The translations under genes were made by a program, and so were the position numbers. A DNA stretch of 64,000 nt from a bacterium (lineage in GTDB: Bacteria; Bdellovibrionota_C; UBA2361; CALJRW01): positions 32,001-96,000 of the forward strand of contig JANNBC010000013.1 in assembly GCA_031385045.1 (NCBI GenBank), in the 5' to 3' direction. The notes under the pieces were generated by a model, which worked only from the letters and a program-made list of their open reading frames with translations, ran no database searches and had not been told where the DNA came from. Position 1 is the stretch's first letter. The number at the start of each line of letters is the position of its first letter. Shown here piece after piece: positions 1 through 64,000 of this stretch.

Positions 1-285
1 TTTAGATACCTTGGCATAACCATAACCAGGAAGATCTGTAATATAAATTTGGCGATCTTCAACTCCATTAGACAAGGTAACCAAATACAAGTTAATCTGT
101 TGTGTCTTACCAGGGCGGGAACTAACACGTGCTAAGGCACGGCGCCCACAGATGCGATTTAAGAGAGTAGATTTTCCAGCGTTAGAGCGACCAATAATGG
201 CAAACTCTGGCAATTGGTCAATTGGCAACTGTACAATATTAGCTGCTGAAATTAAAAATTCAGCACTCTTAACTTTCCAAGTCAT
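1..285 (-). CDS. engB: Ribosome biogenesis GTPase EngB/YihA/YsxC (5' part, runs off the window edge)
   Basis: Manual translation MTWKVKSAEFLISAA...PEFAIIGRSNAGKSTLLN...ARVSSRPGKTQQIN...DLPGYGYAKVSK carries the G1, G2 and G3 motifs typical of YihA. Not in the ORF track. Confidence 0.93.
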   Translation of the reverse strand, partial: MTWKVKSAEFLISAANIVQLPIDQLPEFAIIGRSNAGKSTLLNRICGRRALARVSSRPGKTQQINLYLVTLSNGVEDRQIYITDLPGYGYAKVSK

Positions 286-418
286 GCGCCTGCTCTTTAT
301 TAATTTGTTTTTCGATATTATTAATTTTCTTTCTAAGAACTAGCACATAGCTAGCAATTAACAACCAAACTACACTGTACCCCCAAAACAGTGCTTGATA
401 TGTATCAGGATTTTCCAT
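269..418 (-). CDS. ccmD: Heme exporter protein CcmD (49 aa)
   Basis: Manual translation MENPDTYQALFWGYSVVWLLIASYVLVLRKKINNIEKQINKEQAHDLES: one TM helix with Y-x3-W, then a charged tail. Starts right after the ccmC stop; below the ORF-track size cutoff. Confidence 0.8.
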   Translation of the reverse strand: MENPDTYQALFWGYSVVWLLIASYVLVLRKKINNIEKQINKEQAHDLES

Positions 419-419
419 T

Positions 420-1091
420 TTATTTTTTACTCCTAAATTCCAATCTAAGTCGCATTGAAATTAATAAAAACTGCCAAACTATGACAGCCAGAATAGTAAA
501 GCACATAGTATAAAGCATCACTGGTGGTAGCCCTGCTTTTTCTACAACTTCAGGATGAAGTTGTTTAGATGCTGGTAATAACTTAATTGAATAAACCATA
601 ATCGGCACAGTGATTGCACCAACAATCCCCAGTACCGCAGAATGATTAGCTCGTGACTCTGGATTATCAAAGGCTCGTAAGATATTAAATGCCAAAAAGA
701 TTAACCAAAGAAAAAGAAAAGTGACTAACCTTGGCTCCATTTGAAACCAAGTACCCCAACTGGCCTTACCCCAAATCATTCCAGTTGCCAGAACTATTGA
801 ACAAAAAAGAAACCCTACTTCACCGGCAGAAACATTTAAAGCATCAAAGAAACTATCTTTCTTAACTAAAAACAAAACACTAGAAATAAAAACTAAAGCA
901 AATGCTAGGTAGCAAGAGATCGCACTGCCTACGTGAAAATAAAGAATCCTCTGCACTGCTCCCATCGTTCTTTCATTCGGAACCACCATAAAGATTAAAT
1001 AATTCGCAATCGTAATCATAACTAAGGCAAGAGCCCAGAGTACTGGCTCAGATTTATTAAGAAAATTTTCTACTTTTTGAATTTTAGTCAT
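420..1091 (-). CDS. ccmC: Heme exporter protein CcmC
   Basis: RILYFHVGSA, Trp-rich GMIWGKASWGTWFQMEPRL, QLHP; six TM segments; ccm context. Confidence 0.92.
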   Translation of the reverse strand: MTKIQKVENFLNKSEPVLWALALVMITIANYLIFMVVPNERTMGAVQRILYFHVGSAISCYLAFALVFISSVLFLVKKDSFFDALNVSAGEVGFLFCSIVLATGMIWGKASWGTWFQMEPRLVTFLFLWLIFLAFNILRAFDNPESRANHSAVLGIVGAITVPIMVYSIKLLPASKQLHPEVVEKAGLPPVMLYTMCFTILAVIVWQFLLISMRLRLEFRSKK

Positions 1092-1246
1092 GGGGATTAG
1101 CTTTTTGGCTTACAGGTATACCAAGGGTAGCTTATTTTGACTAGTGTTTCCCCAAAATAAGCGCCTCCTTCCGCCCTAAGACCAAATCATGGACGGTAAT
1201 TTTTGAGTTTCGTAATCATCTGATTTTATTATCAATAGCTACTAGC

Positions 1247-1275
1247 TGAAGCAAAATATCTTGTTCTGCCGATAG
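1247..1275 (+). promoter_or_regulatory. Putative sigma28 (FliA/WhiG)-type promoter for the 847-aa ORF
   Basis: TGAAG-N16-GCCGATAG versus consensus TAAAG-N15-GCCGATAA; 28 nt upstream of ATG 1304. Confidence 0.45.
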
Positions 1276-1303
1276 GATCTAATCAGCTCCAATCGCGCTA
1301 ACT

Positions 1304-3847
1304 ATGAGTAAACTTGGCCTAGACGTTAATCCTAGTAAACAAATAGAAACACCAAGCACAGAATCTACTTCCACTTCAGCAATTAGCTCCAGATTAAATC
1401 AAGCAAGTGTTGGTATTGAACGAGCTAGAAATGATTTTGCAGAAAGCCAGAATCCTTTTAGCCATTTAAAGAAAAGAAAAAGACTAGCGGAGTCTTCTCT
1501 TCGGGAAATAAGCGAAGTTACTGAATCAGTAGAAGCACTAATAGAACAAAAAGATCTTCCAGAAGTAACACCACCAACTACAAGTGCTTTAGATATTAGC
1601 CAATCTTCCTTAGTAAATGCCGATCGAGAATTAGCCAAAAACTTGGAAGGACGTAGTCATGCGGGGGAACTAGTAATTAATTCATCTGCCAAAAACAAAC
1701 CGGCGAGTGAGGGAGCTAGTATCTTTGAAGATCAAACTAGATTACTCCAAGCAGAACAGCGAAAAGAAAGACTAGATGCTCTTCAACAACAAGCATTAAT
1801 CTTAGAGTTAAGTAGAGATCAAGCAAGACTAATTGCTAAAGAACAATTTAAGGACAATCCAAATCGTGTCTTAACCAATGATGAATTTCAATCTTCATTA
1901 AAAAAAATACTCTCTGAAACAAATGCTAATCAACCACTGGCTAGCCAAATCCAAGAAGAGTTTGTTAAAACATACATCAAAGAAAGAGAAAAACTTTTTG
2001 AGGAGATGAACTGGGCCAAGCGCAAATATTACCAGGCTAAAGGTTGGTGCTCTGGAAAAATTGACCAGCTACAAAATTTTGGACATGAAGTTGCGGACAC
2101 CTGTGTCGCAGTTAGTAAGGGCATTTCTAAACTAGCAGTTGGTGCTTACGAATTAGCCTCAAACCTTGATTGGAAAAAAATCGGAGAAGGAAGTTTAAAA
2201 ATCTTAGCCACCTGCGGGAAAGCATTAATAGATCCTGATTTCTATTTAAGCGTAGCAGAATGGACCGGAAAAGCAGCTCTTTGGACACTTAAAACTGTCG
2301 GAAAAACTTTAATTCATATCGCAACAGATCCAATTGGCTGCATCAAAGGAGCTTGGGGTTTTATTTGTGAAATGTCTTCCTCCATGGGGCTAACTCAAAT
2401 GATTAATGGAGTTGTCTGTTTTGCCAAAGCTCCTTATCAGTATTTAATTGATTTAGTAAAACCTGGTGGTGGATTTGCAGTCGCCAATCATAATTTAAAA
2501 GAAAATTTAATTGCTGCTAAAGATGGAGTAGTTGGTGCCCTACAATGCGTCTGTCAAATTACTGGACTAGCGGATTGCTACTACACGATTAAGCATGCCG
2601 GCAAAGCCTTGATTCTTTATGGCCAAGGGAAAAATCTAGAAGCAGCCTTAGAGGGCGGACAAGCATTAATGCACTTAGCTTTTGCTATTGCTTCAGCCAG
2701 CAGTATCGTAGCAACAGTTTCAACGCTGGGCGCTGCCAGTGGAACTGTCGCTATGGTGGTAACAGGTCGCTTAAGTCTAAACGAAGGGATCGAGCAAATT
2801 GGGAAACAGGCACTAAAAGCATTTGGCAAAGAGCTTGCTGAAAACGCTTTAGGTAATGTACCTAAAAATGTTTTAGAATCTGTAACAGAACAAGCTTCTC
2901 GGGAAGCTGGAGAAACACTAGCCAAAGAAACTGTGGAAATGATCACTAAAGCTGGCTCAGAAGAAATAACCAAGGAGACTGCCCATCAGATTGTCGCCCA
3001 AGTTACTAAGCGAGCTGCCGTGCTGGGGGAAATTGCCGGGAAAGAAATTGTCGAAAAATCTGGATTATCCAAAGCCCTAACAGAAAGTGCTGAAATCCTT
3101 TTTCAGCAACTGCAACATGGAAATAGAGCCTTAACAAAACACTTAGTAGAAACCGGTTTCTCTAAGGTTGAAGCCAAAGCAATGACTCAAGCAGCGACCC
3201 AGTTGTTTAGAAATAGCGCTACTAAAAAAGAAATTATTGAAGTTCTAGCAGAAGAAGCCTCCAAGAGAATTGCGAAAGAAGTCGAAGCAAGGGCTACACA
3301 CTATTTTGTCGAGAGCTTTGAAACACACTTAGCTTCAGCACTATTAACAAATGCCGCTTTTAAACAGTCCTTGGAAGCAATTTCTAAAAAAGCTGGAATT
3401 ACCTCCGCTAAGTTCATGAGTCAATTAGTGGAAGGTGCTGCTAAAGGATTTAAGGAAGGTCTGGAAAAAGGACTTCGCGAGGCTGTAGAATTAGCTATTA
3501 AAAAAGCTTTGGCTAAAGTTCGCTTTCATCTAAAAGTATCTAAAAACTCCGGCAATAATCATAAGAATCGGACAACCTCATTAATTGAAATTGATGATAG
3601 TGATGTTGAATATTTCTTAGAAGATATCAAAACTGAAAAATTAGAAACTCAAGCTTTAAAGATATCAAAAACACTTAGTGAGCTTGATAAAAAGTTTGAG
3701 ATTGAAGTTAAAGATGGGGTAATGATTAGAGTCGAATACTATGTAATTGACACTAGTAAGATTTATACAGGGAAAAGAGATATTATCGGGAGTAGCGACC
3801 CAATCGCCAGAGAAAGAGTAAAAGCAGTAGAGAAAGAAATATACTAA
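1304..3847 (+). CDS. Large hypothetical protein (coiled-coil N-terminus, central hydrophobic hairpin, Ala/Lys/Glu-rich helical C-terminal half); translocator/pore-former-like architecture
   Basis: 847-aa ORF with hydrophobic segment ALMHLAFAIASASSIVATVSTLGAASGTVAMVVTG followed by amphipathic A/K/E helices. No family recognised. Confidence 0.6.
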   Translation: MSKLGLDVNPSKQIETPSTESTSTSAISSRLNQASVGIERARNDFAESQNPFSHLKKRKRLAESSLREISEVTESVEALIEQKDLPEVTPPTTSALDISQSSLVNADRELAKNLEGRSHAGELVINSSAKNKPASEGASIFEDQTRLLQAEQRKERLDALQQQALILELSRDQARLIAKEQFKDNPNRVLTNDEFQSSLKKILSETNANQPLASQIQEEFVKTYIKEREKLFEEMNWAKRKYYQAKGWCSGKIDQLQNFGHEVADTCVAVSKGISKLAVGAYELASNLDWKKIGEGSLKILATCGKALIDPDFYLSVAEWTGKAALWTLKTVGKTLIHIATDPIGCIKGAWGFICEMSSSMGLTQMINGVVCFAKAPYQYLIDLVKPGGGFAVANHNLKENLIAAKDGVVGALQCVCQITGLADCYYTIKHAGKALILYGQGKNLEAALEGGQALMHLAFAIASASSIVATVSTLGAASGTVAMVVTGRLSLNEGIEQIGKQALKAFGKELAENALGNVPKNVLESVTEQASREAGETLAKETVEMITKAGSEEITKETAHQIVAQVTKRAAVLGEIAGKEIVEKSGLSKALTESAEILFQQLQHGNRALTKHLVETGFSKVEAKAMTQAATQLFRNSATKKEIIEVLAEEASKRIAKEVEARATHYFVESFETHLASALLTNAAFKQSLEAISKKAGITSAKFMSQLVEGAAKGFKEGLEKGLREAVELAIKKALAKVRFHLKVSKNSGNNHKNRTTSLIEIDDSDVEYFLEDIKTEKLETQALKISKTLSELDKKFEIEVKDGVMIRVEYYVIDTSKIYTGKRDIIGSSDPIARERVKAVEKEIY

Positions 3848-4053
3848 AACCCCTTAGGTTTTACCGAACTGCTAGGAAAAATGCTGATCGCATTTTTAGT
3901 TGATTGGGGTTTTAGTATATTTGTTTTCCCCAGCTAAAATGCTCATAAGATAAGCATTTTAGCCTGAGCGACCCCCTTGGGTCGCTACAAGCGCTTTGCG
4001 CTTGATATACTAGGCGAATTTTAGAACAGTAATTTCTAATGTCGCCTAGTATA
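3840..4053. repeat. ~215-bp multi-hairpin dispersed element, copy 1 (TATA-ended MITE-like element or structured ncRNA)
   Basis: Perfect IRs TATACTAAAACCCC/GGGGTTTTAGTATA (3840-3853, 3906-3919) and TATACTAGGCGA/TCGCCTAGTATA (4006-4017, 4042-4053), plus four further hairpins. Colinear with 50802-51017. Confidence 0.8.
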
Positions 4054-4103
4054 GCTGATAATTTCCTAGTTAGTAGAAATATCGGAGTATAGTCAGTGAG
4101 CAC

Positions 4104-4787
4104 TTAGGAAGAATTCTTTAAGGAATATCCGTATAAATTAATCCCTAAGACTACATACAAAACATTTAAAAAACAGAGCAAGGTAAACCAACTATCTAGC
4201 CAACTAAACTCTTGATTCAAAATTAGATTAAAGGACAACTCCATTCCAGCAAAGAAAATCGGAAAGACCAGTGGTAAAAGGATTAATGGCAACAACAAAC
4301 TTTGATACTTAGAGTTACAGGTTAAGGCGGAAAGGAGAGTTGCTAAGGCAGAATATGAAATAGATACCAGCAAGCCAATTAGTATTAATGTTGGCAAGAA
4401 TTTTACAAGGCTAACACTTAGCAATACGCTTAAAATTACAAAACTAATTCCTAAACCAAGTGCCAACCCACAACAATTAACAATGACCTTAGAAAGATAA
4501 AGCAAACTCAAATCTGCCTTTCTAACAATGAAATGATTAATAGCACCCTGCTCTGATTCTGCAGCTAAACTCTTACTAATAAAAATACTACCAGTAATAA
4601 TAAAAACAATCGTTGTGAAAATTAAAACTAACTCTGGATAAATTTTCCGATCTAGCAAGTATGAGTTAATTCCAAAAGCAATTAAGACTGTCAGCATAAA
4701 ACTTAACAGCAAATGGAGAATTAAATCTTTAGGGTTGCTAGCCAAAAGACGCAAGTCTTTAGTGATTAAAAATTGGAGCTGCTTCAT
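4104..4787 (-). CDS. ccmB: Heme exporter permease CcmB
   Basis: Six-TM protein with KDLRL, ESEQGA and LLLPLILLPLVFPI motifs; overlaps ccmA. Confidence 0.88.
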   Translation of the reverse strand: MKQLQFLITKDLRLLASNPKDLILHLLLSFMLTVLIAFGINSYLLDRKIYPELVLIFTTIVFIITGSIFISKSLAAESEQGAINHFIVRKADLSLLYLSKVIVNCCGLALGLGISFVILSVLLSVSLVKFLPTLILIGLLVSISYSALATLLSALTCNSKYQSLLLPLILLPLVFPIFFAGMELSFNLILNQEFSWLDSWFTLLCFLNVLYVVLGINLYGYSLKNSS

Positions 4788-5464
4788 GACTTCAGTAACT
4801 CCAAATAACGCTGATTGATAGCTGAAAGACTAAAACCAAGATCCGACTTATCGTAAATTAAATCTAAACCTGAAGAACCTAAATAGTAAATCCGATCTGC
4901 AAATTCAAAATAATCACTAAGCTCATGGGTGATTAATAAGACACTAGCTTGCTTTCGTTGCTTAAGTTGGAATAATTCTTTCATCAGTAAATCCTTACCT
5001 AAGTGATCTAGATTACTACTAGGCTCATCCAATAAAAAAAGATTAGCCGGCATTGCAAAATGAATCGCCAGCGATAACCTTTTTGCTTGGCCTTGTGAGA
5101 GCTTCTCAATTGTTAAGTCTGCTTGTACCAAGAGATCCCAGCGTCTTAGTAAATCATCCACTTCACTAGGAATAGAAAAAAACCCTCTGATAAATTCTAA
5201 GTTTTGACGGACGGTTAGATCAAGATAAAGCTGGGAATCATGACCTAAATATGAAGTTAGCAAATCCTTATCGGCAATAACTTTACCTGTAGAACAAGAT
5301 AACAACCCTGCAAGTATTTTTAGAAATGTAGATTTACCTACACCATTGGCTCCCAGAATTATTTGAAATTTGCCTTTGGACAGATCTAAATTAAGATTTG
5401 TTAAGATTTTTTTATTACCTATCTGGTAATCAAGCCCCCTAATTTCCAGTAGATGATTATTCAT
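4784..5464 (-). CDS. ccmA: Heme ABC exporter ATP-binding protein CcmA
   Basis: Walker A GANGVGKST, YLGH, LSQGQ signature, LLDEP; lies between ccmF and ccmB. Confidence 0.9.
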   Translation of the reverse strand: MNNHLLEIRGLDYQIGNKKILTNLNLDLSKGKFQIILGANGVGKSTFLKILAGLLSCSTGKVIADKDLLTSYLGHDSQLYLDLTVRQNLEFIRGFFSIPSEVDDLLRRWDLLVQADLTIEKLSQGQAKRLSLAIHFAMPANLFLLDEPSSNLDHLGKDLLMKELFQLKQRKQASVLLITHELSDYFEFADRIYYLGSSGLDLIYDKSDLGFSLSAINQRYLELLKS

Positions 5465-7415
5465 TAATTGATAAGTTCTTGTCAGTTACAATTAGTAATG
5501 TTCCTAAAAGCATAATCAGTACACCAAACCACAACCAAACTTGCAAGGGATTAATAAAGACTTTAAAGCTGGCACGATCCCCAGCTTCGTTTAAGCCTGC
5601 CAAGATTAAATACAAATCATTTTTAAGGCCCATTTTTAAGGCTACTTCCGTAGTGCTCTCGCCATTTTTTTTATAGCGGCGTAACTCTGGTTGTAAGCTA
5701 GCATATAAATCCATGCCTGGCCGATAAGCAGTTACTAATCCCTGAAGACCAATAAAGTTTTCATTCTCCAGATCCTTAAGTTCATTTAATTCCAATTGGT
5801 AACCACCAACCTGATAACTCTCCCCAACGGCTAAGCTAAACTCTTTCTCGATCTTTCCTGACATCGACGCTGTAATTCCAACAGCAACAACCGCAACACC
5901 AATGTGCACTAAGTAGCCAGCGGACTTTCGGCGATGAGCTTTCCAACTAGCAAGCATCCCAAGAGGATAAGAAACTTTTGCTGTGCGTTGATATTGCTTA
6001 CCGCCTTGATGAAACTCACTACCAATTGCCATAACTATTAATAAAGATAAGGAGTAAGAAAGAATCGAGTAGAAACTAGGTACTCCAGCCCAAGTGAGAA
6101 TAACTGCTAATAACACTGCTGAGAAAAAAGGAACGCTTGCTTGGCGCAGGAAGTTTTTGATATTTCCTTTTTTCCAAGCAACTAATGGGCCAAGCGCCAT
6201 AAAAAATAACATCATCAGAAAAAGTGGAATGTTAATCGCATTGAAAAATGGAATACCAATGGCTTGTTTCGTACCAGTTAATGCTTCTGAAAAAACTGGA
6301 AACATAACTCCCCAAAAAGTTGCGAAGCAGATACTTACAAAAATTAAATTGTTAATTAAAAAAACTACTTCCCTAGAAAATAAACTTTCTAAACGACGCT
6401 CTGGTCGTAAGGCTTTTCTTCTCCACCAAACAAGCGTAACTGCTACTGTTAGTAACAGGCCAAGATAAATCAAGAAGGCTGGTCCAATATTAGTTTTAGC
6501 AAAAGAATGGACACTTTGAACAATTCCAGACCTCGTTAAGAATGTTCCAAAGACAGTGAGCCCATAAGTTCCAGTAATTAAAAAGATATTCCAAATTTTT
6601 AATAAGCCTTTTTTCTCTTGAACCAAAACAGAGTGAAGGTAAGCAGTCCCCAATAACCAGGGAAGAAACGAAGAATTCTCAACTGGATCCCAAGCCCAAA
6701 AACCACCCCAGCCTAACTCTAAGTATGCCCAATGACCACCAAGCGTAATACCTGCTGTTAAAAATCCCCAGGCAATTAATGTCCAACGACAACTATATCG
6801 AATCCACTCTTTATCTAGTTTTCCACTTAACAAACTAGCCAGCGCAAAAGCATAAGGAACGGCAAAGGCCGTAAATCCTAAATAAAGTGTTGGCGGATGA
6901 ATCGCCATGTAGGGATTTTGGAGTAAAGGATTAAGCCCATTACCTTCTGGTGGAATAAATCCTGCTTGTAAAAATCTAAATGGATTGGTGAAATAAAGAA
7001 CAACTGTCAGAAAAAATAACCCCGAAGAATTAAGTACACAGACTAAGTATGGGATGAGTTGTGGAGAATACTTACCAGAAGTTAAACCAACAATGGCTGA
7101 GAAAAATGTAATCAACACAGCCCAAAGTAACATCGAACCATCCATTCCACCCCAGATAGCAGTGATCTTATAAATGTCTGACATCCCACGGTTAGAATGT
7201 TGCCAAACATATTGATTAGTATAATCGTCGTTTAAAAATAAAACTGCTAGAACCACCAAAGCGCTAACGCCAATTAATCCTGCGAAAACAGTTCCCATTC
7301 TGAGCAAGAAATTATAACGATAGTTCTGTTTAAAACCAAGAATCCCACCAGTGAGAAATCCCACGAGAACAAGAGACCATGCAGAGAAGAGTAAGATTTG
7401 TCCTAGGATATTCAT
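5457..7415 (-). CDS. ccmF: Cytochrome c heme lyase CcmF
   Basis: GLNPLLQ, IHPP, WAYLELGWGGFWAWDPVEN, SVHSFA. Confidence 0.97.
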   Translation of the reverse strand: MNILGQILLFSAWSLVLVGFLTGGILGFKQNYRYNFLLRMGTVFAGLIGVSALVVLAVLFLNDDYTNQYVWQHSNRGMSDIYKITAIWGGMDGSMLLWAVLITFFSAIVGLTSGKYSPQLIPYLVCVLNSSGLFFLTVVLYFTNPFRFLQAGFIPPEGNGLNPLLQNPYMAIHPPTLYLGFTAFAVPYAFALASLLSGKLDKEWIRYSCRWTLIAWGFLTAGITLGGHWAYLELGWGGFWAWDPVENSSFLPWLLGTAYLHSVLVQEKKGLLKIWNIFLITGTYGLTVFGTFLTRSGIVQSVHSFAKTNIGPAFLIYLGLLLTVAVTLVWWRRKALRPERRLESLFSREVVFLINNLIFVSICFATFWGVMFPVFSEALTGTKQAIGIPFFNAINIPLFLMMLFFMALGPLVAWKKGNIKNFLRQASVPFFSAVLLAVILTWAGVPSFYSILSYSLSLLIVMAIGSEFHQGGKQYQRTAKVSYPLGMLASWKAHRRKSAGYLVHIGVAVVAVGITASMSGKIEKEFSLAVGESYQVGGYQLELNELKDLENENFIGLQGLVTAYRPGMDLYASLQPELRRYKKNGESTTEVALKMGLKNDLYLILAGLNEAGDRASFKVFINPLQVWLWFGVLIMLLGTLLIVTDKNLSINE

Positions 7416-7446
7416 ATTTAATATTTATTAACGCTAACTTCTAGCT

Positions 7447-7872
7447 TTATAAGTTTGTTTCTTTCGGCTTCGGTGGTTGATACTTGGAAGGGCATTGAGT
7501 TAGTAATTGCTTAGCAATTAAAACTCCATCAATAAATTCGCCATCAATAATTACATCTCTTCCAACTGCAAACATATCTGGCTTAATTCCAGCGTAAGAT
7601 ACCGGCAAGATAACCGGACTCTTTCCGTCTGGATCCTTAATTTGGAAATCTAGCTTAAAGGCCGGTTGAACGGCATAGTTCACCTCTCCATCAGCAACTC
7701 GCCCCGCAACTCGCACCCGTCTCATCTCTTGGGTCTTAGCCATTAGCTCAGAAGGCAAATAAACTGAAGATGTTCCATTACTTAGGCCTTGAGTTAGGAG
7801 CAAGGCAAAAAAAGCCAAAAAAAGAGCGCCGATGGAAAAGAGTTTTAATTTCATACCATATATATGTAGCAA
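7447..7872 (-). CDS. ccmE: Heme chaperone CcmE, CxxxY variant
   Basis: N-terminal TM, VRVAG, YAGIKPDMF, LLTQCPSKY. True start may be the ATG a few codons in. Confidence 0.92.
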   Translation of the reverse strand: MLHIYGMKLKLFSIGALFLAFFALLLTQGLSNGTSSVYLPSELMAKTQEMRRVRVAGRVADGEVNYAVQPAFKLDFQIKDPDGKSPVILPVSYAGIKPDMFAVGRDVIIDGEFIDGVLIAKQLLTQCPSKYQPPKPKETNL

Positions 7873-8012
7873 AAATTGGTGAATAATTACAGTTCTAGGG
7901 GCAACATAATCTTTTATTTTTCGATCTAGGGAACTACCCTCTTGCTACCGATAAAAGGGTCTTAGTTTTAATTTATTGAATTATCTGCAATTCATGATAT
8001 AGATCGCTCCTT

Positions 8013-10571
8013 ATGTCCAAGAAACTTGTAATTGTAGAATCACCCACTAAAGCCAAAACCATCAGCAAATTCCTAGGAAAAGGCTATGATGTGCGCTCCT
8101 CCTATGGACATATTAGGGATTTACCAGACAGCGCCAAGGAAATTCCAGCAAACGTCAAAAAGGAACCTTGGGCCCGCCTTGGAATTAATATAGATAAGGA
8201 TTTCGAGCCCTTATACATTATTTCAGCCGATAAAAAGAAGCGAGTTAAGGAACTTAAAGATCTTTTGAAAGAAGCAGATGAGATTTACCTAGCTACCGAT
8301 GAAGACCGCGAAGGAGAATCCATCAGTTGGCACCTGTTAGAGGTCTTAAAGCCAAAAGTTCCTGTTAAAAGAATGGTTTTTCATGAAATTACCAAAGAAG
8401 CCATCCAAGCTGCAATTAATTCCCCGAGAGATGTGGATATGCACTTAGTGGAAGCTCAAGAAACTCGTCGAGTTGTTGACCGTTTATATGGCTACACCGT
8501 CTCTCCTTTGCTTTGGAAAAAAATGGCTCCAAGACTTAGTGCTGGCCGAGTTCAAAGTGTTGTCTTAAGATTGCTAGTGGAAAGAGAAAGAGAAAGAATT
8601 AGCTTTCGAAGTGGAACGTATTGGGACTTAAAAGCAACATTCGCTAAAGACAGTCAAGAATTTGATGCGGAACTATTTAGCTACAAGAATCAAAGAATTG
8701 CCAGCGGAAAAGATTTCGATCCAATAAATGGTAAACTAACAGCTACATCCAAGGTCTTACTTCTTAATGCTGAGGAATCAGACAAACTGCGTACTGAGTT
8801 AAAAAAACAAACTGCTAAAATAAGCGAGGTTGATAGCAAACCGTACACAACAAAACCCTACGCTCCATTTACTACTAGCACAATTCAACAGGAAGCTAAC
8901 CGCAAACTTAGATTCTCGGCACAACGCACTATGCGTCTTGCTCAAACTCTTTATGAGAATGGTTATATTACCTACATGAGAACTGACTCAACAACTTTGT
9001 CAGCGGAAGCAATTGATGGTGCCAGAAAAATTATTTCCAATGAATTCGGTAAAGAATACTTACCGACTGCTCCTCGTGAATATAAAACTAAAGTAAAAAA
9101 TGCCCAAGAAGCCCACGAAGCAATTCGCCCAGCAGGTTCTAACTTTGCCGATCCGCAAGATGTTAAAAAGGCTCTAGGAGAAGACGAATTCAAATTATAC
9201 GAAATGATTTGGAAAAGAATGCTAGCCTGTCAGATGAAAGATGCCGAAGGCAATCGTCAATCACTAAGTGTTCAATTAGGAGATGCTGTCTTTAAAGCAT
9301 CTGGAAAAACAATTACTTTTCCCGGATTTTTAAGAGCCTACGTTGAAGGCAGTGACGATCCCGAAGCTGAAATTGCTGACCAAGAAAAAATCTTACCCGC
9401 ACTAAAAGTTTCTGAAGAATTAAGCACTAAAAAGCTTGATACCTTCGAACATAAAACTCAATCACCCGCGCGCTACACAGAAGGTAGCTTAATTAAGGAA
9501 TTAGAAAAACGTGGTATTGGCCGACCAAGTACCTGGGCCAGCGTTGTAAATCTAGTATTAACTAGAACCTATGCCTTCAAAAAAGGGACAGCCTTAGTTC
9601 CTAGTTTTCTAGCCCAAGCACTAGTTGGGTTACTAGAAAATTATTTTACAAACTTAGTCGACTATTCCTTCACTGCTCAACTAGAAGACGACCTAGATGA
9701 AATTTCCCTAGGTAAAAGTAATCGTCTAACGTATCTAACAAGTTTCTATCATGGCAATGGTCACTTAGGACTAAAAGCCTTGGTTGAAAAAGGTGAAGAG
9801 ACAATTGATCCACGAATAGTTTGTGGATTAGAAATTGGACATGACGCTAATGGCGTAAAACTAGAAGTGCGAATTGGTCGCTATGGTCCGTTCCTAACTA
9901 ACGGAGAAACACGTGCAGGTCTTCCAGAGGAATTAGCTCCCGACGAGCTCACTATGGAACGAGCCTTAGAGTTAATTGCAACAGCAGAGCGTGGTCCAGA
10001 ATCCCTTGGTATCGAACCGGAGTCAGGCCTTCCTGTCTTCCTAAAAACTGGACGCTATGGGCCTTATGTTCAACTAGGAGAGAAAACTGAGGATTATCCA
10101 AAACCAAAAATGGCCTCGCTTTTAAGCAATCAAGTTGCAATAGATCTAACACTAGAACAAGCAATTGGACTACTGAGTCTTCCTCGTAAAATTGGAACAT
10201 TCCCCGACAACAACGAAGATATAGTTGCTGCTAATGGAAGATTTGGACCCTACCTAAAAGCGGGAACTGAAACACGAAGCTTAAACTTAGCTAATCATTC
10301 TCCTGTTACAGTAACACTGGAAGAAGCAATTGAAATTTTACGCACACCCAAAACTCGTGGCCGACAAACCGTTGCTAGTGTCTTAAAAGAATTGGGAGTT
10401 CATCCAGTTACTAATAAGAAGCTACAAATTAAGAATGGTAAGTATGGGCCTTACGTGACTGATGGAAAACTAAATGCCTCAGTTCCAAAAGATAAATCAC
10501 CAGAAGAAGTGACATTAGAAGATGCTGTAAATTTGCTCAGCTTAAGAGCTGAGCAAATTAAAAATAAATAA
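8013..10571 (+). CDS. topA: DNA topoisomerase I with C-terminal GRYGPY-type repeats
   Basis: LVIVESPTKAKTI, ATDEDREGE, SAGRVQS, GYITYMRTDS (catalytic Tyr), AQEAHEAIRP; four GR/KY/FGP repeats in place of zinc ribbons. Confidence 0.97.
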   Translation: MSKKLVIVESPTKAKTISKFLGKGYDVRSSYGHIRDLPDSAKEIPANVKKEPWARLGINIDKDFEPLYIISADKKKRVKELKDLLKEADEIYLATDEDREGESISWHLLEVLKPKVPVKRMVFHEITKEAIQAAINSPRDVDMHLVEAQETRRVVDRLYGYTVSPLLWKKMAPRLSAGRVQSVVLRLLVERERERISFRSGTYWDLKATFAKDSQEFDAELFSYKNQRIASGKDFDPINGKLTATSKVLLLNAEESDKLRTELKKQTAKISEVDSKPYTTKPYAPFTTSTIQQEANRKLRFSAQRTMRLAQTLYENGYITYMRTDSTTLSAEAIDGARKIISNEFGKEYLPTAPREYKTKVKNAQEAHEAIRPAGSNFADPQDVKKALGEDEFKLYEMIWKRMLACQMKDAEGNRQSLSVQLGDAVFKASGKTITFPGFLRAYVEGSDDPEAEIADQEKILPALKVSEELSTKKLDTFEHKTQSPARYTEGSLIKELEKRGIGRPSTWASVVNLVLTRTYAFKKGTALVPSFLAQALVGLLENYFTNLVDYSFTAQLEDDLDEISLGKSNRLTYLTSFYHGNGHLGLKALVEKGEETIDPRIVCGLEIGHDANGVKLEVRIGRYGPFLTNGETRAGLPEELAPDELTMERALELIATAERGPESLGIEPESGLPVFLKTGRYGPYVQLGEKTEDYPKPKMASLLSNQVAIDLTLEQAIGLLSLPRKIGTFPDNNEDIVAANGRFGPYLKAGTETRSLNLANHSPVTVTLEEAIEILRTPKTRGRQTVASVLKELGVHPVTNKKLQIKNGKYGPYVTDGKLNASVPKDKSPEEVTLEDAVNLLSLRAEQIKNK

Positions 10572-10578
10572 TTAAAAG

Positions 10579-10598
10579 CCTAGAAAGATTTTTCTAGG
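10579..10598. terminator. Possible terminator hairpin between convergent topA and pilin genes
   Basis: CCTAGAAA-gatt-TTTCTAGG, 8-bp stem; U-tract only on the minus strand. Confidence 0.35.
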
Positions 10599-10646
10599 TG
10601 GAATTTAGCTACAGTTAAAGCTAAGAACCCGAAACAAACTCAATAA

Positions 10647-11210
10647 CTAAAACCCTGCTGCCTCACACCCACTGATTGATAGACCCGGAATTTTCTGGGC
10701 AGTCTCGACAGTCCCATTGCGGTAATAGTAAAATCCCGACCTAGTTTGTGTAACATAACCTGACATACTTGTGTAGCTACCAAAAGATCCCTTACAACTT
10801 TTAACTTCAATTACCGTAACATCGCCTTTAGGCTGATATATAAAAAAAAGTGTGAGATAAGGTGATTTAATTATTGGCCAAAGTGTGGCATCTAAAACCT
10901 GCGTTACTCTTGCTGACGCAGCTCCTAGAGCAGTTAAGTTATGATAGACAAGAGATGTCCCATTTAAGGACTTTGATGCAACCACTTCCGCAAGATTTGT
11001 CGCATTGTTTACTGGCAAATCATCTACTAGACCAGAAAGACTAAACAGTGCTTGCTTAACACTATTCGCGATGGATTCAGATTCAACATCATAGGCAGCC
11101 GTTCGATAGTTCCCATATAAAGATAGTGAAATCGAAGCCAAAATACCAAGAATCGCCACAGTCGTTAGCAACTCAACTAACGTAAATCCCTTTGATGTCA
11201 ATGTCTGCAT
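10647..11210 (-). CDS. Type IV pilin-like protein (prepilin N-terminal cleavage/methylation domain)
   Basis: KG|FTLVELLTTVAILGILASI class III signal; two C-terminal Cys. Confidence 0.88.
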   Translation of the reverse strand: MQTLTSKGFTLVELLTTVAILGILASISLSLYGNYRTAAYDVESESIANSVKQALFSLSGLVDDLPVNNATNLAEVVASKSLNGTSLVYHNLTALGAASARVTQVLDATLWPIIKSPYLTLFFIYQPKGDVTVIEVKSCKGSFGSYTSMSGYVTQTRSGFYYYRNGTVETAQKIPGLSISGCEAAGF

Positions 11211-11457
11211 CTAGATAACCAATAAAAGCATCTCCCGCATTTCTAACAACATAAGAACACATTATTGCGACACTACAATCTGGAAGACTATTATATTAAG
11301 AATAAGTGATCACTATTCTAATTACAAGACATAACCTCATAATTAGAATCGATTGGTAAGTATGAGTAGTTAAAAAATAAGTCTTTCTACCTTTATCAAA
11401 TTGAGTAACTAATAATATAATCAATGCTATGAGCTCTCATAACCTGCCACAATAACT

Positions 11458-13374
11458 GTGTTTAATATCTCTAAGAAATTAACTTCCAGATCTGTAATTA
11501 ACACTCTGCGCTGCAAAAACTTACCATTTATCTTATCGGTAACATTAGCCTGCTGTCTTTACTTAAGGAAAATCCATGAACTGCTATTTAAGGTCGAACT
11601 AGCTAGCCAATTACCCTTGTTGAACATAGATCTCAGTAGTTATTATCTATGGATCCTAAGAGGAGTAACAGCTCTAGAGAAAAACGGGCAACTGCTCGGA
11701 TATGATCCCTATATGGGTGCAGGAAGGATCATTAGTCCATCTCTTGGCATTGGATGCTTCTTATTAACCAAGATCTGTTATTACCTAAAACCATTATTTT
11801 CAGTGGAACAGTCACTACTCTATCTAGAAATATCTCTAATTATTTTACCACCACTTTTATTAATTCCAGTTTGCAAAACCCTGAGAAGTGATTCCAAGAT
11901 TTATCTGCCAGCACTAATGCTAATAGCCACTGTTTATGGATTCCATCTACCTCTAACTCCCGGTATTCAAAATGGAGCACTACTAACCTTTGAAGCATCT
12001 TGTTTTATCTCAATCTATGTTGTGACACTAATTTGTCGCTGGGTCAAAAGTACTAGTAAAAAAGACTATCTACTTTTTACAATATTACTACCACTTGTCA
12101 TTCAACTTCATATTGCTTCAATCATTACACTTTTCTTCCCATTATTTTTAATTACCTTGAATTTGATTTGGAATAAAAAATTAGGACAATTACTTTACTT
12201 AAGTCTTACCTACTCTTTCTGCCTTCTTGTAAATTATAACTTGCTCGCTCTTTGGATTGAGACAAGAGGTTGGTATACTGGAGCAGACTATCTAGGAAGT
12301 AACTACCTTGTAGTTTGGAATGAACTATTTGGAATAACAGGAGTAGATCTCTTTAGTATACTAAGTTCTGTAATCCGTTGCAGTCTTGTCTTGTTTTCTG
12401 CCGCTTATCTAAGTGCTAACCTAAAAAAGTCTTTTTGTAATAAAAAACTATTATTCTACTGGCTAATCTATTTAATAGTAATTGTATCTTTTGCTGATAA
12501 TTTCCTAGGTGGAAATAAAATCCAAGCCGCCAGATACATGCTCCCTGCTTGGATCATAGTCTTAGTCTTTGCTACTGCCGAACTAAGTCATAAATCAAAT
12601 CGGCCTCTCAAGCTGACCTTCTATAGCTTACTAATTCTTTCTGGATTTATTTGTAAATATTCAACAAAGAACACAGAGCTTTCTAACTCGGCAAAAGTAA
12701 CGCCATATTCTAAGTACTACACACTGACAAATGAAAAAGTTTTTTTTAATATTCTAACCCCCGAAGAGCAACGCCTAGTTAGCTTTATCTCCCATGATCT
12801 ACCTAAAAATGGACGACTACTAATGGAAACAGCAGATAAATTTACTTTTCATTTGGTATCATTAATTAATGCTACTTCCAATGTTTCACAAATTGGCGAG
12901 GAGGCCAAATCAAGTCATACGATCAACAACTTTCAAATTTTTTATCGAGGGGACGATCTAATTGCCTTCCAAGAAATACCTTATTTGCCAAACAGTAACT
13001 TTGAGCAATATTTAAATCTCTATAATATTACCCATATTGCCACCACCGACCTAGTTACTAAAGGGTTAATTAGTCCTTTCTTAGATCCAAAAGGACTTTT
13101 TGTATCAAATATTTACTCGATATTTAAAACTAAGATCGAGCCAACTTGGTTTATGACCGGCAAAGGAGATGTTGAATATGCAATCAATCAAATTAAATTA
13201 CACCATTTATCAGCCGGAGAAATTATCACTAAATTTCATTATATCAAGGGTTTAGTGACCGAACCAAATGTAAAAATTAATCCAATCTACATCCTAAAAG
13301 ATCCCGTTCCCTTTATTTCCTTTAATAATGTTGATGCCCTAAGCGAAATAAAAATATATTTTCCTAGAAACTAG
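11458..13374 (+). CDS. Polytopic membrane protein, GT-C/YfhO-like putative glycosyltransferase
   Basis: Early loop GYDPYMGAG, about 11 TM segments, RY motif after late TMs, soluble C-terminal domain with YNITHI. Confidence 0.55.
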   Translation: MFNISKKLTSRSVINTLRCKNLPFILSVTLACCLYLRKIHELLFKVELASQLPLLNIDLSSYYLWILRGVTALEKNGQLLGYDPYMGAGRIISPSLGIGCFLLTKICYYLKPLFSVEQSLLYLEISLIILPPLLLIPVCKTLRSDSKIYLPALMLIATVYGFHLPLTPGIQNGALLTFEASCFISIYVVTLICRWVKSTSKKDYLLFTILLPLVIQLHIASIITLFFPLFLITLNLIWNKKLGQLLYLSLTYSFCLLVNYNLLALWIETRGWYTGADYLGSNYLVVWNELFGITGVDLFSILSSVIRCSLVLFSAAYLSANLKKSFCNKKLLFYWLIYLIVIVSFADNFLGGNKIQAARYMLPAWIIVLVFATAELSHKSNRPLKLTFYSLLILSGFICKYSTKNTELSNSAKVTPYSKYYTLTNEKVFFNILTPEEQRLVSFISHDLPKNGRLLMETADKFTFHLVSLINATSNVSQIGEEAKSSHTINNFQIFYRGDDLIAFQEIPYLPNSNFEQYLNLYNITHIATTDLVTKGLISPFLDPKGLFVSNIYSIFKTKIEPTWFMTGKGDVEYAINQIKLHHLSAGEIITKFHYIKGLVTEPNVKINPIYILKDPVPFISFNNVDALSEIKIYFPRN

Positions 13375-13376
13375 TA

Positions 13377-13610
13377 TTACTCCTTCGTAATATTTTTAAT
13401 AATTCGTAGCTCTAAATCTCTTAGATCACCAACCTTACTAAATCGATTATCAATAAATTGGCGGAAACTCTTTTTGATAATCTTTAAATGTTTAGCAAAC
13501 CGAAGACAACGACGGCAGATAATCAGATGCATTCTCACTTCCATTCTTTGAAGTAAGGTTAGATCTTCCTGACTATCAACAATCCGAATAATTTCACGGC
13601 AAGATCGCAT
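13377..13610 (-). CDS. zf-HC2 anti-sigma factor
   Basis: SC..I and MHLIICRRC (HxxxCxxC); directly downstream of the ECF sigma. Confidence 0.88.
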   Translation of the reverse strand: MRSCREIIRIVDSQEDLTLLQRMEVRMHLIICRRCLRFAKHLKIIKKSFRQFIDNRFSKVGDLRDLELRIIKNITKE

Positions 13611-13615
13611 AACTC

Positions 13616-14209
13616 TTATCTTGTAATTTTAAACTCTAAGCAGTGTCTTAAGCTAGCCTTTGCTCTAAATAGCAAGACACCTAAGTTAGTGACAGTTACA
13701 TCTAAAATCTTACATATTTCTTGACTTGAATATTCTTCAATCTCTCGAAGATAAAAGGCAAGCCGTTGCGACAAAGGTAGATTAGTAAGACATTTTTCAA
13801 TAAAACTAAGTGTTTGAGAAGCTTCTAGCATTTTATCAGGGCTAACTAGATGACTAGACCAATGGCCTTTGTCATCAAAACAATCATTCAGTAAGTCTTC
13901 GATCCGATCTTCTGGAATATTTTTTTGAATATCTCGATGAAGCTCACGAGCCTTATTATAAAGAATTCCAAAAAGATAAGTTTTAAGCTGAGAACGACCT
14001 TCAAATTTATCAGGAGCCTGAAAAAATATTGCCCAAGTATTTTGCACTAGATCTTCTGCTTCCTGATCTGAAATAAACCCCAAACCATAGGCTCCCTTTA
14101 GTAAGTAAGAAGTATACTCTCTAACAATCAGCTCAATTACCTCAGAATTCTTACTGCTTATTGCCTCGACTAACTCAATCTCAGTAAAATCTTCAATTTT
14201 TTTATTCAC
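13616..14209 (-). CDS. ECF RNA polymerase sigma factor (resembles the TIGR02943 family)
   Basis: AEDLVQNT, FEGRSQLKTYLFGIL, FDDKGHW, EICKILDVTVTNLGVLLFRAK..LRHCLE. Confidence 0.9.
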   Translation of the reverse strand: MNKKIEDFTEIELVEAISSKNSEVIELIVREYTSYLLKGAYGLGFISDQEAEDLVQNTWAIFFQAPDKFEGRSQLKTYLFGILYNKARELHRDIQKNIPEDRIEDLLNDCFDDKGHWSSHLVSPDKMLEASQTLSFIEKCLTNLPLSQRLAFYLREIEEYSSQEICKILDVTVTNLGVLLFRAKASLRHCLEFKITR

Positions 14210-14437
14210 TATAATTTTAATTAAAAACGATTAAAAACAGGAAGTTAAGCTTCTTAACTATAGAATCAGACCCTTCCTATCGCAATAGACTGTAAATTAA
14301 TTCTATAATCTAAAAAACTTTGTAATAATTTAGTTAAGACACACACTAATAGTGGTAATAAAGATTATCTGAGGTAGTTAACTCAAATTCTTTAAAATTT
14401 AAAAAATAAACATATAATATATTCTTGGAGAAATAGA

Positions 14438-14686
14438 ATGATTAAGAAAACTCTTTTGTTAGCATTAATTGCTATCTGTAGCCTAGTGATTGGAATTACT
14501 TCTGCTAGCGCTTCCCCAGTAGCACCAAATAGTAACATGCAAACACTACAAGCTGATGACACCAAAAAGTGTGATGACGGCAAAGAAGATGAAACAGCTA
14601 AATGCGATGACGGCAAAGACAAAGAGGCCACTAAGTGTGGTGATGGGAAAGAGAAAGAAAAATGTGGGGCTGGGAAATGTGGTTAA
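14438..14686 (+). CDS. Secreted Cys-repeat peptide, HvfA/oxazolin (bufferin-like) RiPP-precursor-like
   Basis: Sec signal ending SASA, then KCDDGK x2, KCGDGK and terminal KCGAGKCG; RBS GGAG upstream. Confidence 0.8.
   Translation: MIKKTLLLALIAICSLVIGITSASASPVAPNSNMQTLQADDTKKCDDGKEDETAKCDDGKDKEATKCGDGKEKEKCGAGKCG
14567..14683 (+). repeat. Degenerate 33-bp coding tandem repeat (KC-D/G-DGK units)
   Basis: aagtgtgatgacggcaaagaa / aaatgcgatgacggcaaagac / aagtgtggtgatgggaaagag at 33-nt spacing, then shorter units. Confidence 0.75.
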
Positions 14687-14727
14687 TCTCCTTCTTAGAT
14701 TAATTTTATAGAAAAATTTATTCTTTT

Positions 14728-14764
14728 AAACGGCATTCAGAACTAAAAAAACTGACTGCCGTTT
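14728..14764 (+). terminator. Stem-loop between the precursor gene and doxX (leaky terminator or mRNA stabiliser)
   Basis: AAACGGCA...TGCCGTTT with inner TCAG/CTGA, followed by TCTTT. Confidence 0.6.
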
Positions 14765-14797
14765 TCTTTACCAGCAAAAGTATTTTAATTAACGACT

Positions 14798-15238
14798 ATG
14801 TCTAAAATCCTAAATCTGATTAGCAATTTAAAAGATTTTCCACCTTTACTTTTTCGCTTAATCCTTGCTTATGGATTTCTTTATCCAGCGCTGGCTAAAG
14901 TTAATAATATCTCAGCAATCGCCGAATGGTTTGCTGGTATGAACATTCCCTTTCCTCTTTTAAATGCTTACTTAGCAACTACAACTGAAATATCAGGGGT
15001 AATTTTACTAACTCTGGGACTTGCAACTAGATTAATCTCAATCCCATTAATGTTTACAATGTTCGTTGCAATCTTTACAGTCCACTTTCAACATGGATTT
15101 GAGGCTGGCAAGAATGGCTTTGAGATCCCATTATATTACTTATTAATGCTCTTTAGTTTATTAATCAGTGGCCCTGGAAGATTAAGTTTAGATTATTTAA
15201 TTTTTAAGAAATTTCAATTAAATTCTTGTGGAAAATAA
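14798..15238 (+). CDS. DoxX family membrane protein (HvfX-like)
   Basis: RLILAYGF, EISGVILLTLGLATR, VH, NGFEIPLYY, GPGRLSLD. Confidence 0.9.
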   Translation: MSKILNLISNLKDFPPLLFRLILAYGFLYPALAKVNNISAIAEWFAGMNIPFPLLNAYLATTTEISGVILLTLGLATRLISIPLMFTMFVAIFTVHFQHGFEAGKNGFEIPLYYLLMLFSLLISGPGRLSLDYLIFKKFQLNSCGK

Positions 15239-15815
15239 AAAGCTCTTTGCTGATTTTTCAAATGGAATAATCGATCGGCGTATTTTTCTAAAGGGGCTTT
15301 TAGTTCTAACAGGAAGCTTAACCCTTAGTGGTTGCCTAAGTTATTTTTATCAAGAATCTGGGGAGAGCTCGCGACTTGATAATCTTCAACTGAAAAATAT
15401 TGCAGCAGCACAAAGACATCTTTTCCCTAAAACAGATACAGCTCCAGGAGCCGAACAAATTAATGCTTTAGATTACTTGCAGTTCGTCCTTCATGATCAA
15501 CAGATCAGCCGAGAAGATCGAGACTTTATCCTTAAAGGCGCTGTTTGGCTTAACGAAACAAGCATAGAAGACTTTCAGATTGATTTTTATTTGCTAGATT
15601 TTAATCAACGTGAAAAACTTTTTCAAAAGATCTCCCAAAAAACTTGGGGAGAAAATTGGCTTTCAGCAATTTTAAAATATATCTTTGAAGCACTGCTGAG
15701 TGATCCGCTGTATGGCGGAAACCCAAACTCTATTGGTTGGGATTGGTTACAATTCCAACCTGGATACCCAAGACCTACAGAACTGAATCTTTATCCTAAA
15801 ATTTTAAAGCTATGA
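15228..15815 (+). CDS. Gluconate 2-dehydrogenase subunit 3 family protein (Tat, probable lipoprotein)
   Basis: DRRIFLKG Tat motif, LSGC lipobox, PGA, SDPLYGGN..IGW....PG. Confidence 0.87.
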   Translation: MENKKLFADFSNGIIDRRIFLKGLLVLTGSLTLSGCLSYFYQESGESSRLDNLQLKNIAAAQRHLFPKTDTAPGAEQINALDYLQFVLHDQQISREDRDFILKGAVWLNETSIEDFQIDFYLLDFNQREKLFQKISQKTWGENWLSAILKYIFEALLSDPLYGGNPNSIGWDWLQFQPGYPRPTELNLYPKILKL

Positions 15816-17485
15816 TCAAAGATTGTGATGTTTGCATTATTGGTTCCGGTGCCGGTGGATCCCCAATTGCCTTTGAGCTTGCGAGTGCAGGATATTCTGT
15901 AATTGTCTTAGAAAAGGGGCCGTGGTTTAAAGAAAATGATTTTGCTAAAGATGAGCTAGTAGCAGTGAGACGAAGTGTCTATACACCAAGTCTAAAGCAA
16001 GAATTTCATGTGCTTGAAACTGGCAAAGAGAACAATTGGAAAGCTCAATCAACTTTAGATTCGGGTAGAAACTTTTGGAACGGAAACTGTGTTGGAGGAT
16101 CTTCTAATTTTATGAGTGGTTACTTCCATCGTTTAAAGCCCGAGGATTTTCGACTGCTTTCAGAATTTGGAGCGATTTCTGGGGCTAATATTGCTGACTG
16201 GCCCATTAGCTATCAAGATCTCGAGCCTTACTATGCTAAGGTTGAAAAAATTGTTGGCATCTCAGGAAGAATCATCGCTCATCCCTTTCAAGAACCTCGC
16301 TCTACTCCAGATTTTCCATTTCCACCACTTCAAGAAAATTATGTTAGTAAAATAATTGATGACACCTGTGCTCAATTAAATTTTAATTCTGTGCCAGTTG
16401 CCCGAGCAATTCTTTCACAACCTCATAACAATCGAGCAAGTTGCTACTACTCTAATTTCTGTGGAAGCTATGGTTGTCATAGCGGAGCCAAGGGTAGCGC
16501 CCGTGCTGCCCTTTTAGATCTCGCTGTTAAAACTGGGAAATGTGAGATTCGTCCCCATTCTTTTGTTTATCACCTAACAAGTGACAATCAGGGAAAGGTA
16601 AATCTTGTGAAGTATTATGATCGCGAAGGACAAACACGACAAGTCTCAGCCCAGATTTTTGTAGTAGCCTGCCAAGCAATCGAGACTAGTCGTTTACTCT
16701 TAATGTCTACTGGCAGTAAACATCCTGAGGGTCTTGCCAATCACAATGGTCAGCTTGGTAAAAATTTAATTTTTTCTGCAGGAGCAACTGGCAATGGCAC
16801 AATTCGACTATCTGACTATCCAGAAGACATCGCCCAGCAATTAAAACTTCCCGGACTCTTTGTTAATCGCTCTTTGCAAGACTGGTATATTGCTAACGAT
16901 AGTTCATTAGGTGGAAGGGTTAAAGGGGGACTTATTGATTTTCTTTTCGATCATGCTAATCCAATTCGCCGTGCCAATAGTCTAAAATGGGAGGGTGATC
17001 AATTACTATGGGGCGAAGCACTTCAAAATCGTCTACAAGCAGGATTTACAAATGAAAGACAACTAAACTTCGAAGTCTTTAATGACTGGCTCCCAACCGA
17101 TAATTGCTTTGTAGCTCTAGATCCTACCAATAAAGATAAGTGGCAAAATCCTGTAGCCAAAGTTAGATTAGGATATCATCAACACGACTTAAAAATTGCT
17201 AAATTTCTTGGTGAAAAAGCTAAATCAGTCTTAGAAGCTATGAAACTTAAAAACATAACGACCAGTGTCAGTGGGGCTCCGCCCGCCAATCTTGTCGCTG
17301 GTGGTTGTCGCTTTGGAGTCGACCCTGACAAGCATATCTTAGATCCCGACTGCCGAGCTTACAGTGCTAGTAATTTGTTTGTTGCTGATGCTAGCTTTAT
17401 GCCTACGGGAGGCAGTGTTCCATATACTTGGACAATCTACGCCAATTCATTTCGAGTAGCAGATAAGATTAAAGCTCAACTTTAA
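15812..17485 (+). CDS. GMC family FAD oxidoreductase (gluconate 2-dehydrogenase alpha-like)
   Basis: IIGSGAGG, GNCVGGSS, WPISYQDLEPYY, C-x4-C-x3-C cluster motif CYYSNFCGSYGC, GGCRFG, NLFVADASFMPTGG. Confidence 0.92.
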   Translation: MIKDCDVCIIGSGAGGSPIAFELASAGYSVIVLEKGPWFKENDFAKDELVAVRRSVYTPSLKQEFHVLETGKENNWKAQSTLDSGRNFWNGNCVGGSSNFMSGYFHRLKPEDFRLLSEFGAISGANIADWPISYQDLEPYYAKVEKIVGISGRIIAHPFQEPRSTPDFPFPPLQENYVSKIIDDTCAQLNFNSVPVARAILSQPHNNRASCYYSNFCGSYGCHSGAKGSARAALLDLAVKTGKCEIRPHSFVYHLTSDNQGKVNLVKYYDREGQTRQVSAQIFVVACQAIETSRLLLMSTGSKHPEGLANHNGQLGKNLIFSAGATGNGTIRLSDYPEDIAQQLKLPGLFVNRSLQDWYIANDSSLGGRVKGGLIDFLFDHANPIRRANSLKWEGDQLLWGEALQNRLQAGFTNERQLNFEVFNDWLPTDNCFVALDPTNKDKWQNPVAKVRLGYHQHDLKIAKFLGEKAKSVLEAMKLKNITTSVSGAPPANLVAGGCRFGVDPDKHILDPDCRAYSASNLFVADASFMPTGGSVPYTWTIYANSFRVADKIKAQL

Positions 17486-17994
17486 ATAGCATTTATTTGA
17501 TCAATTAATTGCTTAAAGCCTGATGGTTCTAAGCTAGCTGACTCCATTAACTTCACAATTAACTGATTATTTTTTAAAACAGCACGAGAAATTGGATATG
17601 CAATTAAGATCTCCATTAGTTGTTTAGCTAATTCTTGATTAACACATTCATCAAACAATAGAATTTCACTTTTGAGATTATCAGCCTTAATCACAAACTT
17701 AGCTTTTGATCTACAAAAATAAGGCGCTGTGGAACGATAAAATTCTAGCTGGTGAAAATTATTATTTGCAATTGGAACGGAGAAAGATCCCTTGGCTACT
17801 GAGACAGAATAGCGACTAAGCTCTACATTTTGTTCCTCGGTTAAGAGGACTTCCTTTTTCTTCCCAAGCTTTGCCATTGACCGACCAATTAACCAGGGAA
17901 CAAGTGGTAGAGCGGGAATAATTGATAACAATGGCGCGAATGGACAAGACATTACTACTACTCTCCCATCATTTAAATCATTTGCAAAGATCAA
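17482..17994 (-). CDS. Hypothetical protein
   Basis: 170-aa ORF with one hydrophobic segment; start uncertain. Confidence 0.5.
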   Translation of the reverse strand: MIFANDLNDGRVVVMSCPFAPLLSIIPALPLVPWLIGRSMAKLGKKKEVLLTEEQNVELSRYSVSVAKGSFSVPIANNNFHQLEFYRSTAPYFCRSKAKFVIKADNLKSEILLFDECVNQELAKQLMEILIAYPISRAVLKNNQLIVKLMESASLEPSGFKQLIDQINAI

Positions 17995-18074
17995 GAAAAG
18001 TAGCCGACTAAGTTTTGTAACTCTAGTTAATATCTGCTAAGATTTACCAAGCAATTTAATACTATAGAAATTTT

Positions 18075-18653
18075 ATGACTAATGTTACAGCAACTAAGAT
18101 TGCCCCACTACCGTTCCCAGAAAGCTTTCTCCTGCGATATTTGATTGCCCCGTATTATCTTAGTAAGTACGACTTAGCTTTTGCAAGTAGTGACTATGAG
18201 AAATTAACAAAGATTATTATTCGTCTAGTTAATGCTGCTGGCGCTGATAAGATTACTCAAAGAGTTAAAATAAAAAGAATCTATGGACTAGAAGAATCTT
18301 CCACTAACTGGTCTTTAGGAATGACCTTGGAGCATCTCGTTTTAGTGGGGGAAGGCTTTATGAAAATCATCCAACAACTAAACGATGATGGTAAATCTTC
18401 CGTGATTGCTAATCCTGCCTTAGTAAAACCACAAGGGGAAATTGCCGATCCTTTAGCCCTATTTACAGATCATATTCAGAAGTACAAAGATTTTATTGCT
18501 GGAATCAACTTCTCTAAAAATTCCACAAGCACTAATCTACATCCTTGGGTTGGAGAGCTTACCCAAAAAGATTGGCATAGTTTTACTGTAATCCATCTGC
18601 AAGTGCATCTTAGACAAATCAAAATAATTTTTGATCATCTAAAAGACAACTAA
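18075..18653 (+). CDS. DinB-like family protein
   Basis: WSLGMTLEHL, HPWVGELT..DW, HLQVHLRQI. Confidence 0.82.
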   Translation: MTNVTATKIAPLPFPESFLLRYLIAPYYLSKYDLAFASSDYEKLTKIIIRLVNAAGADKITQRVKIKRIYGLEESSTNWSLGMTLEHLVLVGEGFMKIIQQLNDDGKSSVIANPALVKPQGEIADPLALFTDHIQKYKDFIAGINFSKNSTSTNLHPWVGELTQKDWHSFTVIHLQVHLRQIKIIFDHLKDN

Positions 18654-18660
18654 AAGTTAA

Positions 18661-19536
18661 TTGGCTATGCTCTTAGTGATAAAAATACTTGGAATACTAC
18701 TAATTTTATTTCTTGCCTCCTGTTCTCGGATCAAAATCTATGCGGTGAATGTCCTAGCACTTTACCGCGGACAAACTCTCTATCGAGATTTAAGTTATGC
18801 CGCTTTGCCCAGACAAAAACTTAATGTCTATACTCCAAAAGAGAAGACTGAAGAGCTTCGCCCTGTAATCATATTTTTCTATGGCGGCGGATGGGAGACT
18901 GGCTCTAAAGACGATTATCGTTTTGTTGCGGAGCCATTTATTAGCAATGATTATGTTGTCGTAGTCCCTGACTATGCCAAATATCCTGAATTCAAATACC
19001 CAACTTTTGTAGAAGATGGGGCAAAGGCAGTTGCTTGGACTTATCAAAATATAAAACACTATGGTGGAGATCCAGAAAAAATAATCCTGATTGGTCATTC
19101 TGCTGGAGCACACCTAGCTGGATTATTAGCAACCAATCAAGACTATCTAGCAAACCTGAAAGTCCCTAAAGAAATCATTCGTGGCTTTGTTGGAATTTCA
19201 GGTGCCTATGATTTTATACCAGTAAAACAAAGTTATGTTGCCGTATTCTCTCCAATAGCTAAAAATCTTGCTAGTGGCATGCCAGCAACATACTTTAAAG
19301 ATCCAACTCTCCCCGTCTTATTAATCCACACACGACAAGACGAAGTTATCGATCTGGAAAATATTACTAGCATGCAAACTCAAGCTGAGGAATACAAACT
19401 AAACTTGGATGTTAGATATTACGACTCACTAACTCACATAGGTACAATTGCCGCCTTCTCTCTTCCACTCCGTTCAAAGTCTTCTCTACTATCAGATGTC
19501 CTCACTTTTTGTAAAAAGCAAACAAAAGAAATTTAA
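18661..19536 (+). CDS. Alpha/beta hydrolase (esterase), probable lipoprotein
   Basis: LASC lipobox, YGGGW oxyanion motif, GHSAG nucleophile, late D and H. Confidence 0.9.
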   Translation: MAMLLVIKILGILLILFLASCSRIKIYAVNVLALYRGQTLYRDLSYAALPRQKLNVYTPKEKTEELRPVIIFFYGGGWETGSKDDYRFVAEPFISNDYVVVVPDYAKYPEFKYPTFVEDGAKAVAWTYQNIKHYGGDPEKIILIGHSAGAHLAGLLATNQDYLANLKVPKEIIRGFVGISGAYDFIPVKQSYVAVFSPIAKNLASGMPATYFKDPTLPVLLIHTRQDEVIDLENITSMQTQAEEYKLNLDVRYYDSLTHIGTIAAFSLPLRSKSSLLSDVLTFCKKQTKEI

Positions 19537-19692
19537 TTTCTATATCAGACATCTCGAATAGCTATTCTAGAAGTTTATCTTGTGACCAGCATTACTAGAG
19601 CAGAATTTTATTGAACTTAATTATTTTCAAGTAATTTATAATAAAATAGCGTACACTGGTAAGTTGAGATCTTTATTATTAAACAAGTACCT

Positions 19693-20157
19693 ATGGAACA
19701 AAGCAATATTTTTACTGAAATCCTTTTTGCTGGAACACTCTCAGGATTAGTAATCACTAGCCTAGTCACTTATATCTTTCATTTAATTTGGAAGAACTCG
19801 GGGTTCAATATTTCACCAGTCAAAGCTATTGGAGATGCCCTAGGAAATAAAGGCATTAAGAGTACAGGGGTTACTAGCTTGGTAGCTCACTTACTAATAG
19901 GTAGTATTTTAGGAGTTGTTTATTTCGCGTTACTATCTAAATTCAACCTCCCACCACTTCAGTCGATTCTAGCATCTACCGCAATTGGCTTTGGTCATGG
20001 GTTTGTTGTTGCCTTCCTAATTTTTAATAGTCTCAATGAGAAAGCAACAACAAAAGACGTCCGTGATTTCAGCCCAGCAATTAGTATTATCTACTTAGCG
20101 GCTCATGTAATTTTCGGACTAGTCATTGGAGCTCTTTACGCTAGCCTGATCGCTTAA
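19693..20157 (+). CDS. Hypothetical 4-TM membrane protein
   Basis: Four hydrophobic helices with intramembrane His (AHLLIG, GHGF, AHVIFG). Confidence 0.65.
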   Translation: MEQSNIFTEILFAGTLSGLVITSLVTYIFHLIWKNSGFNISPVKAIGDALGNKGIKSTGVTSLVAHLLIGSILGVVYFALLSKFNLPPLQSILASTAIGFGHGFVVAFLIFNSLNEKATTKDVRDFSPAISIIYLAAHVIFGLVIGALYASLIA

Positions 20158-20867
20158 AATCTAAATGTGAGATAAGCAGCAAGGGCTGTAATCCGACGAT
20201 CAGATTTATTTAAACGATCACTAGTCTCTACAAAGTATCCAACTTCAACTCTTGTTTTTTTATTATCCCAGTAAGGTCCAAAAAAGATTCGATTGCGATC
20301 GTAGCCAGACTTAACACTTGGCTTAACGGCATTTAGATTATAAAAATATTCATCATAAGCTGTTAAACCAACGACTGCTCCATCAGCCAAATCCATCAGT
20401 GGGTGAGAAACTCTAAGTAAATAGCGCAATCGATTAGCCTCTCCGTATACGCCCTCGATATAACGCTCTTCCAGACGTGCCCGATGATTAATCTGCCAAT
20501 TACCAAAAGTCTGATCATAAGTTACTTGTTGCCAAATGCGTTGCTCATCATTGAACTTATGGTTATACGCCGAATCCATAAAAAGCGGTGTCCAGGCATA
20601 CCCTAACCATAAAACAAGATTTGGCGCTAAGGCATAACCAACGGCCGGGCGAACTAATAAGCGCTCAGGATAACTAACATTGTCTCCAATCCTAGGTTGT
20701 AACTCTGCTGACCAACGCCAGTTAGAGCCTTCCTGAAACTTACCATTGGCCATAAAAGCTGACCAAAGCTGTGTATCATTCTCTGCCGACGCTAAGCTAC
20801 AAAAGCAAATGAACTGTAGAGCTAAAAAATAGCTAAAAAATAATTTTTGATAATTTTTTGTAAACAT
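20154..20867 (-). CDS. DUF2490 family outer-membrane beta-barrel protein
   Basis: Signal peptide, EQRIWQQ, HRARLEER, RLRY, AYDEYF, DRNR, C-terminal Phe. Confidence 0.85.
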   Translation of the reverse strand: MFTKNYQKLFFSYFLALQFICFCSLASAENDTQLWSAFMANGKFQEGSNWRWSAELQPRIGDNVSYPERLLVRPAVGYALAPNLVLWLGYAWTPLFMDSAYNHKFNDEQRIWQQVTYDQTFGNWQINHRARLEERYIEGVYGEANRLRYLLRVSHPLMDLADGAVVGLTAYDEYFYNLNAVKPSVKSGYDRNRIFFGPYWDNKKTRVEVGYFVETSDRLNKSDRRITALAAYLTFRF

Positions 20868-20878
20868 AAGTTTTACCC

Positions 20879-22168
20879 TTAAACTATATAATTATAAATC
20901 TTGAGTATTAGATCTGGCCCTAAGCCATTTACTAAAACAATAAAAATTAAAATAATTAGCGCCAGCTTTTCACGCAATTTTGGTTGAAATATTTTATTAT
21001 AAATTTGTAATGGATTTCCATAAAATGAATCTCCAAAAATTCGAAAGCAAGAATATCCATTTAAGGCTAAAGCAAAAACAAAGCACCCCGCCACCAACCA
21101 GTATTCCTGACTTAGATTATGAAGTAGAATTTCGATACTCATAAATCCTAACGTCCCAGGAAATCCAATTAAGGATAAAACACAGAAAAGAAAAGAAAGA
21201 CCAAATACCGGAAATGAGATCGCCAGGCCTGTTGCGGAATCTAAATTTTCTGGACCAATTCGATCTCGAAGCATAGCAATAATAATCACTAAACTACTAA
21301 TGCAAATGGAAGTATTAAAAAAATCCATAATCGAATGAATTTCGGAACCATGCTGCACCAACAGACCATTTAAAATAAAGAGCGGGACGTGCCACTGATA
21401 AAGGGAAGAAGCAATCCCACTCAACTTCCGCTCTCCAAATAAAATCAAAGCAGAATATAATAAATTAGCGGTTAGCATGATTAAAATAATCTTTGGATAT
21501 AAATGAAAGGCTGTAGTCATTAAAAAACCAAACTTGCACCAGAATACAAAACCAATATTCAAACGAATAATTGCCGCCAAGCCATATCTAGTTGGTGCTA
21601 AGAAAATTGGCTTAACCCAAAAATGAAACGGGAAAATTCCTACCATTAATGCCAAACTTAGGATGCCTAGAATAATTGTTGTTAGAGTTAAATGACTGGC
21701 AGAAGTCTGTAGCTGGCTAATAGTAAATAGACCATTAAAGACAGTCAGATTAACTAACAGCAAACTAAGTAAGCCAATGGCAATTAATGAAAAGCCACTA
21801 AATACTAAAAAGTAATGACTCTGCTTAATAGTTTGATAAACATCTTGTCGGCTAATTCGGATATGAAGTAACAGAGCGCAGGTAATAAAAAATATAAACA
21901 GCAGAAGACTGTCTGTTAATAAGCAAAAATTGATTAACAATTGCAGACAAAACCAACTATGCGAGAAGCGAAATTTAAAGATCCTAGAACCAAACGCTGA
22001 ATAGACCAGTGTCAACATCAAATTAAAGATCACTCCACAGAAGAGAGTTGGAGTCTGCAAAACTGCTTCCGAAATAAGTCCTAAATCTGTAGCATTTGGA
22101 TTACTAAATAACCAAACAAATAATGCCAAAAAGCAAATGCTGATTAAGGTATATAAATTTCTAATCAT
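20879..22168 (-). CDS. NuoM/MrpD-like proton-antiporter subunit associated with DAB
   Basis: GIFPFHFW and LSLIGFPGTLGFMSIE; polytopic; co-transcribed behind dabB. Confidence 0.8.
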   Translation of the reverse strand: MIRNLYTLISICFLALFVWLFSNPNATDLGLISEAVLQTPTLFCGVIFNLMLTLVYSAFGSRIFKFRFSHSWFCLQLLINFCLLTDSLLLFIFFITCALLLHIRISRQDVYQTIKQSHYFLVFSGFSLIAIGLLSLLLVNLTVFNGLFTISQLQTSASHLTLTTIILGILSLALMVGIFPFHFWVKPIFLAPTRYGLAAIIRLNIGFVFWCKFGFLMTTAFHLYPKIILIMLTANLLYSALILFGERKLSGIASSLYQWHVPLFILNGLLVQHGSEIHSIMDFFNTSICISSLVIIIAMLRDRIGPENLDSATGLAISFPVFGLSFLFCVLSLIGFPGTLGFMSIEILLHNLSQEYWLVAGCFVFALALNGYSCFRIFGDSFYGNPLQIYNKIFQPKLREKLALIILIFIVLVNGLGPDLILKIYNYIV

Positions 22169-22172
22169 TGCC

Positions 22173-23498
22173 TTACTTATGAATATTAAATTTTAGGAAG
22201 CGATAAAAAACTTTCTCAAACAAATGAAAAAGATATTCATTACAACGAAGATCAAAATATCTAAGCCCAGTAGAAGTTTTCTCAAGTAGATTTAAGACAC
22301 TCCATTTATCAGAAAAACTGGAGTAGTTCTCCCAAAAAACATAAGCATAGATTTTCTGCCAAAAAGTATTCCGCGCTGGAACCTTCTTCGGCTGATACTG
22401 ACCAATTGTATGCTGAAAAGCTTGATGATCATGCAGGAGTGAAGCAGCATTAAGCAGTTGGTATGTTCGCAGCAGTGCATGACCAATAAAGTGTACTAAA
22501 ACAATTGTCGTCCAGCCAAATCCAATCTCGATAAACATTACTCCTACCTGTGTCATGGCCGAAAATGCTAGCGTGCTTTTAGCATCACTTTGGATTTTGG
22601 CTAAAATCGATCCGTACAACACGGTTGTTAAGCCAACTAAAACTAACAAAACGGCAAACCAGACTGGACGACCAAGGCTTTCTGTAATCCTTAGTAGTAA
22701 ATAAATTCCAGCGTGCACCGATAGACCACCATAAAAAATAGCACTAGATGGGGTGGGACCTTCCATTGCTTTTGGCAACCAGTGACCAAAAGGAAACTGT
22801 GCCGACTTCCCCATCGCTGAAATCAAACACAAAATTAGGATTAAATTAATTGTTAGTGGCTGTTGAATACCACGCATATCTGTAAAACTTAAAATCCCTA
22901 AGTTAAGTACAATTAATGAAGCTAATAATAAACCAGTATCAGTAACGCGATATGCCCAAAAAGCCCGTAGGGAATTAGTAACAGTCTGCTTACGAAATGA
23001 GAAGAAGGCAATCAATAGAGCTGAAGTTAATCCTACAATTTCCCAGCCAATAAAAATTCCCGTTAAATTTCCAGACAGGACAATTAAATGCATCCCAAAA
23101 AGAAAAAAGTGATAAAGGACAAAGAATCTGAAATAACCAAGATCTCGATGCAGATACTTGGAAGCAAACACACCAACAATCGCGCCAAGTAAAACATTTA
23201 AACTGACAAAGGCTAGCGATAGATAATCAATTAAAAACTTAATCGAAATAGATTCCTGTCCAAAGTTTAGCAAATCAATACTAAGAAATTGCAGCTGTGA
23301 GTGACTATCTAATAAGAAGCGAAACCAAACAACACTGAGTGCAATGAACGATAAGGATTGAGAATAAAGAATAGTCTTAATAACTAATTTTTCACTAACC
23401 CTTCTCTGCACCAAGCGATCAATGACAATCACCAAAAGCGATAGAACTGGTAAAATAAAAATCAGCTGTGCTGCTAACTGTGAAATTAATTTAATCAT
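22173..23498 (-). CDS. dabB: Inorganic carbon transporter subunit DabB (NuoL-like)
   Basis: FIGWEIVGLTS, KSAQFPFGHWLPKAMEGPTPSSA, HAG, HALLRTYQLL; immediately downstream of dabA. Confidence 0.87.
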   Translation of the reverse strand: MIKLISQLAAQLIFILPVLSLLVIVIDRLVQRRVSEKLVIKTILYSQSLSFIALSVVWFRFLLDSHSQLQFLSIDLLNFGQESISIKFLIDYLSLAFVSLNVLLGAIVGVFASKYLHRDLGYFRFFVLYHFFLFGMHLIVLSGNLTGIFIGWEIVGLTSALLIAFFSFRKQTVTNSLRAFWAYRVTDTGLLLASLIVLNLGILSFTDMRGIQQPLTINLILILCLISAMGKSAQFPFGHWLPKAMEGPTPSSAIFYGGLSVHAGIYLLLRITESLGRPVWFAVLLVLVGLTTVLYGSILAKIQSDAKSTLAFSAMTQVGVMFIEIGFGWTTIVLVHFIGHALLRTYQLLNAASLLHDHQAFQHTIGQYQPKKVPARNTFWQKIYAYVFWENYSSFSDKWSVLNLLEKTSTGLRYFDLRCNEYLFHLFEKVFYRFLKFNIHK

Positions 23499-23503
23499 GA
23501 CTA

Positions 23504-26434
23504 CTACCTAATCCTTAAGAAATCTAAATTATCAGTTCTGGTAATAATCTTTTCTAAATAATTGTTACTAATTGGTAGGGTAATTAAATCAACTGGCTTC
23601 TCTCTAAAATTACCGTTAACATCATACTCTAAGAAAGTATTACTTAACTTATCCCAACAAACCAACCTCACCCAGTGCCCCCCAACCATTCGGCGAACCG
23701 TTGGGTCAGACTGAATTGCTTTTTGTAACTGTTCCAGCTGACAGCTAACAACCATTAGCAACCTAACTGGCTCGTGAATCTCAATCATTTGCTGTGGAAG
23801 TCCTGTTCGTAAATCACTACAAGTTCCATTCATTAAGCCCAACATGGAAACAATATTATGTGGTAGTTTCGATCCAGCTCCGTAAACTTCGTTATCAAGT
23901 GCTGAGAAGAAATATTCTAAGTTAATCCCACCACATACTGGAACAATCGCACGCATTATACCTGCTAGGATTTGTGCCTCAGCATCCTGAGTAGAATCAT
24001 AAGAAACTAAGAATGATCTTCGATCAAAGAATAGATTTTTTGTTTCCTCTCTTTTACCAACAAAGCACAAAGCATTTCCAGCATGCCCATATTCTGGCCG
24101 AGGCTCTGATAGAGTTTGAGACCGGGAATTCACTTCCTTAAAAGCAGCTAGTGGAGTTCGTACTGAAATTTGAGCAAAACGTCGACAACGCTCTAAGGAA
24201 TTATTCTGACAGGCCTGGACCATCAAATTTTTGATATCTGAAAATAGTTCTTGATGAGAGTCAGGAAGTAAATCTAGATCATAGTACTGAATCTGGTCAT
24301 TACATGTATTGTGATAAGCACCAATACAAAGAGTATCTTCTGGGATGATAATCCCAAAGCGATCCCGTAAGATTCTTCGAACAATTGGCTTATTAAACAT
24401 CATCGCAATCACGCGCGCATTCATTCGCCCTGGCCTACCACCGCAAGCTCCACAATCATACGCCGAGCGCAGGGGATTATTACGACTAGAAGATCCATGT
24501 CCATAAAAGACAACTAATCTACTAAAACCTTTAATCAGTCCAATTGTTTTTAAAACATTTGCGACACGCTCAGCCATTTCACCTTCGGTATAACCAAGAG
24601 TCTGATCATCTGCCTCTTCTAGGGAAGATATTTCAATTTCTAAATCTGAAAGTTCGGTTGTAAGCGATCCATCTAAATCAAAGAACTTACTAAAAGGTTT
24701 TCTGAGACGCGGAAAAAGAATACTAAAGAGCATCGGAAACAAAGAAAATATTCCGATAATTGTCATCAACCAGCCATGTAAAATTGAACCAGAGAAACGA
24801 GTTAAATAATTATTGAAATACAGATTAACAAATTGTCTTTTTTGCAGATTAAGTAAGCGATGACTGGCATCATCTTTTGGTTTTTGACGAACGATATGTG
24901 TTGGCTTAATTACAATTGGACAATATGGAGCATGTTCACCACTCATTGACTCATAAATAGCATCAATCCCAAAAAATCCAGCTGTCCCAAAAGTTTTGAT
25001 TGCTGGATTTAAGATCTCTAAATGCCGGCGGATTGACTCTTCCCGATCATCTAAACAAAAAACCATTTGTGCTAGTGCATCTGTTTCTGGAATTGAATTA
25101 TTAACATTAGATTTTAACGTTTTTAACGCTCGCTGATAAAGATTTTCTTCGTATGCTAAATGTAGAATTCTCTGTCTTTTAATTTTTGGATAAACTAAAA
25201 TCTGCTCAAGCAGATTTTCAAAATAATCCTGATTAGCAAAAACTGATAAGATATCTTTAGTATCTAAAACAACAGTGAATAAGTGATAAGCCAAGAAGAA
25301 AAGCTGATCGATTCGGCTCAGTGCCGCGCGGTTGGGTAGCTGTTGCTGAAGTAACAGTTCGCTAGAGCAAGATTTTCTAGCTAAATCTGATAACAGAATT
25401 CTTAAAGTCACATATTCCAATAAACTTGGTTTAATTTCTTGAGTTAATTCATGTAAATATTCTGGATTTTTCTCTGCAGAACAAATAAACCCAGCCCAAC
25501 CCTTAAGCGCTAGGACTTCGCTAAAAATTAACTCCTTGGCTTCACTTGAAGTTAATTCTTTTTTAGCCAATATTTCTAGTAATAAATCCTGCGGCTCAAC
25601 TCCACGGTAATAAGCAATATCTTTAGTAATCGGAGTTAGCCACTCTGGTAAGTATAGGTCTGACTTCTCCACAAGTGCGTAGAAAGATTTTAAAATACCC
25701 ACGGAGCGATTCGGCATCGAGATCGTAGCTTGTCCCAGATCTAGGTACTCTTCACAAAATCTAATCAAAAATGGATCAACTTTTTCCCTAACAATGGAGT
25801 CTTTATCAGCAAATTCAGAATGATAAGAAAGTTGCTTTGCAGCCACAGCCAGCAGACATCTTGTCCAGAGAGCCTCTTTGACTATTTCGCTTGGTATATT
25901 ATTTTTTAATGTTGCCTCAACTAAATTTCGTAATCCAATAGCAGCCTGCCGATTAATTTTTTCAAGGAATTTTGTTTCCGCCTGAAAAGTTTCTGAAGAC
26001 ACCCAAGTTTTAGCGTGGCTCACAACTTCAGAACTTACAGGTAAATGTAAATCTGATTCTCGTAGCAACCATTTAATTTGCTGAAAAGTTTTTGCTTCAG
26101 GAGTATTAACTAAAATACTTTTGATCAACACTAGGTTCTCTGGATCAACATTGGCATCATTTAAAACATAGTCCAAATCACTAGCAGAAATTCTTCCTTG
26201 TCGATAAAAATCAATATATTGATTTTCATCAAGATAAGCACGGGCATCAAAAATTCGCGCGCCTTCTTCTAAAGCTTCAAAGAATGATAAGTGCTCTAGT
26301 CCATGTAAAGTATTGTGATGGATGAAAACATCAATCGGCCCTTGGCTCGGTAACAATTCAGATAATTCTTCTAGGATCTGAGCAATAGTCTCAGAGCTTA
26401 GCTCCTCGTTTTTGTGATGAAATGGCATTAACAT
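23504..26434 (-). CDS. dabA: Inorganic carbon transporter subunit DabA (DUF2309/UPF0753)
   Basis: PSQGPIDVFIHHNTLH, FCLDDREESIRRHLE, GTAGFFG, GHGS, DCGACGG, RPEYGH, RRSFLVSYD, HEPVRL. Start moved from TTG 26497 to ATG 26434 (or 26428) because the extension overlaps an operator-like IR. Confidence 0.93.
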   Translation of the reverse strand: MLMPFHHKNEELSSETIAQILEELSELLPSQGPIDVFIHHNTLHGLEHLSFFEALEEGARIFDARAYLDENQYIDFYRQGRISASDLDYVLNDANVDPENLVLIKSILVNTPEAKTFQQIKWLLRESDLHLPVSSEVVSHAKTWVSSETFQAETKFLEKINRQAAIGLRNLVEATLKNNIPSEIVKEALWTRCLLAVAAKQLSYHSEFADKDSIVREKVDPFLIRFCEEYLDLGQATISMPNRSVGILKSFYALVEKSDLYLPEWLTPITKDIAYYRGVEPQDLLLEILAKKELTSSEAKELIFSEVLALKGWAGFICSAEKNPEYLHELTQEIKPSLLEYVTLRILLSDLARKSCSSELLLQQQLPNRAALSRIDQLFFLAYHLFTVVLDTKDILSVFANQDYFENLLEQILVYPKIKRQRILHLAYEENLYQRALKTLKSNVNNSIPETDALAQMVFCLDDREESIRRHLEILNPAIKTFGTAGFFGIDAIYESMSGEHAPYCPIVIKPTHIVRQKPKDDASHRLLNLQKRQFVNLYFNNYLTRFSGSILHGWLMTIIGIFSLFPMLFSILFPRLRKPFSKFFDLDGSLTTELSDLEIEISSLEEADDQTLGYTEGEMAERVANVLKTIGLIKGFSRLVVFYGHGSSSRNNPLRSAYDCGACGGRPGRMNARVIAMMFNKPIVRRILRDRFGIIIPEDTLCIGAYHNTCNDQIQYYDLDLLPDSHQELFSDIKNLMVQACQNNSLERCRRFAQISVRTPLAAFKEVNSRSQTLSEPRPEYGHAGNALCFVGKREETKNLFFDRRSFLVSYDSTQDAEAQILAGIMRAIVPVCGGINLEYFFSALDNEVYGAGSKLPHNIVSMLGLMNGTCSDLRTGLPQQMIEIHEPVRLLMVVSCQLEQLQKAIQSDPTVRRMVGGHWVRLVCWDKLSNTFLEYDVNGNFREKPVDLITLPISNNYLEKIITRTDNLDFLRIR

Positions 26435-26479
26435 AAATTTGTATATAATCTGATTAAGGGCAAGACTGTAAGTCAAAGG

Positions 26480-26520
26480 TTTAGTGACTAAATGCAATTT
26501 ATAAACATTTAGTCACTAAA
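26480..26520. promoter_or_regulatory. Twin palindromic operator-like sites upstream of dabA
   Basis: Perfect 15-bp IR TTTAGTGACTAAATG-N11-CATTTAGTCACTAAA; each arm contains the palindrome TTTAGT-N-ACTAAA. Confidence 0.6.
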
Positions 26521-26539
26521 TTATTATAGATCCTAAAGT

Positions 26540-28075
26540 TTACCCTGCTTTTTGAATCCTAGGGCTTCTGGCGATGTAGTTATTTAACTCCTGCATAAAC
26601 TCTTCATCGATAAATGAGCATTGTTGGCAGTCAATTACTACTGATTGATGAATTGTTAAGGCGTTTTCGGCAACTTTTTTAACTTTTGGAAAGTTTGTAA
26701 ACATCAACCCTTCAGTAAATGAAATTCGAGCCTGTTCCGAGTCACTCTCAATTACAAATTTTGGAGAGAAAACACTCTTAACAGAACGACACTTTAAACT
26801 TTCAAAAACTAAATAAAGTAAGAAGCCTCCAAATACTCCAGCTAGCAAATCAACCCCAACAGTAACAGCAAATGTTACAAAAAAGACTGCAAATGTGGAC
26901 TTCCCCTGATGCCAAGCATGCTTCCACTCAGGAATTGAGAAAAGACGATATCCAATCACAATTAAAATTGCAGCTAAAGCCGCAATTGGTAAATGATTCA
27001 AGATACCTGAGAAGAAAACTACAGCGACAAAAAGTAGGCCACCATGAATGAAGTTACTTCGGGAGCTTCTAGCTCCAAAATCGATATTTGCTTTACTACG
27101 ACCGATCTCTGAAATCATTGGAATACCACCAATCAGAGCAGCCAAACTATTAGCAAATCCGATTGCTATCAGATCTTTATTTAGATCAGCTTGCTCTTCC
27201 GGAGAGCGACTCTTGTTGATTGCCTTTACTGTTAACAAAGATTCGATACATCCGATTACTGAGAACAAAAAGATAAACTTCCAAGCAGTAAAGGTTGTTA
27301 GCGCACTCCAATTTGGAGTAACAAACCCTTGGGAAAGTGAATCTGGCAAATGAATCAAGAAGGAATCATTTAACTGATAGCTAGCACCAAAGAATTGATA
27401 TGAGTGGCTTTCACCCAAAGCAAACATAAAACTAGCTGTAATTGCTAAAAGCAACACGACCAAAGCACCAGGAATCTTAAAATACTTTTTTAACTTTGGA
27501 TTTAAGGAACAAACCATAACAGCAAGACTGACCAAGCCAATTATAGAAATTAATGGATTAGCTAAATGTAAGCTTTGGAAGAGATTACTGATTAACTCTA
27601 GAGGAGAATGACCGACGGCCTTCATCCCTAGTAAAAAGTAAGTCTGCTTTGCCATCACAATTAATCCGATAGCAGAAATCATGCCATGGACAACGGAAGC
27701 AGGAATGTAATCAATTAATTTTCCTAGCTTAAAGTAACCCATCATCACCTGGAATAAACCTGAAATGAGAGCCACTGCTAAAACAGCACGATAGCCAGCT
27801 AGTAGGTCACCACCAGCACCTAACTCGGTAACGCCTGCTAGAACAATAACAATTAGTCCCGCCGGAGCACCTTTAATTGAGAACTTAGCTCCACCAATAA
27901 ACCCTGTTAAGAGGCCACCAATAATTGAGGTAATAATACCTGCAATTGGCGGACAACCACTAGCCACGGCAATCGCCATACATAAAGGGAGAGTAATGAG
28001 AAAAACTAAAAAACCTGAGTTCAGATCCTTTACCATGTCACCGGAGCGACATTTAGAAAAAGTTGGAAAATGCAT
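26540..28075 (-). CDS. SulP/SLC26 family anion (probably bicarbonate) transporter
   Basis: DLNSGFLVFLITLPLCMAIAVASG, IESLLT, DLNKDL, GGIPMISEIGRS, short STAS-like tail. Confidence 0.92.
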   Translation of the reverse strand: MHFPTFSKCRSGDMVKDLNSGFLVFLITLPLCMAIAVASGCPPIAGIITSIIGGLLTGFIGGAKFSIKGAPAGLIVIVLAGVTELGAGGDLLAGYRAVLAVALISGLFQVMMGYFKLGKLIDYIPASVVHGMISAIGLIVMAKQTYFLLGMKAVGHSPLELISNLFQSLHLANPLISIIGLVSLAVMVCSLNPKLKKYFKIPGALVVLLLAITASFMFALGESHSYQFFGASYQLNDSFLIHLPDSLSQGFVTPNWSALTTFTAWKFIFLFSVIGCIESLLTVKAINKSRSPEEQADLNKDLIAIGFANSLAALIGGIPMISEIGRSKANIDFGARSSRSNFIHGGLLFVAVVFFSGILNHLPIAALAAILIVIGYRLFSIPEWKHAWHQGKSTFAVFFVTFAVTVGVDLLAGVFGGFLLYLVFESLKCRSVKSVFSPKFVIESDSEQARISFTEGLMFTNFPKVKKVAENALTIHQSVVIDCQQCSFIDEEFMQELNNYIARSPRIQKAG

Positions 28076-28129
28076 ATAAAAATATTTTGTTAAAGTTACT
28101 TATTAATTTCGATAGAAGACGCAAGAGTA

Positions 28130-28447
28130 TTAAGCTGTGGCAGGAGGCGCGCGTCCGAAATTAGTAACTTGATAACTACTAGAAAATAATCTTTTGAATT
28201 GATAGCTAGGAATAATCGCGACCAAAGTGCGATTTGTTTGACTTGTAAAATCTTGACCTGCAATAATAAACTTCAGCAAGTCGATTGCTTGAAAACCATC
28301 TAAGTCATCCCGAGACTCAAATTTTTTAATTTCTAAAGTTTTATTGATTGAGCTGTCACAAGAATTGTGAATATCAGCAACGGCCTGAACAAAGCCAGTG
28401 AAGACAAGAATTGTTAAAAAAAGTTTCCGAAGAAACAAACCACACAT
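28130..28447 (-). CDS. Secreted leader protein ending in a RAPP motif (putative ribosome-arrest peptide)
   Basis: N-terminal signal-like segment, C-terminus ...FGRAPPATA*; stop lies 54 nt ahead of the sulP ORF on the same strand. Confidence 0.65.
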   Translation of the reverse strand: MCGLFLRKLFLTILVFTGFVQAVADIHNSCDSSINKTLEIKKFESRDDLDGFQAIDLLKFIIAGQDFTSQTNRTLVAIIPSYQFKRLFSSSYQVTNFGRAPPATA

Positions 28448-29048
28448 AAAAATATTTAGTGCAAAGGAATTTTGATAGCAAACAAAAACAAAATTTTAGG
28501 GCTATCCAGTTTGTATCTTATAGAGGAGGTTTGTTTCTTACACAATGGACTAGTCAATGAATTTCTAAACTAGTAACCCACACAAGTTTCCAATAGGCAG
28601 ACTTAACACCTTAAAATCACTTGCTTTTTAGGCCTAATAGAAAATTTAGGTAAAAATAAAAATTTTCTTTATAAGCTTTTTGATTAAAATCAGTCCCGAT
28701 TAAGAAATGTTTAACAAGTACTTATCTCTAATAGCTTTTAATCAGAACTAAAAATTATTAAAAAGTTTTTTAATAATTTCCATTAAAAAATTTTAAAGAT
28801 AAAATCAAATCATATTCATTTGGTTAATTTCTCATTGATGTTGAATTATCAGATAAACCTGACGGAAGTTAAATATGTTAACCCTTTCCGAATAATTAAT
28901 TTAAAATAACGTCATTGTATTTAATGTTTTTGAGTAGTACTCTTTTTTTGAGATAAAACTCAAATCCGAAAATACATGCTTATTGTCATGCCAAAGCCTT
29001 AGAAATTAACAATGGCTTTTTTACTAATTATATTTTTGTATTAGAACA

Positions 29049-29258
29049 ATGTTAGAAAAAGAATCTCCAAATACGACTAACTTAACAGGTGAAGCACTTA
29101 GAGAACATCTAGCGAATCACTACAAGAATACGATTGGAACATCCCCAGTCGACCCTGCCGCTACTTTGCCAGCTAGCGGAAGGCGCTTTGATATTGCTGC
29201 TCTAGTTTTGGTTGCCTCTCAACAATGTCTTGAACTTGTAAGCAACCTTCCATTATAA
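29049..29258 (+). CDS. Small hypothetical protein
   Basis: 69-aa ATG ORF at the end of a 600-bp AT-rich gap; no motif. Confidence 0.4.
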   Translation: MLEKESPNTTNLTGEALREHLANHYKNTIGTSPVDPAATLPASGRRFDIAALVLVASQQCLELVSNLPL

Positions 29259-29283
29259 GCCTTTGGTTTAATCTGGTTACTCG

Positions 29284-31284
29284 CTAATTATTAATTACTG
29301 CCTTTCCTAAAAACTGGAAACTAACTTGTGGGTGATTTTTTTTAGAGTTAAAAACTCGAACCTTACCATCAGGCAGTGATTCCAGCTCGTAATCATTGAT
29401 TATTTCACTAGCTTCATGATTAGCTGCAACTAAGATAATGCCTCGATCTGTTTGAATAAAATCTAATGCTGGTAAATCTTCTCTCAATAATCGAAGAAAA
29501 CTTTTATATGAATAATCAGTAATTAAGGAGTTATTAATCACTAAAGTTGGAGTTTCTGAATCCAAATTTCCAACTAAGCCAATTGGAGTGATTTCAGCAA
29601 TCGTAAATGGGATTGCCTTTTCTGTGATCAGCTCATCCTCTTGATCTCTAAAGAAGAGTCCAGTGTATCCTTCTTCTCCAACGAACAAACAACAAATCTC
29701 TTCCTTGTTATAGTAATGCACACCGATCAAGGCTCCAAAGATTTCTCTCTGCTCAAGACTAACTAAATGATTCGCACAGTAAAAAGTAAGTGTTCCATCT
29801 CGTGCACTCTCTGCTAAGCAAGTCAGCTCATTATTCTCATTTACATGAATCCCAATTGGCCAATTGGGATTATTTGGAAATTTAACTGAACGTAAATTAA
29901 ACATCTGCAAAGGATCTAAGATCAGTTTCCATCCAGTGCTGGAACATAGTAATTCTGGGATAATTGCTTTCGAACTGGGAAGGACGTGACAAGGCATACT
30001 AGTAATAAAAATACTATTCTCACTCTCCTGCAAAAATTCGCCATTAAAAATACAGTGCTTCTGTCCAGCAGTCTGAACTATGGCGTTTCCAGTAGCATGA
30101 AACTCTGGACAAGCTTGAAAAGCTTCCACTTGTTGCTGATTAATTAGAAAAATAGCATTAATAATAGGATAACCTTCAGCACATAAAGAAACAATACAAA
30201 GTGCCCGACCCCGATCTTCAATTGTTGCTTGAAAAAAAAGTTTCCCTTGATAAAAAACCGGTGAGGTTTCTAGCTCCATTGCTAAGATTCCATCGAAGGA
30301 AGGATCGTTACTTAAAAAATCTGAATCTTCTAATTGAAAACTACTTAAATCATAATTCAGAAATGGTAAGCTCCGATCATCTTTTGTCAGCTCGCCCCAA
30401 AATACAATTTGAGACTTGCCTTTAATTTCAACTAAGGCTGAGTGAATATCAAAGATTGGGTAATCATCAACCGAGAGCTTCTCATGTAACTCGCCCTCTT
30501 TAATTAAGTAAACAAACTTACTTGTAGCAATAATCCCAGTAGGCTTTTTTGTTTCCTTAAGAAATTCGGCATTAATAAAGTCACCATCTAAATCTACAGG
30601 GAAAATCTGATTAGACTGAAAAAGATATAACTCTCGGCCAACTTGATACACCCCTAAGGTCTGGCCGAAATCATTATAAGCCAAAACATTGAAACGATTC
30701 GGCGTAATCAAGCCAACTTTTAACATTGGCTTGCCATTAACTAATGAATAGAGATGCGTCTGATCTGCAGTGCTCGCATCTAAATCTAACACCTCAACAA
30801 TTGCCTTATTTTGAGCTGGAGCAATTTCTAGAACTCTTTTGATTCGTCCTACTTTCGTATCAATCAATACTTGTCCACTAATAAGTGGAAACTGACTGCC
30901 ATAATATTCGACAACTCCATACTTCTCACCTAAAACTTGCCACCGATCTTGTACTTTAGAAATTATAGTACAGGCTAAGAGTTCATTTAAAATTCCTTCT
31001 GCCGGCAAAAAAACACCCTGATTAGCTTTTAATTGAGTGATAGATTTAAGAGCAGTAGTAAGAGATTGATCATCAACGACAGTCGGAATCACTGCCTTCC
31101 CAAAATCAAACTCCTTAATTACTCTAACTGCATTTGCGGGATCTTTTGTTAGATCTAGTTTAAGAATTGCTACGAGCGCGAAACAAGCCCGATAAAGATC
31201 AGAACGTAAGCTCCGTGGTAAGCTTTCTTCGCACTTAACAGCATTTACAAGAACAGGAAGACTTTGGACTAAATCTGACAACAT
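29284..31284 (-). CDS. Hypothetical protein (helical N-terminus, beta-rich remainder)
   Basis: 666-aa ORF; no recognisable family. Confidence 0.65.
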   Translation of the reverse strand: MLSDLVQSLPVLVNAVKCEESLPRSLRSDLYRACFALVAILKLDLTKDPANAVRVIKEFDFGKAVIPTVVDDQSLTTALKSITQLKANQGVFLPAEGILNELLACTIISKVQDRWQVLGEKYGVVEYYGSQFPLISGQVLIDTKVGRIKRVLEIAPAQNKAIVEVLDLDASTADQTHLYSLVNGKPMLKVGLITPNRFNVLAYNDFGQTLGVYQVGRELYLFQSNQIFPVDLDGDFINAEFLKETKKPTGIIATSKFVYLIKEGELHEKLSVDDYPIFDIHSALVEIKGKSQIVFWGELTKDDRSLPFLNYDLSSFQLEDSDFLSNDPSFDGILAMELETSPVFYQGKLFFQATIEDRGRALCIVSLCAEGYPIINAIFLINQQQVEAFQACPEFHATGNAIVQTAGQKHCIFNGEFLQESENSIFITSMPCHVLPSSKAIIPELLCSSTGWKLILDPLQMFNLRSVKFPNNPNWPIGIHVNENNELTCLAESARDGTLTFYCANHLVSLEQREIFGALIGVHYYNKEEICCLFVGEEGYTGLFFRDQEDELITEKAIPFTIAEITPIGLVGNLDSETPTLVINNSLITDYSYKSFLRLLREDLPALDFIQTDRGIILVAANHEASEIINDYELESLPDGKVRVFNSKKNHPQVSFQFLGKAVINN

Positions 31285-31445
31285 TAGAGTAAAGTAACAT
31301 TTTTTAAATGTTAAACAACTTCCAATTGTAACTAAATAAGGAATAGATATTTATTTACAAGCTAGTATGAATTTTCTATATTCATCAAAATTTTGTCTTT
31401 ACTAGCCTAGTGCTATTTCCCAATTAAATCTGAAGTAACCAAGCT

Positions 31446-32210
31446 GTGCTCCCATTAATTCAACCAACTCAAAAAGTAGCTCTAGAAATTGAGTTTAAAT
31501 ATCTATTACAAGATCCCGCTCCTAAACTATTGCAACAACTAGCTTTAAGTCCAATTCAAAAATTTATTGCTCAATATCATTTCAGCCGAGACTTAAGCCA
31601 GGCGATGCTACTACCAATCATGAGAGAACTTTGCCCAGAACAAATAGCATCGGTTGATGCTACTAGATTAAAGGGTCGAGTCCGAAAACTCACAGTGGAT
31701 GATCAAGTAAAATATATTCTTGGATTAAAGGGCCCGAAAGACGAAGCATTCAAACGACTAAATATCGTTTCTAAACCAGAAATTGAAGCGGAGTGTACAG
31801 AAGCAGAGTTTAAAAAACTAAAGAGAAATGCAGATAAAGGATATATTATTAAACAGCGCACTGTAGTTCCCTGTACCGTTTTACATGAAGGAACTACTTA
31901 TCAACTACAAGCTGAGTTTGATAAAGTTACTACTGTTAATGGTTATCATTTAAGACCAAATTTTCTAATTATGGAAATCGAAGTTCCAGAAGAAAATTCA
32001 ACTAAGATCATTCAAGCCGTAAGGAAAGGAATTGTCACCTTACACTTGCTAGATATGGATTTAAATCTTGATACTCTGAATAAAATCGAAATACCAATTG
32101 ATTGCGCCGAAGACTACGCTGACTTAATGGCCAGTAGTAAGCTAGTTGAGAACATCCATCATAAACATGGACCAGTGAGACATCTTAAGAAATTCTTTGA
32201 CTTAGCCTAA
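31446..32210 (+). CDS. CYTH/triphosphate tunnel metalloenzyme-like protein
   Basis: N-terminal EIEFKYL (ExExK), RVRK, LGLKG, EIE, IIKQR, MEIE. Confidence 0.72.
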   Translation: MLPLIQPTQKVALEIEFKYLLQDPAPKLLQQLALSPIQKFIAQYHFSRDLSQAMLLPIMRELCPEQIASVDATRLKGRVRKLTVDDQVKYILGLKGPKDEAFKRLNIVSKPEIEAECTEAEFKKLKRNADKGYIIKQRTVVPCTVLHEGTTYQLQAEFDKVTTVNGYHLRPNFLIMEIEVPEENSTKIIQAVRKGIVTLHLLDMDLNLDTLNKIEIPIDCAEDYADLMASSKLVENIHHKHGPVRHLKKFFDLA

Positions 32211-32220
32211 CTTCGTTGGA

Positions 32221-33804
32221 CTAAAGAGGATCTTTAGAGAGAACGATATCAGCATTTTGAGAAAGAAATAATCTCTCAGCCCAGTCTCCAGGAAAAAGGA
32301 TCACATTATTACCATCCACATCTTTAGCTAATGCTGTTTCCATTGGAATTTTTAAAGTATCAGTCTTGTCAGCATATTCTTTTGGCAACCATCTAATACT
32401 ATTCCAATTGGTCATTTCAATCCGAGTCTGTGCCCCATACTCACTCTCTAAACGATACTGCACAACTTCAAACTGAAGTGGACCAACTGCAGCAAGAATT
32501 GGATCACGTTGCCCGCCGCCTTGCAGATATAAAGCTTGAACAACACCCTCCTGCAAAAGTTGTTCAAAACCAAGATGGAATCTTTTAAATTGAGCGGTTT
32601 GATTATTATGAAGATAGGCAAAAAACTCTGGAGCGAAACGAGGGATTTCCTGATAAACAATCGAAGTATCCTCTGTAACAGTATCACCAATTCTTAAATC
32701 TGAATGACCAATTACTCCGATAATATCTCCCGCAAATGCTTCCTCCACTGTCTCTCGATCTTGACCAAATAATTTATGCGAACTGGAAAGCCTAAGCGTC
32801 TTACCTGTTCGAGTGTGAGTGACACTCATGTCTCTTGAAAATTCTCCAGAACAAACACGAATAAAAGCAATCCGATCGCGGTGCTTAGGATCCATGTTAG
32901 CTTGAATCTTAAAAACAAAACCAGAAAAACTAGGCTTATCTGTTGGAACTAAACCATTAATTCCATGTCTAGCTCTCGGCTCCGCCGCATAATTTAAAAA
33001 TTCATCTAATAAAAATTGAATTCCAAAGTTATTAATCGCACTTCCAAAAAAAACTGGAGTTAGTTTTCCAGTTAAGACTTCTTCATGATTAAAATCAGAT
33101 CCCGCACCCTCTAGTACTTCTAGTTCCTCTACTACTCTTTCATAAACATCTTCGGCTAAGTGCTTGCGAACTAAAGGATCACTAATATCAGCTACTGCCT
33201 CTGGTGCACGATAAGAACCACCGGCAACCCTTTCAAATAAGTGAAATTGTCCCCGCATCCGATCGTAAATTCCGCGAAAATCATTTCCAGTTCCAAGTGG
33301 CCAGTTAACAGCATAAGCACTAATCCCCAAAACGCTTTCCAGTTCATCTAATAGTTCTAAAGGATCCTTAGCCGGTCGATCCAACTTATTCATAAAAGTA
33401 AAAATGGGAATGCCCCGACGACGACAAATTTCAAATAATTTGCGAGTTTGATTTTCAATCCCCTTACCAGCATCTATCACCATGATTACAGCATCAACTG
33501 CTGTTAGAACTCGGTACGTATCTTCTGAGAAATCTTTATGTCCCGGAGTATCTAGTAGATTAACAGCATAGCCCCGATACTCAAATTGCAGAACTGTTGA
33601 GCTGACGGAGATTCCTCGTTTACGTTCCAACTCCATCCAATCTGAAGTTGTTGCTCTTTGATTTTTCTTAGCAGAGACAGACCCGGCAAGTTGTACAGCT
33701 CCACCATAAAGTAAAAACTTTTCTGTTAACGTTGTCTTCCCGGCATCCGGATGGGAAATAATCGCGAAAGTTCTTCGCCGGGCAATTTGTTCACTAATCT
33801 TCAT
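32221..33804 (-). CDS. prfC: Peptide chain release factor 3
   Basis: RRTFAIISHPDAGKTTLTEK, DTPGHKDFSEDTYR, NKLD, FKIQANMDPKHRDR. Confidence 0.98.
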   Translation of the reverse strand: MKISEQIARRRTFAIISHPDAGKTTLTEKFLLYGGAVQLAGSVSAKKNQRATTSDWMELERKRGISVSSTVLQFEYRGYAVNLLDTPGHKDFSEDTYRVLTAVDAVIMVIDAGKGIENQTRKLFEICRRRGIPIFTFMNKLDRPAKDPLELLDELESVLGISAYAVNWPLGTGNDFRGIYDRMRGQFHLFERVAGGSYRAPEAVADISDPLVRKHLAEDVYERVVEELEVLEGAGSDFNHEEVLTGKLTPVFFGSAINNFGIQFLLDEFLNYAAEPRARHGINGLVPTDKPSFSGFVFKIQANMDPKHRDRIAFIRVCSGEFSRDMSVTHTRTGKTLRLSSSHKLFGQDRETVEEAFAGDIIGVIGHSDLRIGDTVTEDTSIVYQEIPRFAPEFFAYLHNNQTAQFKRFHLGFEQLLQEGVVQALYLQGGGQRDPILAAVGPLQFEVVQYRLESEYGAQTRIEMTNWNSIRWLPKEYADKTDTLKIPMETALAKDVDGNNVILFPGDWAERLFLSQNADIVLSKDPL

Positions 33805-33923
33805 GGATCTTATTTAAAACGTTAAATAACGTCTATCATTTAACTCTTTAAAAAGCCACTTTCTCCATTTAAAAACAATATTTTATACACTAAGAGAACT
33901 CTCTAACTGCCCCTGAACAATTA

Positions 33924-34669
33924 CTAGATCGTTGCCAAGGCAAACATGTTACTTAAGCTTTTTAACTGCAGTGCGTGGATATTATGAGCTTTGCCTAAGT
34001 CTAATAACCTCTGTCCTGAGGCAGTTTGATACTGATGATCTTTAAAGAACTTAATACTATCATCAATAAAACTAGTAGAATTGTCATAAGCAAATAAATC
34101 ACTAGCTCCAAACAATTCCTTATATAAGCTACAACTAATCTTCCACTGCGTTAAGCAATCTGTACTACCTAGATTAAACATGTCAGCATCCTGTAAAATT
34201 GCATCCGCCAAATCTTTTGCTGGAACTTGGCAAATCCGCCCATCGGCTCGGCGCTCCATACAAGTCGCCATAATCCTTCCACCAATTTCATCAAGAGATT
34301 TCTGATCAAAAAAATCAGCTAAATTTGCCTTAGCAAACTCCACACTGCGAATTTCATGAGCTTGAGCACCTTCACGTTGACCAGTATCATGATAAAAAGC
34401 AGCAAATAATAATTTTGTTAACTGCGGATTCTCTACTTTTAATAAATCTACTAATGGTAATTTATGCTCCATACCCCAAAGGATCATGACGGCCTCAACC
34501 ACCATCATGGATCTAAATTATGAAAAGACTTCTCCGCTGGTAGGCTTGCTAATAATTCTAATGCCGGCCGCAAAGCTGCCGCATTTTGCTGAATGAACTC
34601 ATTCCTTAAATCTTTTGCAAGCCGAAATGTCTCCGTCAGATCCTGAGTTACTACTATTCGTTGCTCCAT
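33924..34669 (-). pseudogene. HD-domain phosphohydrolase split by a frameshift near 34508
   Basis: Upstream 54-aa ORF (34669-34505, RBS AGGGAG) ends ...SFHNLDP*; the downstream frame continues MMVVEAV...FYHDTG...HE..S..DAD. The expected HNxxHT motif is broken at the junction. Confidence 0.72.
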
Positions 34670-34890
34670 AACCACTCCCTACAAACATTAAAGTTGATAA
34701 AAAGAGTTATGAAGCAGTTTAACTTTTGTTGCTTAGCCAATAATTTGGGAATTGCCCATTTTATACCTTGTAAATAGCCAAAAATCCCTACATAATATCA
34801 AAATATGCGATAAAGTATCAAAAACTGCTAAAGAGCATCCACTCTTTAAGACAAGCCAGTGAACATAATTGCAATATTTATCACAAAGTT

Positions 34891-36012
34891 ATGCCTGAAA
34901 AACATTCTAAATCCTTTAAACAGTTTTTTAATGAGCAATTCGAACTCTGGTCACTAGAGAACAATCTTAGCTTAAGAGATCTAGCAGACCGTTGCGGAGT
35001 TACCTCCTCCTATCTTGGGCAGGTCAAAAATTATGGTCGAATCCCAGGTCTTCCTGTATTAATCCTTCTGGCCTTTAACTTTAAACTTTCTAAGCCAGCT
35101 GATATTCTAAAAATTGCCGAAATCAATTCTACTTGGCCTTATCGCCCAAATATCAAATTAAAAGATAGCCAAGATGAGACTCCTGGATTTATAAATTTTA
35201 AAATTGACATGAGTGGTTTTCAAGGAGCGATCAGAGAAATTGTTCGCGACGAAATTCGTCCTCAGAGCTTGCCAGAATTAAACTCCAAGACAACCCTGCG
35301 GATCGGCATCAACCCATTGCAAAGTGGTTTTCAAAACAAATCCAAACAACATATCTTCCAAGAACTTTTCCAACTAATCACAGTTAGCATGCATGCTAAT
35401 TTAGAATTTGTAGAAGTAGATCATCGCAACGCTTTAGAAATGCTAAAATCTGGTCGCCTAGATATTTATGGCCCACTTTACATTACCGCCTCAAGAATCG
35501 GCCACTACACTTTTTCTGAACCTCTGGGCCACTCCCCAATGTCCGTTTTCTGGAGAACAGCTCCAAGTAAATTCCTAGAAGAATTGCCTATTCCACAAAA
35601 TTTACAAGAAATAAAAAAGAACCCATATAAAATAGCAGTCCTAGCAGAAACGTGTAGTCATGATTTTGCTCGTAATATTTTAAACCTCAACTCAGAAAAT
35701 CTAATTATCTGTGAAAATCCAGAGGAAATAATTGAACGCGTAACCCTTAGTGGACTAAAAAGATCAGCCCACTTTGCCTTCTGTGACTTGCTAACATCAA
35801 GCTCTATCCAAGAAGACTTTCCATCTTCTGTGAAATTACTTTTTAAAGATAATCCCCTACAGCCAGGATACGACTTATCAATTGCAGTGAGAGAAGACTG
35901 GCCGGACTTCTTAAGAAAACTAAATACCACAATTACTTTTCTAAAATCCCACGGCAGCCTTGAGGATCTCTACCAACGCCATAGTATTGATTTTTTAAAT
36001 TTCCAAAAATAA
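34891..36012 (+). CDS. XRE-type HTH regulator fused to a solute-binding (SBP family 3-like) domain
   Basis: LSLRDLADRCGVTSSYLGQVKNYGRIP HTH; then LRIGI, LKSGRLDI, ITASR...FSEP, LKSHGSLEDLYQRH; no signal peptide. Confidence 0.8.
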   Translation: MPEKHSKSFKQFFNEQFELWSLENNLSLRDLADRCGVTSSYLGQVKNYGRIPGLPVLILLAFNFKLSKPADILKIAEINSTWPYRPNIKLKDSQDETPGFINFKIDMSGFQGAIREIVRDEIRPQSLPELNSKTTLRIGINPLQSGFQNKSKQHIFQELFQLITVSMHANLEFVEVDHRNALEMLKSGRLDIYGPLYITASRIGHYTFSEPLGHSPMSVFWRTAPSKFLEELPIPQNLQEIKKNPYKIAVLAETCSHDFARNILNLNSENLIICENPEEIIERVTLSGLKRSAHFAFCDLLTSSSIQEDFPSSVKLLFKDNPLQPGYDLSIAVREDWPDFLRKLNTTITFLKSHGSLEDLYQRHSIDFLNFQK

Positions 36013-36018
36013 CGAAAC

Positions 36019-38508
36019 CTAAGGAAGTGCCCGACAAACACTTTGAGTTGACTGCTTAGCACCACGCTGCCCCTTAAATTCTAAGTTAATAGTTCCTAAG
36101 GTGACTCCATCTTTAGAAAATTGATAGGCAAGATCATATTTCCCCCGCACTCTCGGAATTAGCTTGCCAACTCTTCTAGCCTTATTAAGTAAGCTTATCT
36201 TTTTTGTTTTTGCACATAACTGCTGATCTACACTTACTTGATAGGTAAGTTCCGTATTAAAGCTAACAGAATTTAATGGAGTAATTTTTAAAACTGCTCG
36301 GTGTGCCGAGCTAAACTTATTGCTTACAACCTTTCCATTACTTTTTGAAAACGCGGAGAATTGATAGCGTGCAGTTGGAGTATAAGGGATCCCCTTCCAC
36401 TTACTAAGTAATTTACGTAAAGCCTCGGGTGAATTTTCTGGAGGAAGATTTCCTAATTGATCGAGTTGATTGACCCCATGACAAGATCCACAAACCCGAA
36501 TCTCACCAGCTTGAAAAGTTAACCAGTAACGCTCTTTTACTACAGACCCACCCTGAGGATCAGTTAAATGCCAAGTGAGTGCCCGACTTGCAGGAACAAT
36601 TGCGGCGACAGATCCATCTTCGGCAATCTCCACACTGCCTACTTGCTGACCAGAAATATTTGCCGAACTAGAATCACGCATTGGCTGCGCCAACACTCGC
36701 CTTCCAGCCGTAGGCTGATCATGATTTGCATAACCTCTAATTTGATCTCCCTGAAAAATCTGCATCTCACTTAGATCATACACTCGACCAGCATTAGCAA
36801 TACTTTCAATGCCATTCACAACTCTCAAATTGTAAGGTTGCTGTTCATCACTCTGATCGCGCGAAGTAACATTGCGCACAATAATCAAAGCTAATTGTTG
36901 ATCTAATAAATAATTACGAAAATCTTCTAAAGCCACATTCTCATCAGCAAAAACTTGCCCCTCGATCGGAGATAGCGCAGCATGTGTTAGTGGAGGACGA
37001 ACCTTGGCAATTAATTCTACAGGTTGAAGCTCCCAAAGATTCCCATTGTAAGAAGTTAAAACATCAGGACTATACCAAGTTATGTTCTTAGCAATTCCGG
37101 CAGTTAATACTTGAATCGGTCGATAATAACCGCCAACATTACCTAAGACTTTAATTCGATAATCATATCGCGATGCTGGTGAATTTCCAGTCCCAATATT
37201 ATCATCTTCTCTTGTCTCTCCAGTATGAGCACTAACTAAACTACCATCAGTAAGCTTTACTGGATCACGATATAAACCCGAATGATCAGGTGATGGTGTA
37301 TCAGTATAACTTGAAGTACTACGATGTGTTACATAATTCACACTAATTAAATTAGCACTCATACTTGGCGGAGCCTCTAAGCTAACGATTTGACCACTAG
37401 CATGAGTACTAAATTCAGGACAATCAATTCCATAATATTTCCCAGGTTTGGTCGGGTCTTCTTTGATTTGAAAAAAATTCTCAATTGGACTTTGATTAGA
37501 ACGATTAAAACCTTCCCCTGAAAAATCTTCTAGCTCATCATCATCCAAGAATGATTTTGGAAAATAATTATGTAGTTCATGACGCCCGATATGATTAAGT
37601 GTCTCCATCTCAGAGCCATCTTGATTTAGCATCCAAGGAAAAAATTGATTAAAGCTGTGTAAATTAAGATTTTGGCTTCCCTCATCAAGTCGCTCTTTTT
37701 CATTCCGCGCCTCAGGGAAAAATTCTTGTTGAGAATTAATTCTTTCGGCATTGCTGTCTTCCGATGAATAATTAAACGCGCCGTATGATGTTAACCCGCC
37801 AGCTTGCTGATCTCGTTGTAGGTGATCCCAGCGTGTAAAAATTATTCGACCAAAACTATCAAGCGTCGGATGAAAATCACCAGATGGAGCATGATCCATC
37901 AAAACTAAAGCCCCAGTACTTGGATTTAATTTCCAAATACCAGTGTTTGTTGGTGCAGATTCATACTCATCTCTTTGTGGGTAAAGATGCCTCTCCCCGT
38001 TCCTTGGCCGATCCGTAACAAATATTATCTGATCATCACTACTATAAATCGGCATGACATTATTAAATGCCACTGGCTGATTAGGAACTTTAGTAATTAC
38101 TGGTGTTTGATTTTTTCCCAAACCAGTAATTTCATATATTTGCCAATAATAACTATTAACTTGATACTGACTTGTGGCAGAGCCAATTACCATACTAAAG
38201 ATAACTTTATTCCCATCCCAATGCACAGCAGGATCGCGCACAGCAATAGCAGAATCACCCTGAAAGCTATCACTGCCATAGCCAGCACTCTTCGTTAAGT
38301 TCTTTAAGGTTCCGTCTTGATATCGAATATACAGATCTCCACCTCTAGGAATCTGATCAAGCCCAGCTAAGTGATTTCCAAAAGTAGCATTAACCGTAAT
38401 AAAATCATTCGGATTAGGAATCTGTGTCACAAACACAATATCAGCATTTGGCTCAGAACTAACCAAGGCTGGAATTAGAATAAAAACTAGGGACAGAAAC
38501 AATCTCAT
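36019..38508 (-). CDS. Secreted HzsA-related (hydrazine synthase alpha-like) beta-propeller protein with one c-type heme motif
   Basis: Signal peptide, DPAVHWDGNKVIFSM, GRIIFTRW, DGSVAAIVPA, FQAGEIRVCGSCHG (CxxCH). Confidence 0.72.
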   Translation of the reverse strand: MRLFLSLVFILIPALVSSEPNADIVFVTQIPNPNDFITVNATFGNHLAGLDQIPRGGDLYIRYQDGTLKNLTKSAGYGSDSFQGDSAIAVRDPAVHWDGNKVIFSMVIGSATSQYQVNSYYWQIYEITGLGKNQTPVITKVPNQPVAFNNVMPIYSSDDQIIFVTDRPRNGERHLYPQRDEYESAPTNTGIWKLNPSTGALVLMDHAPSGDFHPTLDSFGRIIFTRWDHLQRDQQAGGLTSYGAFNYSSEDSNAERINSQQEFFPEARNEKERLDEGSQNLNLHSFNQFFPWMLNQDGSEMETLNHIGRHELHNYFPKSFLDDDELEDFSGEGFNRSNQSPIENFFQIKEDPTKPGKYYGIDCPEFSTHASGQIVSLEAPPSMSANLISVNYVTHRSTSSYTDTPSPDHSGLYRDPVKLTDGSLVSAHTGETREDDNIGTGNSPASRYDYRIKVLGNVGGYYRPIQVLTAGIAKNITWYSPDVLTSYNGNLWELQPVELIAKVRPPLTHAALSPIEGQVFADENVALEDFRNYLLDQQLALIIVRNVTSRDQSDEQQPYNLRVVNGIESIANAGRVYDLSEMQIFQGDQIRGYANHDQPTAGRRVLAQPMRDSSSANISGQQVGSVEIAEDGSVAAIVPASRALTWHLTDPQGGSVVKERYWLTFQAGEIRVCGSCHGVNQLDQLGNLPPENSPEALRKLLSKWKGIPYTPTARYQFSAFSKSNGKVVSNKFSSAHRAVLKITPLNSVSFNTELTYQVSVDQQLCAKTKKISLLNKARRVGKLIPRVRGKYDLAYQFSKDGVTLGTINLEFKGQRGAKQSTQSVCRALP

Positions 38509-38517
38509 TCAAGAAGT

Positions 38518-38545
38518 TCTTCGGCAATTTTTCTGAGAAACTGTA
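38518..38545 (-). promoter_or_regulatory. Putative sigma28-type promoter for the HzsA-like gene
   Basis: Minus strand TACAG-N15-GCCGAAGA, 9 nt before the ATG. Confidence 0.45.
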
Positions 38546-38615
38546 AGGTTAAGCCCTAAGATTTAGCTCTATTAAGTTAATTGGATTTAAATTATAAGTA
38601 TTAACAAATACTTAT

Positions 38616-38812
38616 GTAGCCGTTCACGTGCTAGGTAAAAGTCTTTTGCCAAGATGCTCAAAGAAAGCAGATCCAGCTATTTCTTTGTCAAAATCTGAAC
38701 GATTTTGTCCAGTGGTGTGAACGGCTAGTCGTCTCCACCCCCAATTTACTTCGTAAATTGACCCCTTAAAGGGGATTTGATCTTTCTTTATATTGACTAC
38801 CTGAACGCTTAC
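38616..38812. mobile_element. 197-bp non-autonomous MITE with 8-bp target site duplication
   Basis: TIRs GTAGCCGTTCA / TGAACGCTTAC (9/11 match); flanking direct repeat ATACTTAT at 38608-38615 and 38813-38820; internal hairpins; no ORF. Confidence 0.82.
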
Positions 38813-38824
38813 ATACTTATTTAA

Positions 38825-39760
38825 CTATTCGGCTATCTGCTTAATAGTTAGCATGCTTTTCCCTGTCTCCTGATCTCGGATTTCCAGTGTCTCAACATCC
38901 TGATAATCAGCGACACGGGATGTTTGCTCCCGAAGACTTCCAATGAATTTTTGCTTAGCAAACTCTGGCATCATCTCTACTGGGAAATCTTTAAAAGTAA
39001 TAATCAGCTTCGAACCTTCCTTAGCGATAGTTTGAAATTTGCTAGAAGTAATCTCATTATTTTGCAAATAATCAAGCAAGGCATTCTCAGACACTGGACG
39101 ATCCAAGGAATTTAAAAAAACCATAAAACGAGAACGCCCTTCTTCATCTGGTGCATTCTTTAAGGCAAGCTCCCCAACCTTCTTAGCTTCATCTTTTTGA
39201 TCTGTCTGAGCCAAGGCAATTGCTTTGTAAGCTAATGCTGAAAAATTATTAGCATCTTTCTGTAAAACAATCTCAATCTCTTTTAAGCCCGCCTCATGCT
39301 GATTTAAAAAAATCAAACAACTAGCGTAACGACTTCGCACTTCTAAATCATCCGGAACAAGATTTAGATACTGCTGATAGTATTCACCAGCTTTAGAAAA
39401 CACCTTACTCTCAAAAGAAACATTCGCCAGCTCAAGTAACGCATATTTATTTTTAGGATCAACTTTTAAAATCTTTGTCAGCGTATCTATTAATTCAAAA
39501 ATTAAATTTCGATCTCGAGTAGCAATAACTTTACCCTTTAAAACTTCGGCTAACTGCTCTAGTACAACAACATCCTCAGGACTAGCTTCCACCTTCCCAC
39601 GTAAATCTTTTAGCTCTGGAAAATTATGATTAACCTCAGGCGAGTGCTGTGGAACAAACTCTTTTGTCGGTGGTTTTCCTATGAAACTAGGCGCTAAGTA
39701 GTATGCCCCACCAGCAATTATTAAGACTGGAATAATTAATAAAATCTTTTTAGGAAACAT
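38825..39760 (-). CDS. Membrane-anchored TPR protein
   Basis: N-terminal TM and several TPR-like repeats (LKVDPKNKYAL, YLNLVPDDLEVR, LQKDANNFSAL). Confidence 0.82.
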   Translation of the reverse strand: MFPKKILLIIPVLIIAGGAYYLAPSFIGKPPTKEFVPQHSPEVNHNFPELKDLRGKVEASPEDVVVLEQLAEVLKGKVIATRDRNLIFELIDTLTKILKVDPKNKYALLELANVSFESKVFSKAGEYYQQYLNLVPDDLEVRSRYASCLIFLNQHEAGLKEIEIVLQKDANNFSALAYKAIALAQTDQKDEAKKVGELALKNAPDEEGRSRFMVFLNSLDRPVSENALLDYLQNNEITSSKFQTIAKEGSKLIITFKDFPVEMMPEFAKQKFIGSLREQTSRVADYQDVETLEIRDQETGKSMLTIKQIAE

Positions 39761-39770
39761 AATTTATAAT

Positions 39771-40925
39771 TTAAAATAACTTAGAAAAACTCTCAATAAC
39801 ACTATCTGCAATTTCTTGACCACGCATAGTTAAGGCAAACCCAGTTGTTGTCATCACAAGCAAATCATCACTCACTAAACTTTGAAGGTGTTGCTTAAAA
39901 TTTGGCTCGGTACTTAACATACCCAATTGTTCTAATTTAGAAAATTCCACCCCCTGACTAGTTCTAAGGCCCAGCATAATATAATCAAAAGCTACTCCAG
40001 CAGTACTAAGCTCCTCCTCCCAAGCAACTACCGGCTTAGAATTTATGATTGCCTCAATATAACTTTGATAATCTGCTAAGTTAGAGTAACGCTTAGATCT
40101 TTCTCCACTACGCCAACAACCATGCGCACCAGCCCCAAAACCTAAATAAGAATTATTTTGCCAATAATTTTGATTATGCCGGGACTCGCTTCCGGGAATT
40201 CCAAAGTTACTAATTTCATAATGATGATAACCAGCAAGCTTTAATCTTTCTCTAATTAACTGATACATGGCAAGCTTCTGATCTTCATCAACAATTTTTA
40301 AATTCCCTCGTTCGTTAGCCGTGAAAAACGGAGTTCCCTTTTCAATTGTTAACTCATAACAAGAAATATGAGGGAGGTTAAGCGCTAAGTAATCATTCAA
40401 ATCCTGCTCTAAATCTGGAAAACTTTGATTCGGCGCAGCAAACATTAAATCTAAACTAATATTCTGAAATCCGGCATCCTTAGCAAAACTTACTGCTTGA
40501 TAGATATCAGCCGCTTGATGCTTTCTGCCCAGCGCTAACAATGTCTTGTTGTTAAGCGACTGTGCTCCCAAGCTTAAGCGATTAACGCCTGCTTCAAAAT
40601 AATTTTGCAATTTATCTAATTCAATTTCTTTGGGGTTAGCCTCAATAGTAATTTCTAAATTTGACTCGATCAAACAATTAGTTTTGATCAGATCTAAAAT
40701 CGATCTAATTGCTTGCCCCGAAAAGATACCAGGGGTTCCACCACCAAAATAAATACTAGTTAACTTTTGATCTTTTACCCTATCAGACTTAAGCCCCGCC
40801 TCTATCTCCTTTAGCAAGGCCTGCAAGTACGCCTCCTCTGGCACACGACTAAGCGCATAAGTATTAAAGTCGCAGTAAGGACATTTATAGCTACAAAATG
40901 GAATGTGAATATAGATAGAAAACAA
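39771..40925 (-). CDS. hemW: Radical SAM heme chaperone HemW
   Basis: IYIHIPFCSYKCPYCDFN, YFGGGTP, YEISNF, HNQNYW, YLGFGAGAHG. Confidence 0.93.
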   Translation of the reverse strand: MFSIYIHIPFCSYKCPYCDFNTYALSRVPEEAYLQALLKEIEAGLKSDRVKDQKLTSIYFGGGTPGIFSGQAIRSILDLIKTNCLIESNLEITIEANPKEIELDKLQNYFEAGVNRLSLGAQSLNNKTLLALGRKHQAADIYQAVSFAKDAGFQNISLDLMFAAPNQSFPDLEQDLNDYLALNLPHISCYELTIEKGTPFFTANERGNLKIVDEDQKLAMYQLIRERLKLAGYHHYEISNFGIPGSESRHNQNYWQNNSYLGFGAGAHGCWRSGERSKRYSNLADYQSYIEAIINSKPVVAWEEELSTAGVAFDYIMLGLRTSQGVEFSKLEQLGMLSTEPNFKQHLQSLVSDDLLVMTTTGFALTMRGQEIADSVIESFSKLF

Positions 40926-40938
40926 AATAGGTGTGTAA

Positions 40939-42318
40939 TTAATTGAACGGTATCATTACCCTAAATTCACTTCCCTTTCCAGTTTCTGAATAAATTTCCA
41001 ACTTACCTGAATTTAGCTCAATTAAAAGCTTAGTAATTGCCAAACCTAAACCCACTCCCTCAATTTCCTGATCTGAAAAACGAACAAATGGCCGACAAAT
41101 TTTATTTAATTGCTCGCTTGATAAACCTAGTCCCGAATCTGTAATACTAACCTGACAAAAATCTCCTAAATCCTGAAACCTAAGAGTAACATTACCCTGT
41201 GGAGTATATTTAATTGCATTCCCAATTAAATTACTAAAAATTCTTTTTAGATGACGTCGGTCGGCTACAACCATCAGATCTTTTAGTGGATACTCAAAGT
41301 TTAGCTCTAATGATTTGAGCTTAGCATCAAATTGATAAACTCGTTCAAGTTCATGAAACAACTCAGTTAAAGGAATATTTTCTAAAGTCGGAGACAAATT
41401 ACCGGCACGATACTTAGCCACACTTAGTAAATCCTCAATCAATTCAGTTAAAATTCTAATATTTGCGTCAGCCATAGACAATAACTCTGCGCCATCTCCA
41501 GCAATTAAATTATTATCCTGAAGGCAGGTATTAATTGCTTGTAAATTGTTTATTGGAGATCTTAAGTCATGAGACAAACCGGAAATTAGCTTTCCTTTAT
41601 AAATATTATTATGACGACTCCTAGCGATCTTCCCATGTAATCCTTGAATCTGTTGTTTTTGAAAATATTGGGCAAAAAACTCTCGAGCAAAACTTTTAGC
41701 TGCGATCATTCTTTGGAGCGTCAGTGTTTCATTGCTATTAAATCCAAACCACAAGGCGTAAGAGCTTAAATTGTTAACTTCTGGAGACATCTCCAGAGAT
41801 TGTCGAAACAAAATCTGGATTTCATACTTATGAAAACTTGAATAAATAACTGAATCTAATTCAAAAGTACTATCCGCCTCTGTTGATTGATCAAGAAGAC
41901 TTAACTCCTTAGTAAATATTTTTTTAATTTTTTCATTACTATTTAAGTTTCCTCCAACTTCTAAAACCTCTACACCATTATCTCCAGATCTAGTCAAAAT
42001 AACCAGCTGAGCAACACTTTCATTTAGGCTTAAATAATCTGAGCGATCGGCTACTAGAGATTTATGAACAGGTAGTCCTTTTTCGATCTCCAAATCAATG
42101 AATACAGATATTTTATTTAATAGGCCCACAAAAAGCGTCCTCATTTCAGTCCTACGTTGTTTAATTACTAAATTAGGATCTAAATAGCTTAAACAGTTAC
42201 TGACCTCATTTTTTAAGATACGGTATTTTTGATCAATCCAAAGCAAGATTAATGATAAAATTATCACCACTGGGATGCTTACCATGGAGAGCAAGTCTGC
42301 CCTTAGCAACTCAAACAT
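40939..42318 (-). CDS. Sensor histidine kinase
   Basis: SHDLRSP H-box, NLIGNAIKYT, DSGLG, GVGLGL, GKGSEF. Confidence 0.93.
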   Translation of the reverse strand: MFELLRADLLSMVSIPVVIILSLILLWIDQKYRILKNEVSNCLSYLDPNLVIKQRRTEMRTLFVGLLNKISVFIDLEIEKGLPVHKSLVADRSDYLSLNESVAQLVILTRSGDNGVEVLEVGGNLNSNEKIKKIFTKELSLLDQSTEADSTFELDSVIYSSFHKYEIQILFRQSLEMSPEVNNLSSYALWFGFNSNETLTLQRMIAAKSFAREFFAQYFQKQQIQGLHGKIARSRHNNIYKGKLISGLSHDLRSPINNLQAINTCLQDNNLIAGDGAELLSMADANIRILTELIEDLLSVAKYRAGNLSPTLENIPLTELFHELERVYQFDAKLKSLELNFEYPLKDLMVVADRRHLKRIFSNLIGNAIKYTPQGNVTLRFQDLGDFCQVSITDSGLGLSSEQLNKICRPFVRFSDQEIEGVGLGLAITKLLIELNSGKLEIYSETGKGSEFRVMIPFN

Positions 42319-43531
42319 TCTTAGAATCTAAAATTAAACTTTGATTTTTTTTGTTAATCAAAGATTGTAATTGAACGGCAATCAACCTCGGGTCCTCATC
42401 TTTACCAATATAAGCATCTACGCCTTTTTGAAATAATTGAATTTTTTGATCAACATTTTTTTCCGAGGTTAAAAAAACGAATGGAGTAGCGCGGTAGCGA
42501 TCTATTTGACGAACAGAATTTAAAACATCTTCCCCGTTTAAATCTGGCATATGTAGATCGCAAACAATTAAATCAATAGGCTTCTTTGTTCGTCTTAGAT
42601 AGTTAATGGCAGCCCGAGGAATTACAAAATCTTTAAATTGAAATTGACTATTAGCTAAATATTTCTTTAGGACAGTTGTAAAAATACTACTATCGTCAAT
42701 TAACAAAACGTTACTTAAGCCTTTTGGGGCAGAATCATTCAATAATGACTCGGCAGGAGGATCTATTGCCGATTTTTTTATTGAATGAGATTTGATTTTC
42801 AATAATTGTTTTTCACAATCAAAACTGTATGCTAGATTTACGTAACCAACTTGATCTAAAATAAAACTAATACTGACATCTCCCCTTCTAGTAAGTTCCT
42901 TTAACCTTTCCCAAAAATAACTAGAAGTTACTCCTAAAGCATCAAGATCTGCTGGCTCTAAAAAATCTGCTATCAAAGATTCATCCAACTGAAGATTTTC
43001 AAGATTAGAATTACTTAACTCTTCTGCTATCCGAAGCATTAATTTTTCAAAAACCTGTTGTAACTTATGCTCTACTTTCTCCTTTTCTATAAGCCTACTT
43101 TCATAAAATTTCCAAGCGCTAGAAATCTCCGACCAACGTCCTAAGTATATTGGAAAATTATCAAATATTCCCAAGCAATTTTTAGCCACTAAAGGATCAA
43201 CCGCCCAGATTGCACAAACTTGATTACCGCGAATAATTGGAAATGCCCCTAATCGTTCTAAGCGACCCAAGGGTAATTGAGCCATTAATCCCAAAGGAAA
43301 CTCCAAAGTTGGATTTAAATACAAAGGAAATCTGATTCGATTAGATAATTTCTTGAAAAACTTCTCAGGAAGCCAATTTAACATCTTCAATGCTTGATCG
43401 CTCAATTCTCGAGGATCACACCCTGATTCAGCTAGTTTCTGCAGTCGCTTTTTAGAAAAATAACTAGGTAGAACATCCACGACACTCTTGGCTTCTAAAT
43501 CCTTAAACAGAAAACTCAATAGGCGCTTCAT
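42311..43531 (-). CDS. Response regulator with C-terminal receiver and GspE/PilB-N-like N-terminal region
   Basis: VLLIDDS, CDLHMPDLNG, FLTS, YIGK; the N-terminal RLGAFPII...WAVDPL resembles the T2SSE_N domain (weak). Confidence 0.8.
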   Translation of the reverse strand: MKRLLSFLFKDLEAKSVVDVLPSYFSKKRLQKLAESGCDPRELSDQALKMLNWLPEKFFKKLSNRIRFPLYLNPTLEFPLGLMAQLPLGRLERLGAFPIIRGNQVCAIWAVDPLVAKNCLGIFDNFPIYLGRWSEISSAWKFYESRLIEKEKVEHKLQQVFEKLMLRIAEELSNSNLENLQLDESLIADFLEPADLDALGVTSSYFWERLKELTRRGDVSISFILDQVGYVNLAYSFDCEKQLLKIKSHSIKKSAIDPPAESLLNDSAPKGLSNVLLIDDSSIFTTVLKKYLANSQFQFKDFVIPRAAINYLRRTKKPIDLIVCDLHMPDLNGEDVLNSVRQIDRYRATPFVFLTSEKNVDQKIQLFQKGVDAYIGKDEDPRLIAVQLQSLINKKNQSLILDSKNV

Positions 43532-43533
43532 GA

Positions 43534-44103
43534 TTAAATTTTAATTATTCTTTCCAAATATATCTCTGACTCTAGTCCAAAAAAGTCTAAGAAATTTACT
43601 AGCGATCGCTCTGGTTTAATTAATAATCGAAGAACTAAGAACTTTGTTGCCAATTTTTCTTTCACAAATGAATTAAGAAATTTCTTAGCTTGATATTCTG
43701 AATAGCGATAATCGGATGTCGGAGTTAATTCACTCGCCAATATTTCTAAAATAGATTTAGCATAATGATTTGAAAAACTTCCTATACTACCAGCAGTCAA
43801 TTCTTGATTAGCACTTACGTAGCCTTGATATTCAATCAAATTTAAAGCCATAAAATACTGTTTCGAAATATTATTCTTTAAAAACGCTTCCAACTTTTCG
43901 ATTAGGGCTCGAAGGTTCTCTTGATCATTCGTATCATCAAAATTAGCTTGTAAATCAACAAAACGATTTTCAACGATACTACTAACTTCTTGAAATAAAT
44001 TGGATCTTTGAAGACTACCTGAGACCACTCCAATCATACTCAACATGAATGCCACAGCAATCGTTGATTCAATCAAAGCCCAACCTTTATTTGGATAAAA
44101 CAT
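43534..44103 (-). CDS. TadE-like pseudopilin
   Basis: KG|WALIE class III signal; Tad operon context. Confidence 0.7.
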   Translation of the reverse strand: MFYPNKGWALIESTIAVAFMLSMIGVVSGSLQRSNLFQEVSSIVENRFVDLQANFDDTNDQENLRALIEKLEAFLKNNISKQYFMALNLIEYQGYVSANQELTAGSIGSFSNHYAKSILEILASELTPTSDYRYSEYQAKKFLNSFVKEKLATKFLVLRLLIKPERSLVNFLDFFGLESEIYLERIIKI

Positions 44104-45307
44104 AGTTTTGCCTAGCTTGAATAAAGTTATTTACAAAATGACTTAGCTCTTGTTGATCATTAAGTATTAAATTTTCTAATAAAATTTTAGATGAAAACCT
44201 ATCTACCGCCTTAGTTAAGACTTCCTGCCATCGATAATCATCTAGATTTATTTGTTGCTTAATTATTAAATAATAAAAATTAATTTTTTCTCCTTCCGGG
44301 ATAATACTAGCTATTTTTTCAAAGCGACTCTCTAACTGGGTTCTCAGGCTATCTTGATCGAAGTTTTGAGGTGGCTGACTTGCAACAATAATAATTTTTT
44401 GATTTGTTTGAGAATTAATATTTTCAACTAATCGCTTAAAAATCTGCTCTAAAGCTAATGGTAAATTAAAAGTAAATTTATCTTGGCCTAACCCCCAGAC
44501 GATCTCTGAGACCGTTCGGCTAGTCAGATATTCAGGTCGAAGTTTCCCTGTATTTAAATCTACAATTTGCTCTGTAAAATTAGATGAAAATGGAAACTGA
44601 TAATTTGCCTCTAGCAACTCGTTCCAAGCAGCCGCTGAACAATAATCAAAATTATCACCATAAGCCCCTGCTTTGATTGGTAATAAGCCTACTGAATTCT
44701 TATTACTCCCCCAGATAGTAAGCTCCCCTTGTTGATTTACTTGATAATGATTAACTATTTCTAAAGCGACTAATTTCATTAAGTTAAAATCCTGATTAAA
44801 ACATTGCCGAGTTAAGCTGTGAGCATCAGACGCATAATCATGATATAAGTTGAAATAAGAATCTATAAACTGGGCAGTCGGCCAATTCTCATATTCTTCT
44901 GGAGTAACTTTGCTTGCTAGATCAATGATTAAATTGATACTTTGTTTGCGAACTTCAGCCTGACTAGCAACTCGAAGTGGAATTTTTAAATCTAAAAAAT
45001 AATCAGCAAAATTTAGTTGATAATCTGAGTTATACCTAAGCGTCACTTGATTATCATTAAACTCTACAGCGGTTTGATTAAAATCAATTTGCTTTGACTT
45101 AAGATAATTATTGACTACTTCCTGTGCCTGAAAATAGTCAGGTAGGTTTTTAATTGCTAACATTACAGCTCGATCTAAATGTTGCTGAATAAGCTGTTGT
45201 CGATAATAGAACTCTGATATTCCAATTGTTGTAAGTGAAATCAACATTAGAATCGGTAGTAGAATAATCGCAAGAATTAATGTAAAACTACCTTTTGCGG
45301 AGTTCAA
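44087..45307 (-). CDS. TadG-like pseudopilin/adhesin
   Basis: KG|SFTLILAIILLP, QQHLDRAVM, followed by a degenerate vWA-like region. Confidence 0.75.
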   Translation of the reverse strand: MNSAKGSFTLILAIILLPILMLISLTTIGISEFYYRQQLIQQHLDRAVMLAIKNLPDYFQAQEVVNNYLKSKQIDFNQTAVEFNDNQVTLRYNSDYQLNFADYFLDLKIPLRVASQAEVRKQSINLIIDLASKVTPEEYENWPTAQFIDSYFNLYHDYASDAHSLTRQCFNQDFNLMKLVALEIVNHYQVNQQGELTIWGSNKNSVGLLPIKAGAYGDNFDYCSAAAWNELLEANYQFPFSSNFTEQIVDLNTGKLRPEYLTSRTVSEIVWGLGQDKFTFNLPLALEQIFKRLVENINSQTNQKIIIVASQPPQNFDQDSLRTQLESRFEKIASIIPEGEKINFYYLIIKQQINLDDYRWQEVLTKAVDRFSSKILLENLILNDQQELSHFVNNFIQARQNYVLSK

Positions 45308-46110
45308 ATTCTTCCTCCATTTGTTAAAGTAATAACTTCTAAGACTGGCGGTGTTACGAATAGAATAATTAATCCAGCAAATAATAATAGTAATGGAATT
45401 GTTGCCTTAACTGGCAATTTCGCAATTCGCTCCTCAACTAATTCTTGATATTGCAACTGAGTAGCATCACTGAGCTCCCGTAATGGAACGATTAACTCAC
45501 CACCTTGCTCATAGGCTAGAGCTAAATGAATTAGGGAATGTCTAACAGCAGCAACTGGGCACTCCGCGCTTACCTCTCGTAAGCTTTGAGTGAAAGTCAG
45601 GCCCTGCTCAGTACAATCTAAAACCTTAGCAAACATTTTCAGCAAAGAATTTTTCGAACTACCTATGTCAGAATCTTGAGTAACTATTAGTTTTAAACCT
45701 GAAATAACATCCTGCCCTGATTCTATTGTCATCATTAATCTTTCCATCATCAGTGGTAACGCATACTGAAAACTAAGGTTTATTTTTTCTTTTCTCTGAC
45801 TTATTAGGTAAGATCTGAGGAAAATCAGTAACGATCCAGCAATTATGAATATTATTGCAACCTTTTTATAATCTAAGAAATCTCTTACTCCACAAATTAT
45901 CACTAATAAAAATATAAAAACCCAAATTAGTTTGTGATTTACCAAAGAAACTATTTTTCGTGAACCTTGCTTGAGAATTTTTAAAGATGACTGTTCGCTA
46001 ATTAAATCCAATAAAACTATTCTAGGACTTCTAGTTGTTTGTAGAAATAATGCCCAAGTTGATAAGAGCATCACTGCAATAGCGATACTTAGAATAAAAC
46101 TTCCATCCAT
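45304..46110 (-). CDS. tadC: Tad pilus inner-membrane platform TadC (T2SSF domain)
   Basis: LPLMMERL..IESG, EQGG, EERIAKLPVKATIPL. Confidence 0.85.
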   Translation of the reverse strand: MDGSFILSIAIAVMLLSTWALFLQTTRSPRIVLLDLISEQSSLKILKQGSRKIVSLVNHKLIWVFIFLLVIICGVRDFLDYKKVAIIFIIAGSLLIFLRSYLISQRKEKINLSFQYALPLMMERLMMTIESGQDVISGLKLIVTQDSDIGSSKNSLLKMFAKVLDCTEQGLTFTQSLREVSAECPVAAVRHSLIHLALAYEQGGELIVPLRELSDATQLQYQELVEERIAKLPVKATIPLLLLFAGLIILFVTPPVLEVITLTNGGRI

Positions 46111-46111
46111 A

Positions 46112-46900
46112 TTACCTCCATGATTCTGAATTACTAATTTTTAATATTCCAATAAATCCACAAGATACTAAAGAAAGGGCTAGAATTAATAACTTCATAC
46201 CAATAGGATTTGCCCAGGCATTCAGTAAAGTCTGATAAGAAGCAACTACCTGAACACTAAACATGGCGACAACCGCTATCAAAATTCCAAAAGCAGATAA
46301 TTTTTGCATCGCAACAGCCGTATTGGTTTTACGACGAAATGATTGTCTGGCTCGAACAACCCGAGCAATTCTATGAAGACAAAAAGATAAAGATGCCCCT
46401 TGCTGCCTTGATAGAAGATAAGCATCTTTAAATAAAATCAAATCAGGGTGTTGGATTTCTGAAGCAAAAGACTTAATCGCTTGATCTTCAGCAATACCTG
46501 AGCTTACTTGCTGTCGAAAGCTTTCAATTGCTTCAGCAATTGGAGTATTATTAGCAAATAGATCTTTACTTTGAAGTAAAGCGGCAAGCGGGTCTAAACC
46601 ACACTTCATGCTTGATGATAATGAAATTAAGAAGGTAGGGTAGTCACGCTCAAAAGCATTTAATTGTAACTTAGAGCGACGAACCTTCGCCTGTTTTTTA
46701 ATTATTAAGTAAATTGGGTAAGCCAAAATCAGAAACTTATTAATTAATCCAAGAACAAAGATGAGTAATATTAAAAATAAATTATTCCAATATTTTCTGT
46801 TTTTAAGTTTTTCCTTAGGAACAGCATCAGGATTTTTTTGAATTGGATTTAATAAACGTTGATACCGAGACTCTGCTGAGTTGATGAAAAATTTGCTCAT
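46112..46900 (-). CDS. tadB: Tad pilus inner-membrane platform TadB
   Basis: FERDYPTFL..LSSSMKCG, QQGASL, R.RQSFRRK; follows cpaF. Confidence 0.83.
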   Translation of the reverse strand: MSKFFINSAESRYQRLLNPIQKNPDAVPKEKLKNRKYWNNLFLILLIFVLGLINKFLILAYPIYLIIKKQAKVRRSKLQLNAFERDYPTFLISLSSSMKCGLDPLAALLQSKDLFANNTPIAEAIESFRQQVSSGIAEDQAIKSFASEIQHPDLILFKDAYLLSRQQGASLSFCLHRIARVVRARQSFRRKTNTAVAMQKLSAFGILIAVVAMFSVQVVASYQTLLNAWANPIGMKLLILALSLVSCGFIGILKISNSESWR

Positions 46901-48228
46901 TGTATTTCTCTAATTACTTGGGCTTCTGGTATCTCTAGTTCACTTGGAAGACTAACAAGACTAAAAGTTGGCATTATCTCAGCTAGCTCCTCTTGGTAAC
47001 GGCTTACACGATTAGGAATCTGCCAAACTGGCCGACCTAAATTATTCTGATATTTAAAAATAGTTGTTTGGCGAATAACTTGATCTGCATGACCACAAAT
47101 TTCTCGAACTTCAACGATTCGTCTTTTACCTGAGAACTTACAGACATTTAGATAGACAATTGCTTGGATTGAATTTGCTAATTGTTTTGAAATAACATCT
47201 TTGGTTGCACCTTTTTGAACTCTCCCAAGAAAAAGTTCCAGGCGAGCTAAGGCGTCCCTAGCACTTCTTGCATGAACAGTTGATAATCCAGGATGTCCCG
47301 AGGCACATACATCAACAAAAGCTTCGGCCGATTCAGCATCTCGAATCTCCCCAAAAACTATCCGATTCATAGCCATTCTCATTCCCGCTCGAATACACTC
47401 GGAAGGAGATATTCTTCCCTCACCCTCAGTATTTACTCCTCTGGTTCTGATATAACGAACATGAGGATGAGCCAATTGAATTTCTGGAGTGTCTTCAATG
47501 ACAAGAATAGATTCTTCGCTGGGAACACAAGCGGCTAAAGCACGAGCAAGAGTTGTCTTACCACTACCAACTTCACCTGCAATCATGACTGTTTGCCCGG
47601 CTTGAATCATCGTTCGCAAATAATCCATGACTCCAGAAGGCGCCAGACCAAACTCAATTAAATCCTTTACAGTAATCTGTGCGTGGCGATTAATTCGAAT
47701 TGTTAGATATGGGCCTTGCTCGCAAAGACTCGTGTGCACAGCATGAACCCTAGCCCAAGCCGAATACATTGCGTCGATAATTGGAATTTTATGTGAATAA
47801 CTAACCCCACTTTTATTTAAAATTCTCTCAACAAAAGCCTGATAATTTTCGGGGCTTGGGAATGATAATCCTGTTTTATAATTTTTGCGTCCCTTTTGGA
47901 TCTCAATCTTATCGTAAGCAAAAACAATAATATCATTAATCTCTGAATCGTCGACAAGCTCCTGCAGGATTCCAAATGGCCGATTATTTTTTTCAAAATA
48001 GGCTAATAACTGATCAAGCTCAAATGCACTAAGCGATAGCCCTGTCTGTTGAGCAACTGAGTCAACTAAATTTCGTATTTCTTTAAAACTGACACCTTCC
48101 GCATCTGAGATTAAAGAGAGCTCTCTCTGCACAAGTTGTAAAACCTGAACAAGTGCTGGTGAAAGTACTCGCTGAGATTCCATTAAAAAACGCTCTGGTT
48201 CATTTGGTCTCATTTTAACTCCCAACAA
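46897..48228 (-). CDS. cpaF: Tad pilus assembly ATPase CpaF/TadA
   Basis: GEVGSGKTT, IEDTPEI, RIVFGEIR, SGHPGLSTVHA. Confidence 0.95.
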   Translation of the reverse strand: MLGVKMRPNEPERFLMESQRVLSPALVQVLQLVQRELSLISDAEGVSFKEIRNLVDSVAQQTGLSLSAFELDQLLAYFEKNNRPFGILQELVDDSEINDIIVFAYDKIEIQKGRKNYKTGLSFPSPENYQAFVERILNKSGVSYSHKIPIIDAMYSAWARVHAVHTSLCEQGPYLTIRINRHAQITVKDLIEFGLAPSGVMDYLRTMIQAGQTVMIAGEVGSGKTTLARALAACVPSEESILVIEDTPEIQLAHPHVRYIRTRGVNTEGEGRISPSECIRAGMRMAMNRIVFGEIRDAESAEAFVDVCASGHPGLSTVHARSARDALARLELFLGRVQKGATKDVISKQLANSIQAIVYLNVCKFSGKRRIVEVREICGHADQVIRQTTIFKYQNNLGRPVWQIPNRVSRYQEELAEIMPTFSLVSLPSELEIPEAQVIREIQ

Positions 48229-49090
48229 AAAATCCTTGCGGACGCTCTGGTGTTTTTAACCATTTTCCATTTACAAAAACATACTTTCCTTGATCTTTCT
48301 CGTCGTGAACCTCTAAATAGCCCTGCACATCCGAGACCTCTTCCGTACTAACGTTTCGTTGCATTAAATTATCAGCTGTTAAAATTGGATTTTGCCAATC
48401 ATCTTGATCGTTAAAACTACGAAGTGCAAAAGCAATCTTACCTCTAGGAATCGCAGTATTAATTTTTAGACATTGTTCTTGGGTCACAAGTAAAGTCACC
48501 GTACTAGGAACATTTGGAGCAACTTGTCCCTCAACTGGAGCAACAGAACGCTCGGAAGAAAGAATTTTAACATGTTCAGCAATAACAATTGTCTTTGCCT
48601 TATCAACTAAAAGCACATCTACAATCGATCCTGATCCAGCCCACCCCTCAACTGCACTCGTGGCATCAACCTTAATCGTCATCGCACGCATTCCAGCTGG
48701 AATACTTTCAATCACTGGATTTAAACTACTCCCAGAGGTTGTGAAATTATCTCGAAAAAGTGGGGTCTTTGCGGGCAAGCTTACTAAAGTTTCTAATCCC
48801 TCTAGTTCCTTAGAATTTAAAATTGCCATATCGGGCAATTGATGTTTAGGATATTTTATTTTTTCTAAAATAATTTTTTGAAATGGGGTGCCCGCAGCAA
48901 CCATCTTTGCGGGAACAGGAACATCAACCGTATCGTACTCAGCAACATAGACTGGCTGAGGCTCTTTAAAGTTTTGCTTTTGCTTTGCAACAATCACAAT
49001 GCTTAGAGCAAGTAAGCCTGAGATGACTATTCCGATTAGTGGAACATAGCTACTCCGAACAGTTTTATTGACATGGCTAATTCTTTGCAT
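48215..49090 (-). CDS. cpaB: Flp pilus assembly protein CpaB/RcpC
   Basis: TM, SAF-like domain, IPAGMRAMTIKVD, GSIVDVL, TVTLLVT, FALRS. Confidence 0.92.
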   Translation of the reverse strand: MQRISHVNKTVRSSYVPLIGIVISGLLALSIVIVAKQKQNFKEPQPVYVAEYDTVDVPVPAKMVAAGTPFQKIILEKIKYPKHQLPDMAILNSKELEGLETLVSLPAKTPLFRDNFTTSGSSLNPVIESIPAGMRAMTIKVDATSAVEGWAGSGSIVDVLLVDKAKTIVIAEHVKILSSERSVAPVEGQVAPNVPSTVTLLVTQEQCLKINTAIPRGKIAFALRSFNDQDDWQNPILTADNLMQRNVSTEEVSDVQGYLEVHDEKDQGKYVFVNGKWLKTPERPQGFFVGS

Positions 49091-49099
49091 AGTAGAACT

Positions 49100-49300
49100 C
49101 TAAGGATTTAATTGATCGTCAATGATAACTGCCTGACCCTGAGCCCATGTACCGATACTATTTAACATGCCAGCAACTCCATTTCCCAAATTACCCATTG
49201 CTAGCCACAGTACTGTCGCAACAATGGCAGCACCGGCACTATACTCAAGTAGAGCATAACCTTTTTTGTTATCAACTTTTCTTTTCATTTTCTTCTCCAA
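49100..49300 (-). CDS. flp: Flp family type IVc pilin
   Basis: 66 aa; KKG|YALLEY followed by a hydrophobic helix; RBS GGAG. Confidence 0.85.
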   Translation of the reverse strand: MEKKMKRKVDNKKGYALLEYSAGAAIVATVLWLAMGNLGNGVAGMLNSIGTWAQGQAVIIDDQLNP

Positions 49301-49383
49301 AATTTCTCAACCATTTGTTAAGAATTAAAAATCTTTTTCACGCTACTTCCTATCCAATGAACAGGATGAACTTACTTACGTTT

Positions 49384-50736
49384 TTAAATATTTGCTGAAT
49401 CAATTATCCTTGGGAGCTCGATCAGCTTCGGCTCAACTAATAGTTCTCTTTTCCATGTTATTTGCTTCTGCCAAGTGCTCCAAAACCTAAACATTTTATT
49501 CCAAACAAGCTGTAGTGATAGCAAAAGATGTTCTCTTCTTTTAATTTGAGAAATAGGTTGATCACTCAAAATTTCGGCACAAATTTTGAGTGCCTGCCGA
49601 TTCTTTAATCCACCAAGACTATGAAATGTCTGACCAGAAGCTGGCCAACAAGAACCATTGGAATGGTGAATTAAACTTTGACCAATCCAAGCACTTTGCT
49701 CGTTAATCAGTTGTGAATTTATATGAGAGCGTACGCTCGCTGAGCTAAGGCCGTTACTGCTCAAGCGATTCTCCAATAATAATACTTCTTGATTCTTACC
49801 TAACTTTGACCAAGCAAGTTTTAATTTTATAATTGTCGAGAAACAACTTGCAGGATCATTAGAAACTACCAAAATCAACTTTGAGCAACAGCGGTACCAA
49901 ATATTTGAATCTGGAGTTCTAAGTGAAGATGCATCAACTAGAATAAAGTCGAATTCATTACTAGCTAAATCTAAAAGCTGAGCTAATGTTTTTAGATTTT
50001 TAGAACTCGTTTGATTTTGATAATCATCAAAATTTGCCGGAGGTAGCACAAAAAACTCACTACCAATGAAAACAGAAGAAAGGCAATCGTAAAAATTTTC
50101 TTTAGTTAAAGGCTTTGTGCCTTTTAATACTTCACTTAAGTTCTCATTATAATATGGTCGGGCTTGGAGATAGCGACTTAAATCTTGACTGTCAGAATCT
50201 AAATCAATTAAAAGTATTTTTTTTCCAGTAGTTGCTAATGACTCAGCAAGTCCTGCAGAGATTGTTGTAACACCCTGACCACCCTTAGCACTGTCAATTA
50301 AAACAATCTTTCCTTTTGACCCAGTGACAACTCTCTTAGAAAGAATGATTAGCTTTGTCACAACTTCAAATGCATCTGTGTCATAAGATATTAAATCATC
50401 AGCCCCCAGTCTCGCCAAAGATTCAATTTGGAAAAGCGACCGTGCTCGTTGCCGATCTACAGCAATGATAATGGCAATGTGGGAAGCTTTATCCTTAATA
50501 GTTTTTAACAATCCAGGATCTTGAGTAATTAATTCTTCTCCAACAATATACAGATCCGCAGGTTGATGATAATTGATCTCTTCAGGCGTTAAGGTGTTTA
50601 AGCTAAGATTTGGAACAAACGCTTCTTCCAGAGAACTTAAACCTTCTAAGCTCTGCAAGCTTTCAGAAATCTTCCGATACCAGGAATGTCTGCTGGTGGC
50701 TGAAGAGTCGAGAATAAGGACGTTAAGCATAAGCAA
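49384..50736 (-). CDS. cpaE: CpaE/TadZ-like pilus localisation protein (degenerate receiver plus MinD/ParA-like domain)
   Basis: SAKGGQGVTT deviant Walker A, LLIDLD, FDFILVD; first gene of the Tad operon. Confidence 0.82.
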   Translation of the reverse strand: MLMLNVLILDSSATSRHSWYRKISESLQSLEGLSSLEEAFVPNLSLNTLTPEEINYHQPADLYIVGEELITQDPGLLKTIKDKASHIAIIIAVDRQRARSLFQIESLARLGADDLISYDTDAFEVVTKLIILSKRVVTGSKGKIVLIDSAKGGQGVTTISAGLAESLATTGKKILLIDLDSDSQDLSRYLQARPYYNENLSEVLKGTKPLTKENFYDCLSSVFIGSEFFVLPPANFDDYQNQTSSKNLKTLAQLLDLASNEFDFILVDASSLRTPDSNIWYRCCSKLILVVSNDPASCFSTIIKLKLAWSKLGKNQEVLLLENRLSSNGLSSASVRSHINSQLINEQSAWIGQSLIHHSNGSCWPASGQTFHSLGGLKNRQALKICAEILSDQPISQIKRREHLLLSLQLVWNKMFRFWSTWQKQITWKRELLVEPKLIELPRIIDSANI

Positions 50737-50801
50737 AGTTCTTTGATTTGCTTAATAAGCGTTCTAAATACTAATAAGTTTCCTAAAGATATAAATTTTT
50801 A

Positions 50802-51017
50802 TATACTAAAACCCATTGGGTTTTTCTTAACAGCTTGGAAAAAATCTAATAGATTTTTCGGTATTTTGGGTTCTAGTATATTTGTCTTCCCCAGTATTTA
50901 GCCTTATAGAATAAGGCTAAATACCTTAGCGGCCCCCAAGGGTCGCTTCAAGTGCTTCGCAATTGATATATTAACCGCCTTTAAAATTTTTTGTAATTTT
51001 TAATGTTGCTTAATATA
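50802..51017. repeat. ~215-bp multi-hairpin dispersed element, copy 2
   Basis: TATACTAAAACCCA/TGGGTTCTAGTATA, perfect 14-bp GTATTTAGCCTTAT/ATAAGGCTAAATAC, AGCGGCCC/GGGTCGCT, TATATTAA/TTAATATA. Colinear with 3840-4053. Confidence 0.8.
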
Positions 51018-51046
51018 ATCCCCTAATTAATTTTTATTCTTAGAAA

Positions 51047-52018
51047 ATGTTAAAGAAGTTATTTATTTCACCTGAGGCCAGTCTCTACCAATCCCTAGAA
51101 CATTCTAATGATTTCTTAAGTACCTATATTTTTTCCTCTCCTGAAAGTCAGGCAATCTGTAACAATCCATTAGTCTTTGGGATGGAATATACAGAAAAGC
51201 TAAAGAGTGCTTGTGCTAAGACCTTTAGCAAATTAAAAGATCTAAGACTTGCTAACTTTCTAGAGCATCAAGTTGTTGTGCTAAACATTTTGCGTGGTGG
51301 ATTAAATTTTGGCTTACGAGATGCGCTTCATCAGTCTCTAGGGTTTAATAAACATTCCTCCATTTTTATTAGTGCCCAAAGACAACAAGCTAAAGATAAT
51401 AGTTGGATTATTACCGAAGATACTTACAAAAAAATTGATTTACATCCTATTAATCACTTAGTTTTTGGGGATGTTGTCGCAACAGGAACAAGTCTTTTCC
51501 ATGGCTTAGATGTTGTCTTTAATTATGCTGCTAGTAAACAACTACAAATTTCTGAAGTAACTTTCTTTACAATTGGCGGACCTAGAACAATTGAAATCTG
51601 TGAAGAACTTTTTCAAAAATATCACTTAACCTTAAAAATTAAGAAAATAAATATTGTCTTCTTGGAAGGAGTCTTTGTTGTTGCTGATAAGGACACTCCA
51701 TATCAAATCAAGATTGATGGAACAGATCTAATCCGACTGGGCGCAACCATGGCACCAGAATTTATTGAGTCTCAAAAAGAAAACCCGCTCTACCCTTTAG
51801 AGCGTTGCACAATCTATGATGCCGGAAGTCGTGCCTACAATGTTCCCGAATACCTTCAGGATGTGATTGAATACTGGGAACAAGTAGAAAAGATTGCCGA
51901 GAAAACTTCGCTTTTACAGTATGTCCAAGAGCGTACAGATCGACAGCTATTTGGCACCAATATCGATCTTAAATCGATCTGTCAGGATCATCTTAAGAAA
52001 TTAAAAAAGTTATTGTAA
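51047..52018 (+). CDS. Type I phosphoribosyltransferase-like protein (UPRT-like)
   Basis: VLNILRGGLNF and PRPP loop LVFGDVVATGTSL. Confidence 0.7.
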   Translation: MLKKLFISPEASLYQSLEHSNDFLSTYIFSSPESQAICNNPLVFGMEYTEKLKSACAKTFSKLKDLRLANFLEHQVVVLNILRGGLNFGLRDALHQSLGFNKHSSIFISAQRQQAKDNSWIITEDTYKKIDLHPINHLVFGDVVATGTSLFHGLDVVFNYAASKQLQISEVTFFTIGGPRTIEICEELFQKYHLTLKIKKINIVFLEGVFVVADKDTPYQIKIDGTDLIRLGATMAPEFIESQKENPLYPLERCTIYDAGSRAYNVPEYLQDVIEYWEQVEKIAEKTSLLQYVQERTDRQLFGTNIDLKSICQDHLKKLKKLL

Positions 52019-52044
52019 GCGCAGCCTGATAAGAGCCGGGTCTA

Positions 52045-53418
52045 CTAAGACAACTTACTAAAGACTTGTTCTCTAAATGCTGGAACTTCTTCTGCTGTTG
52101 GGGTTAAGAACATAAATAAGGAATTTCCAGCAATATGATTATGCCCCCAAGGTAAAACTCCAAAAGAAGTTTTTAAGATTTGCTCGGGATCCGCCAAGCT
52201 TCCTAATTTTTTCACTACTTGATCATAAGTTGTGCCAGCACCTGTTGGATGAGAAAAATAAACAAAGTTTGTTAGCGTTACTTCTCTGCCTGGTTGGTAT
52301 TGTTCAAACCACAATTTGGCCATAGCAGAAGGAGTATTGCCGGTAGGTCTTAATCCGGGATCAAATAAAGTTACTCGTCCATCTGGCAACTCAAAGTAAT
52401 CACACATCACAAAGCCAAAAGTATTCGGATCGTGTCTTTTAATTCCATCAACCAGATCAATAATTGCCGGTCCGATTATTTCTAATCTCTCTTTAGTAAT
52501 TGGTAAATTAATATTACCCGCATAGGAAACTTTATCTGGCCCAATAATTTGATTAGTTAATGCAACGACTTGAATATCGGCACCTTGTTCTAGACTGATA
52601 AAAACTTGAAAGCTCTTATTAACTCCCAGGATTTCTGGTTGTAAAACTATTAACGGTGATAAATTGTGAGCCTTAGTATTAGTGCGAATCTTCTCAACCA
52701 GCGCCTCAAATTCTCTTTGATTCTCAACTCGCCAAACGCCGGCACTGGCGTTCTCTGTATTACAAGTTTTAACATACAAAACTTTTTCACCTCTACCAGA
52801 ATAAGCATCATACTGTTCTTTTGTGACTTCAAAAACATTTAAGATTACTTGCTCTGGGGCATACTTAGTTAGTGTATGAACATGCTCCTTAGAATTACAT
52901 CTAACAAATTGATCCTGACGATTGGCAGTAACATCATCAAACCCAGTTCCATAATCATCAATATTATATACTTGGCGATTTCTTCGAACTAAGTCTTGTT
53001 TTAAGCTAACTAAATCAGAAACATAAATTGGAGAATCTTTGCCAAGAAAACCAGCTGACTGCAAATAGCCAATCGCAGTTAAATCTATTCCTGGATAAAT
53101 TTTTTCCTGACCATCCGATCCACGCTTATGATATTCGGCCGGTAAGTAAACAGAATTTCTTCGCGGGTCAGTAATATAAACAGCGGAGAGTGGCATTACC
53201 AATTCGGCACCAGGCCCATGCAATTCAGAATAACAATTTCTAACACCCTGACGAGTCTCATCAAATTTAGATGTATTAAAAATAAAACTGACATCATATT
53301 TGGCAACCGCTGATAAGAGTCCTTGGTATGTCGGTGCGGTTAATCTGGCAAGCGGGCTTGCTTCTGGGAAAAAGCGAGTGGGAGTATTTCTATTATGCGC
53401 TAAAGGATTCATATACAA
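52045..53418 (-). CDS. Divergent ATP-grasp fold protein
   Basis: NSK, YVKT...SAGVWRV, VLQPEI, GFVMCDYF, LFDPGLRPTG. Confidence 0.65.
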   Translation of the reverse strand: MYMNPLAHNRNTPTRFFPEASPLARLTAPTYQGLLSAVAKYDVSFIFNTSKFDETRQGVRNCYSELHGPGAELVMPLSAVYITDPRRNSVYLPAEYHKRGSDGQEKIYPGIDLTAIGYLQSAGFLGKDSPIYVSDLVSLKQDLVRRNRQVYNIDDYGTGFDDVTANRQDQFVRCNSKEHVHTLTKYAPEQVILNVFEVTKEQYDAYSGRGEKVLYVKTCNTENASAGVWRVENQREFEALVEKIRTNTKAHNLSPLIVLQPEILGVNKSFQVFISLEQGADIQVVALTNQIIGPDKVSYAGNINLPITKERLEIIGPAIIDLVDGIKRHDPNTFGFVMCDYFELPDGRVTLFDPGLRPTGNTPSAMAKLWFEQYQPGREVTLTNFVYFSHPTGAGTTYDQVVKKLGSLADPEQILKTSFGVLPWGHNHIAGNSLFMFLTPTAEEVPAFREQVFSKLS

Positions 53419-53480
53419 CCTAAAGATAAACTCTAGGAACTATATAGATAAACTAACGTTAATCAAGAAGGCTATGGGGC

Positions 53481-54206
53481 TTAAAGACTTTCTAGGAAAC
53501 TCAATATTTGATCAGTAAAATCAATATTTAAACCTTCATGATGGCTATATTCAGGGTGGAATTGAACTAGGATAATTTTAGCAGTTGGATCTTTAGATTC
53601 GAGTATCTCCACAATCCCATCATTAGATTTTGCTACAACTTGAAGGCTTGGGGCAATCTCTCGAACAGCTTGATGATGTCTACTAGCAACTGCTTGAACT
53701 TTTGATGTATTTAATTTTTTAAAAAACCAAGAATCTTGATCAAATTGAATATCATGGTAGTGACTCCTCCAATCTTCATATTCATTATGACGATCGGAAT
53801 TAGTCTGTTCTTTGATATCAAAATATAGTGAGCCACCTAAGCAATAATTTACAAACTGCATTCCACGACAAATTCCAAAGACTGGTTTTTTTAGTTCTAA
53901 GGCTGATTTTAATGATTGATGTTCAATATAATCACGATAATTCTCGGGCCACTTCGTTCGATATTTAATTTTTTCAGCTTCACTTAAAGGATGCCCAAAA
54001 TAACTGGGGTTAATATCGGCACCACCTGCAAATACCAGTAAATCAAAATCACTTAGTTTTTGATGATTATCAATAATAATCTGATTTGCTTGTTCAAGAC
54101 TGTCTGCCCAGGAATCAAAAACTTCCACCTTAGAATTAGTTCTTTCTAACCACTTAGTATAAAGACCTAAGTCATACTCTGATTTAAGTAGTGCTATTTT
54201 TTTCAT
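53481..54206 (-). CDS. Peptidase C26 / gamma-glutamyl-GABA hydrolase-like class I glutamine amidotransferase
   Basis: GGADINP, GICRGMQ, SRHHQAV, VQFHPE. Confidence 0.92.
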   Translation of the reverse strand: MKKIALLKSEYDLGLYTKWLERTNSKVEVFDSWADSLEQANQIIIDNHQKLSDFDLLVFAGGADINPSYFGHPLSEAEKIKYRTKWPENYRDYIEHQSLKSALELKKPVFGICRGMQFVNYCLGGSLYFDIKEQTNSDRHNEYEDWRSHYHDIQFDQDSWFFKKLNTSKVQAVASRHHQAVREIAPSLQVVAKSNDGIVEILESKDPTAKIILVQFHPEYSHHEGLNIDFTDQILSFLESL

Positions 54207-54221
54207 TATTTTAAAGGCCTA

Positions 54222-55679
54222 CTAAAGGATAGTAAAACTTCGCTGTCTTAAAAGTGCCGCATTGTGGATCGACTGGCTAATGAATTGATCGATGGGCTGA
54301 TTTCGATCTTGTCTTAAATCTTCAATTACAGACTGAAAAGAGGGATTGCTTGGATCGAATGGTTCAACCCCAGAGGAACTATGAATTCTACTAAAGACAG
54401 TAAGGTACCGGCTACTTTGCTTGCTACTTAAAGTTACATCCAAAGTCTTACCAGTTTCTTTGGAAATATAGGAAATTGTTTTGCTACCTGCCGGCTCTAA
54501 GACAACATAAACATTATTGGAACTTAAATGTCCATTAGAGGAAGTCTCTCCAAAGGTCGCTCTTAATTGCTTTCTGAGTGCATGCAAGCCTCTTTCAGAA
54601 TTAATTTTACTAATATCTAGAGATGATACTGGAATAGAAAAAGAAGCTAAATAATGAGACTCCAAACCAGATAACAGCTCTGAAGCTTTCAGTGGATCAA
54701 TTACTGTAAGCAATGCGCCTTCATCTAATTTAACAAAATCTTGATAAGACAAGCGTTCAGACTTCGCTACCTTTTTGAATTCATTATAAAGAATCTCCTT
54801 CGCAAGTAAGACATAAGGATTAAAAGTATTAGCTTGGAAATGATTGAAGCGAATGTGAGAAAGGGAGGAAGCTTCTTTATCGGAAAGTGACAAGCCATTT
54901 GATCCAATGGAGACATCATTAATAATGCTATTGAGATGACCAAAGTTGTAGACGGTACAATAGCGCGCCGGATCAGACGATAAGTCACAAGTAAGGTAGG
55001 AGACCCGATCTGCTAATTCTTTTATGTTAAATAAAACATCATAAACAAAGGCTTGCTTGCGTTGCACAAACCATTCTCGGTCTTCGGCAATAACATGAGC
55101 CACAACCTCTGGATCAATTTTATTTTTAAGAAGAGTAGCCCTTAAGGGAGTATCCAAGATTACTTTTTTAGCTTCAGGATCGTGATCAAAATCTTTTCTC
55201 TGAAAAGCAATTCGAATAATTTTCTCGCCAGTATGATTAAATGGTGGATGAGCAATGTCATGAAGCAGCGCTGTAGTGACAGCCAACTTCGTTAAATCAT
55301 AACCAACATTCCGAAAACGATCCTCAGCTTCTTGCGAGACTGAATATTCTGCAAAAAACTTAGCGCAAGCTGCCGCCTGAATTGAATGGAGGTGTCGACT
55401 TGAGGTTTGAAAAGCATTACCTCTAGTAAATTTGGCAATCATCTGAGATACGCCAGTCAACCTTTGAAACTCAGCACTCTGAACTATTTCACCTACTGGC
55501 TCACCAAGATATTTAGTAAAAAATTCGATACTTCTTGGAGATAAGTTTGTGGTTAGGGATTTTGGATTAAAATTAGTGTCTAAATGGAACAAACCGCGGA
55601 GAATATGAAGACTTTCAGATTTAGCAGATAAACGCTCAAACTGTTCCAGTACTCTTACATTATCTCCGTGTTTAATCAT
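54222..55679 (-). CDS. HD-domain dNTP triphosphohydrolase-like protein (SAMHD1/YdhJ type)
   Basis: FQRLTGVSQ, SRHLHS, LLHDIAHPPFNH, ADRVSYLTCD. Confidence 0.82.
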   Translation of the reverse strand: MIKHGDNVRVLEQFERLSAKSESLHILRGLFHLDTNFNPKSLTTNLSPRSIEFFTKYLGEPVGEIVQSAEFQRLTGVSQMIAKFTRGNAFQTSSRHLHSIQAAACAKFFAEYSVSQEAEDRFRNVGYDLTKLAVTTALLHDIAHPPFNHTGEKIIRIAFQRKDFDHDPEAKKVILDTPLRATLLKNKIDPEVVAHVIAEDREWFVQRKQAFVYDVLFNIKELADRVSYLTCDLSSDPARYCTVYNFGHLNSIINDVSIGSNGLSLSDKEASSLSHIRFNHFQANTFNPYVLLAKEILYNEFKKVAKSERLSYQDFVKLDEGALLTVIDPLKASELLSGLESHYLASFSIPVSSLDISKINSERGLHALRKQLRATFGETSSNGHLSSNNVYVVLEPAGSKTISYISKETGKTLDVTLSSKQSSRYLTVFSRIHSSSGVEPFDPSNPSFQSVIEDLRQDRNQPIDQFISQSIHNAALLRQRSFTIL

Positions 55680-55869
55680 AAATTAACCGAATTTTAAATG
55701 TAATTAAATTTGTACATTAATTTGGCATTTATGCAAATCATACATCTGATATAAGTTAGTTATTATTGAAGTACAAAGGTTCAAATGCTGACCAAACAAC
55801 TGATATCAAGAGCGCTAACTTGATGAGCGATCTACTTTAACGTTAAGAAAAAATTGGCAACCTCGTTTT

Positions 55870-56403
55870 CTAAAACCCCTCCGTAAGGCTCTCAGCTTTT
55901 TGCATAATTGCTAAGCTCTTAGAATCAATCAGTTTATTTTGAGCAATTAAGTCTCGAATTTGGGATTTATTTAAAATGACTTTTTCAATTACCTCTCCCT
56001 CATCTAGTTCAAGCTGACTAGGCACTAGATCTTCAGCTAAGTAACAATGAATGATTTCATTACAAAACCCTGGAGTTGGGAAAATGTGTCCTAAACTTTT
56101 TATAGAATTTGCCTTATAACCGATTTCTTCTTGTAGCTCTCTTTGCGCACACTCGATTAGATCCTCTCCTGGTTCGATCGTCCCAGCTGGGAATTCATAG
56201 ATTTCTTGCTGAATTGCATGACGGTACTGCTTTATCATCACGTAGGTATCGCTACTAAGTTTAGGGATAATCAAGACTGCGCCTGGATGTTCAATTAAAT
56301 CACGACGATGAACGGAACCATCGGGATGTTCAAAAAATTGCTTTTTAACTGGGAAACGGAATTCCTCAGTAATAGTTTCTGTTTTTAAAAGTTTGATTTT
56401 CAT
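55870..56403 (-). CDS. NUDIX hydrolase, ADP-ribose pyrophosphatase NudF-like
   Basis: HPGAV, QYR, EFPAGTIEPGE...AQRELQEEIG, PG. Confidence 0.92.
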   Translation of the reverse strand: MKIKLLKTETITEEFRFPVKKQFFEHPDGSVHRRDLIEHPGAVLIIPKLSSDTYVMIKQYRHAIQQEIYEFPAGTIEPGEDLIECAQRELQEEIGYKANSIKSLGHIFPTPGFCNEIIHCYLAEDLVPSQLELDEGEVIEKVILNKSQIRDLIAQNKLIDSKSLAIMQKAESLTEGF

Positions 56404-56498
56404 TGTGGTTGGTTAAGATAGGAAGTAGAATATAAATGATTCAAATTTCGTTCTCCTCATTAAAAATAACAAAATCTGAATTTTATAAGAGAAATCAC

Positions 56499-56999
56499 AT
56501 GTTAAAAACTAAAATCGTTACCAGTCTTAATAAACAATTAAATCGTGAATTACAATCAGCTTATAAATATACGGGAATGGCTGTGTATTGTGATAATAAT
56601 AAACTGCCTGGATGCGCCCAGTGGCTGAAGCTTCAATCTTCTGAGGAACGGGTTCATGGAATGAAGATTTATCATTATCTTACTGAGCTTGGTGAGCAAG
56701 TAGAAATTTCGGCAATTGATACTCCAAAGCAGAAATTTAAAAATATCAAAGAAGTCTTTGAAGCAGCGTTGCAAGCAGAAGAAGATATTACGGCAAACTT
56801 AGTTGACTTAACTAACCTAGCACTCTCTGAAAAAGATCAACTAACTTACAACTTCATGCAATGGTTCCTCCAAGAACAAGTCGAGGAACTGGCTACTACT
56901 CGCTCAGTAATCGATGATATTGATAAGCTCGGCACTTCAGGGGTTGGGCTATTTATGTTAGATGAAAAACTAGCTGGGCGCGCAGTACCGCAATCGTAA
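56499..56999 (+). CDS. ftnA: Non-heme ferritin
   Basis: LNKQLNRE..SAY.Y, EERVH, QWFLQEQVEE. ATG 56499 preferred over 56436. Confidence 0.92.
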   Translation: MLKTKIVTSLNKQLNRELQSAYKYTGMAVYCDNNKLPGCAQWLKLQSSEERVHGMKIYHYLTELGEQVEISAIDTPKQKFKNIKEVFEAALQAEEDITANLVDLTNLALSEKDQLTYNFMQWFLQEQVEELATTRSVIDDIDKLGTSGVGLFMLDEKLAGRAVPQS

Positions 57000-57065
57000 G
57001 CATTTTTACTACGTTCTACCACTAAAGTTTTTGCAAAAGCATTAAGCCCTTGCTATATTGCCATC

Positions 57066-59006
57066 GTGCTTACATTAACCAAAAACCACTACCTCACTGT
57101 TACTCTCATAATACTTTTTAGCTTAGCGCTAAGATTACCACTTCTTGGAAGTGGCATTCCATATTTTTATGATGAAGACGAAGCGCACCACTTCAATCGC
57201 CAAGTACAAATGCTTCAAACTGGAGAGCTTAATCCCAAATATTTTTTAAAGCCTAGTTTAAATTTCTATCTCCGCCTACCAGCAATCTCTGCTGGCTTTC
57301 TCTGGTCTGTTAAAAAAGAACAGGCTAGATCAATCCAAGATGTGCGAACTAAAGATCCTTATGGAATTGGTGGATATAACTTTACAGTTTCACACCCAGC
57401 AACATTAAAAGCCGACCGCATTTTTTCTATAATTATTGGCTTACTAATCATAGTATCCGTTTATTATTTAACACTACTCCTAACTAGTAACGCGCTACTG
57501 GCAACCCTTAGCTCACTACTAACATCAATGGCGCCGCTATCTTTGGAGTACGCAACAAGTATTGGAGTTAACCAACCAACCGCCTTGTTTTGTATCTTAA
57601 CAATCTTAGCTGGGACTCTTTATTATCGTAATCCAAAAATTCGAACGATCTGCTTAACAGCAATCTTTTCGGGATTGGCAATTTCTACTAAGTACAACGC
57701 CTTACCAATTGTTCTTGTTCCTTTGGTTTGCTGTCTCTTAGTTCGGCCTAGTCTTTGGAAAATATTTATTGCACTAGTACTTCCTTGGATAACTTTTATT
57801 GCTGGGTCTCCATACATCCTAAAAGAGTTACCACTATTTCTTGATCACCTTGCCTTTGAAGTTTGGCATTACGGAGTGGCTGGACATGTGCATCATCAAG
57901 CGGAGCCTGGAATGGCGCAATTGCTCTACTATCTAGGAACGCTTAGCCTTTATGATTTAGGAATTATTCCCTTAACAATTGCCTTAATTGGCATCGTCTA
58001 TGGATTACAAAAAAAGAATCGCGAGCTAATCCCATTAATTGTTTTCTTTGTTGGATACATGGCTTTAATGATTTCCCAAAAAGCTAATTTCAATCGCAAT
58101 CTGCTATTAGTGCTACCATTGATTCCAGTATTAACTGCTATTGGAATACAATATTTATTCATATTGTTAAAAGGAAGAACAACTCGTCTCTCAATTATCT
58201 TTTTAATTTTAATCCAACCTGCAATACTTAGTATCTATCAGATTCAAAAATCAAAAATTTCTGATAGTCGTAATGATGCTTATGAATATCTTCATGCCAC
58301 AGGGATGAACACCTCTCGTTTGGCAGTAGATGGCAATTTATGGCTTCCAAAGTTTACTAAATATGTTGCCCGCAAAGAAGTCTTAACTAGACCTGGAACA
58401 GCGCGTGTCAATCTAGACAAAGAGCAGCTAATTAATCTTTTCTTAAAAGGTTATCAAGAAGTATTAATGCCGGGATATCATCAACTTTCAAACTTAGAGA
58501 AAACAATTGTTAGTACTAAAATCTTCTTCCCTGGAGACTTAGAAAAGAAACGGATTGTAAGCAATCCTGAGATTCAATTACTGACATTTAATCAAAATGA
58601 GATCTATCGCAACTTAGATCAACTAAAGATTGCCAGCCTTGATTTTAAATTCAAAGATAACCTTTGTTATTTAGAGGCTGACAAGTTTAATGAATTCTGG
58701 CTTGATCAAAAGATTTACTACTTAAACTTGGAGCAATGCTTAAAAGCTGATCAACAAAGAGTAAAGATATACTTTGAATATTTTTCACCATGGCTTCCGC
58801 AGAAGCTAGGCTTAGTAATTCCAGAGGAATTCAAAGTTAACTTTCCAATAAATAGCCAAGAAGGTAAAATTGAGATTGAACTTGGCAAAAAGGAACTAAA
58901 TTTAGGAAAACTTTATTTAGTAATTAATCAACTAAACTCCCCGGAAGAGTTAGGATTATCCACAGATGACCGTAATCTTGGAATTAAAATTCTTGCCAAG
59001 AATTAG
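57066..59006 (+). CDS. GT-C (ArnT/PMT-like) glycosyltransferase
   Basis: First-loop DEDE, GLAISTKY, about 11 TM segments, RNLLLVLP, C-terminal DDRNLGI. Confidence 0.82.
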   Translation: MLTLTKNHYLTVTLIILFSLALRLPLLGSGIPYFYDEDEAHHFNRQVQMLQTGELNPKYFLKPSLNFYLRLPAISAGFLWSVKKEQARSIQDVRTKDPYGIGGYNFTVSHPATLKADRIFSIIIGLLIIVSVYYLTLLLTSNALLATLSSLLTSMAPLSLEYATSIGVNQPTALFCILTILAGTLYYRNPKIRTICLTAIFSGLAISTKYNALPIVLVPLVCCLLVRPSLWKIFIALVLPWITFIAGSPYILKELPLFLDHLAFEVWHYGVAGHVHHQAEPGMAQLLYYLGTLSLYDLGIIPLTIALIGIVYGLQKKNRELIPLIVFFVGYMALMISQKANFNRNLLLVLPLIPVLTAIGIQYLFILLKGRTTRLSIIFLILIQPAILSIYQIQKSKISDSRNDAYEYLHATGMNTSRLAVDGNLWLPKFTKYVARKEVLTRPGTARVNLDKEQLINLFLKGYQEVLMPGYHQLSNLEKTIVSTKIFFPGDLEKKRIVSNPEIQLLTFNQNEIYRNLDQLKIASLDFKFKDNLCYLEADKFNEFWLDQKIYYLNLEQCLKADQQRVKIYFEYFSPWLPQKLGLVIPEEFKVNFPINSQEGKIEIELGKKELNLGKLYLVINQLNSPEELGLSTDDRNLGIKILAKN

Positions 59007-59424
59007 TCTCTCCAGTGTTAAAGACTTGCCGTAACTGTTTGTTTTGAAATACTTCTACTGGATTAATTGGTAATTGGTTTAACGCAATATATTTTAAATC
59101 TTGTAACTTAGTTTTTCCAGTGGCAACAAGGGCATTTGGTATGTCCATTTTAAATGGACTCTCAGCAACATTTGCCAACATCTTATCGACCTTCTGGCCA
59201 ACATCTCCAAAACTAAGAGCACCTTCGGTTAAGATGGCTTGATGAGTTGGGATTTGATAAGTTTGTAATTGGCTGATTGCAAATTCTCTTACACCGGGCA
59301 GAAACAAATCAGCCTCTGCAAGCATCCAATGGAACACTTGAACAGTAAGTACGATTTTGAAAATGAATTTAAAGAGTGTAAACATGTCTTCCTTGAAAAA
59401 TGTTACCAAACAACTGCTATACAT
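58984..59424 (-). CDS. Hypothetical protein (true start probably the internal MFTLFK, preceded by AAGGAAG)
   Basis: ORF with an N-terminal hydrophobic stretch; sigma28-like promoter abuts the first ATG. Confidence 0.6.
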   Translation of the reverse strand: MYSSCLVTFFKEDMFTLFKFIFKIVLTVQVFHWMLAEADLFLPGVREFAISQLQTYQIPTHQAILTEGALSFGDVGQKVDKMLANVAESPFKMDIPNALVATGKTKLQDLKYIALNQLPINPVEVFQNKQLRQVFNTGETNSWQEF

Positions 59425-59425
59425 A

Positions 59426-59453
59426 GTATCGACTCCTCTAAGTAAATTCTTTA
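59426..59453 (-). promoter_or_regulatory. Putative sigma28-type promoter
   Basis: Minus strand TAAAG-N15-GTCGATAC. Confidence 0.55.
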
Positions 59454-59586
59454 GGCCTTAATATAGTACAAAAGAGACTCCTAAGATAGACAAAATAATC
59501 AGTAATATTAGCTAGTTATCTAAAATAATTATTTTCAGAAGCAGAATGCAAGGTATCTACGATAGGAAAATAAGAGTCTATCTAAT

Positions 59587-59850
59587 TTGAAAATCATGAG
59601 TAATAATCTTCCTGAAACTACTGCTAATAAAACAATTCAATTCCCTGAAACACGTGCTGTGGAGACTGAAAATTCTCCCTTTGGTAACGTTCACTTTAAT
59701 CGAGAAACACCTACAGCAACAAAAATTTTCACCTTACCGCAGCTTGATGGAGCAACGCAGGTAGAGAGAATTATTAACAATGGTAGACCAGTAAATCGTG
59801 GGCCATTAAATCCACAAATACTCGCTTATCGATTACCAGAGGCGGCATAA
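59587..59850 (+). CDS. Small hypothetical protein, probably disordered
   Basis: 87-aa ORF (ATG at codon 4) rich in P, T, N and E. Confidence 0.5.
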   Translation: MKIMSNNLPETTANKTIQFPETRAVETENSPFGNVHFNRETPTATKIFTLPQLDGATQVERIINNGRPVNRGPLNPQILAYRLPEAA

Positions 59851-59871
59851 GAATTTTTTTCAAAGCCAACA

Positions 59872-60249
59872 ATGAGCTCATTAACTTTTCCAGAATTATT
59901 TGAAATAGAAATAGATGGATGGAGAAGGGGGATTGAGGCTAATCAAAAAAATATTACTTCGCACGATCTTCATAACGTAATTAAAGAAATGGCTGTAGTC
60001 TTTGAAATTGCCATCCAACAAAATTATATCTTTAACTTAGTTGAAATTGCTAGTAACTACTCCAAAGCATCTCAAGGAAAAGTAAATCCAAAAGAGGTGG
60101 CCTTTTATGTATTAAGCACAATCCCTCATCCAAGTAAATTTACAGAAGAAAGCCAAAAAACACTTTCTGAAATCATCAACATGGTAGATCTTAAGTTTGG
60201 TGGAGCTAAAGAAAGATTAGAAAAACGCTGGTCCCAAAAGAGTCTTTAA
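59872..60249 (+). CDS. Hypothetical protein
   Basis: 125-aa ATG ORF. Confidence 0.65.
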   Translation: MSSLTFPELFEIEIDGWRRGIEANQKNITSHDLHNVIKEMAVVFEIAIQQNYIFNLVEIASNYSKASQGKVNPKEVAFYVLSTIPHPSKFTEESQKTLSEIINMVDLKFGGAKERLEKRWSQKSL

Positions 60250-60734
60250 CTGGCATTATTTAGAACTCTTTTCTCTTGAAAGAATCTCTTAAGTAACTCG
60301 GCAGAACTATCTGCTAAGACCTCCGAAATAACTGTAATCTCTGGACCAAGTCGCGAATCTTGACTTAGATCATACAGAGACCCACAGGCTCCTCTAGCTG
60401 GATCCATTAATCCAATAATTAAATTTGGAATTCGAGCGAGCTTAATCGCGCCCAGGCACATTGTGCAAGGCTCTAAGGTTACCGCTAAGATACATTCATT
60501 TAATCGCCAATCACCTAATTTTTGTGCCGCCATTTTTATAGCTAAGATTTCAGCATGCGCCGAAGAATCTTTACCAGTCTCAACGAGATTATGAGCTTCA
60601 GCAATAACTTCACCCTGATAATATATTACAGCGCCAACAGGCACTTCCCCTGCATCAGCCGCTTTTTCAGCCTCAAGAAGTGCTAACTCCATTAATTGAA
60701 TACTAAGTGCCTCAGTAATACGTGATTTTAACAT
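60246..60734 (-). CDS. tadA: tRNA adenosine(34) deaminase
   Basis: GEVPVGAV, AHAE, WRL, VTLEPCTMC, LLKRFF. Confidence 0.93.
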   Translation of the reverse strand: MLKSRITEALSIQLMELALLEAEKAADAGEVPVGAVIYYQGEVIAEAHNLVETGKDSSAHAEILAIKMAAQKLGDWRLNECILAVTLEPCTMCLGAIKLARIPNLIIGLMDPARGACGSLYDLSQDSRLGPEITVISEVLADSSAELLKRFFQEKRVLNNAS

Positions 60735-60820
60735 AATCCCAAGAATCGCATAATTTCTAAAATTATTGTACTACTTATCTAGCAATCATTTAACGCAAGG
60801 ATACAAGTTAAAGGTACTAT

Positions 60821-62005
60821 ATGAATAAAACTCATCACCAAATTATTATCGTCGGAGCTGGCATTGCCGGGCTTTGGAGTTTTAATGTTCTTAGAACAAA
60901 AGGGTACGATGTGATTCTTTTAGAAAAAGACACTATTGGTGGAGTACAGAGCATGGCATCACAAGGGATGATTCATGGTGGACAACGTTATGCTTTGCAA
61001 GGAGTTTTAAATAGTCACTCCGAATCAATTGCTGCGATGCCTGGCGTCTGGGATCAAGCATTAAAAGGAGAAATCACTCCCAATCTTAGCTCAGCAAAAA
61101 TCCTAAGTTCTAAACAATACATGTGGTCACCAGGTGGATTAACTTCTAACGTAACTTCTTTCTTTGCATCCAAAGCAATGAACTCTCGGGTTGATAGTCT
61201 AGATCGAGCTGATTGGCCAGAGATCTTCAAAGCTCATGCAAAATTTAAGGGTAAAATATACGAACTTGATGAAGTTGTATTAGATATCCAAAGTGTAGCT
61301 TCCGCTTTAAGCAAAGATTACCTAGGACAAATTATTAAAATCGATCAACTGCAATTAAATGTTAAAAATGAAAAACTAGAATCAGTTATTATCACTCAAG
61401 GATCTGAGGATCTAGAATTAACTGCAGATCAGTTTATCTTTACAGCTGGGCTAGGCAACGAAGATATCGCCTCCCTACTTTGGCCCAATAAGAAAACAAC
61501 TCAGCGTAGACCATTAAAACAAGTGTTAGTTGATGATGTAGAATTTCCACTTTATGCGCATTGCATTACTGTCGATCCACGACCGAGAGTTACTGTATCA
61601 GCTCATCCCAAAACCAATGGTAAGTATACCTGGTATCTTGGTGGACTAGTTGCGGTTAAGCATATTACTGATAGTGACGAACAAGCAATTGATTTTGCTA
61701 AACAAGAATTAAAAACTCTTTTTCCATTTATCGATTGGGATAATAAGAAGTGGTCAACACTCCTGATTGATCGCGCCGAACCTTATACTAGCAATGGCTT
61801 TCTGCCCGAAGGCCCAGCCATTATGGAAAAAGAAAATACGATGTTAGCTTGGCCAACGAAATTAACATTTGCGCCTGCAATTACTAATAAATTATTAAAT
61901 GTTTTAGATAAACAAAATTTACCAACTAAGGGTACCGTAGAAAAATTAAAACTAGCTTCACCAAAAATTGGAACTTACCCTTGGGAGTCAGCGACATGGC
62001 AATAG
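60821..62005 (+). CDS. FAD-dependent oxidoreductase (DAO-like)
   Basis: IVGAGIAG, SQGMIHGGQRYAL, DRAEP, WPTKLTFAP. Confidence 0.88.
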   Translation: MNKTHHQIIIVGAGIAGLWSFNVLRTKGYDVILLEKDTIGGVQSMASQGMIHGGQRYALQGVLNSHSESIAAMPGVWDQALKGEITPNLSSAKILSSKQYMWSPGGLTSNVTSFFASKAMNSRVDSLDRADWPEIFKAHAKFKGKIYELDEVVLDIQSVASALSKDYLGQIIKIDQLQLNVKNEKLESVIITQGSEDLELTADQFIFTAGLGNEDIASLLWPNKKTTQRRPLKQVLVDDVEFPLYAHCITVDPRPRVTVSAHPKTNGKYTWYLGGLVAVKHITDSDEQAIDFAKQELKTLFPFIDWDNKKWSTLLIDRAEPYTSNGFLPEGPAIMEKENTMLAWPTKLTFAPAITNKLLNVLDKQNLPTKGTVEKLKLASPKIGTYPWESATWQ

Positions 62006-62802
62006 CGAAAAGAAAACTTGGTACTACAGGGATTGAGGTTTCAATTCTTAGCTGGGGGACGGTTAAGGTTGGCCGAAACTTTATGGTCAAAAATAAAATT
62101 CCTGATGGCTTTGCTCTCCCAGATGATTCTACCGTCTTAGAGTTATTAGATATCTGTATCGAACATGGAATTAATTTGATCGATCTGGCTCCAGCCTATG
62201 GCATTGCCGAGGAAAGAATAGGAAAATTGCTTGGCAAAAATCGCTCTAAGTTTATACTCTCTACAAAAGTCGGCGAAGAGTTTGATGGCCAGAATTCAAC
62301 TTACAACTTTAGCAAAGAACATTTACTTTTTAGCATTGAAAGAAGCCTTCAGCGCTTACATACTGATTATCTAGATTGCATATTATTACATCTTCCACGA
62401 AATGATTTGGATGTAATGAAAGAAAGCCAAGCCTTGCAGACGTTAGCTGAGCTAAAACAAAAAGGACTGATTAGATCTTTTGGAGCCTCGACGCATTCCA
62501 TTGCTGGAGGAATCTTTGCCTTAGAAAATTCCGATCTGGCAATGATCCCATTTAACCCTGACTACCAAGAGCACTTACCAGTAATCAAAAAGGCTGAAGA
62601 ACTTGGAAAATCAATTTCTATTAAGAAAGGTTTACTCTCTGGACATTTAGACCCAGCAAACTCTCAAAAAAGCTTAACAAACTGTTTTCAAGAAGCCTTA
62701 CAATATCAAGGTGTCAAAAGCTTAGTTGCCGGCACAACTAATCCCAAACACCTCCTTGAGAATATTAAGATTGTAAGTGAGTTGCAGGAAAACTCCTATT
62801 AA
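61981..62802 (+). CDS. Aldo/keto reductase
   Basis: GINLIDLAPAYG, STKVGE, SLQRLHTDYLD. The likely ATG at 61996 overlaps the upstream gene. Confidence 0.9.
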   Translation: MGVSDMAIAKRKLGTTGIEVSILSWGTVKVGRNFMVKNKIPDGFALPDDSTVLELLDICIEHGINLIDLAPAYGIAEERIGKLLGKNRSKFILSTKVGEEFDGQNSTYNFSKEHLLFSIERSLQRLHTDYLDCILLHLPRNDLDVMKESQALQTLAELKQKGLIRSFGASTHSIAGGIFALENSDLAMIPFNPDYQEHLPVIKKAEELGKSISIKKGLLSGHLDPANSQKSLTNCFQEALQYQGVKSLVAGTTNPKHLLENIKIVSELQENSY

Positions 62803-62846
62803 TTAACATCTTGCCAGACAACGTAAATCAACTAGTAATAGACTAA

Positions 62847-63854
62847 ATGAAAGAAATAAAACTCCCCCCTTTTACTGTCGCTAATTGTGTCGTCATGAAA
62901 TGGACGAACCCAATTTTTGCTCGAATGGGGATTTATAAAAAAGAATCCGAGTTTTACTATCAACAGTTTATTCCTTTTGCTAAGAAACATAACATTAGTA
63001 TTATTCGTGCTGACTATCGCTGGTTTGATCGTAAAACAGATTTATTTACAAAAGCTTGGTATTTAGATCCTTTAATGGGCTGGCTTCGAGTTAGCGATAT
63101 TAAAGTTGATATTATCCACGACTTGTCAGTCAACAAACCAAAGCTAATGCCCTACAAAAAATTCTTTGCCAAGAAAAAAATGTTTGCAGCTAATCCCTTT
63201 GAACTTGAGATACTCTTAGTTGATAAATATAAAAACTATCAAAAATTCAAGCCTCTGTATCCCAAAACTTTTCTGATCAATTCTGCTGACGAATTAAAAG
63301 CTAAAATTAAACAAATCCCCTCAGAGCAAGTTGTGATTAAGCCACGGGAAGGTAGCAGTGCTAAGAACGTTGAAATCATGTCTAAAGCTGAGGCATTAAA
63401 ATTAGAGATTCAGCCAAACTACCTACTACAAGAATTCATCAAGACCAAACATCCCGTCCAAGACTTTCGTGTGGTATATGCCAACGGTGAAATTCTGCAC
63501 TACTATACCCGAGTTGCCAGCAAAGGTAGTCTTTTCTCAAACTTCTCGCGCGGTGCAAAAATGACCATCTTGAAAAAATCTCAAGTTCCAAGGGCAGTAC
63601 ATGAAGCATGGGAAATTGTTGAAAAAACTATTAGTGAGTACCCTTTCAGCATGTTAACTGCTGACTTCATGCTAGATGAGAATGGTCGTGCCTATATGAT
63701 TGAGATGAACTCCAAACCTGGGAAGGTTCTTTATCGTCCAAATGGGGAAATGAAAGCATTTCAACAAATCATGGAAGCAACAATTAAAAACTATCAAATA
63801 GTTTATCAAGAAAGAATAAATTTTCTTAATAAGAAAAAATCAAAAGTAAAATAG
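62847..63854 (+). CDS. ATP-grasp ligase (RimK/YheCD-like)
   Basis: DK, PKT, VIKPREGS, LLQEFI, DFRV, SNFSRG, ADF, IEMNSKPG. Confidence 0.85.
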   Translation: MKEIKLPPFTVANCVVMKWTNPIFARMGIYKKESEFYYQQFIPFAKKHNISIIRADYRWFDRKTDLFTKAWYLDPLMGWLRVSDIKVDIIHDLSVNKPKLMPYKKFFAKKKMFAANPFELEILLVDKYKNYQKFKPLYPKTFLINSADELKAKIKQIPSEQVVIKPREGSSAKNVEIMSKAEALKLEIQPNYLLQEFIKTKHPVQDFRVVYANGEILHYYTRVASKGSLFSNFSRGAKMTILKKSQVPRAVHEAWEIVEKTISEYPFSMLTADFMLDENGRAYMIEMNSKPGKVLYRPNGEMKAFQQIMEATIKNYQIVYQERINFLNKKKSKVK

Positions 63855-63897
63855 CTTTATCAAAAGTTAATAAATCAATTTTTATCAGGAAACTAAG

Positions 63898-64000
63898 ATG
63901 GACTTTAATCAAGAATTTATCGTCGCTAAAAATATAGCACGTGAAGCAGGAAAACTTGCTGTTTCACTGAGACAAGGCTTACATCAAATAGTCGAGAAGA
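63898..64000 (+). CDS. Inositol monophosphatase/CysQ family protein (5' fragment)
   Basis: MDFNQEFIVAKNIAREAGKLAVSLRQG...VEK matches the family N-terminus; truncated by the window edge. Confidence 0.55.
   Translation, partial: MDFNQEFIVAKNIAREAGKLAVSLRQGLHQIVEK

Follow-up and report, generated by a model that had tools for sequence, protein, structure and literature searches.

Peptides with Lys-Cys-Gly (KCG) repeats form a family that is known to bind copper. The closest described systems are those of HvfA/oxazolin, fontiphorin and gonophorin (Buf_EGKCG, 'captophorin'), and the locus described here, from a 64,000-nucleotide stretch of bacterial DNA (the window), resembles them in its secreted KCG-repeat precursor, its HvfX-type DoxX protein and an ECF sigma factor and anti-sigma factor of the same kind; precursor EF-hand fusions are a further likeness. 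However, whereas Buf_EGKCG/HvfA clusters encode an MNIO and a DUF2063 protein, the window locus has neither, and carries instead a GMC flavoprotein and a gluconate-dehydrogenase subunit-3-like protein that are predicted to act after export.

Cysteine thioaldehyde chemistry without an MNIO is known from the EpiD-type flavin Cys decarboxylases. PMC13638132 describes the trapping of Cys thioaldehydes as 5-thio-oxazoline and an MNIO-independent synthesis of 5-thiooxazole by the radical SAM enzyme SbtM; flavin oxidation of Cys is also described for AviCys peptides (PMC13083261). SbtM and the EpiD-type enzymes resemble the window system in this MNIO-free chemistry, but their folds and substrates are unrelated to it. 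ThaO and TheO are GMC enzymes that form thiazole from peptide Cys, for which an FAD-dependent thioaldehyde route was proposed; a gene for a subunit-3 protein lies in the TheO cluster, TheO is active in E. coli without that protein, and changing the Gly beside the Cys to Ala impairs the reaction (PMC13083261). These systems share with ours a GMC fold with Cx5Cx4C, clade motifs, a Cys-Gly target and, in the TheO cluster, a subunit-3 gene. They differ in that ThaO and TheO, which are from Acidobacteriota, each modify a single Cys in a lanthipeptide precursor with a leader, whereas the window encodes a Sec-exported multi-Cys repeat and no lanthipeptide enzymes (no gene for a lanthipeptide-type leader or LanM in 8000-24000). 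Against the parallel stand TheO's activity without subunit 3 and its sensitivity to the Gly-to-Ala change beside Cys, window-type peptides having Lys before Cys. The window subunit-3 protein also bears a Tat lipoprotein signal. Finally, the FAD glucose dehydrogenase (GDH) of B. cepacia and the fructose dehydrogenase (FDH) of Gluconobacter (6A2U, 9JQA) are similar in fold (TM about 0.8), 3Fe-4S cysteines and a small subunit that acts as Tat hitchhiker, but are only 22-24% identical to the window GMC, in which His476/Asn519 and the FAD-linking His105 are replaced. No multiheme cytochrome c subunit of the GDH/FDH/GADH type is present in the window operon.

Organization of the locus

The locus comprises the following features:

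13377..13610, minus strand: zinc-type (HxxxCxxC) anti-sigma factor, 77 aa (ORF; NF052368)
13616..14209, minus strand: ECF sigma factor, TIGR02943-like, 197 aa (Sigma70_r2/r4_2)
14210..14437, no strand: divergent promoter region (blocks kept in a same-genus relative)
14438..14686, plus strand: secreted KCG-repeat precursor, 82 aa (ORF; alignment with relatives)
14728..14764, plus strand: RNA hairpin preceding a T-rich run (folding against shuffles; same-genus relative)
14798..15238, plus strand: DoxX membrane protein, HvfX family (PF07681; NF050144)
15228..15815, plus strand: gluconate-dehydrogenase subunit-3-like protein with twin-arginine motif and lipobox (PF13618, Gluconate_2-dh3)
15812..17485, plus strand: GMC flavoprotein, 557 aa (GMC_oxred_N/C)

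The order given in an earlier note on this DNA, running from the anti-sigma factor through the ECF sigma factor, precursor, hairpin, DoxX and subunit 3 to the GMC, was recovered with every ORF in its place. The doxX and subunit-3 genes overlap by 11 nt and the subunit-3 and GMC genes by 4 nt, while a 111-bp spacer separates the precursor from doxX. The hairpin in this spacer (spacer z -2.15; 6 of 200 shuffles equally good) is kept in a same-genus relative, where the two arms have changed in a paired way, and it likely raises precursor mRNA relative to the downstream genes.

Short blocks of the divergent region are conserved in the same-genus relative; a scan for sigma-70 promoters (15 found, shuffle mean 11.9) and terminators did not rise above shuffled sequence. 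The window sigma factor is 35% identical to sigmas adjoining MNIO-type KCG clusters (L282 and L283), and similar anti-sigma genes adjoin such clusters too. The anti-sigma factor, earlier assigned to zf-HC2, has an HxxxCxxC motif and a match to NF052368 that lies below the cut-off (E 4.7e-11, 42 bits against 50); Pfam zf-HC2 itself gave no score at E<=0.01. We infer that the operon is controlled by the window ECF sigma factor, in a stress-type manner.

DoxX matches PF07681 and the HvfX model NF050144 (127 bits against a cut-off of 80). Among 55 aligned relatives, the twin-arginine pair of subunit 3 is conserved in 90% or more, and TatC is encoded in the genome; subunit 3 is predicted to be the Tat carrier of the GMC.

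The precursor peptide

The precursor has a Sec-type signal peptide, which contains one Cys, and five further Cys in the mature region, within two KCDDGK motifs, one KCGDGK and one KCGAGKCG. It aligns with 17 related precursors, with the signal peptide and KCG repeats present. It was earlier described as HvfA-like. The window peptide itself matched neither of the HvfA models NF050137 and NF050188 at E<=0.01, though the NF050137 cut-off was passed by six of eight GMC-linked relatives tested, one of them from the same family. The acidic KCDDGK repeat had been considered atypical, and it does set these peptides apart from those of Buf_EGKCG/HvfA clusters: of 195 Cys sites in GMC-linked peptides, 25 have an acidic residue in the next position, versus none of 118 in MNIO-linked ones, and Asp follows two of the five window Cys. 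FonB was blocked by every tested post-Cys residue other than Gly or Ala (PMC13097082). The window precursor is likely the substrate of the GMC enzyme and is predicted to yield a metal-binding peptide, with copper as the probable metal.

The GMC enzyme lacks the sugar-oxidizing residues

The window GMC retains the FAD fold and the 3Fe-4S Cys triad (C211/C217/C222), whose three Cys are kept in 84/84 aligned rows. When aligned to B. cepacia GDH, it has L494 and P537 in place of the catalytic His and Asn. The same is seen in the aligned rows, with Leu at the His476 position in 82/82 ungapped rows and Pro or Thr at the Asn519 position in 81/81, and the covalent-FAD His105 is also replaced (F/L100). 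His476 and Asn519 are the sugar-oxidizing pair of GDH, as stated in PMC6719666. As these catalytic residues are replaced, we rejected a plain gluconate/glucose dehydrogenase. The predicted structure (pLDDT 86.8) matches FDH/GDH at TM 0.77-0.80. A predicted complex of GMC, subunit 3 and FAD with the peptide scored 0.02, which we took neither for nor against an interaction.

The His-less GMC relatives, including the window GMC, form a single 33-row branch (support 99). ThaO/TheO show three motifs that are shared by 25, 13 and 15 of these 33 rows but by 1, 2 and 0 of 70 others, and P0148, the closest TheO proxy, is 35% identical to the window GMC. These clade motifs suggest that the window GMC groups with the Cys-to-thiazole maturases ThaO/TheO, a placement that rests on the motifs and the proxy, the C-terminal catalytic positions of ThaO/TheO lying outside the comparison.

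Linkage of GMC and KCG precursors across genomes

A GTDB scan yielded 534 stretches encoding a GMC relative, and 80 GMC loci were analyzed. A KCG precursor lies within 6.5 kb in 31 of the 80, so the pairing of GMC and KCG precursor is recurrent. GMC-adjacent precursors occur in Bdellovibrionota, Bacteroidota and Campylobacterota, some in tandem and others divergent, and the GMC tree shows at least 11 switches of the adjacency label. Among 34 further MNIO-less genomes with a non-adjacent GMC, 22 have a KCG precursor or a protein with a KCG tag at another locus.

Three lineage samples totaling 443 genomes contained 40 precursor genomes: 25 with GMC, 14 with MNIO, one with both and none with neither; kin among these genomes are not independent. 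In the Campylobacteria sample (201 genomes), a KCG peptide was found in 20/20 GMC genomes (16 adjacent), 7/8 MNIO genomes and 0/174 genomes with neither enzyme; GMC genomes had been searched harder here, and uniform genome-wide tests gave 14/20, 6/8 and 0/174, respectively. Ten profile matches from Campylobacteria genomes lacking both enzymes were inspected, and none is a KCG peptide. The Flavobacteriales sample (201 genomes) had six precursor genomes, two with GMC and four with MNIO, and the window host's own order (41 genomes) had eight, four with each. The DNA pattern KCGxGKCG was unspecific, many metagenome matches being an unrelated oxidoreductase and 5/19 Campylobacteria matches falling outside any ORF.

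Strict mutual exclusion of GMC and MNIO was rejected, as their overlap in Campylobacteria (1/20 versus 7/181) is no lower than chance (p 0.57). Both enzymes occur together in 16 genomes, comprising 15 of the 49 non-adjacent GTDB loci and G183; 12 of those 15 are Gammaproteobacteria, where the GMC pair is mostly flanked by fimV on one side and parA/CHAD genes on the other and is not near the peptide. In 117 metagenome loci chosen by peptide motif (short contigs), an MNIO was nearby in 23 and the GMC pair in none, and GMC therefore appears to be the minority route. A plasmid search with P0132 returned four records; the one examined, a Sulfurospirillum plasmid, carries subunit 3, GMC and msrPQ together with a KCG precursor in divergent orientation. 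MsrPQ or MsrAB repair genes are found near several GMC loci. Single-heme cytochromes follow the GMC in four Flavobacteriales loci and a cytochrome-like ORF does so in a fifth.

Such linkage may also arise from a shared regulon, the peptide being unmodified and the GMC pair being expressed alongside it against metal or oxidant stress, to act on some other substrate in the periplasm. The persistence of GMC away from any precursor in the 12 MNIO-bearing Gammaproteobacteria would fit, as would the 14 GMC genomes in which no precursor was found (12 of the 34 MNIO-less non-adjacent genomes, plus G006 and G336) and the suggestion in PMC12452194 that precursors in MNIO-less genomes are unmodified or dead. 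However, this explanation predicts precursor genomes with neither enzyme, which make up none of the 40 above, and leaves both the loss of alcohol-oxidizing residues and the ThaO-like motifs unexplained; we consider it improbable.

Alternatively, the peptide may work as free thiols or disulfides that the GMC pair keeps reduced or re-reduces with membrane electrons delivered via DoxX or a cytochrome. This would account for the same gene linkage, and the replacement of the covalent-FAD His, the retained 3Fe-4S relay and the neighboring Msr genes speak for it. Yet no redox Cys pair besides the cluster ligands is conserved, DoxX is encoded in only about 9/80 GMC loci and in MNIO clusters as well, and the sole characterized enzymes with the same motifs oxidize Cys irreversibly. 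We thus regard such a reductive role as unlikely, and the GMC-to-DoxX recycling chain proposed earlier found no support.

Modification in trans by an MNIO encoded elsewhere is very improbable: the genome (G000, 94.9% complete) has no DUF2063 match and no bufferin-type MNIO, its single PF05114 match being a divergent ORF at the end of contig C30 whose 24.3 bits fall below the cut-off, compared with about 285-390 bits for bufferin-type MNIOs in this analysis. This ORF lacks a DUF2063 partner, lies behind a B12 radical SAM gene and has a small ORF of its own; nothing matches it in a same-genus genome (97% complete) having the same cluster, while PF05114 is found in 0/31 genomes with a GMC-adjacent precursor. 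The PF05114 and DUF2063 searches had been proposed in the earlier note, which counted a DUF692/DUF2063 pair elsewhere combined with unconserved GMC linkage against its own reading; the genome holds no such pair and the linkage is conserved across phyla, in line with the note's view that the GMC pair occupies the usual place of the MNIO.

A proposed route to azoles

Of the three options originally considered, a different periplasmic oxidative modification is best supported, because the GMC lacks the sugar-oxidizing His/Asn pair and, by its motifs, appears to group with thiazole-forming GMC maturases; recycling and an MNIO in trans fared poorly. The analysis establishes which genes are present, that a bufferin-type MNIO is lacking, that the pairing is conserved, which residues are changed and what the predicted fold is. 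We estimate a probability of roughly 0.7 that the window GMC is a periplasmic, MNIO-independent maturase oxidizing the peptide's cysteines to azoles. The enzyme would reach the periplasm on its Tat-exported subunit-3 partner and meet the Sec-exported peptide there. A thioaldehyde would form as FAD abstracts a hydride at the beta carbon of Cys, a step that depends less on a His base than alcohol oxidation does. Ring closure through sulfur would then give a thiazole (-20 Da), as with ThaO/TheO, or closure through the upstream carbonyl oxygen and a second oxidation would give a 5-thiooxazole (-4 Da), with electrons leaving via the 3Fe-4S cluster to an acceptor. Homology to ThaO/TheO slightly favors thiazole, while the substrate shared with MNIOs favors 5-thiooxazole.

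More speculatively, the His-less GMC may be a periplasmic flavin/3Fe-4S dehydrogenase that makes the 5-thiooxazole copper ligand of the MNIOs without non-heme iron or O2 activation, a third convergent route suited to low-oxygen hosts, and its action may extend to short KCG tags on CusB, cytochromes and membrane proteins, making this a general way of equipping exported proteins to bind metal. We hold this extended proposal only tentatively and think it rather doubtful as a whole.

Implications

Our literature search found no paper linking GMC to KCG/bufferin peptides, with subscription papers and bioRxiv supplements, which could affect novelty, outside its scope; 'GMC' does not occur in the main texts of PMC12452194 and PMC13097082 or in the accessible part of the PMC12452194 supplements. 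Table 3 of PMC12452194 lists 67 of 2583 surveyed genomes with a KCG precursor and no MNIO, left there as unmodified or dead. If our reading is true, it accounts for KCG precursors in MNIO-less genomes and reveals a second, unrecognized way to make KCG metal-binding peptides, in which modification after export avoids the race with Sec secretion that cytoplasmic MNIOs face. ThaO-type flavin chemistry, shown so far on two lanthipeptide precursors, would gain a widespread physiological substrate, and the enzymology would be new whether the product is poly-thiazole or thiooxazole.

Organization of the window cluster

Every gene of the layout described in the earlier note is present as described, with the following features:

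13377-13610, minus strand: anti-sigma factor (ORF reading)
13616-14209, minus strand: ECF sigma factor (ORF and family match)
14438-14686, plus strand: secreted Lys-Cys-Gly (KCG) repeat precursor (ORF reading)
14728-14764, between precursor and DoxX: spacer hairpin (shuffle test and same-genus comparison)
14798-15238, plus strand: DoxX (HvfX model match)
15228-15815, plus strand: subunit 3, gluconate-dehydrogenase subunit-3-like (ORF and family match)
15812-17485, plus strand: GMC flavoprotein (ORF and family match)

The DoxX, subunit 3 and GMC genes overlap by 11 and 4 nt, and DoxX scores above the cut-off of the HvfX model, which was built for copper-RiPP clusters. The hairpin is modest by itself (6 of 200 shuffles were equally good) and is retained, with a paired change, in a genome of the same genus (locus L014). 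The window peptide had no score against the HvfA models NF050137 and NF050188; six of eight GMC-linked relatives tested exceeded the NF050137 cut-off. Two flanking ORFs, encoding a 170-aa protein (17482-17994, minus strand) and a 638-aa membrane protein (11458-13374, plus strand), match no Pfam or NCBIfam model; each has a counterpart at the same-genus locus, and the two converge on the cluster with their ends.

Absence of a bufferin-type MNIO

The lack of an MNIO (DUF692/PF05114), the usual maturase of such peptides, had been claimed for the window and, for the bufferin type, extends to its whole genome (2.83 Mb, 94.9% complete). A profile search found no match to the usual partner, DUF2063, anywhere in this genome, and PF05114 matched once, below threshold (24.3 bits, cut-off 25), in a truncated ORF that follows a B12 radical SAM gene where the contig ends. 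An MNIO acting in trans, an option in the earlier note, is argued against by a profile of 14 bufferin-type MNIOs, which found nothing in this genome, and by a same-genus genome (97% complete) in which the cluster is likewise present and PF05114 has no match.

The truncated ORF, divergent and MNIO-like, belongs to a separate candidate RiPP cluster on contig C30 (L095:1-3044, minus strand), together with the B12 radical SAM gene (TIGR03975-like, 79 bits, below cut-off) and an acidic ORF of 45 aa whose last residues are HAFHAFRF. A second Cys-rich secreted lipoprotein of 72 aa, with KCDAG and SCGGAKCG motifs, is encoded on contig C37 (21019-21237; L094:7017-7235, minus strand), adjoining pirin and close to feoB with no enzyme near; it is a possible second GMC substrate.

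Association of GMC and precursor genes

The neighbourhood survey proposed earlier showed that the linkage recurs. GMC relatives were encoded in 534 GTDB stretches, and among the best 80 of these a KCG-type precursor lay within 6.5 kb of the GMC gene in 31 (27 by script, plus L030-L033), in Bdellovibrionota, Bacteroidota and Campylobacterota. The arrangements included tandem operons and divergent pairs, and some of the precursors were lipoproteins or EF-hand fusions. PF05114 was found in none of the 31 genomes with an adjacent precursor, compared with an MNIO in 15 of the 49 without; in at least 10 of 16 MNIO loci inspected, a KCG precursor lay directly upstream. Among the remaining 34 genomes, where mostly the best match per genome was inspected, 22 encoded a KCG precursor or a protein with a KCG tag at another site, frequently accompanied by DoxX, and in 12 none was found. 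Adjacency changed 17 times on the GMC tree, at least 11 of these forced by well-supported branches, so the pairing is not a single inherited block. The GMC-precursor pairing is real and conserved.

Individual loci vary in form. In L142-L144 (G150, G152, G158), the precursor gene immediately precedes subunit 3 and GMC, and its product carries MKCG/KCG motifs and is rich in Met, a feature in itself typical of copper binders. L149 (G291) has the window's order of precursor, DoxX, subunit 3 and GMC, with GMC in two pieces. On a Sulfurospirillum plasmid (L357, NZ_CP118374.1), precursor, subunit 3 and GMC stand with msrPQ and a two-component system between transposases, indicating that the unit can be mobile.

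The 201 Campylobacteria genomes sampled contained GMC in 20, MNIO in 8 and both in 1. A KCG peptide was found in all 20 GMC genomes (16 beside GMC, 3 elsewhere, 1 beside its own MNIO), in 7 of 8 MNIO genomes and in none of the 174 with neither, GMC neighbourhoods having been examined more closely than others; two uniform genome-wide tests alone gave 14 of 20, 6 of 8 and 0 of 174. Six of 201 Flavobacteriales genomes matched NF050137, four with the precursor beside an MNIO and two with GMC and no MNIO, one of these two being the centre of the sample; in a third GMC genome no precursor was found. In one genome (G320), sigma, anti-sigma, precursor and DoxX lie together and the GMC pair (GMC and subunit 3) is on a separate contig. 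Within the window's own order (41 genomes, 10 covered by the PF05114 search), precursors occurred in four genomes with GMC and in four beside an MNIO, one partly read, and a fifth GMC genome yielded none. Summed over 443 genomes, 25 of the 40 precursor genomes had GMC only, 14 MNIO only, 1 both and 0 neither, counts that include non-independent related genomes and many incomplete ones.

Strict mutual exclusion of GMC and MNIO was rejected (overlap in the Campylobacteria sample, p 0.57). Twelve Gammaproteobacteria with MNIO clusters carry the GMC pair at a site separate from that of the peptide, in most cases between fimV and parA/CHAD. Sulfurimonas G110 and G115 (L109, L110, L309, L310) carry both systems and are natural test cases: some 3 kb separate a native-type precursor from an MNIO cassette that includes a precursor of its own, and GMC is at another site. 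The analysis covered 117 of 119 metagenome loci chosen by peptide motif. An MNIO flanked 23 of them and a GMC pair none; 9 had no motif-bearing ORF, and many turned out to encode an unrelated oxidoreductase. Overall, the MNIO route is the dominant one.

The GMC enzyme

The nearest solved sequences to the window GMC are Burkholderia cepacia glucose dehydrogenase (GDH) and Gluconobacter fructose dehydrogenase (FDH); its AlphaFold model (58-row alignment, pLDDT 86.8) aligns with them at TM 0.77-0.80 and 22-24% identity. In GDH, according to an excerpt of PMC6719666, Cys212/218/222 are the 3Fe-4S ligands, His105 links FAD, and His476/Asn519 are the likely catalytic pair. The fold and the three Cys, invariant in 84 clade sequences, are shared, but His476 is replaced by Leu (82 of 82 ungapped), Asn519 by Pro or Thr (81 of 81) and His105 mostly by Phe or Leu. 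A sugar dehydrogenase identity was rejected on the replaced catalytic pair. Asn-Leu likewise occurs in 118 of 120 close database homologues. Among 102 distant representatives, the His476 position is Leu in 30 and His in 62; Asn519 is retained in 0 of 30 versus 49 of 62, and His381 is present in 16 of 30 versus 0 of 62, making it, from the alignment, a candidate relocated catalytic residue. The His-less rows form one 33-row branch including the window enzyme (FastTree support 99; P0124-P0222, about 30-57% identity). The twin-arginine motif of subunit 3 is retained in at least 90% of 55 rows and TatC is encoded in the window genome, so export of a folded enzyme is predicted.

Excerpts of PMC13083261 describe GMC enzymes of RiPP clusters, ThaO and TheO, that convert peptide Cys to thiazole (-20 Da; NMR for ThaO), propose FAD oxidation to a thioaldehyde, and place a subunit-3-like gene in the TheO cluster. 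Three motifs from the first ~400 residues of each occurred in 25, 13 and 15 rows of the 33-row branch, the window enzyme among them, versus 1, 2 and 0 of 70 others. P0148, TheO-like by eye, falls within the branch and is 35% identical to the window GMC. By these motifs and the P0148 proxy, rather than by direct alignment, the window enzyme falls close to Cys-oxidising maturases already known; the systems are similar, but substrate class and predicted location differ.

Proposed function and relation to known systems

Metal or oxidant stress would cause the anti-sigma factor to free sigma; similar pairs flank MNIO-type clusters. The peptide would be exported by Sec and the enzyme by Tat, and the enzyme's FAD would oxidise every Cys to a thioaldehyde. 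Closure by sulfur would give a thiazole, as with ThaO; closure by the upstream carbonyl with a further oxidation would give a 5-thiooxazole, the MNIO product on EGKCG peptides (excerpt of PMC13097082). Cys thioaldehydes take both routes in model chemistry (excerpt of PMC13638132). Given modification, a thiazole has somewhat under an even chance of being the product, a thiooxazole is almost as likely, and anything else is unlikely. No biosynthetic role is expected for DoxX (excerpt of PMC11252979).

The acidic KCDDGK repeat, called atypical in the earlier note, belongs to a wider pattern: Glu or Asp follows Cys at 25 of 195 sites in 37 GMC-linked peptides versus 0 of 118 in 17 MNIO-linked ones. 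As FonB accepts only small residues after Cys (excerpt of PMC13097082), this drift in the substrate is consistent with a different enzyme. Heavy-metal-associated, CusB and Msr genes lie near or fused to these peptides, and from family and neighbours we infer a metal role. Short KCxxGKCG tags in MNIO-less GMC genomes (L321, L124, L126, L301, L303, L136, L155) are fused to CusB, single-heme cytochromes, DsbD_2 and DUF4395 proteins.

The window cluster would operate in the manner of a captophorin cluster, but the MNIO and DUF2063 of the latter, both tested, are missing here; it is neither a captophorin cluster nor a sugar dehydrogenase. Excerpts of PMC12452194 report 67 of 2583 EGKCG genomes without MNIO, offering no enzyme there, and a profile score of 0 in five Sulfurimonas, Sulfurovum and Nitratiruptor rows among those listed. 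Our literature search found no paper linking GMC to KCG/bufferin peptides. Some members of the His-less branch are long enough (720-770 aa) for fusions, and the wider branch is possibly a reservoir of more peptide-modifying flavoenzymes.

Follow-up and report, generated by a model that had tools for sequence, protein, structure and literature searches.

A RAPP-type arrest-peptide-like leader at the head of a SulP-DAB inorganic carbon uptake operon in the Bdellovibrionota_C lineage

Organisation of the locus

The window analysed here (the whole 64,000-nucleotide stretch, positions 32,001 to 96,000 of contig JANNBC010000013.1) carries a short leader ORF followed by a SulP-DAB operon; the leader and all operon features described below lie on the minus strand. 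The sulP gene (26540..28075) encodes a SulP/SLC26 anion transporter (PF00916) that scores below the BicA and DauA cut-offs; the SulP family has many substrates, and HCO3- is the probable one here, judging from context. It is followed by dabA (23504..26497), encoding an inorganic carbon transporter subunit (PF10070, E 3e-206) whose motifs C481-D-R (Cys-x-Asp-x-Arg), GHGS and CGACGG match the zinc site described for DabA2 (PMC13144422). The next two genes were assigned by profile searches to a dabB-like NuoL/MrpA membrane subunit (22173..23498) and a NuoM/MrpD-like membrane subunit (20879..22168). A PF10070 subunit with zinc ligands thus adjoins a PF00361 subunit, which places the system among the DAB/DAC pumps; DAB2 is driven by the PMF (PMC13144422).

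The last gene of the run (20154..20867) encodes a DUF2490 protein with a signal-like N-terminus and is absent at this place in a genome of the same genus. DUF2490 recurs near sulP-dab loci, both in the order (six of the loci L002-L030) and in Verrucomicrobiota, and the protein is a candidate outer-membrane partner of the pump.

The genome is 2.83 Mb in length, with a 36.8% GC content and 95% completeness. It encodes a beta-carbonic anhydrase elsewhere and gave no match to RuBisCO, so the pump's likely role is to supply anaplerotic or biosynthetic carboxylation. DAB as the sole bicarbonate source was rejected in view of the beta-carbonic anhydrase gene. Upstream of the leader, the nearest gene ends 837 nt away, and the leader therefore probably heads its own transcript. 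A 666-aa protein without a Pfam match (window 29284-31284) is conserved upstream of the leader in the same-genus genome. Further along the window are an HTH_3 repressor domain fused to an SBP_bac_3 solute-binding domain (34891-36012), also conserved in that genome, and an exported protein of 829 aa with a hydrazine synthase alpha middle domain (PF18582; 36019-38508).

Features and conservation of the leader

Below, G000 is the window's genome, G001 the same-genus genome, P0001-3 the leader homologues, and L-numbers the loci compared. The leader ORF (uORF; 28130..28447) encodes 105 aa. It begins with MCGLFLRK and a hydrophobic stretch, has HNSC at residues 27-30 and ends FGRAPPATA*, leaving three residues beyond RAPP; its stop codon lies 54 nt from the ATG (28075) of the co-directional sulP gene in G000, and 96 nt from it in G001. 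The ORF, its signal-like start, both motifs and the 54-nt distance had been reported in a preliminary description of this DNA and are confirmed in the sequence. Residues 1-24 (28376..28447) form a putative Sec/SPI signal peptide as judged by inspection, with an RK n-region, a hydrophobic core (hydropathy 2.57) and A-V-A, an A-x-A site, before D25. H27-x-x-C30 (28358..28369) is present in all three homologues within a block that is about 85% conserved overall. An acidic cluster, E44-S-R-D-D-L-D50 (28298..28318), is located 51-57 residues before Pro101; its net charge is modest (3 in 8 aa), and E44, D47, D48 and D50 are invariant in 3/3 homologues. A diverged linker (residues 60-97; 28157..28270) leads to the RAPP codons (R99-P102; 28142..28153), where the ribosome is predicted to stall with P101 in the P site, by analogy with a CruR toeprint (PMC12992588).

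A protein search with the leader returned three sequences: itself, a 61% relative and a 52% relative. Scanning metagenomes with the leader alignment gave 150 hits, none of which was confirmed, and the leader family stands at three sequences. The gene order leader-sulP-dabA-dabB-nuoM is the same in G001, and the two leaders are identical at 51/59 positions over residues 1-59 and at 7/38 over residues 60-97, with the length of the linker kept. Codons 25-59 differ by 9 synonymous and 3 non-synonymous changes, codons 60-97 by 2 synonymous and 31 non-synonymous changes, and the GRAPP codons by 4 synonymous and 0 non-synonymous changes; the third homologue (P0003) has RGPP in place of RAPP. The linker has diverged, yet at the motif the codons change only synonymously or RGPP replaces RAPP, so selection acts on the peptide. 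Residues 25-59 are better conserved than SulP itself (32/35 codons identical or synonymous). AlphaFold models of the three leader sequences have a pLDDT of 51, and residues 25-59 are modelled as a helix at low confidence. A 151-nt piece recovered from four DNA runs (short, shallow contigs) has 9/14 listed differences at third codon positions, too thin a sample to count. Taken as sequence, a conserved exported part, a free linker of fixed length and a conserved motif are what is expected of an arrest peptide.

Of the 15,870 mechanical ORFs (≥30 aa) of the genome, 7 carry a RAPP-like motif no more than 15 aa from their end, and RAPP itself is found only in this leader. Three of the seven do not overlap a larger ORF: this leader and two QAPP leaders of metal operons. 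RAPP, RGPP and RAGP are absent from the 730,324 aa of genome ORFs of at least 200 aa, a zero that is not significant alone because reordered motifs occur just 1-3 times each. The argument against chance rests instead on conservation and on the positional enrichment described in the next section.

RAPP/RGPP leaders upstream of sulP in other genomes

The 30 best sulP loci of the genome's own order and class include three with a leader: the window, G001, and L006, which has RSPP. None was found at the other 27, four of which have less than 700 nt of upstream DNA. A wider genome set drew 80 sulP loci from named genomes across many phyla; the upstream DNA was long enough in 74, and a leader was scored as an ORF of at least 60 codons with R[AG]PP no more than 8 aa from its end and located within 400 nt before sulP. 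Such leaders were found at 9/74 loci, against 0.23 expected from the same loci; AAPP/AGPP and the antisense strand each gave 0, and four other control patterns gave 0-1. In eight of these nine, a strongly hydrophobic segment lies 88-145 aa before the C-terminus. The ninth (L037, RAPP), which has none, was judged a chance match: it is counted in the 9/74 and left out of the charge tally below, which does include a leader lying 533 nt upstream of its sulP (L108) and hence outside the 74. Where dabA follows sulP within 1.7 kb (33 loci of the genome set), 7/33 have the leader, in records labelled Myxococcota, delta proteobacterium, Spirochaetaceae and Planctomycetota. In a metagenome set of 80 loci, R[AG]PP leaders were found at 11/69 against 0.17 expected, with AAPP/AGPP and the antisense strand again at 0. 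R[AG]PP leaders are thus enriched about 40- to 65-fold before sulP; the two sets share some relatives, and BLAST groups the 24 SulP leaders into 18 clusters.

By these sequence counts, the pairing of RAPP/RGPP leaders with sulP is real, cross-phylum and patchy. The preliminary description had proposed that a RAPP-type arrest-like leader heads the SulP-DAB operon, and had named as a check the search for ORFs with C-terminal RAPP upstream of homologous sulP genes; the arrangement is kept in the same order in G001 and enriched in other phyla, as the proposal would predict.

Two further ORFs lie outside the scoring rule. At L094, an ORF ending in RGPP is found about 1950 nt before sulP and precedes a 408-aa exported protein ahead of sulP-dabA; it may be a leader at the true head of that operon. 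At L003 (978-1370; G100), a 130-aa ORF with two hydrophobic stretches ends DLSPPLRA 136 nt before sulP-dabA and is possibly a decayed or variant leader.

Relation to known arrest peptides

Secretory uORF arrest peptides with RAPP or RGPP have been described before diverse genes by Fujiwara et al. (EMBO J 2025; PMC12992588). In that study two cores, RAPP and RGPP, gave arrest in all contexts tested, 7/7 tested Streptomyces lividans proteins with C-terminal RAPP/RGPP arrested, and what supplies the pulling force on non-Sec RAPP peptides is named as an open question. Like members of that class, the leader is shorter than 300 aa and has a signal-like N-terminus, RAPP near the C-terminus and a co-directional downstream gene; on its sequence, it shows every testable feature of the class. 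The RAPP source list of the same paper comprises at least 8,420 rows; SulP is downstream in at least 15 of them, and in 13 of these the motif lies, by eye, close to the C-terminus. Neither the top-30 table nor the main text includes SulP, and the paper's Appendix may list SulP or DAB; the supplements searched gave no match for DUF2309, carbonic anhydrase or inorganic carbon, and the sections examined make no mention of an acidic cluster. The preliminary description knew of no account of this pairing: the main text is indeed silent on SulP, but RAPP-uORF/SulP pairs are present in the source data. Literature searches for a RAPP leader paired with DAB or bicarbonate, for an acidic-cluster voltage sensor, and for regulation of DAB/DAC pumps outside carboxysome autotrophs returned nothing relevant.

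CruR of Bordetella pertussis (DUF2946; PMC9426467) is likewise the first gene of its operon and has a C-terminal RAPP, and its stalling turns downstream expression on. Its own features are a CXXC copper site, Rho-dependent termination, a 162-nt spacer and copper genes downstream. CutF of Rhodobacter capsulatus (PMC9973294; 10.1101/2025.02.05.636593) has a Sec signal, a stem over the next start and a short spacer, and resembles the leader with its short spacer and its putative signal peptide and stem; it is exported co-translationally and its stall melts that stem (PMC9973294), which for the leader is a prediction. CutF differs in having a copper-binding CxxxC, a proline-rich tail rather than RAPP, a stem that masks the Shine-Dalgarno sequence, and a ligand-induced stall. 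DUF2946/CruR/CutF leaders precede metal-homeostasis genes, in place of which sulP-dabA-dabB stands here. The leader matches no Pfam family at E 0.1, P0001-3 match no NCBIfam family, and there is no CXXC; the DUF2946/CruR likeness drawn in the preliminary description accordingly does not extend to family membership.

In SecM, ApdA, ApdP and the RQH family (PMC10987492), force-released arrest of the RAPP type is tied to export. SecM-type leaders precede secA, secDF or yidC and feed back on the pulling machine; here sulP-dab follows the leader, and the window's downstream genes, unlike the targets of SecM-type leaders, do not act on the nascent chain. No RAPP-like leader was found before secD in five leader-bearing genomes, two of which have little or no upstream DNA there. 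By its sequence and context, then, the leader is neither a Sec monitor nor a member of the DUF2946/CruR/CutF group.

The genome also carries leaders of metal operons. A 144-aa His/Cys-rich leader ending APQAPP (L122/L140; G000:C26:138823-139257, minus strand) lies 56 nt before a TolC-CzcB-like operon; QAPP leaders occur in 8/30 loci homologous to it, and it looks like an ordinary metal-sensing leader. A 135-aa Cys-rich leader with the same APQAPP ending (L123; G000:C33:7520-7927, plus strand) is followed after 54 nt by a lipoprotein-like gene, a TolC-like gene and a multicopper oxidase.

Predicted RNA structure between leader and sulP

Shine-Dalgarno sequences are rare in this genome (GGAG in 4% and AGGA in 8% of 959 starts), and sulP has none upstream of its start. 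A long stem is predicted over 28089..28176 (MFE -30 kcal/mol, z -2.1), its 5' arm (28176-28150) in the 3' end of the leader and its 3' arm (28123-28089) in the spacer. Its stability was matched by 2/200 shuffles, and the fold z-scores of G000 and G001 are only about -2. The stem covers a 19-nt AU-rich block of the spacer (28086..28104; -29 to -11 of the sulP ATG) that is common to both genomes although their spacers differ in length. The predicted pairing partner of the block is the set of leader codons just before RAPP in G000, and the last leader codons and stop in G001; the duplex energies are -15.0 kcal/mol (reached by 0/1000 shuffles) and -11.2 kcal/mol (23/1000), respectively. Folding of the region in search of an RBS-occluding hairpin had been proposed in the preliminary description: a stem is indeed predicted, but what it covers is the AU-rich block, with no Shine-Dalgarno sequence in it. 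A hairpin that masks a Shine-Dalgarno sequence was ruled out, as sulP has none.

When a ribosome footprint was blocked at Pro101, the energy needed to open the region -35..+13 fell in G000 from 10.7 to 5.7-6.2, a drop of about 4.5-5 kcal/mol, and in G001 from 9.2 to 6.1-6.3, a drop of about 3. Opening of the region -20..+13 became easier by 2.4-2.9 kcal/mol in G000 and not at all in G001 (4.6 vs 5.0-5.2). The folding model thus gives moderate backing to a CutF-like logic in which the stall turns the operon on; a CruR-type Rho mechanism could act too.

A small hairpin in the first sulP codons (28035..28052), over the second in-frame AUG, recurs in G001, where the changes to it are one-sided; sulP may truly start at M1 or at M14. 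Upstream of the leader, a 33-nt non-coding block (28517..28549) is kept in G001. It is pyrimidine-rich, with an anti-SD-like run on the leader's strand, and is a possible promoter or operator; it has no sigma-70 consensus hit. A sigma-70 scan gave eight promoter-like sites (6.0 expected by chance), none at this block on the leader's strand, and a terminator scan gave none on that strand. Rfam had no match at E 1 over 27800-29400, which indicates that no known riboswitch is present.

Acidic cluster and controls

The preliminary description had named Zn, pH and export state as candidate signals. The SulP leaders of other phyla share no His/Cys position. What most of them have in common is an acidic cluster, defined as a net acidic charge of 3 or more in 8 aa located 40-65 aa before the stall, a range chosen after the first set had been seen, so that the metagenome set alone was scored after the rule was fixed. 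Of the SulP leaders 21/24 have the cluster, and of the control leaders, which precede efflux genes, 3/10; raising the threshold to net 4 gives 16/24 and 1/10. The controls are few and mostly QAPP, and 8/10 come from one class. By sequence cluster the counts are 15/18 and 2/8 (Fisher p 0.008, kin not being independent). Metagenome-set leaders reach net 4 or more in 10/11 cases. In about 9/11 RAPP leaders, the 8-residue segment with the most acidic charge is located between 35 and 65 residues ahead of the stall, against 4.0 in shuffles (0/1000).

Several observations bear on specificity. The window leader's own cluster scores net 3, with K41-K42 adjoining, and equals that of the genome's czc leader L140. 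Lineage-matched controls yielded just two leaders in 42 loci, one of which (L276) scores net 4. In the source list of PMC12992588, about 2/27 secD leaders have the cluster by eye, and most of 29 cation/proton antiporter leaders lack it by eye, a few having it; the cluster is therefore not a mark of all PMF-linked genes. Nor is it specific to carbon uptake.

Other candidate devices at the head of the operon

In Bacteroidota-labelled or allied loci with the order dabA-dabB-sulP, a short ORF heads the operon in 8/9 cases. These ORFs encode 118-141 aa in seven and up to 181 aa in L063, and share a hydrophobic N-terminus, an acidic run and a tail P-L-Y-I-L-x-x-x-L/F/W-R/K. Operon heads of this type were collected at L041, L063, L066, L083, L085, L088, L090, L098, L174 and L184, and a looser version of the tail occurs in leaders immediately before sulP at L075 and L103. 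Seven of the leaders were compared with Pfam and matched no family over the cut-off. A profile of the tail alone, run over 61 genomes, added a more distant leader upstream of dabA (L174) and a paralogue (L130; L138:1830-2243 in G110) that precedes an RND efflux operon with MFP, AcrB-type and TolC-like genes, about 24 kb from the dab operon. The acidic cluster is present in 10/10 leaders with this tail and, by eye, in L174 as well; in the ten, the most acidic window lies 35-65 residues before the stall in 9/10, against 3.3 in shuffles (0/1000); the RND-pump leader scores net 5. From its sequence, the P-L-Y-I-L tail is a candidate new arrest motif. Papers matching a literature search for it describe other motifs, and their supplements may cover it.

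At eight leaderless loci a two-component pair is divergent from sulP or close upstream, and a kinase or regulator was confirmed by Pfam in the five loci tested. Leaderless sulP-dabA operons with a divergent two-component system are seen at L031, L034, L036, L037, L040, L055, L065 and L102; the acidobacterial ones share a short HisKA_3 kinase and a LuxR regulator, a candidate CO2/pH sensor. We infer that the operon head is often occupied by one of three kinds of sensing device.

Proposed mechanism

The leader is real and, to judge from its sequence, likely a functional arrest leader, and voltage-assisted release is our best guess for the signal. The leader ribosome would stall at RAPP, which we consider highly probable, while its putative signal peptide threads the chain into SecYEG. 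The stalled ribosome would partly melt the predicted stem over the sulP start region, and a long stall would turn the sulP-dab operon on, a polarity that the folding model makes rather probable. Release would come from export-coupled pulling. The acidic cluster, at its distance from the stall, would lie in the translocon, where the membrane potential would pull on its acidic residues; this part of the account is tentative. A transmembrane helix makes its first contact with the membrane at about 45 residues from the PTC (10.1101/2021.12.23.474019), so the chain should be at the membrane at the cluster's distance. Potential-driven pulling on acidic stretches releases SecM arrest, and basic and neutral stretches gave some release too (review PMC6028853, citing Ismail 2015).

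With a well-energised membrane, the ribosome would be released, the stem would refold and the operon would be off; at low potential, or when export is slow, the stall would persist and keep the operon on for a PMF-driven CO2 pump. As DAB is driven by the PMF, a leader stalled at low potential would raise pump levels when each pump is weak. The membrane potential is smaller at lower external pH, and the same leader would also raise pump levels under that condition, with CO2 dominant. DIC species follow pH, with CO2 dominating at lower pH (PMC10880623). For the whole account (RAPP arrest, stall as the on state, voltage-assisted export-coupled release), we put the probability at roughly 0.4.

Alternative explanations

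The RAPP leader might instead report general Sec/YidC throughput and pace the production of four membrane-bound proteins, the acidic cluster being incidental. Its architecture is the same as that of Sec-monitoring RAPP peptides (PMC10987492), the operon encodes three polytopic membrane proteins, and the leaders of an RND pump and of a few secD genes have acidic clusters too. Under the predicted polarity, however, a long stall would increase membrane load rather than reduce it, and while about 25/27 secD leaders lack the cluster (by eye), SulP leaders keep it at a fixed distance; we regard this explanation as unlikely. Metal sensing of the CruR/CutF kind, with H27-x-x-C30 binding periplasmic Zn and matching the zinc enzyme DabA (PMC13144422) to zinc supply, would draw on the invariance of H27 and C30 in 3/3 homologues just after the predicted cleavage site, and on NHC at that position in the genome's metal leaders. 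The mature leader has one His and one Cys, with no CXXC, CxxxC or His-rich metal site and no DUF2946 match, against 6-10 His in each of eight czc leaders from the same class, and HxxC falls within a generally conserved block. A zinc site, which the preliminary description had also entertained, is disfavoured because HxxC is not common to the SulP leaders, which are His-poor beside metal leaders; we find it distinctly unlikely.

Chemical sensing of pH or CO2/HCO3- by the exported acidic or Lys-rich segment, through protonation or carbamylation with folding as the source of pull, is in keeping with the conservation of residues 25-59 above that of SulP, with their low-confidence helix model and with the dependence of DIC species on pH (PMC10880623). 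Across phyla, though, just charge and distance are common to the 24 leaders (18 BLAST clusters), so that they have no common fold or site; such sensing is very improbable. It is also quite improbable that the ORF has no regulatory function and either encodes a small exported protein or acts as a constitutive translational coupler, with RAPP playing no conditional part. Most relatives do run the same operon without a leader, and S. lividans RAPP peptides mostly failed to arrest E. coli ribosomes (PMC12992588), from which it follows that arrest depends on context. Such an ORF would nevertheless leave unexplained why RAPP/RGPP is kept against a diverged background and enriched 40- to 65-fold at this one place, and why a second kind of leader or a two-component system replaces it in other lineages.

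Implications

Three observations are new. In two genomes a conserved AU-rich block ahead of the sulP start is predicted to be masked by a stem, which the stalled ribosome, in a moderately supportive folding model, partly opens. In place of a His/Cys site, most SulP leaders have acidic residues clustered 40-65 residues ahead of the predicted stall. In Bacteroidota, DAB operons have a leader of the same architecture whose tail is different.

A doubtful extension of the voltage-assisted reading is a cross-phylum class of nascent-chain voltmeters, in which a signal peptide would be followed by an acidic cluster held within SecYEG and by an arrest tail that can be exchanged, and which would gate CO2/bicarbonate pumps and some other PMF-driven transporters. 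The tail would be RAPP/RGPP in Myxococcota, Planctomycetota, Spirochaetota and this lineage, and P-L-Y-I-L in Bacteroidota, whose leaders would add a second arrest motif. The locus is a compact test case: a single leader of 105 aa, with its charge cluster at a set distance from the stall, is separated from sulP by only 54 nt. If the voltage reading is true, it would provide a natural regulatory use for a force so far seen only with engineered SecM constructs.
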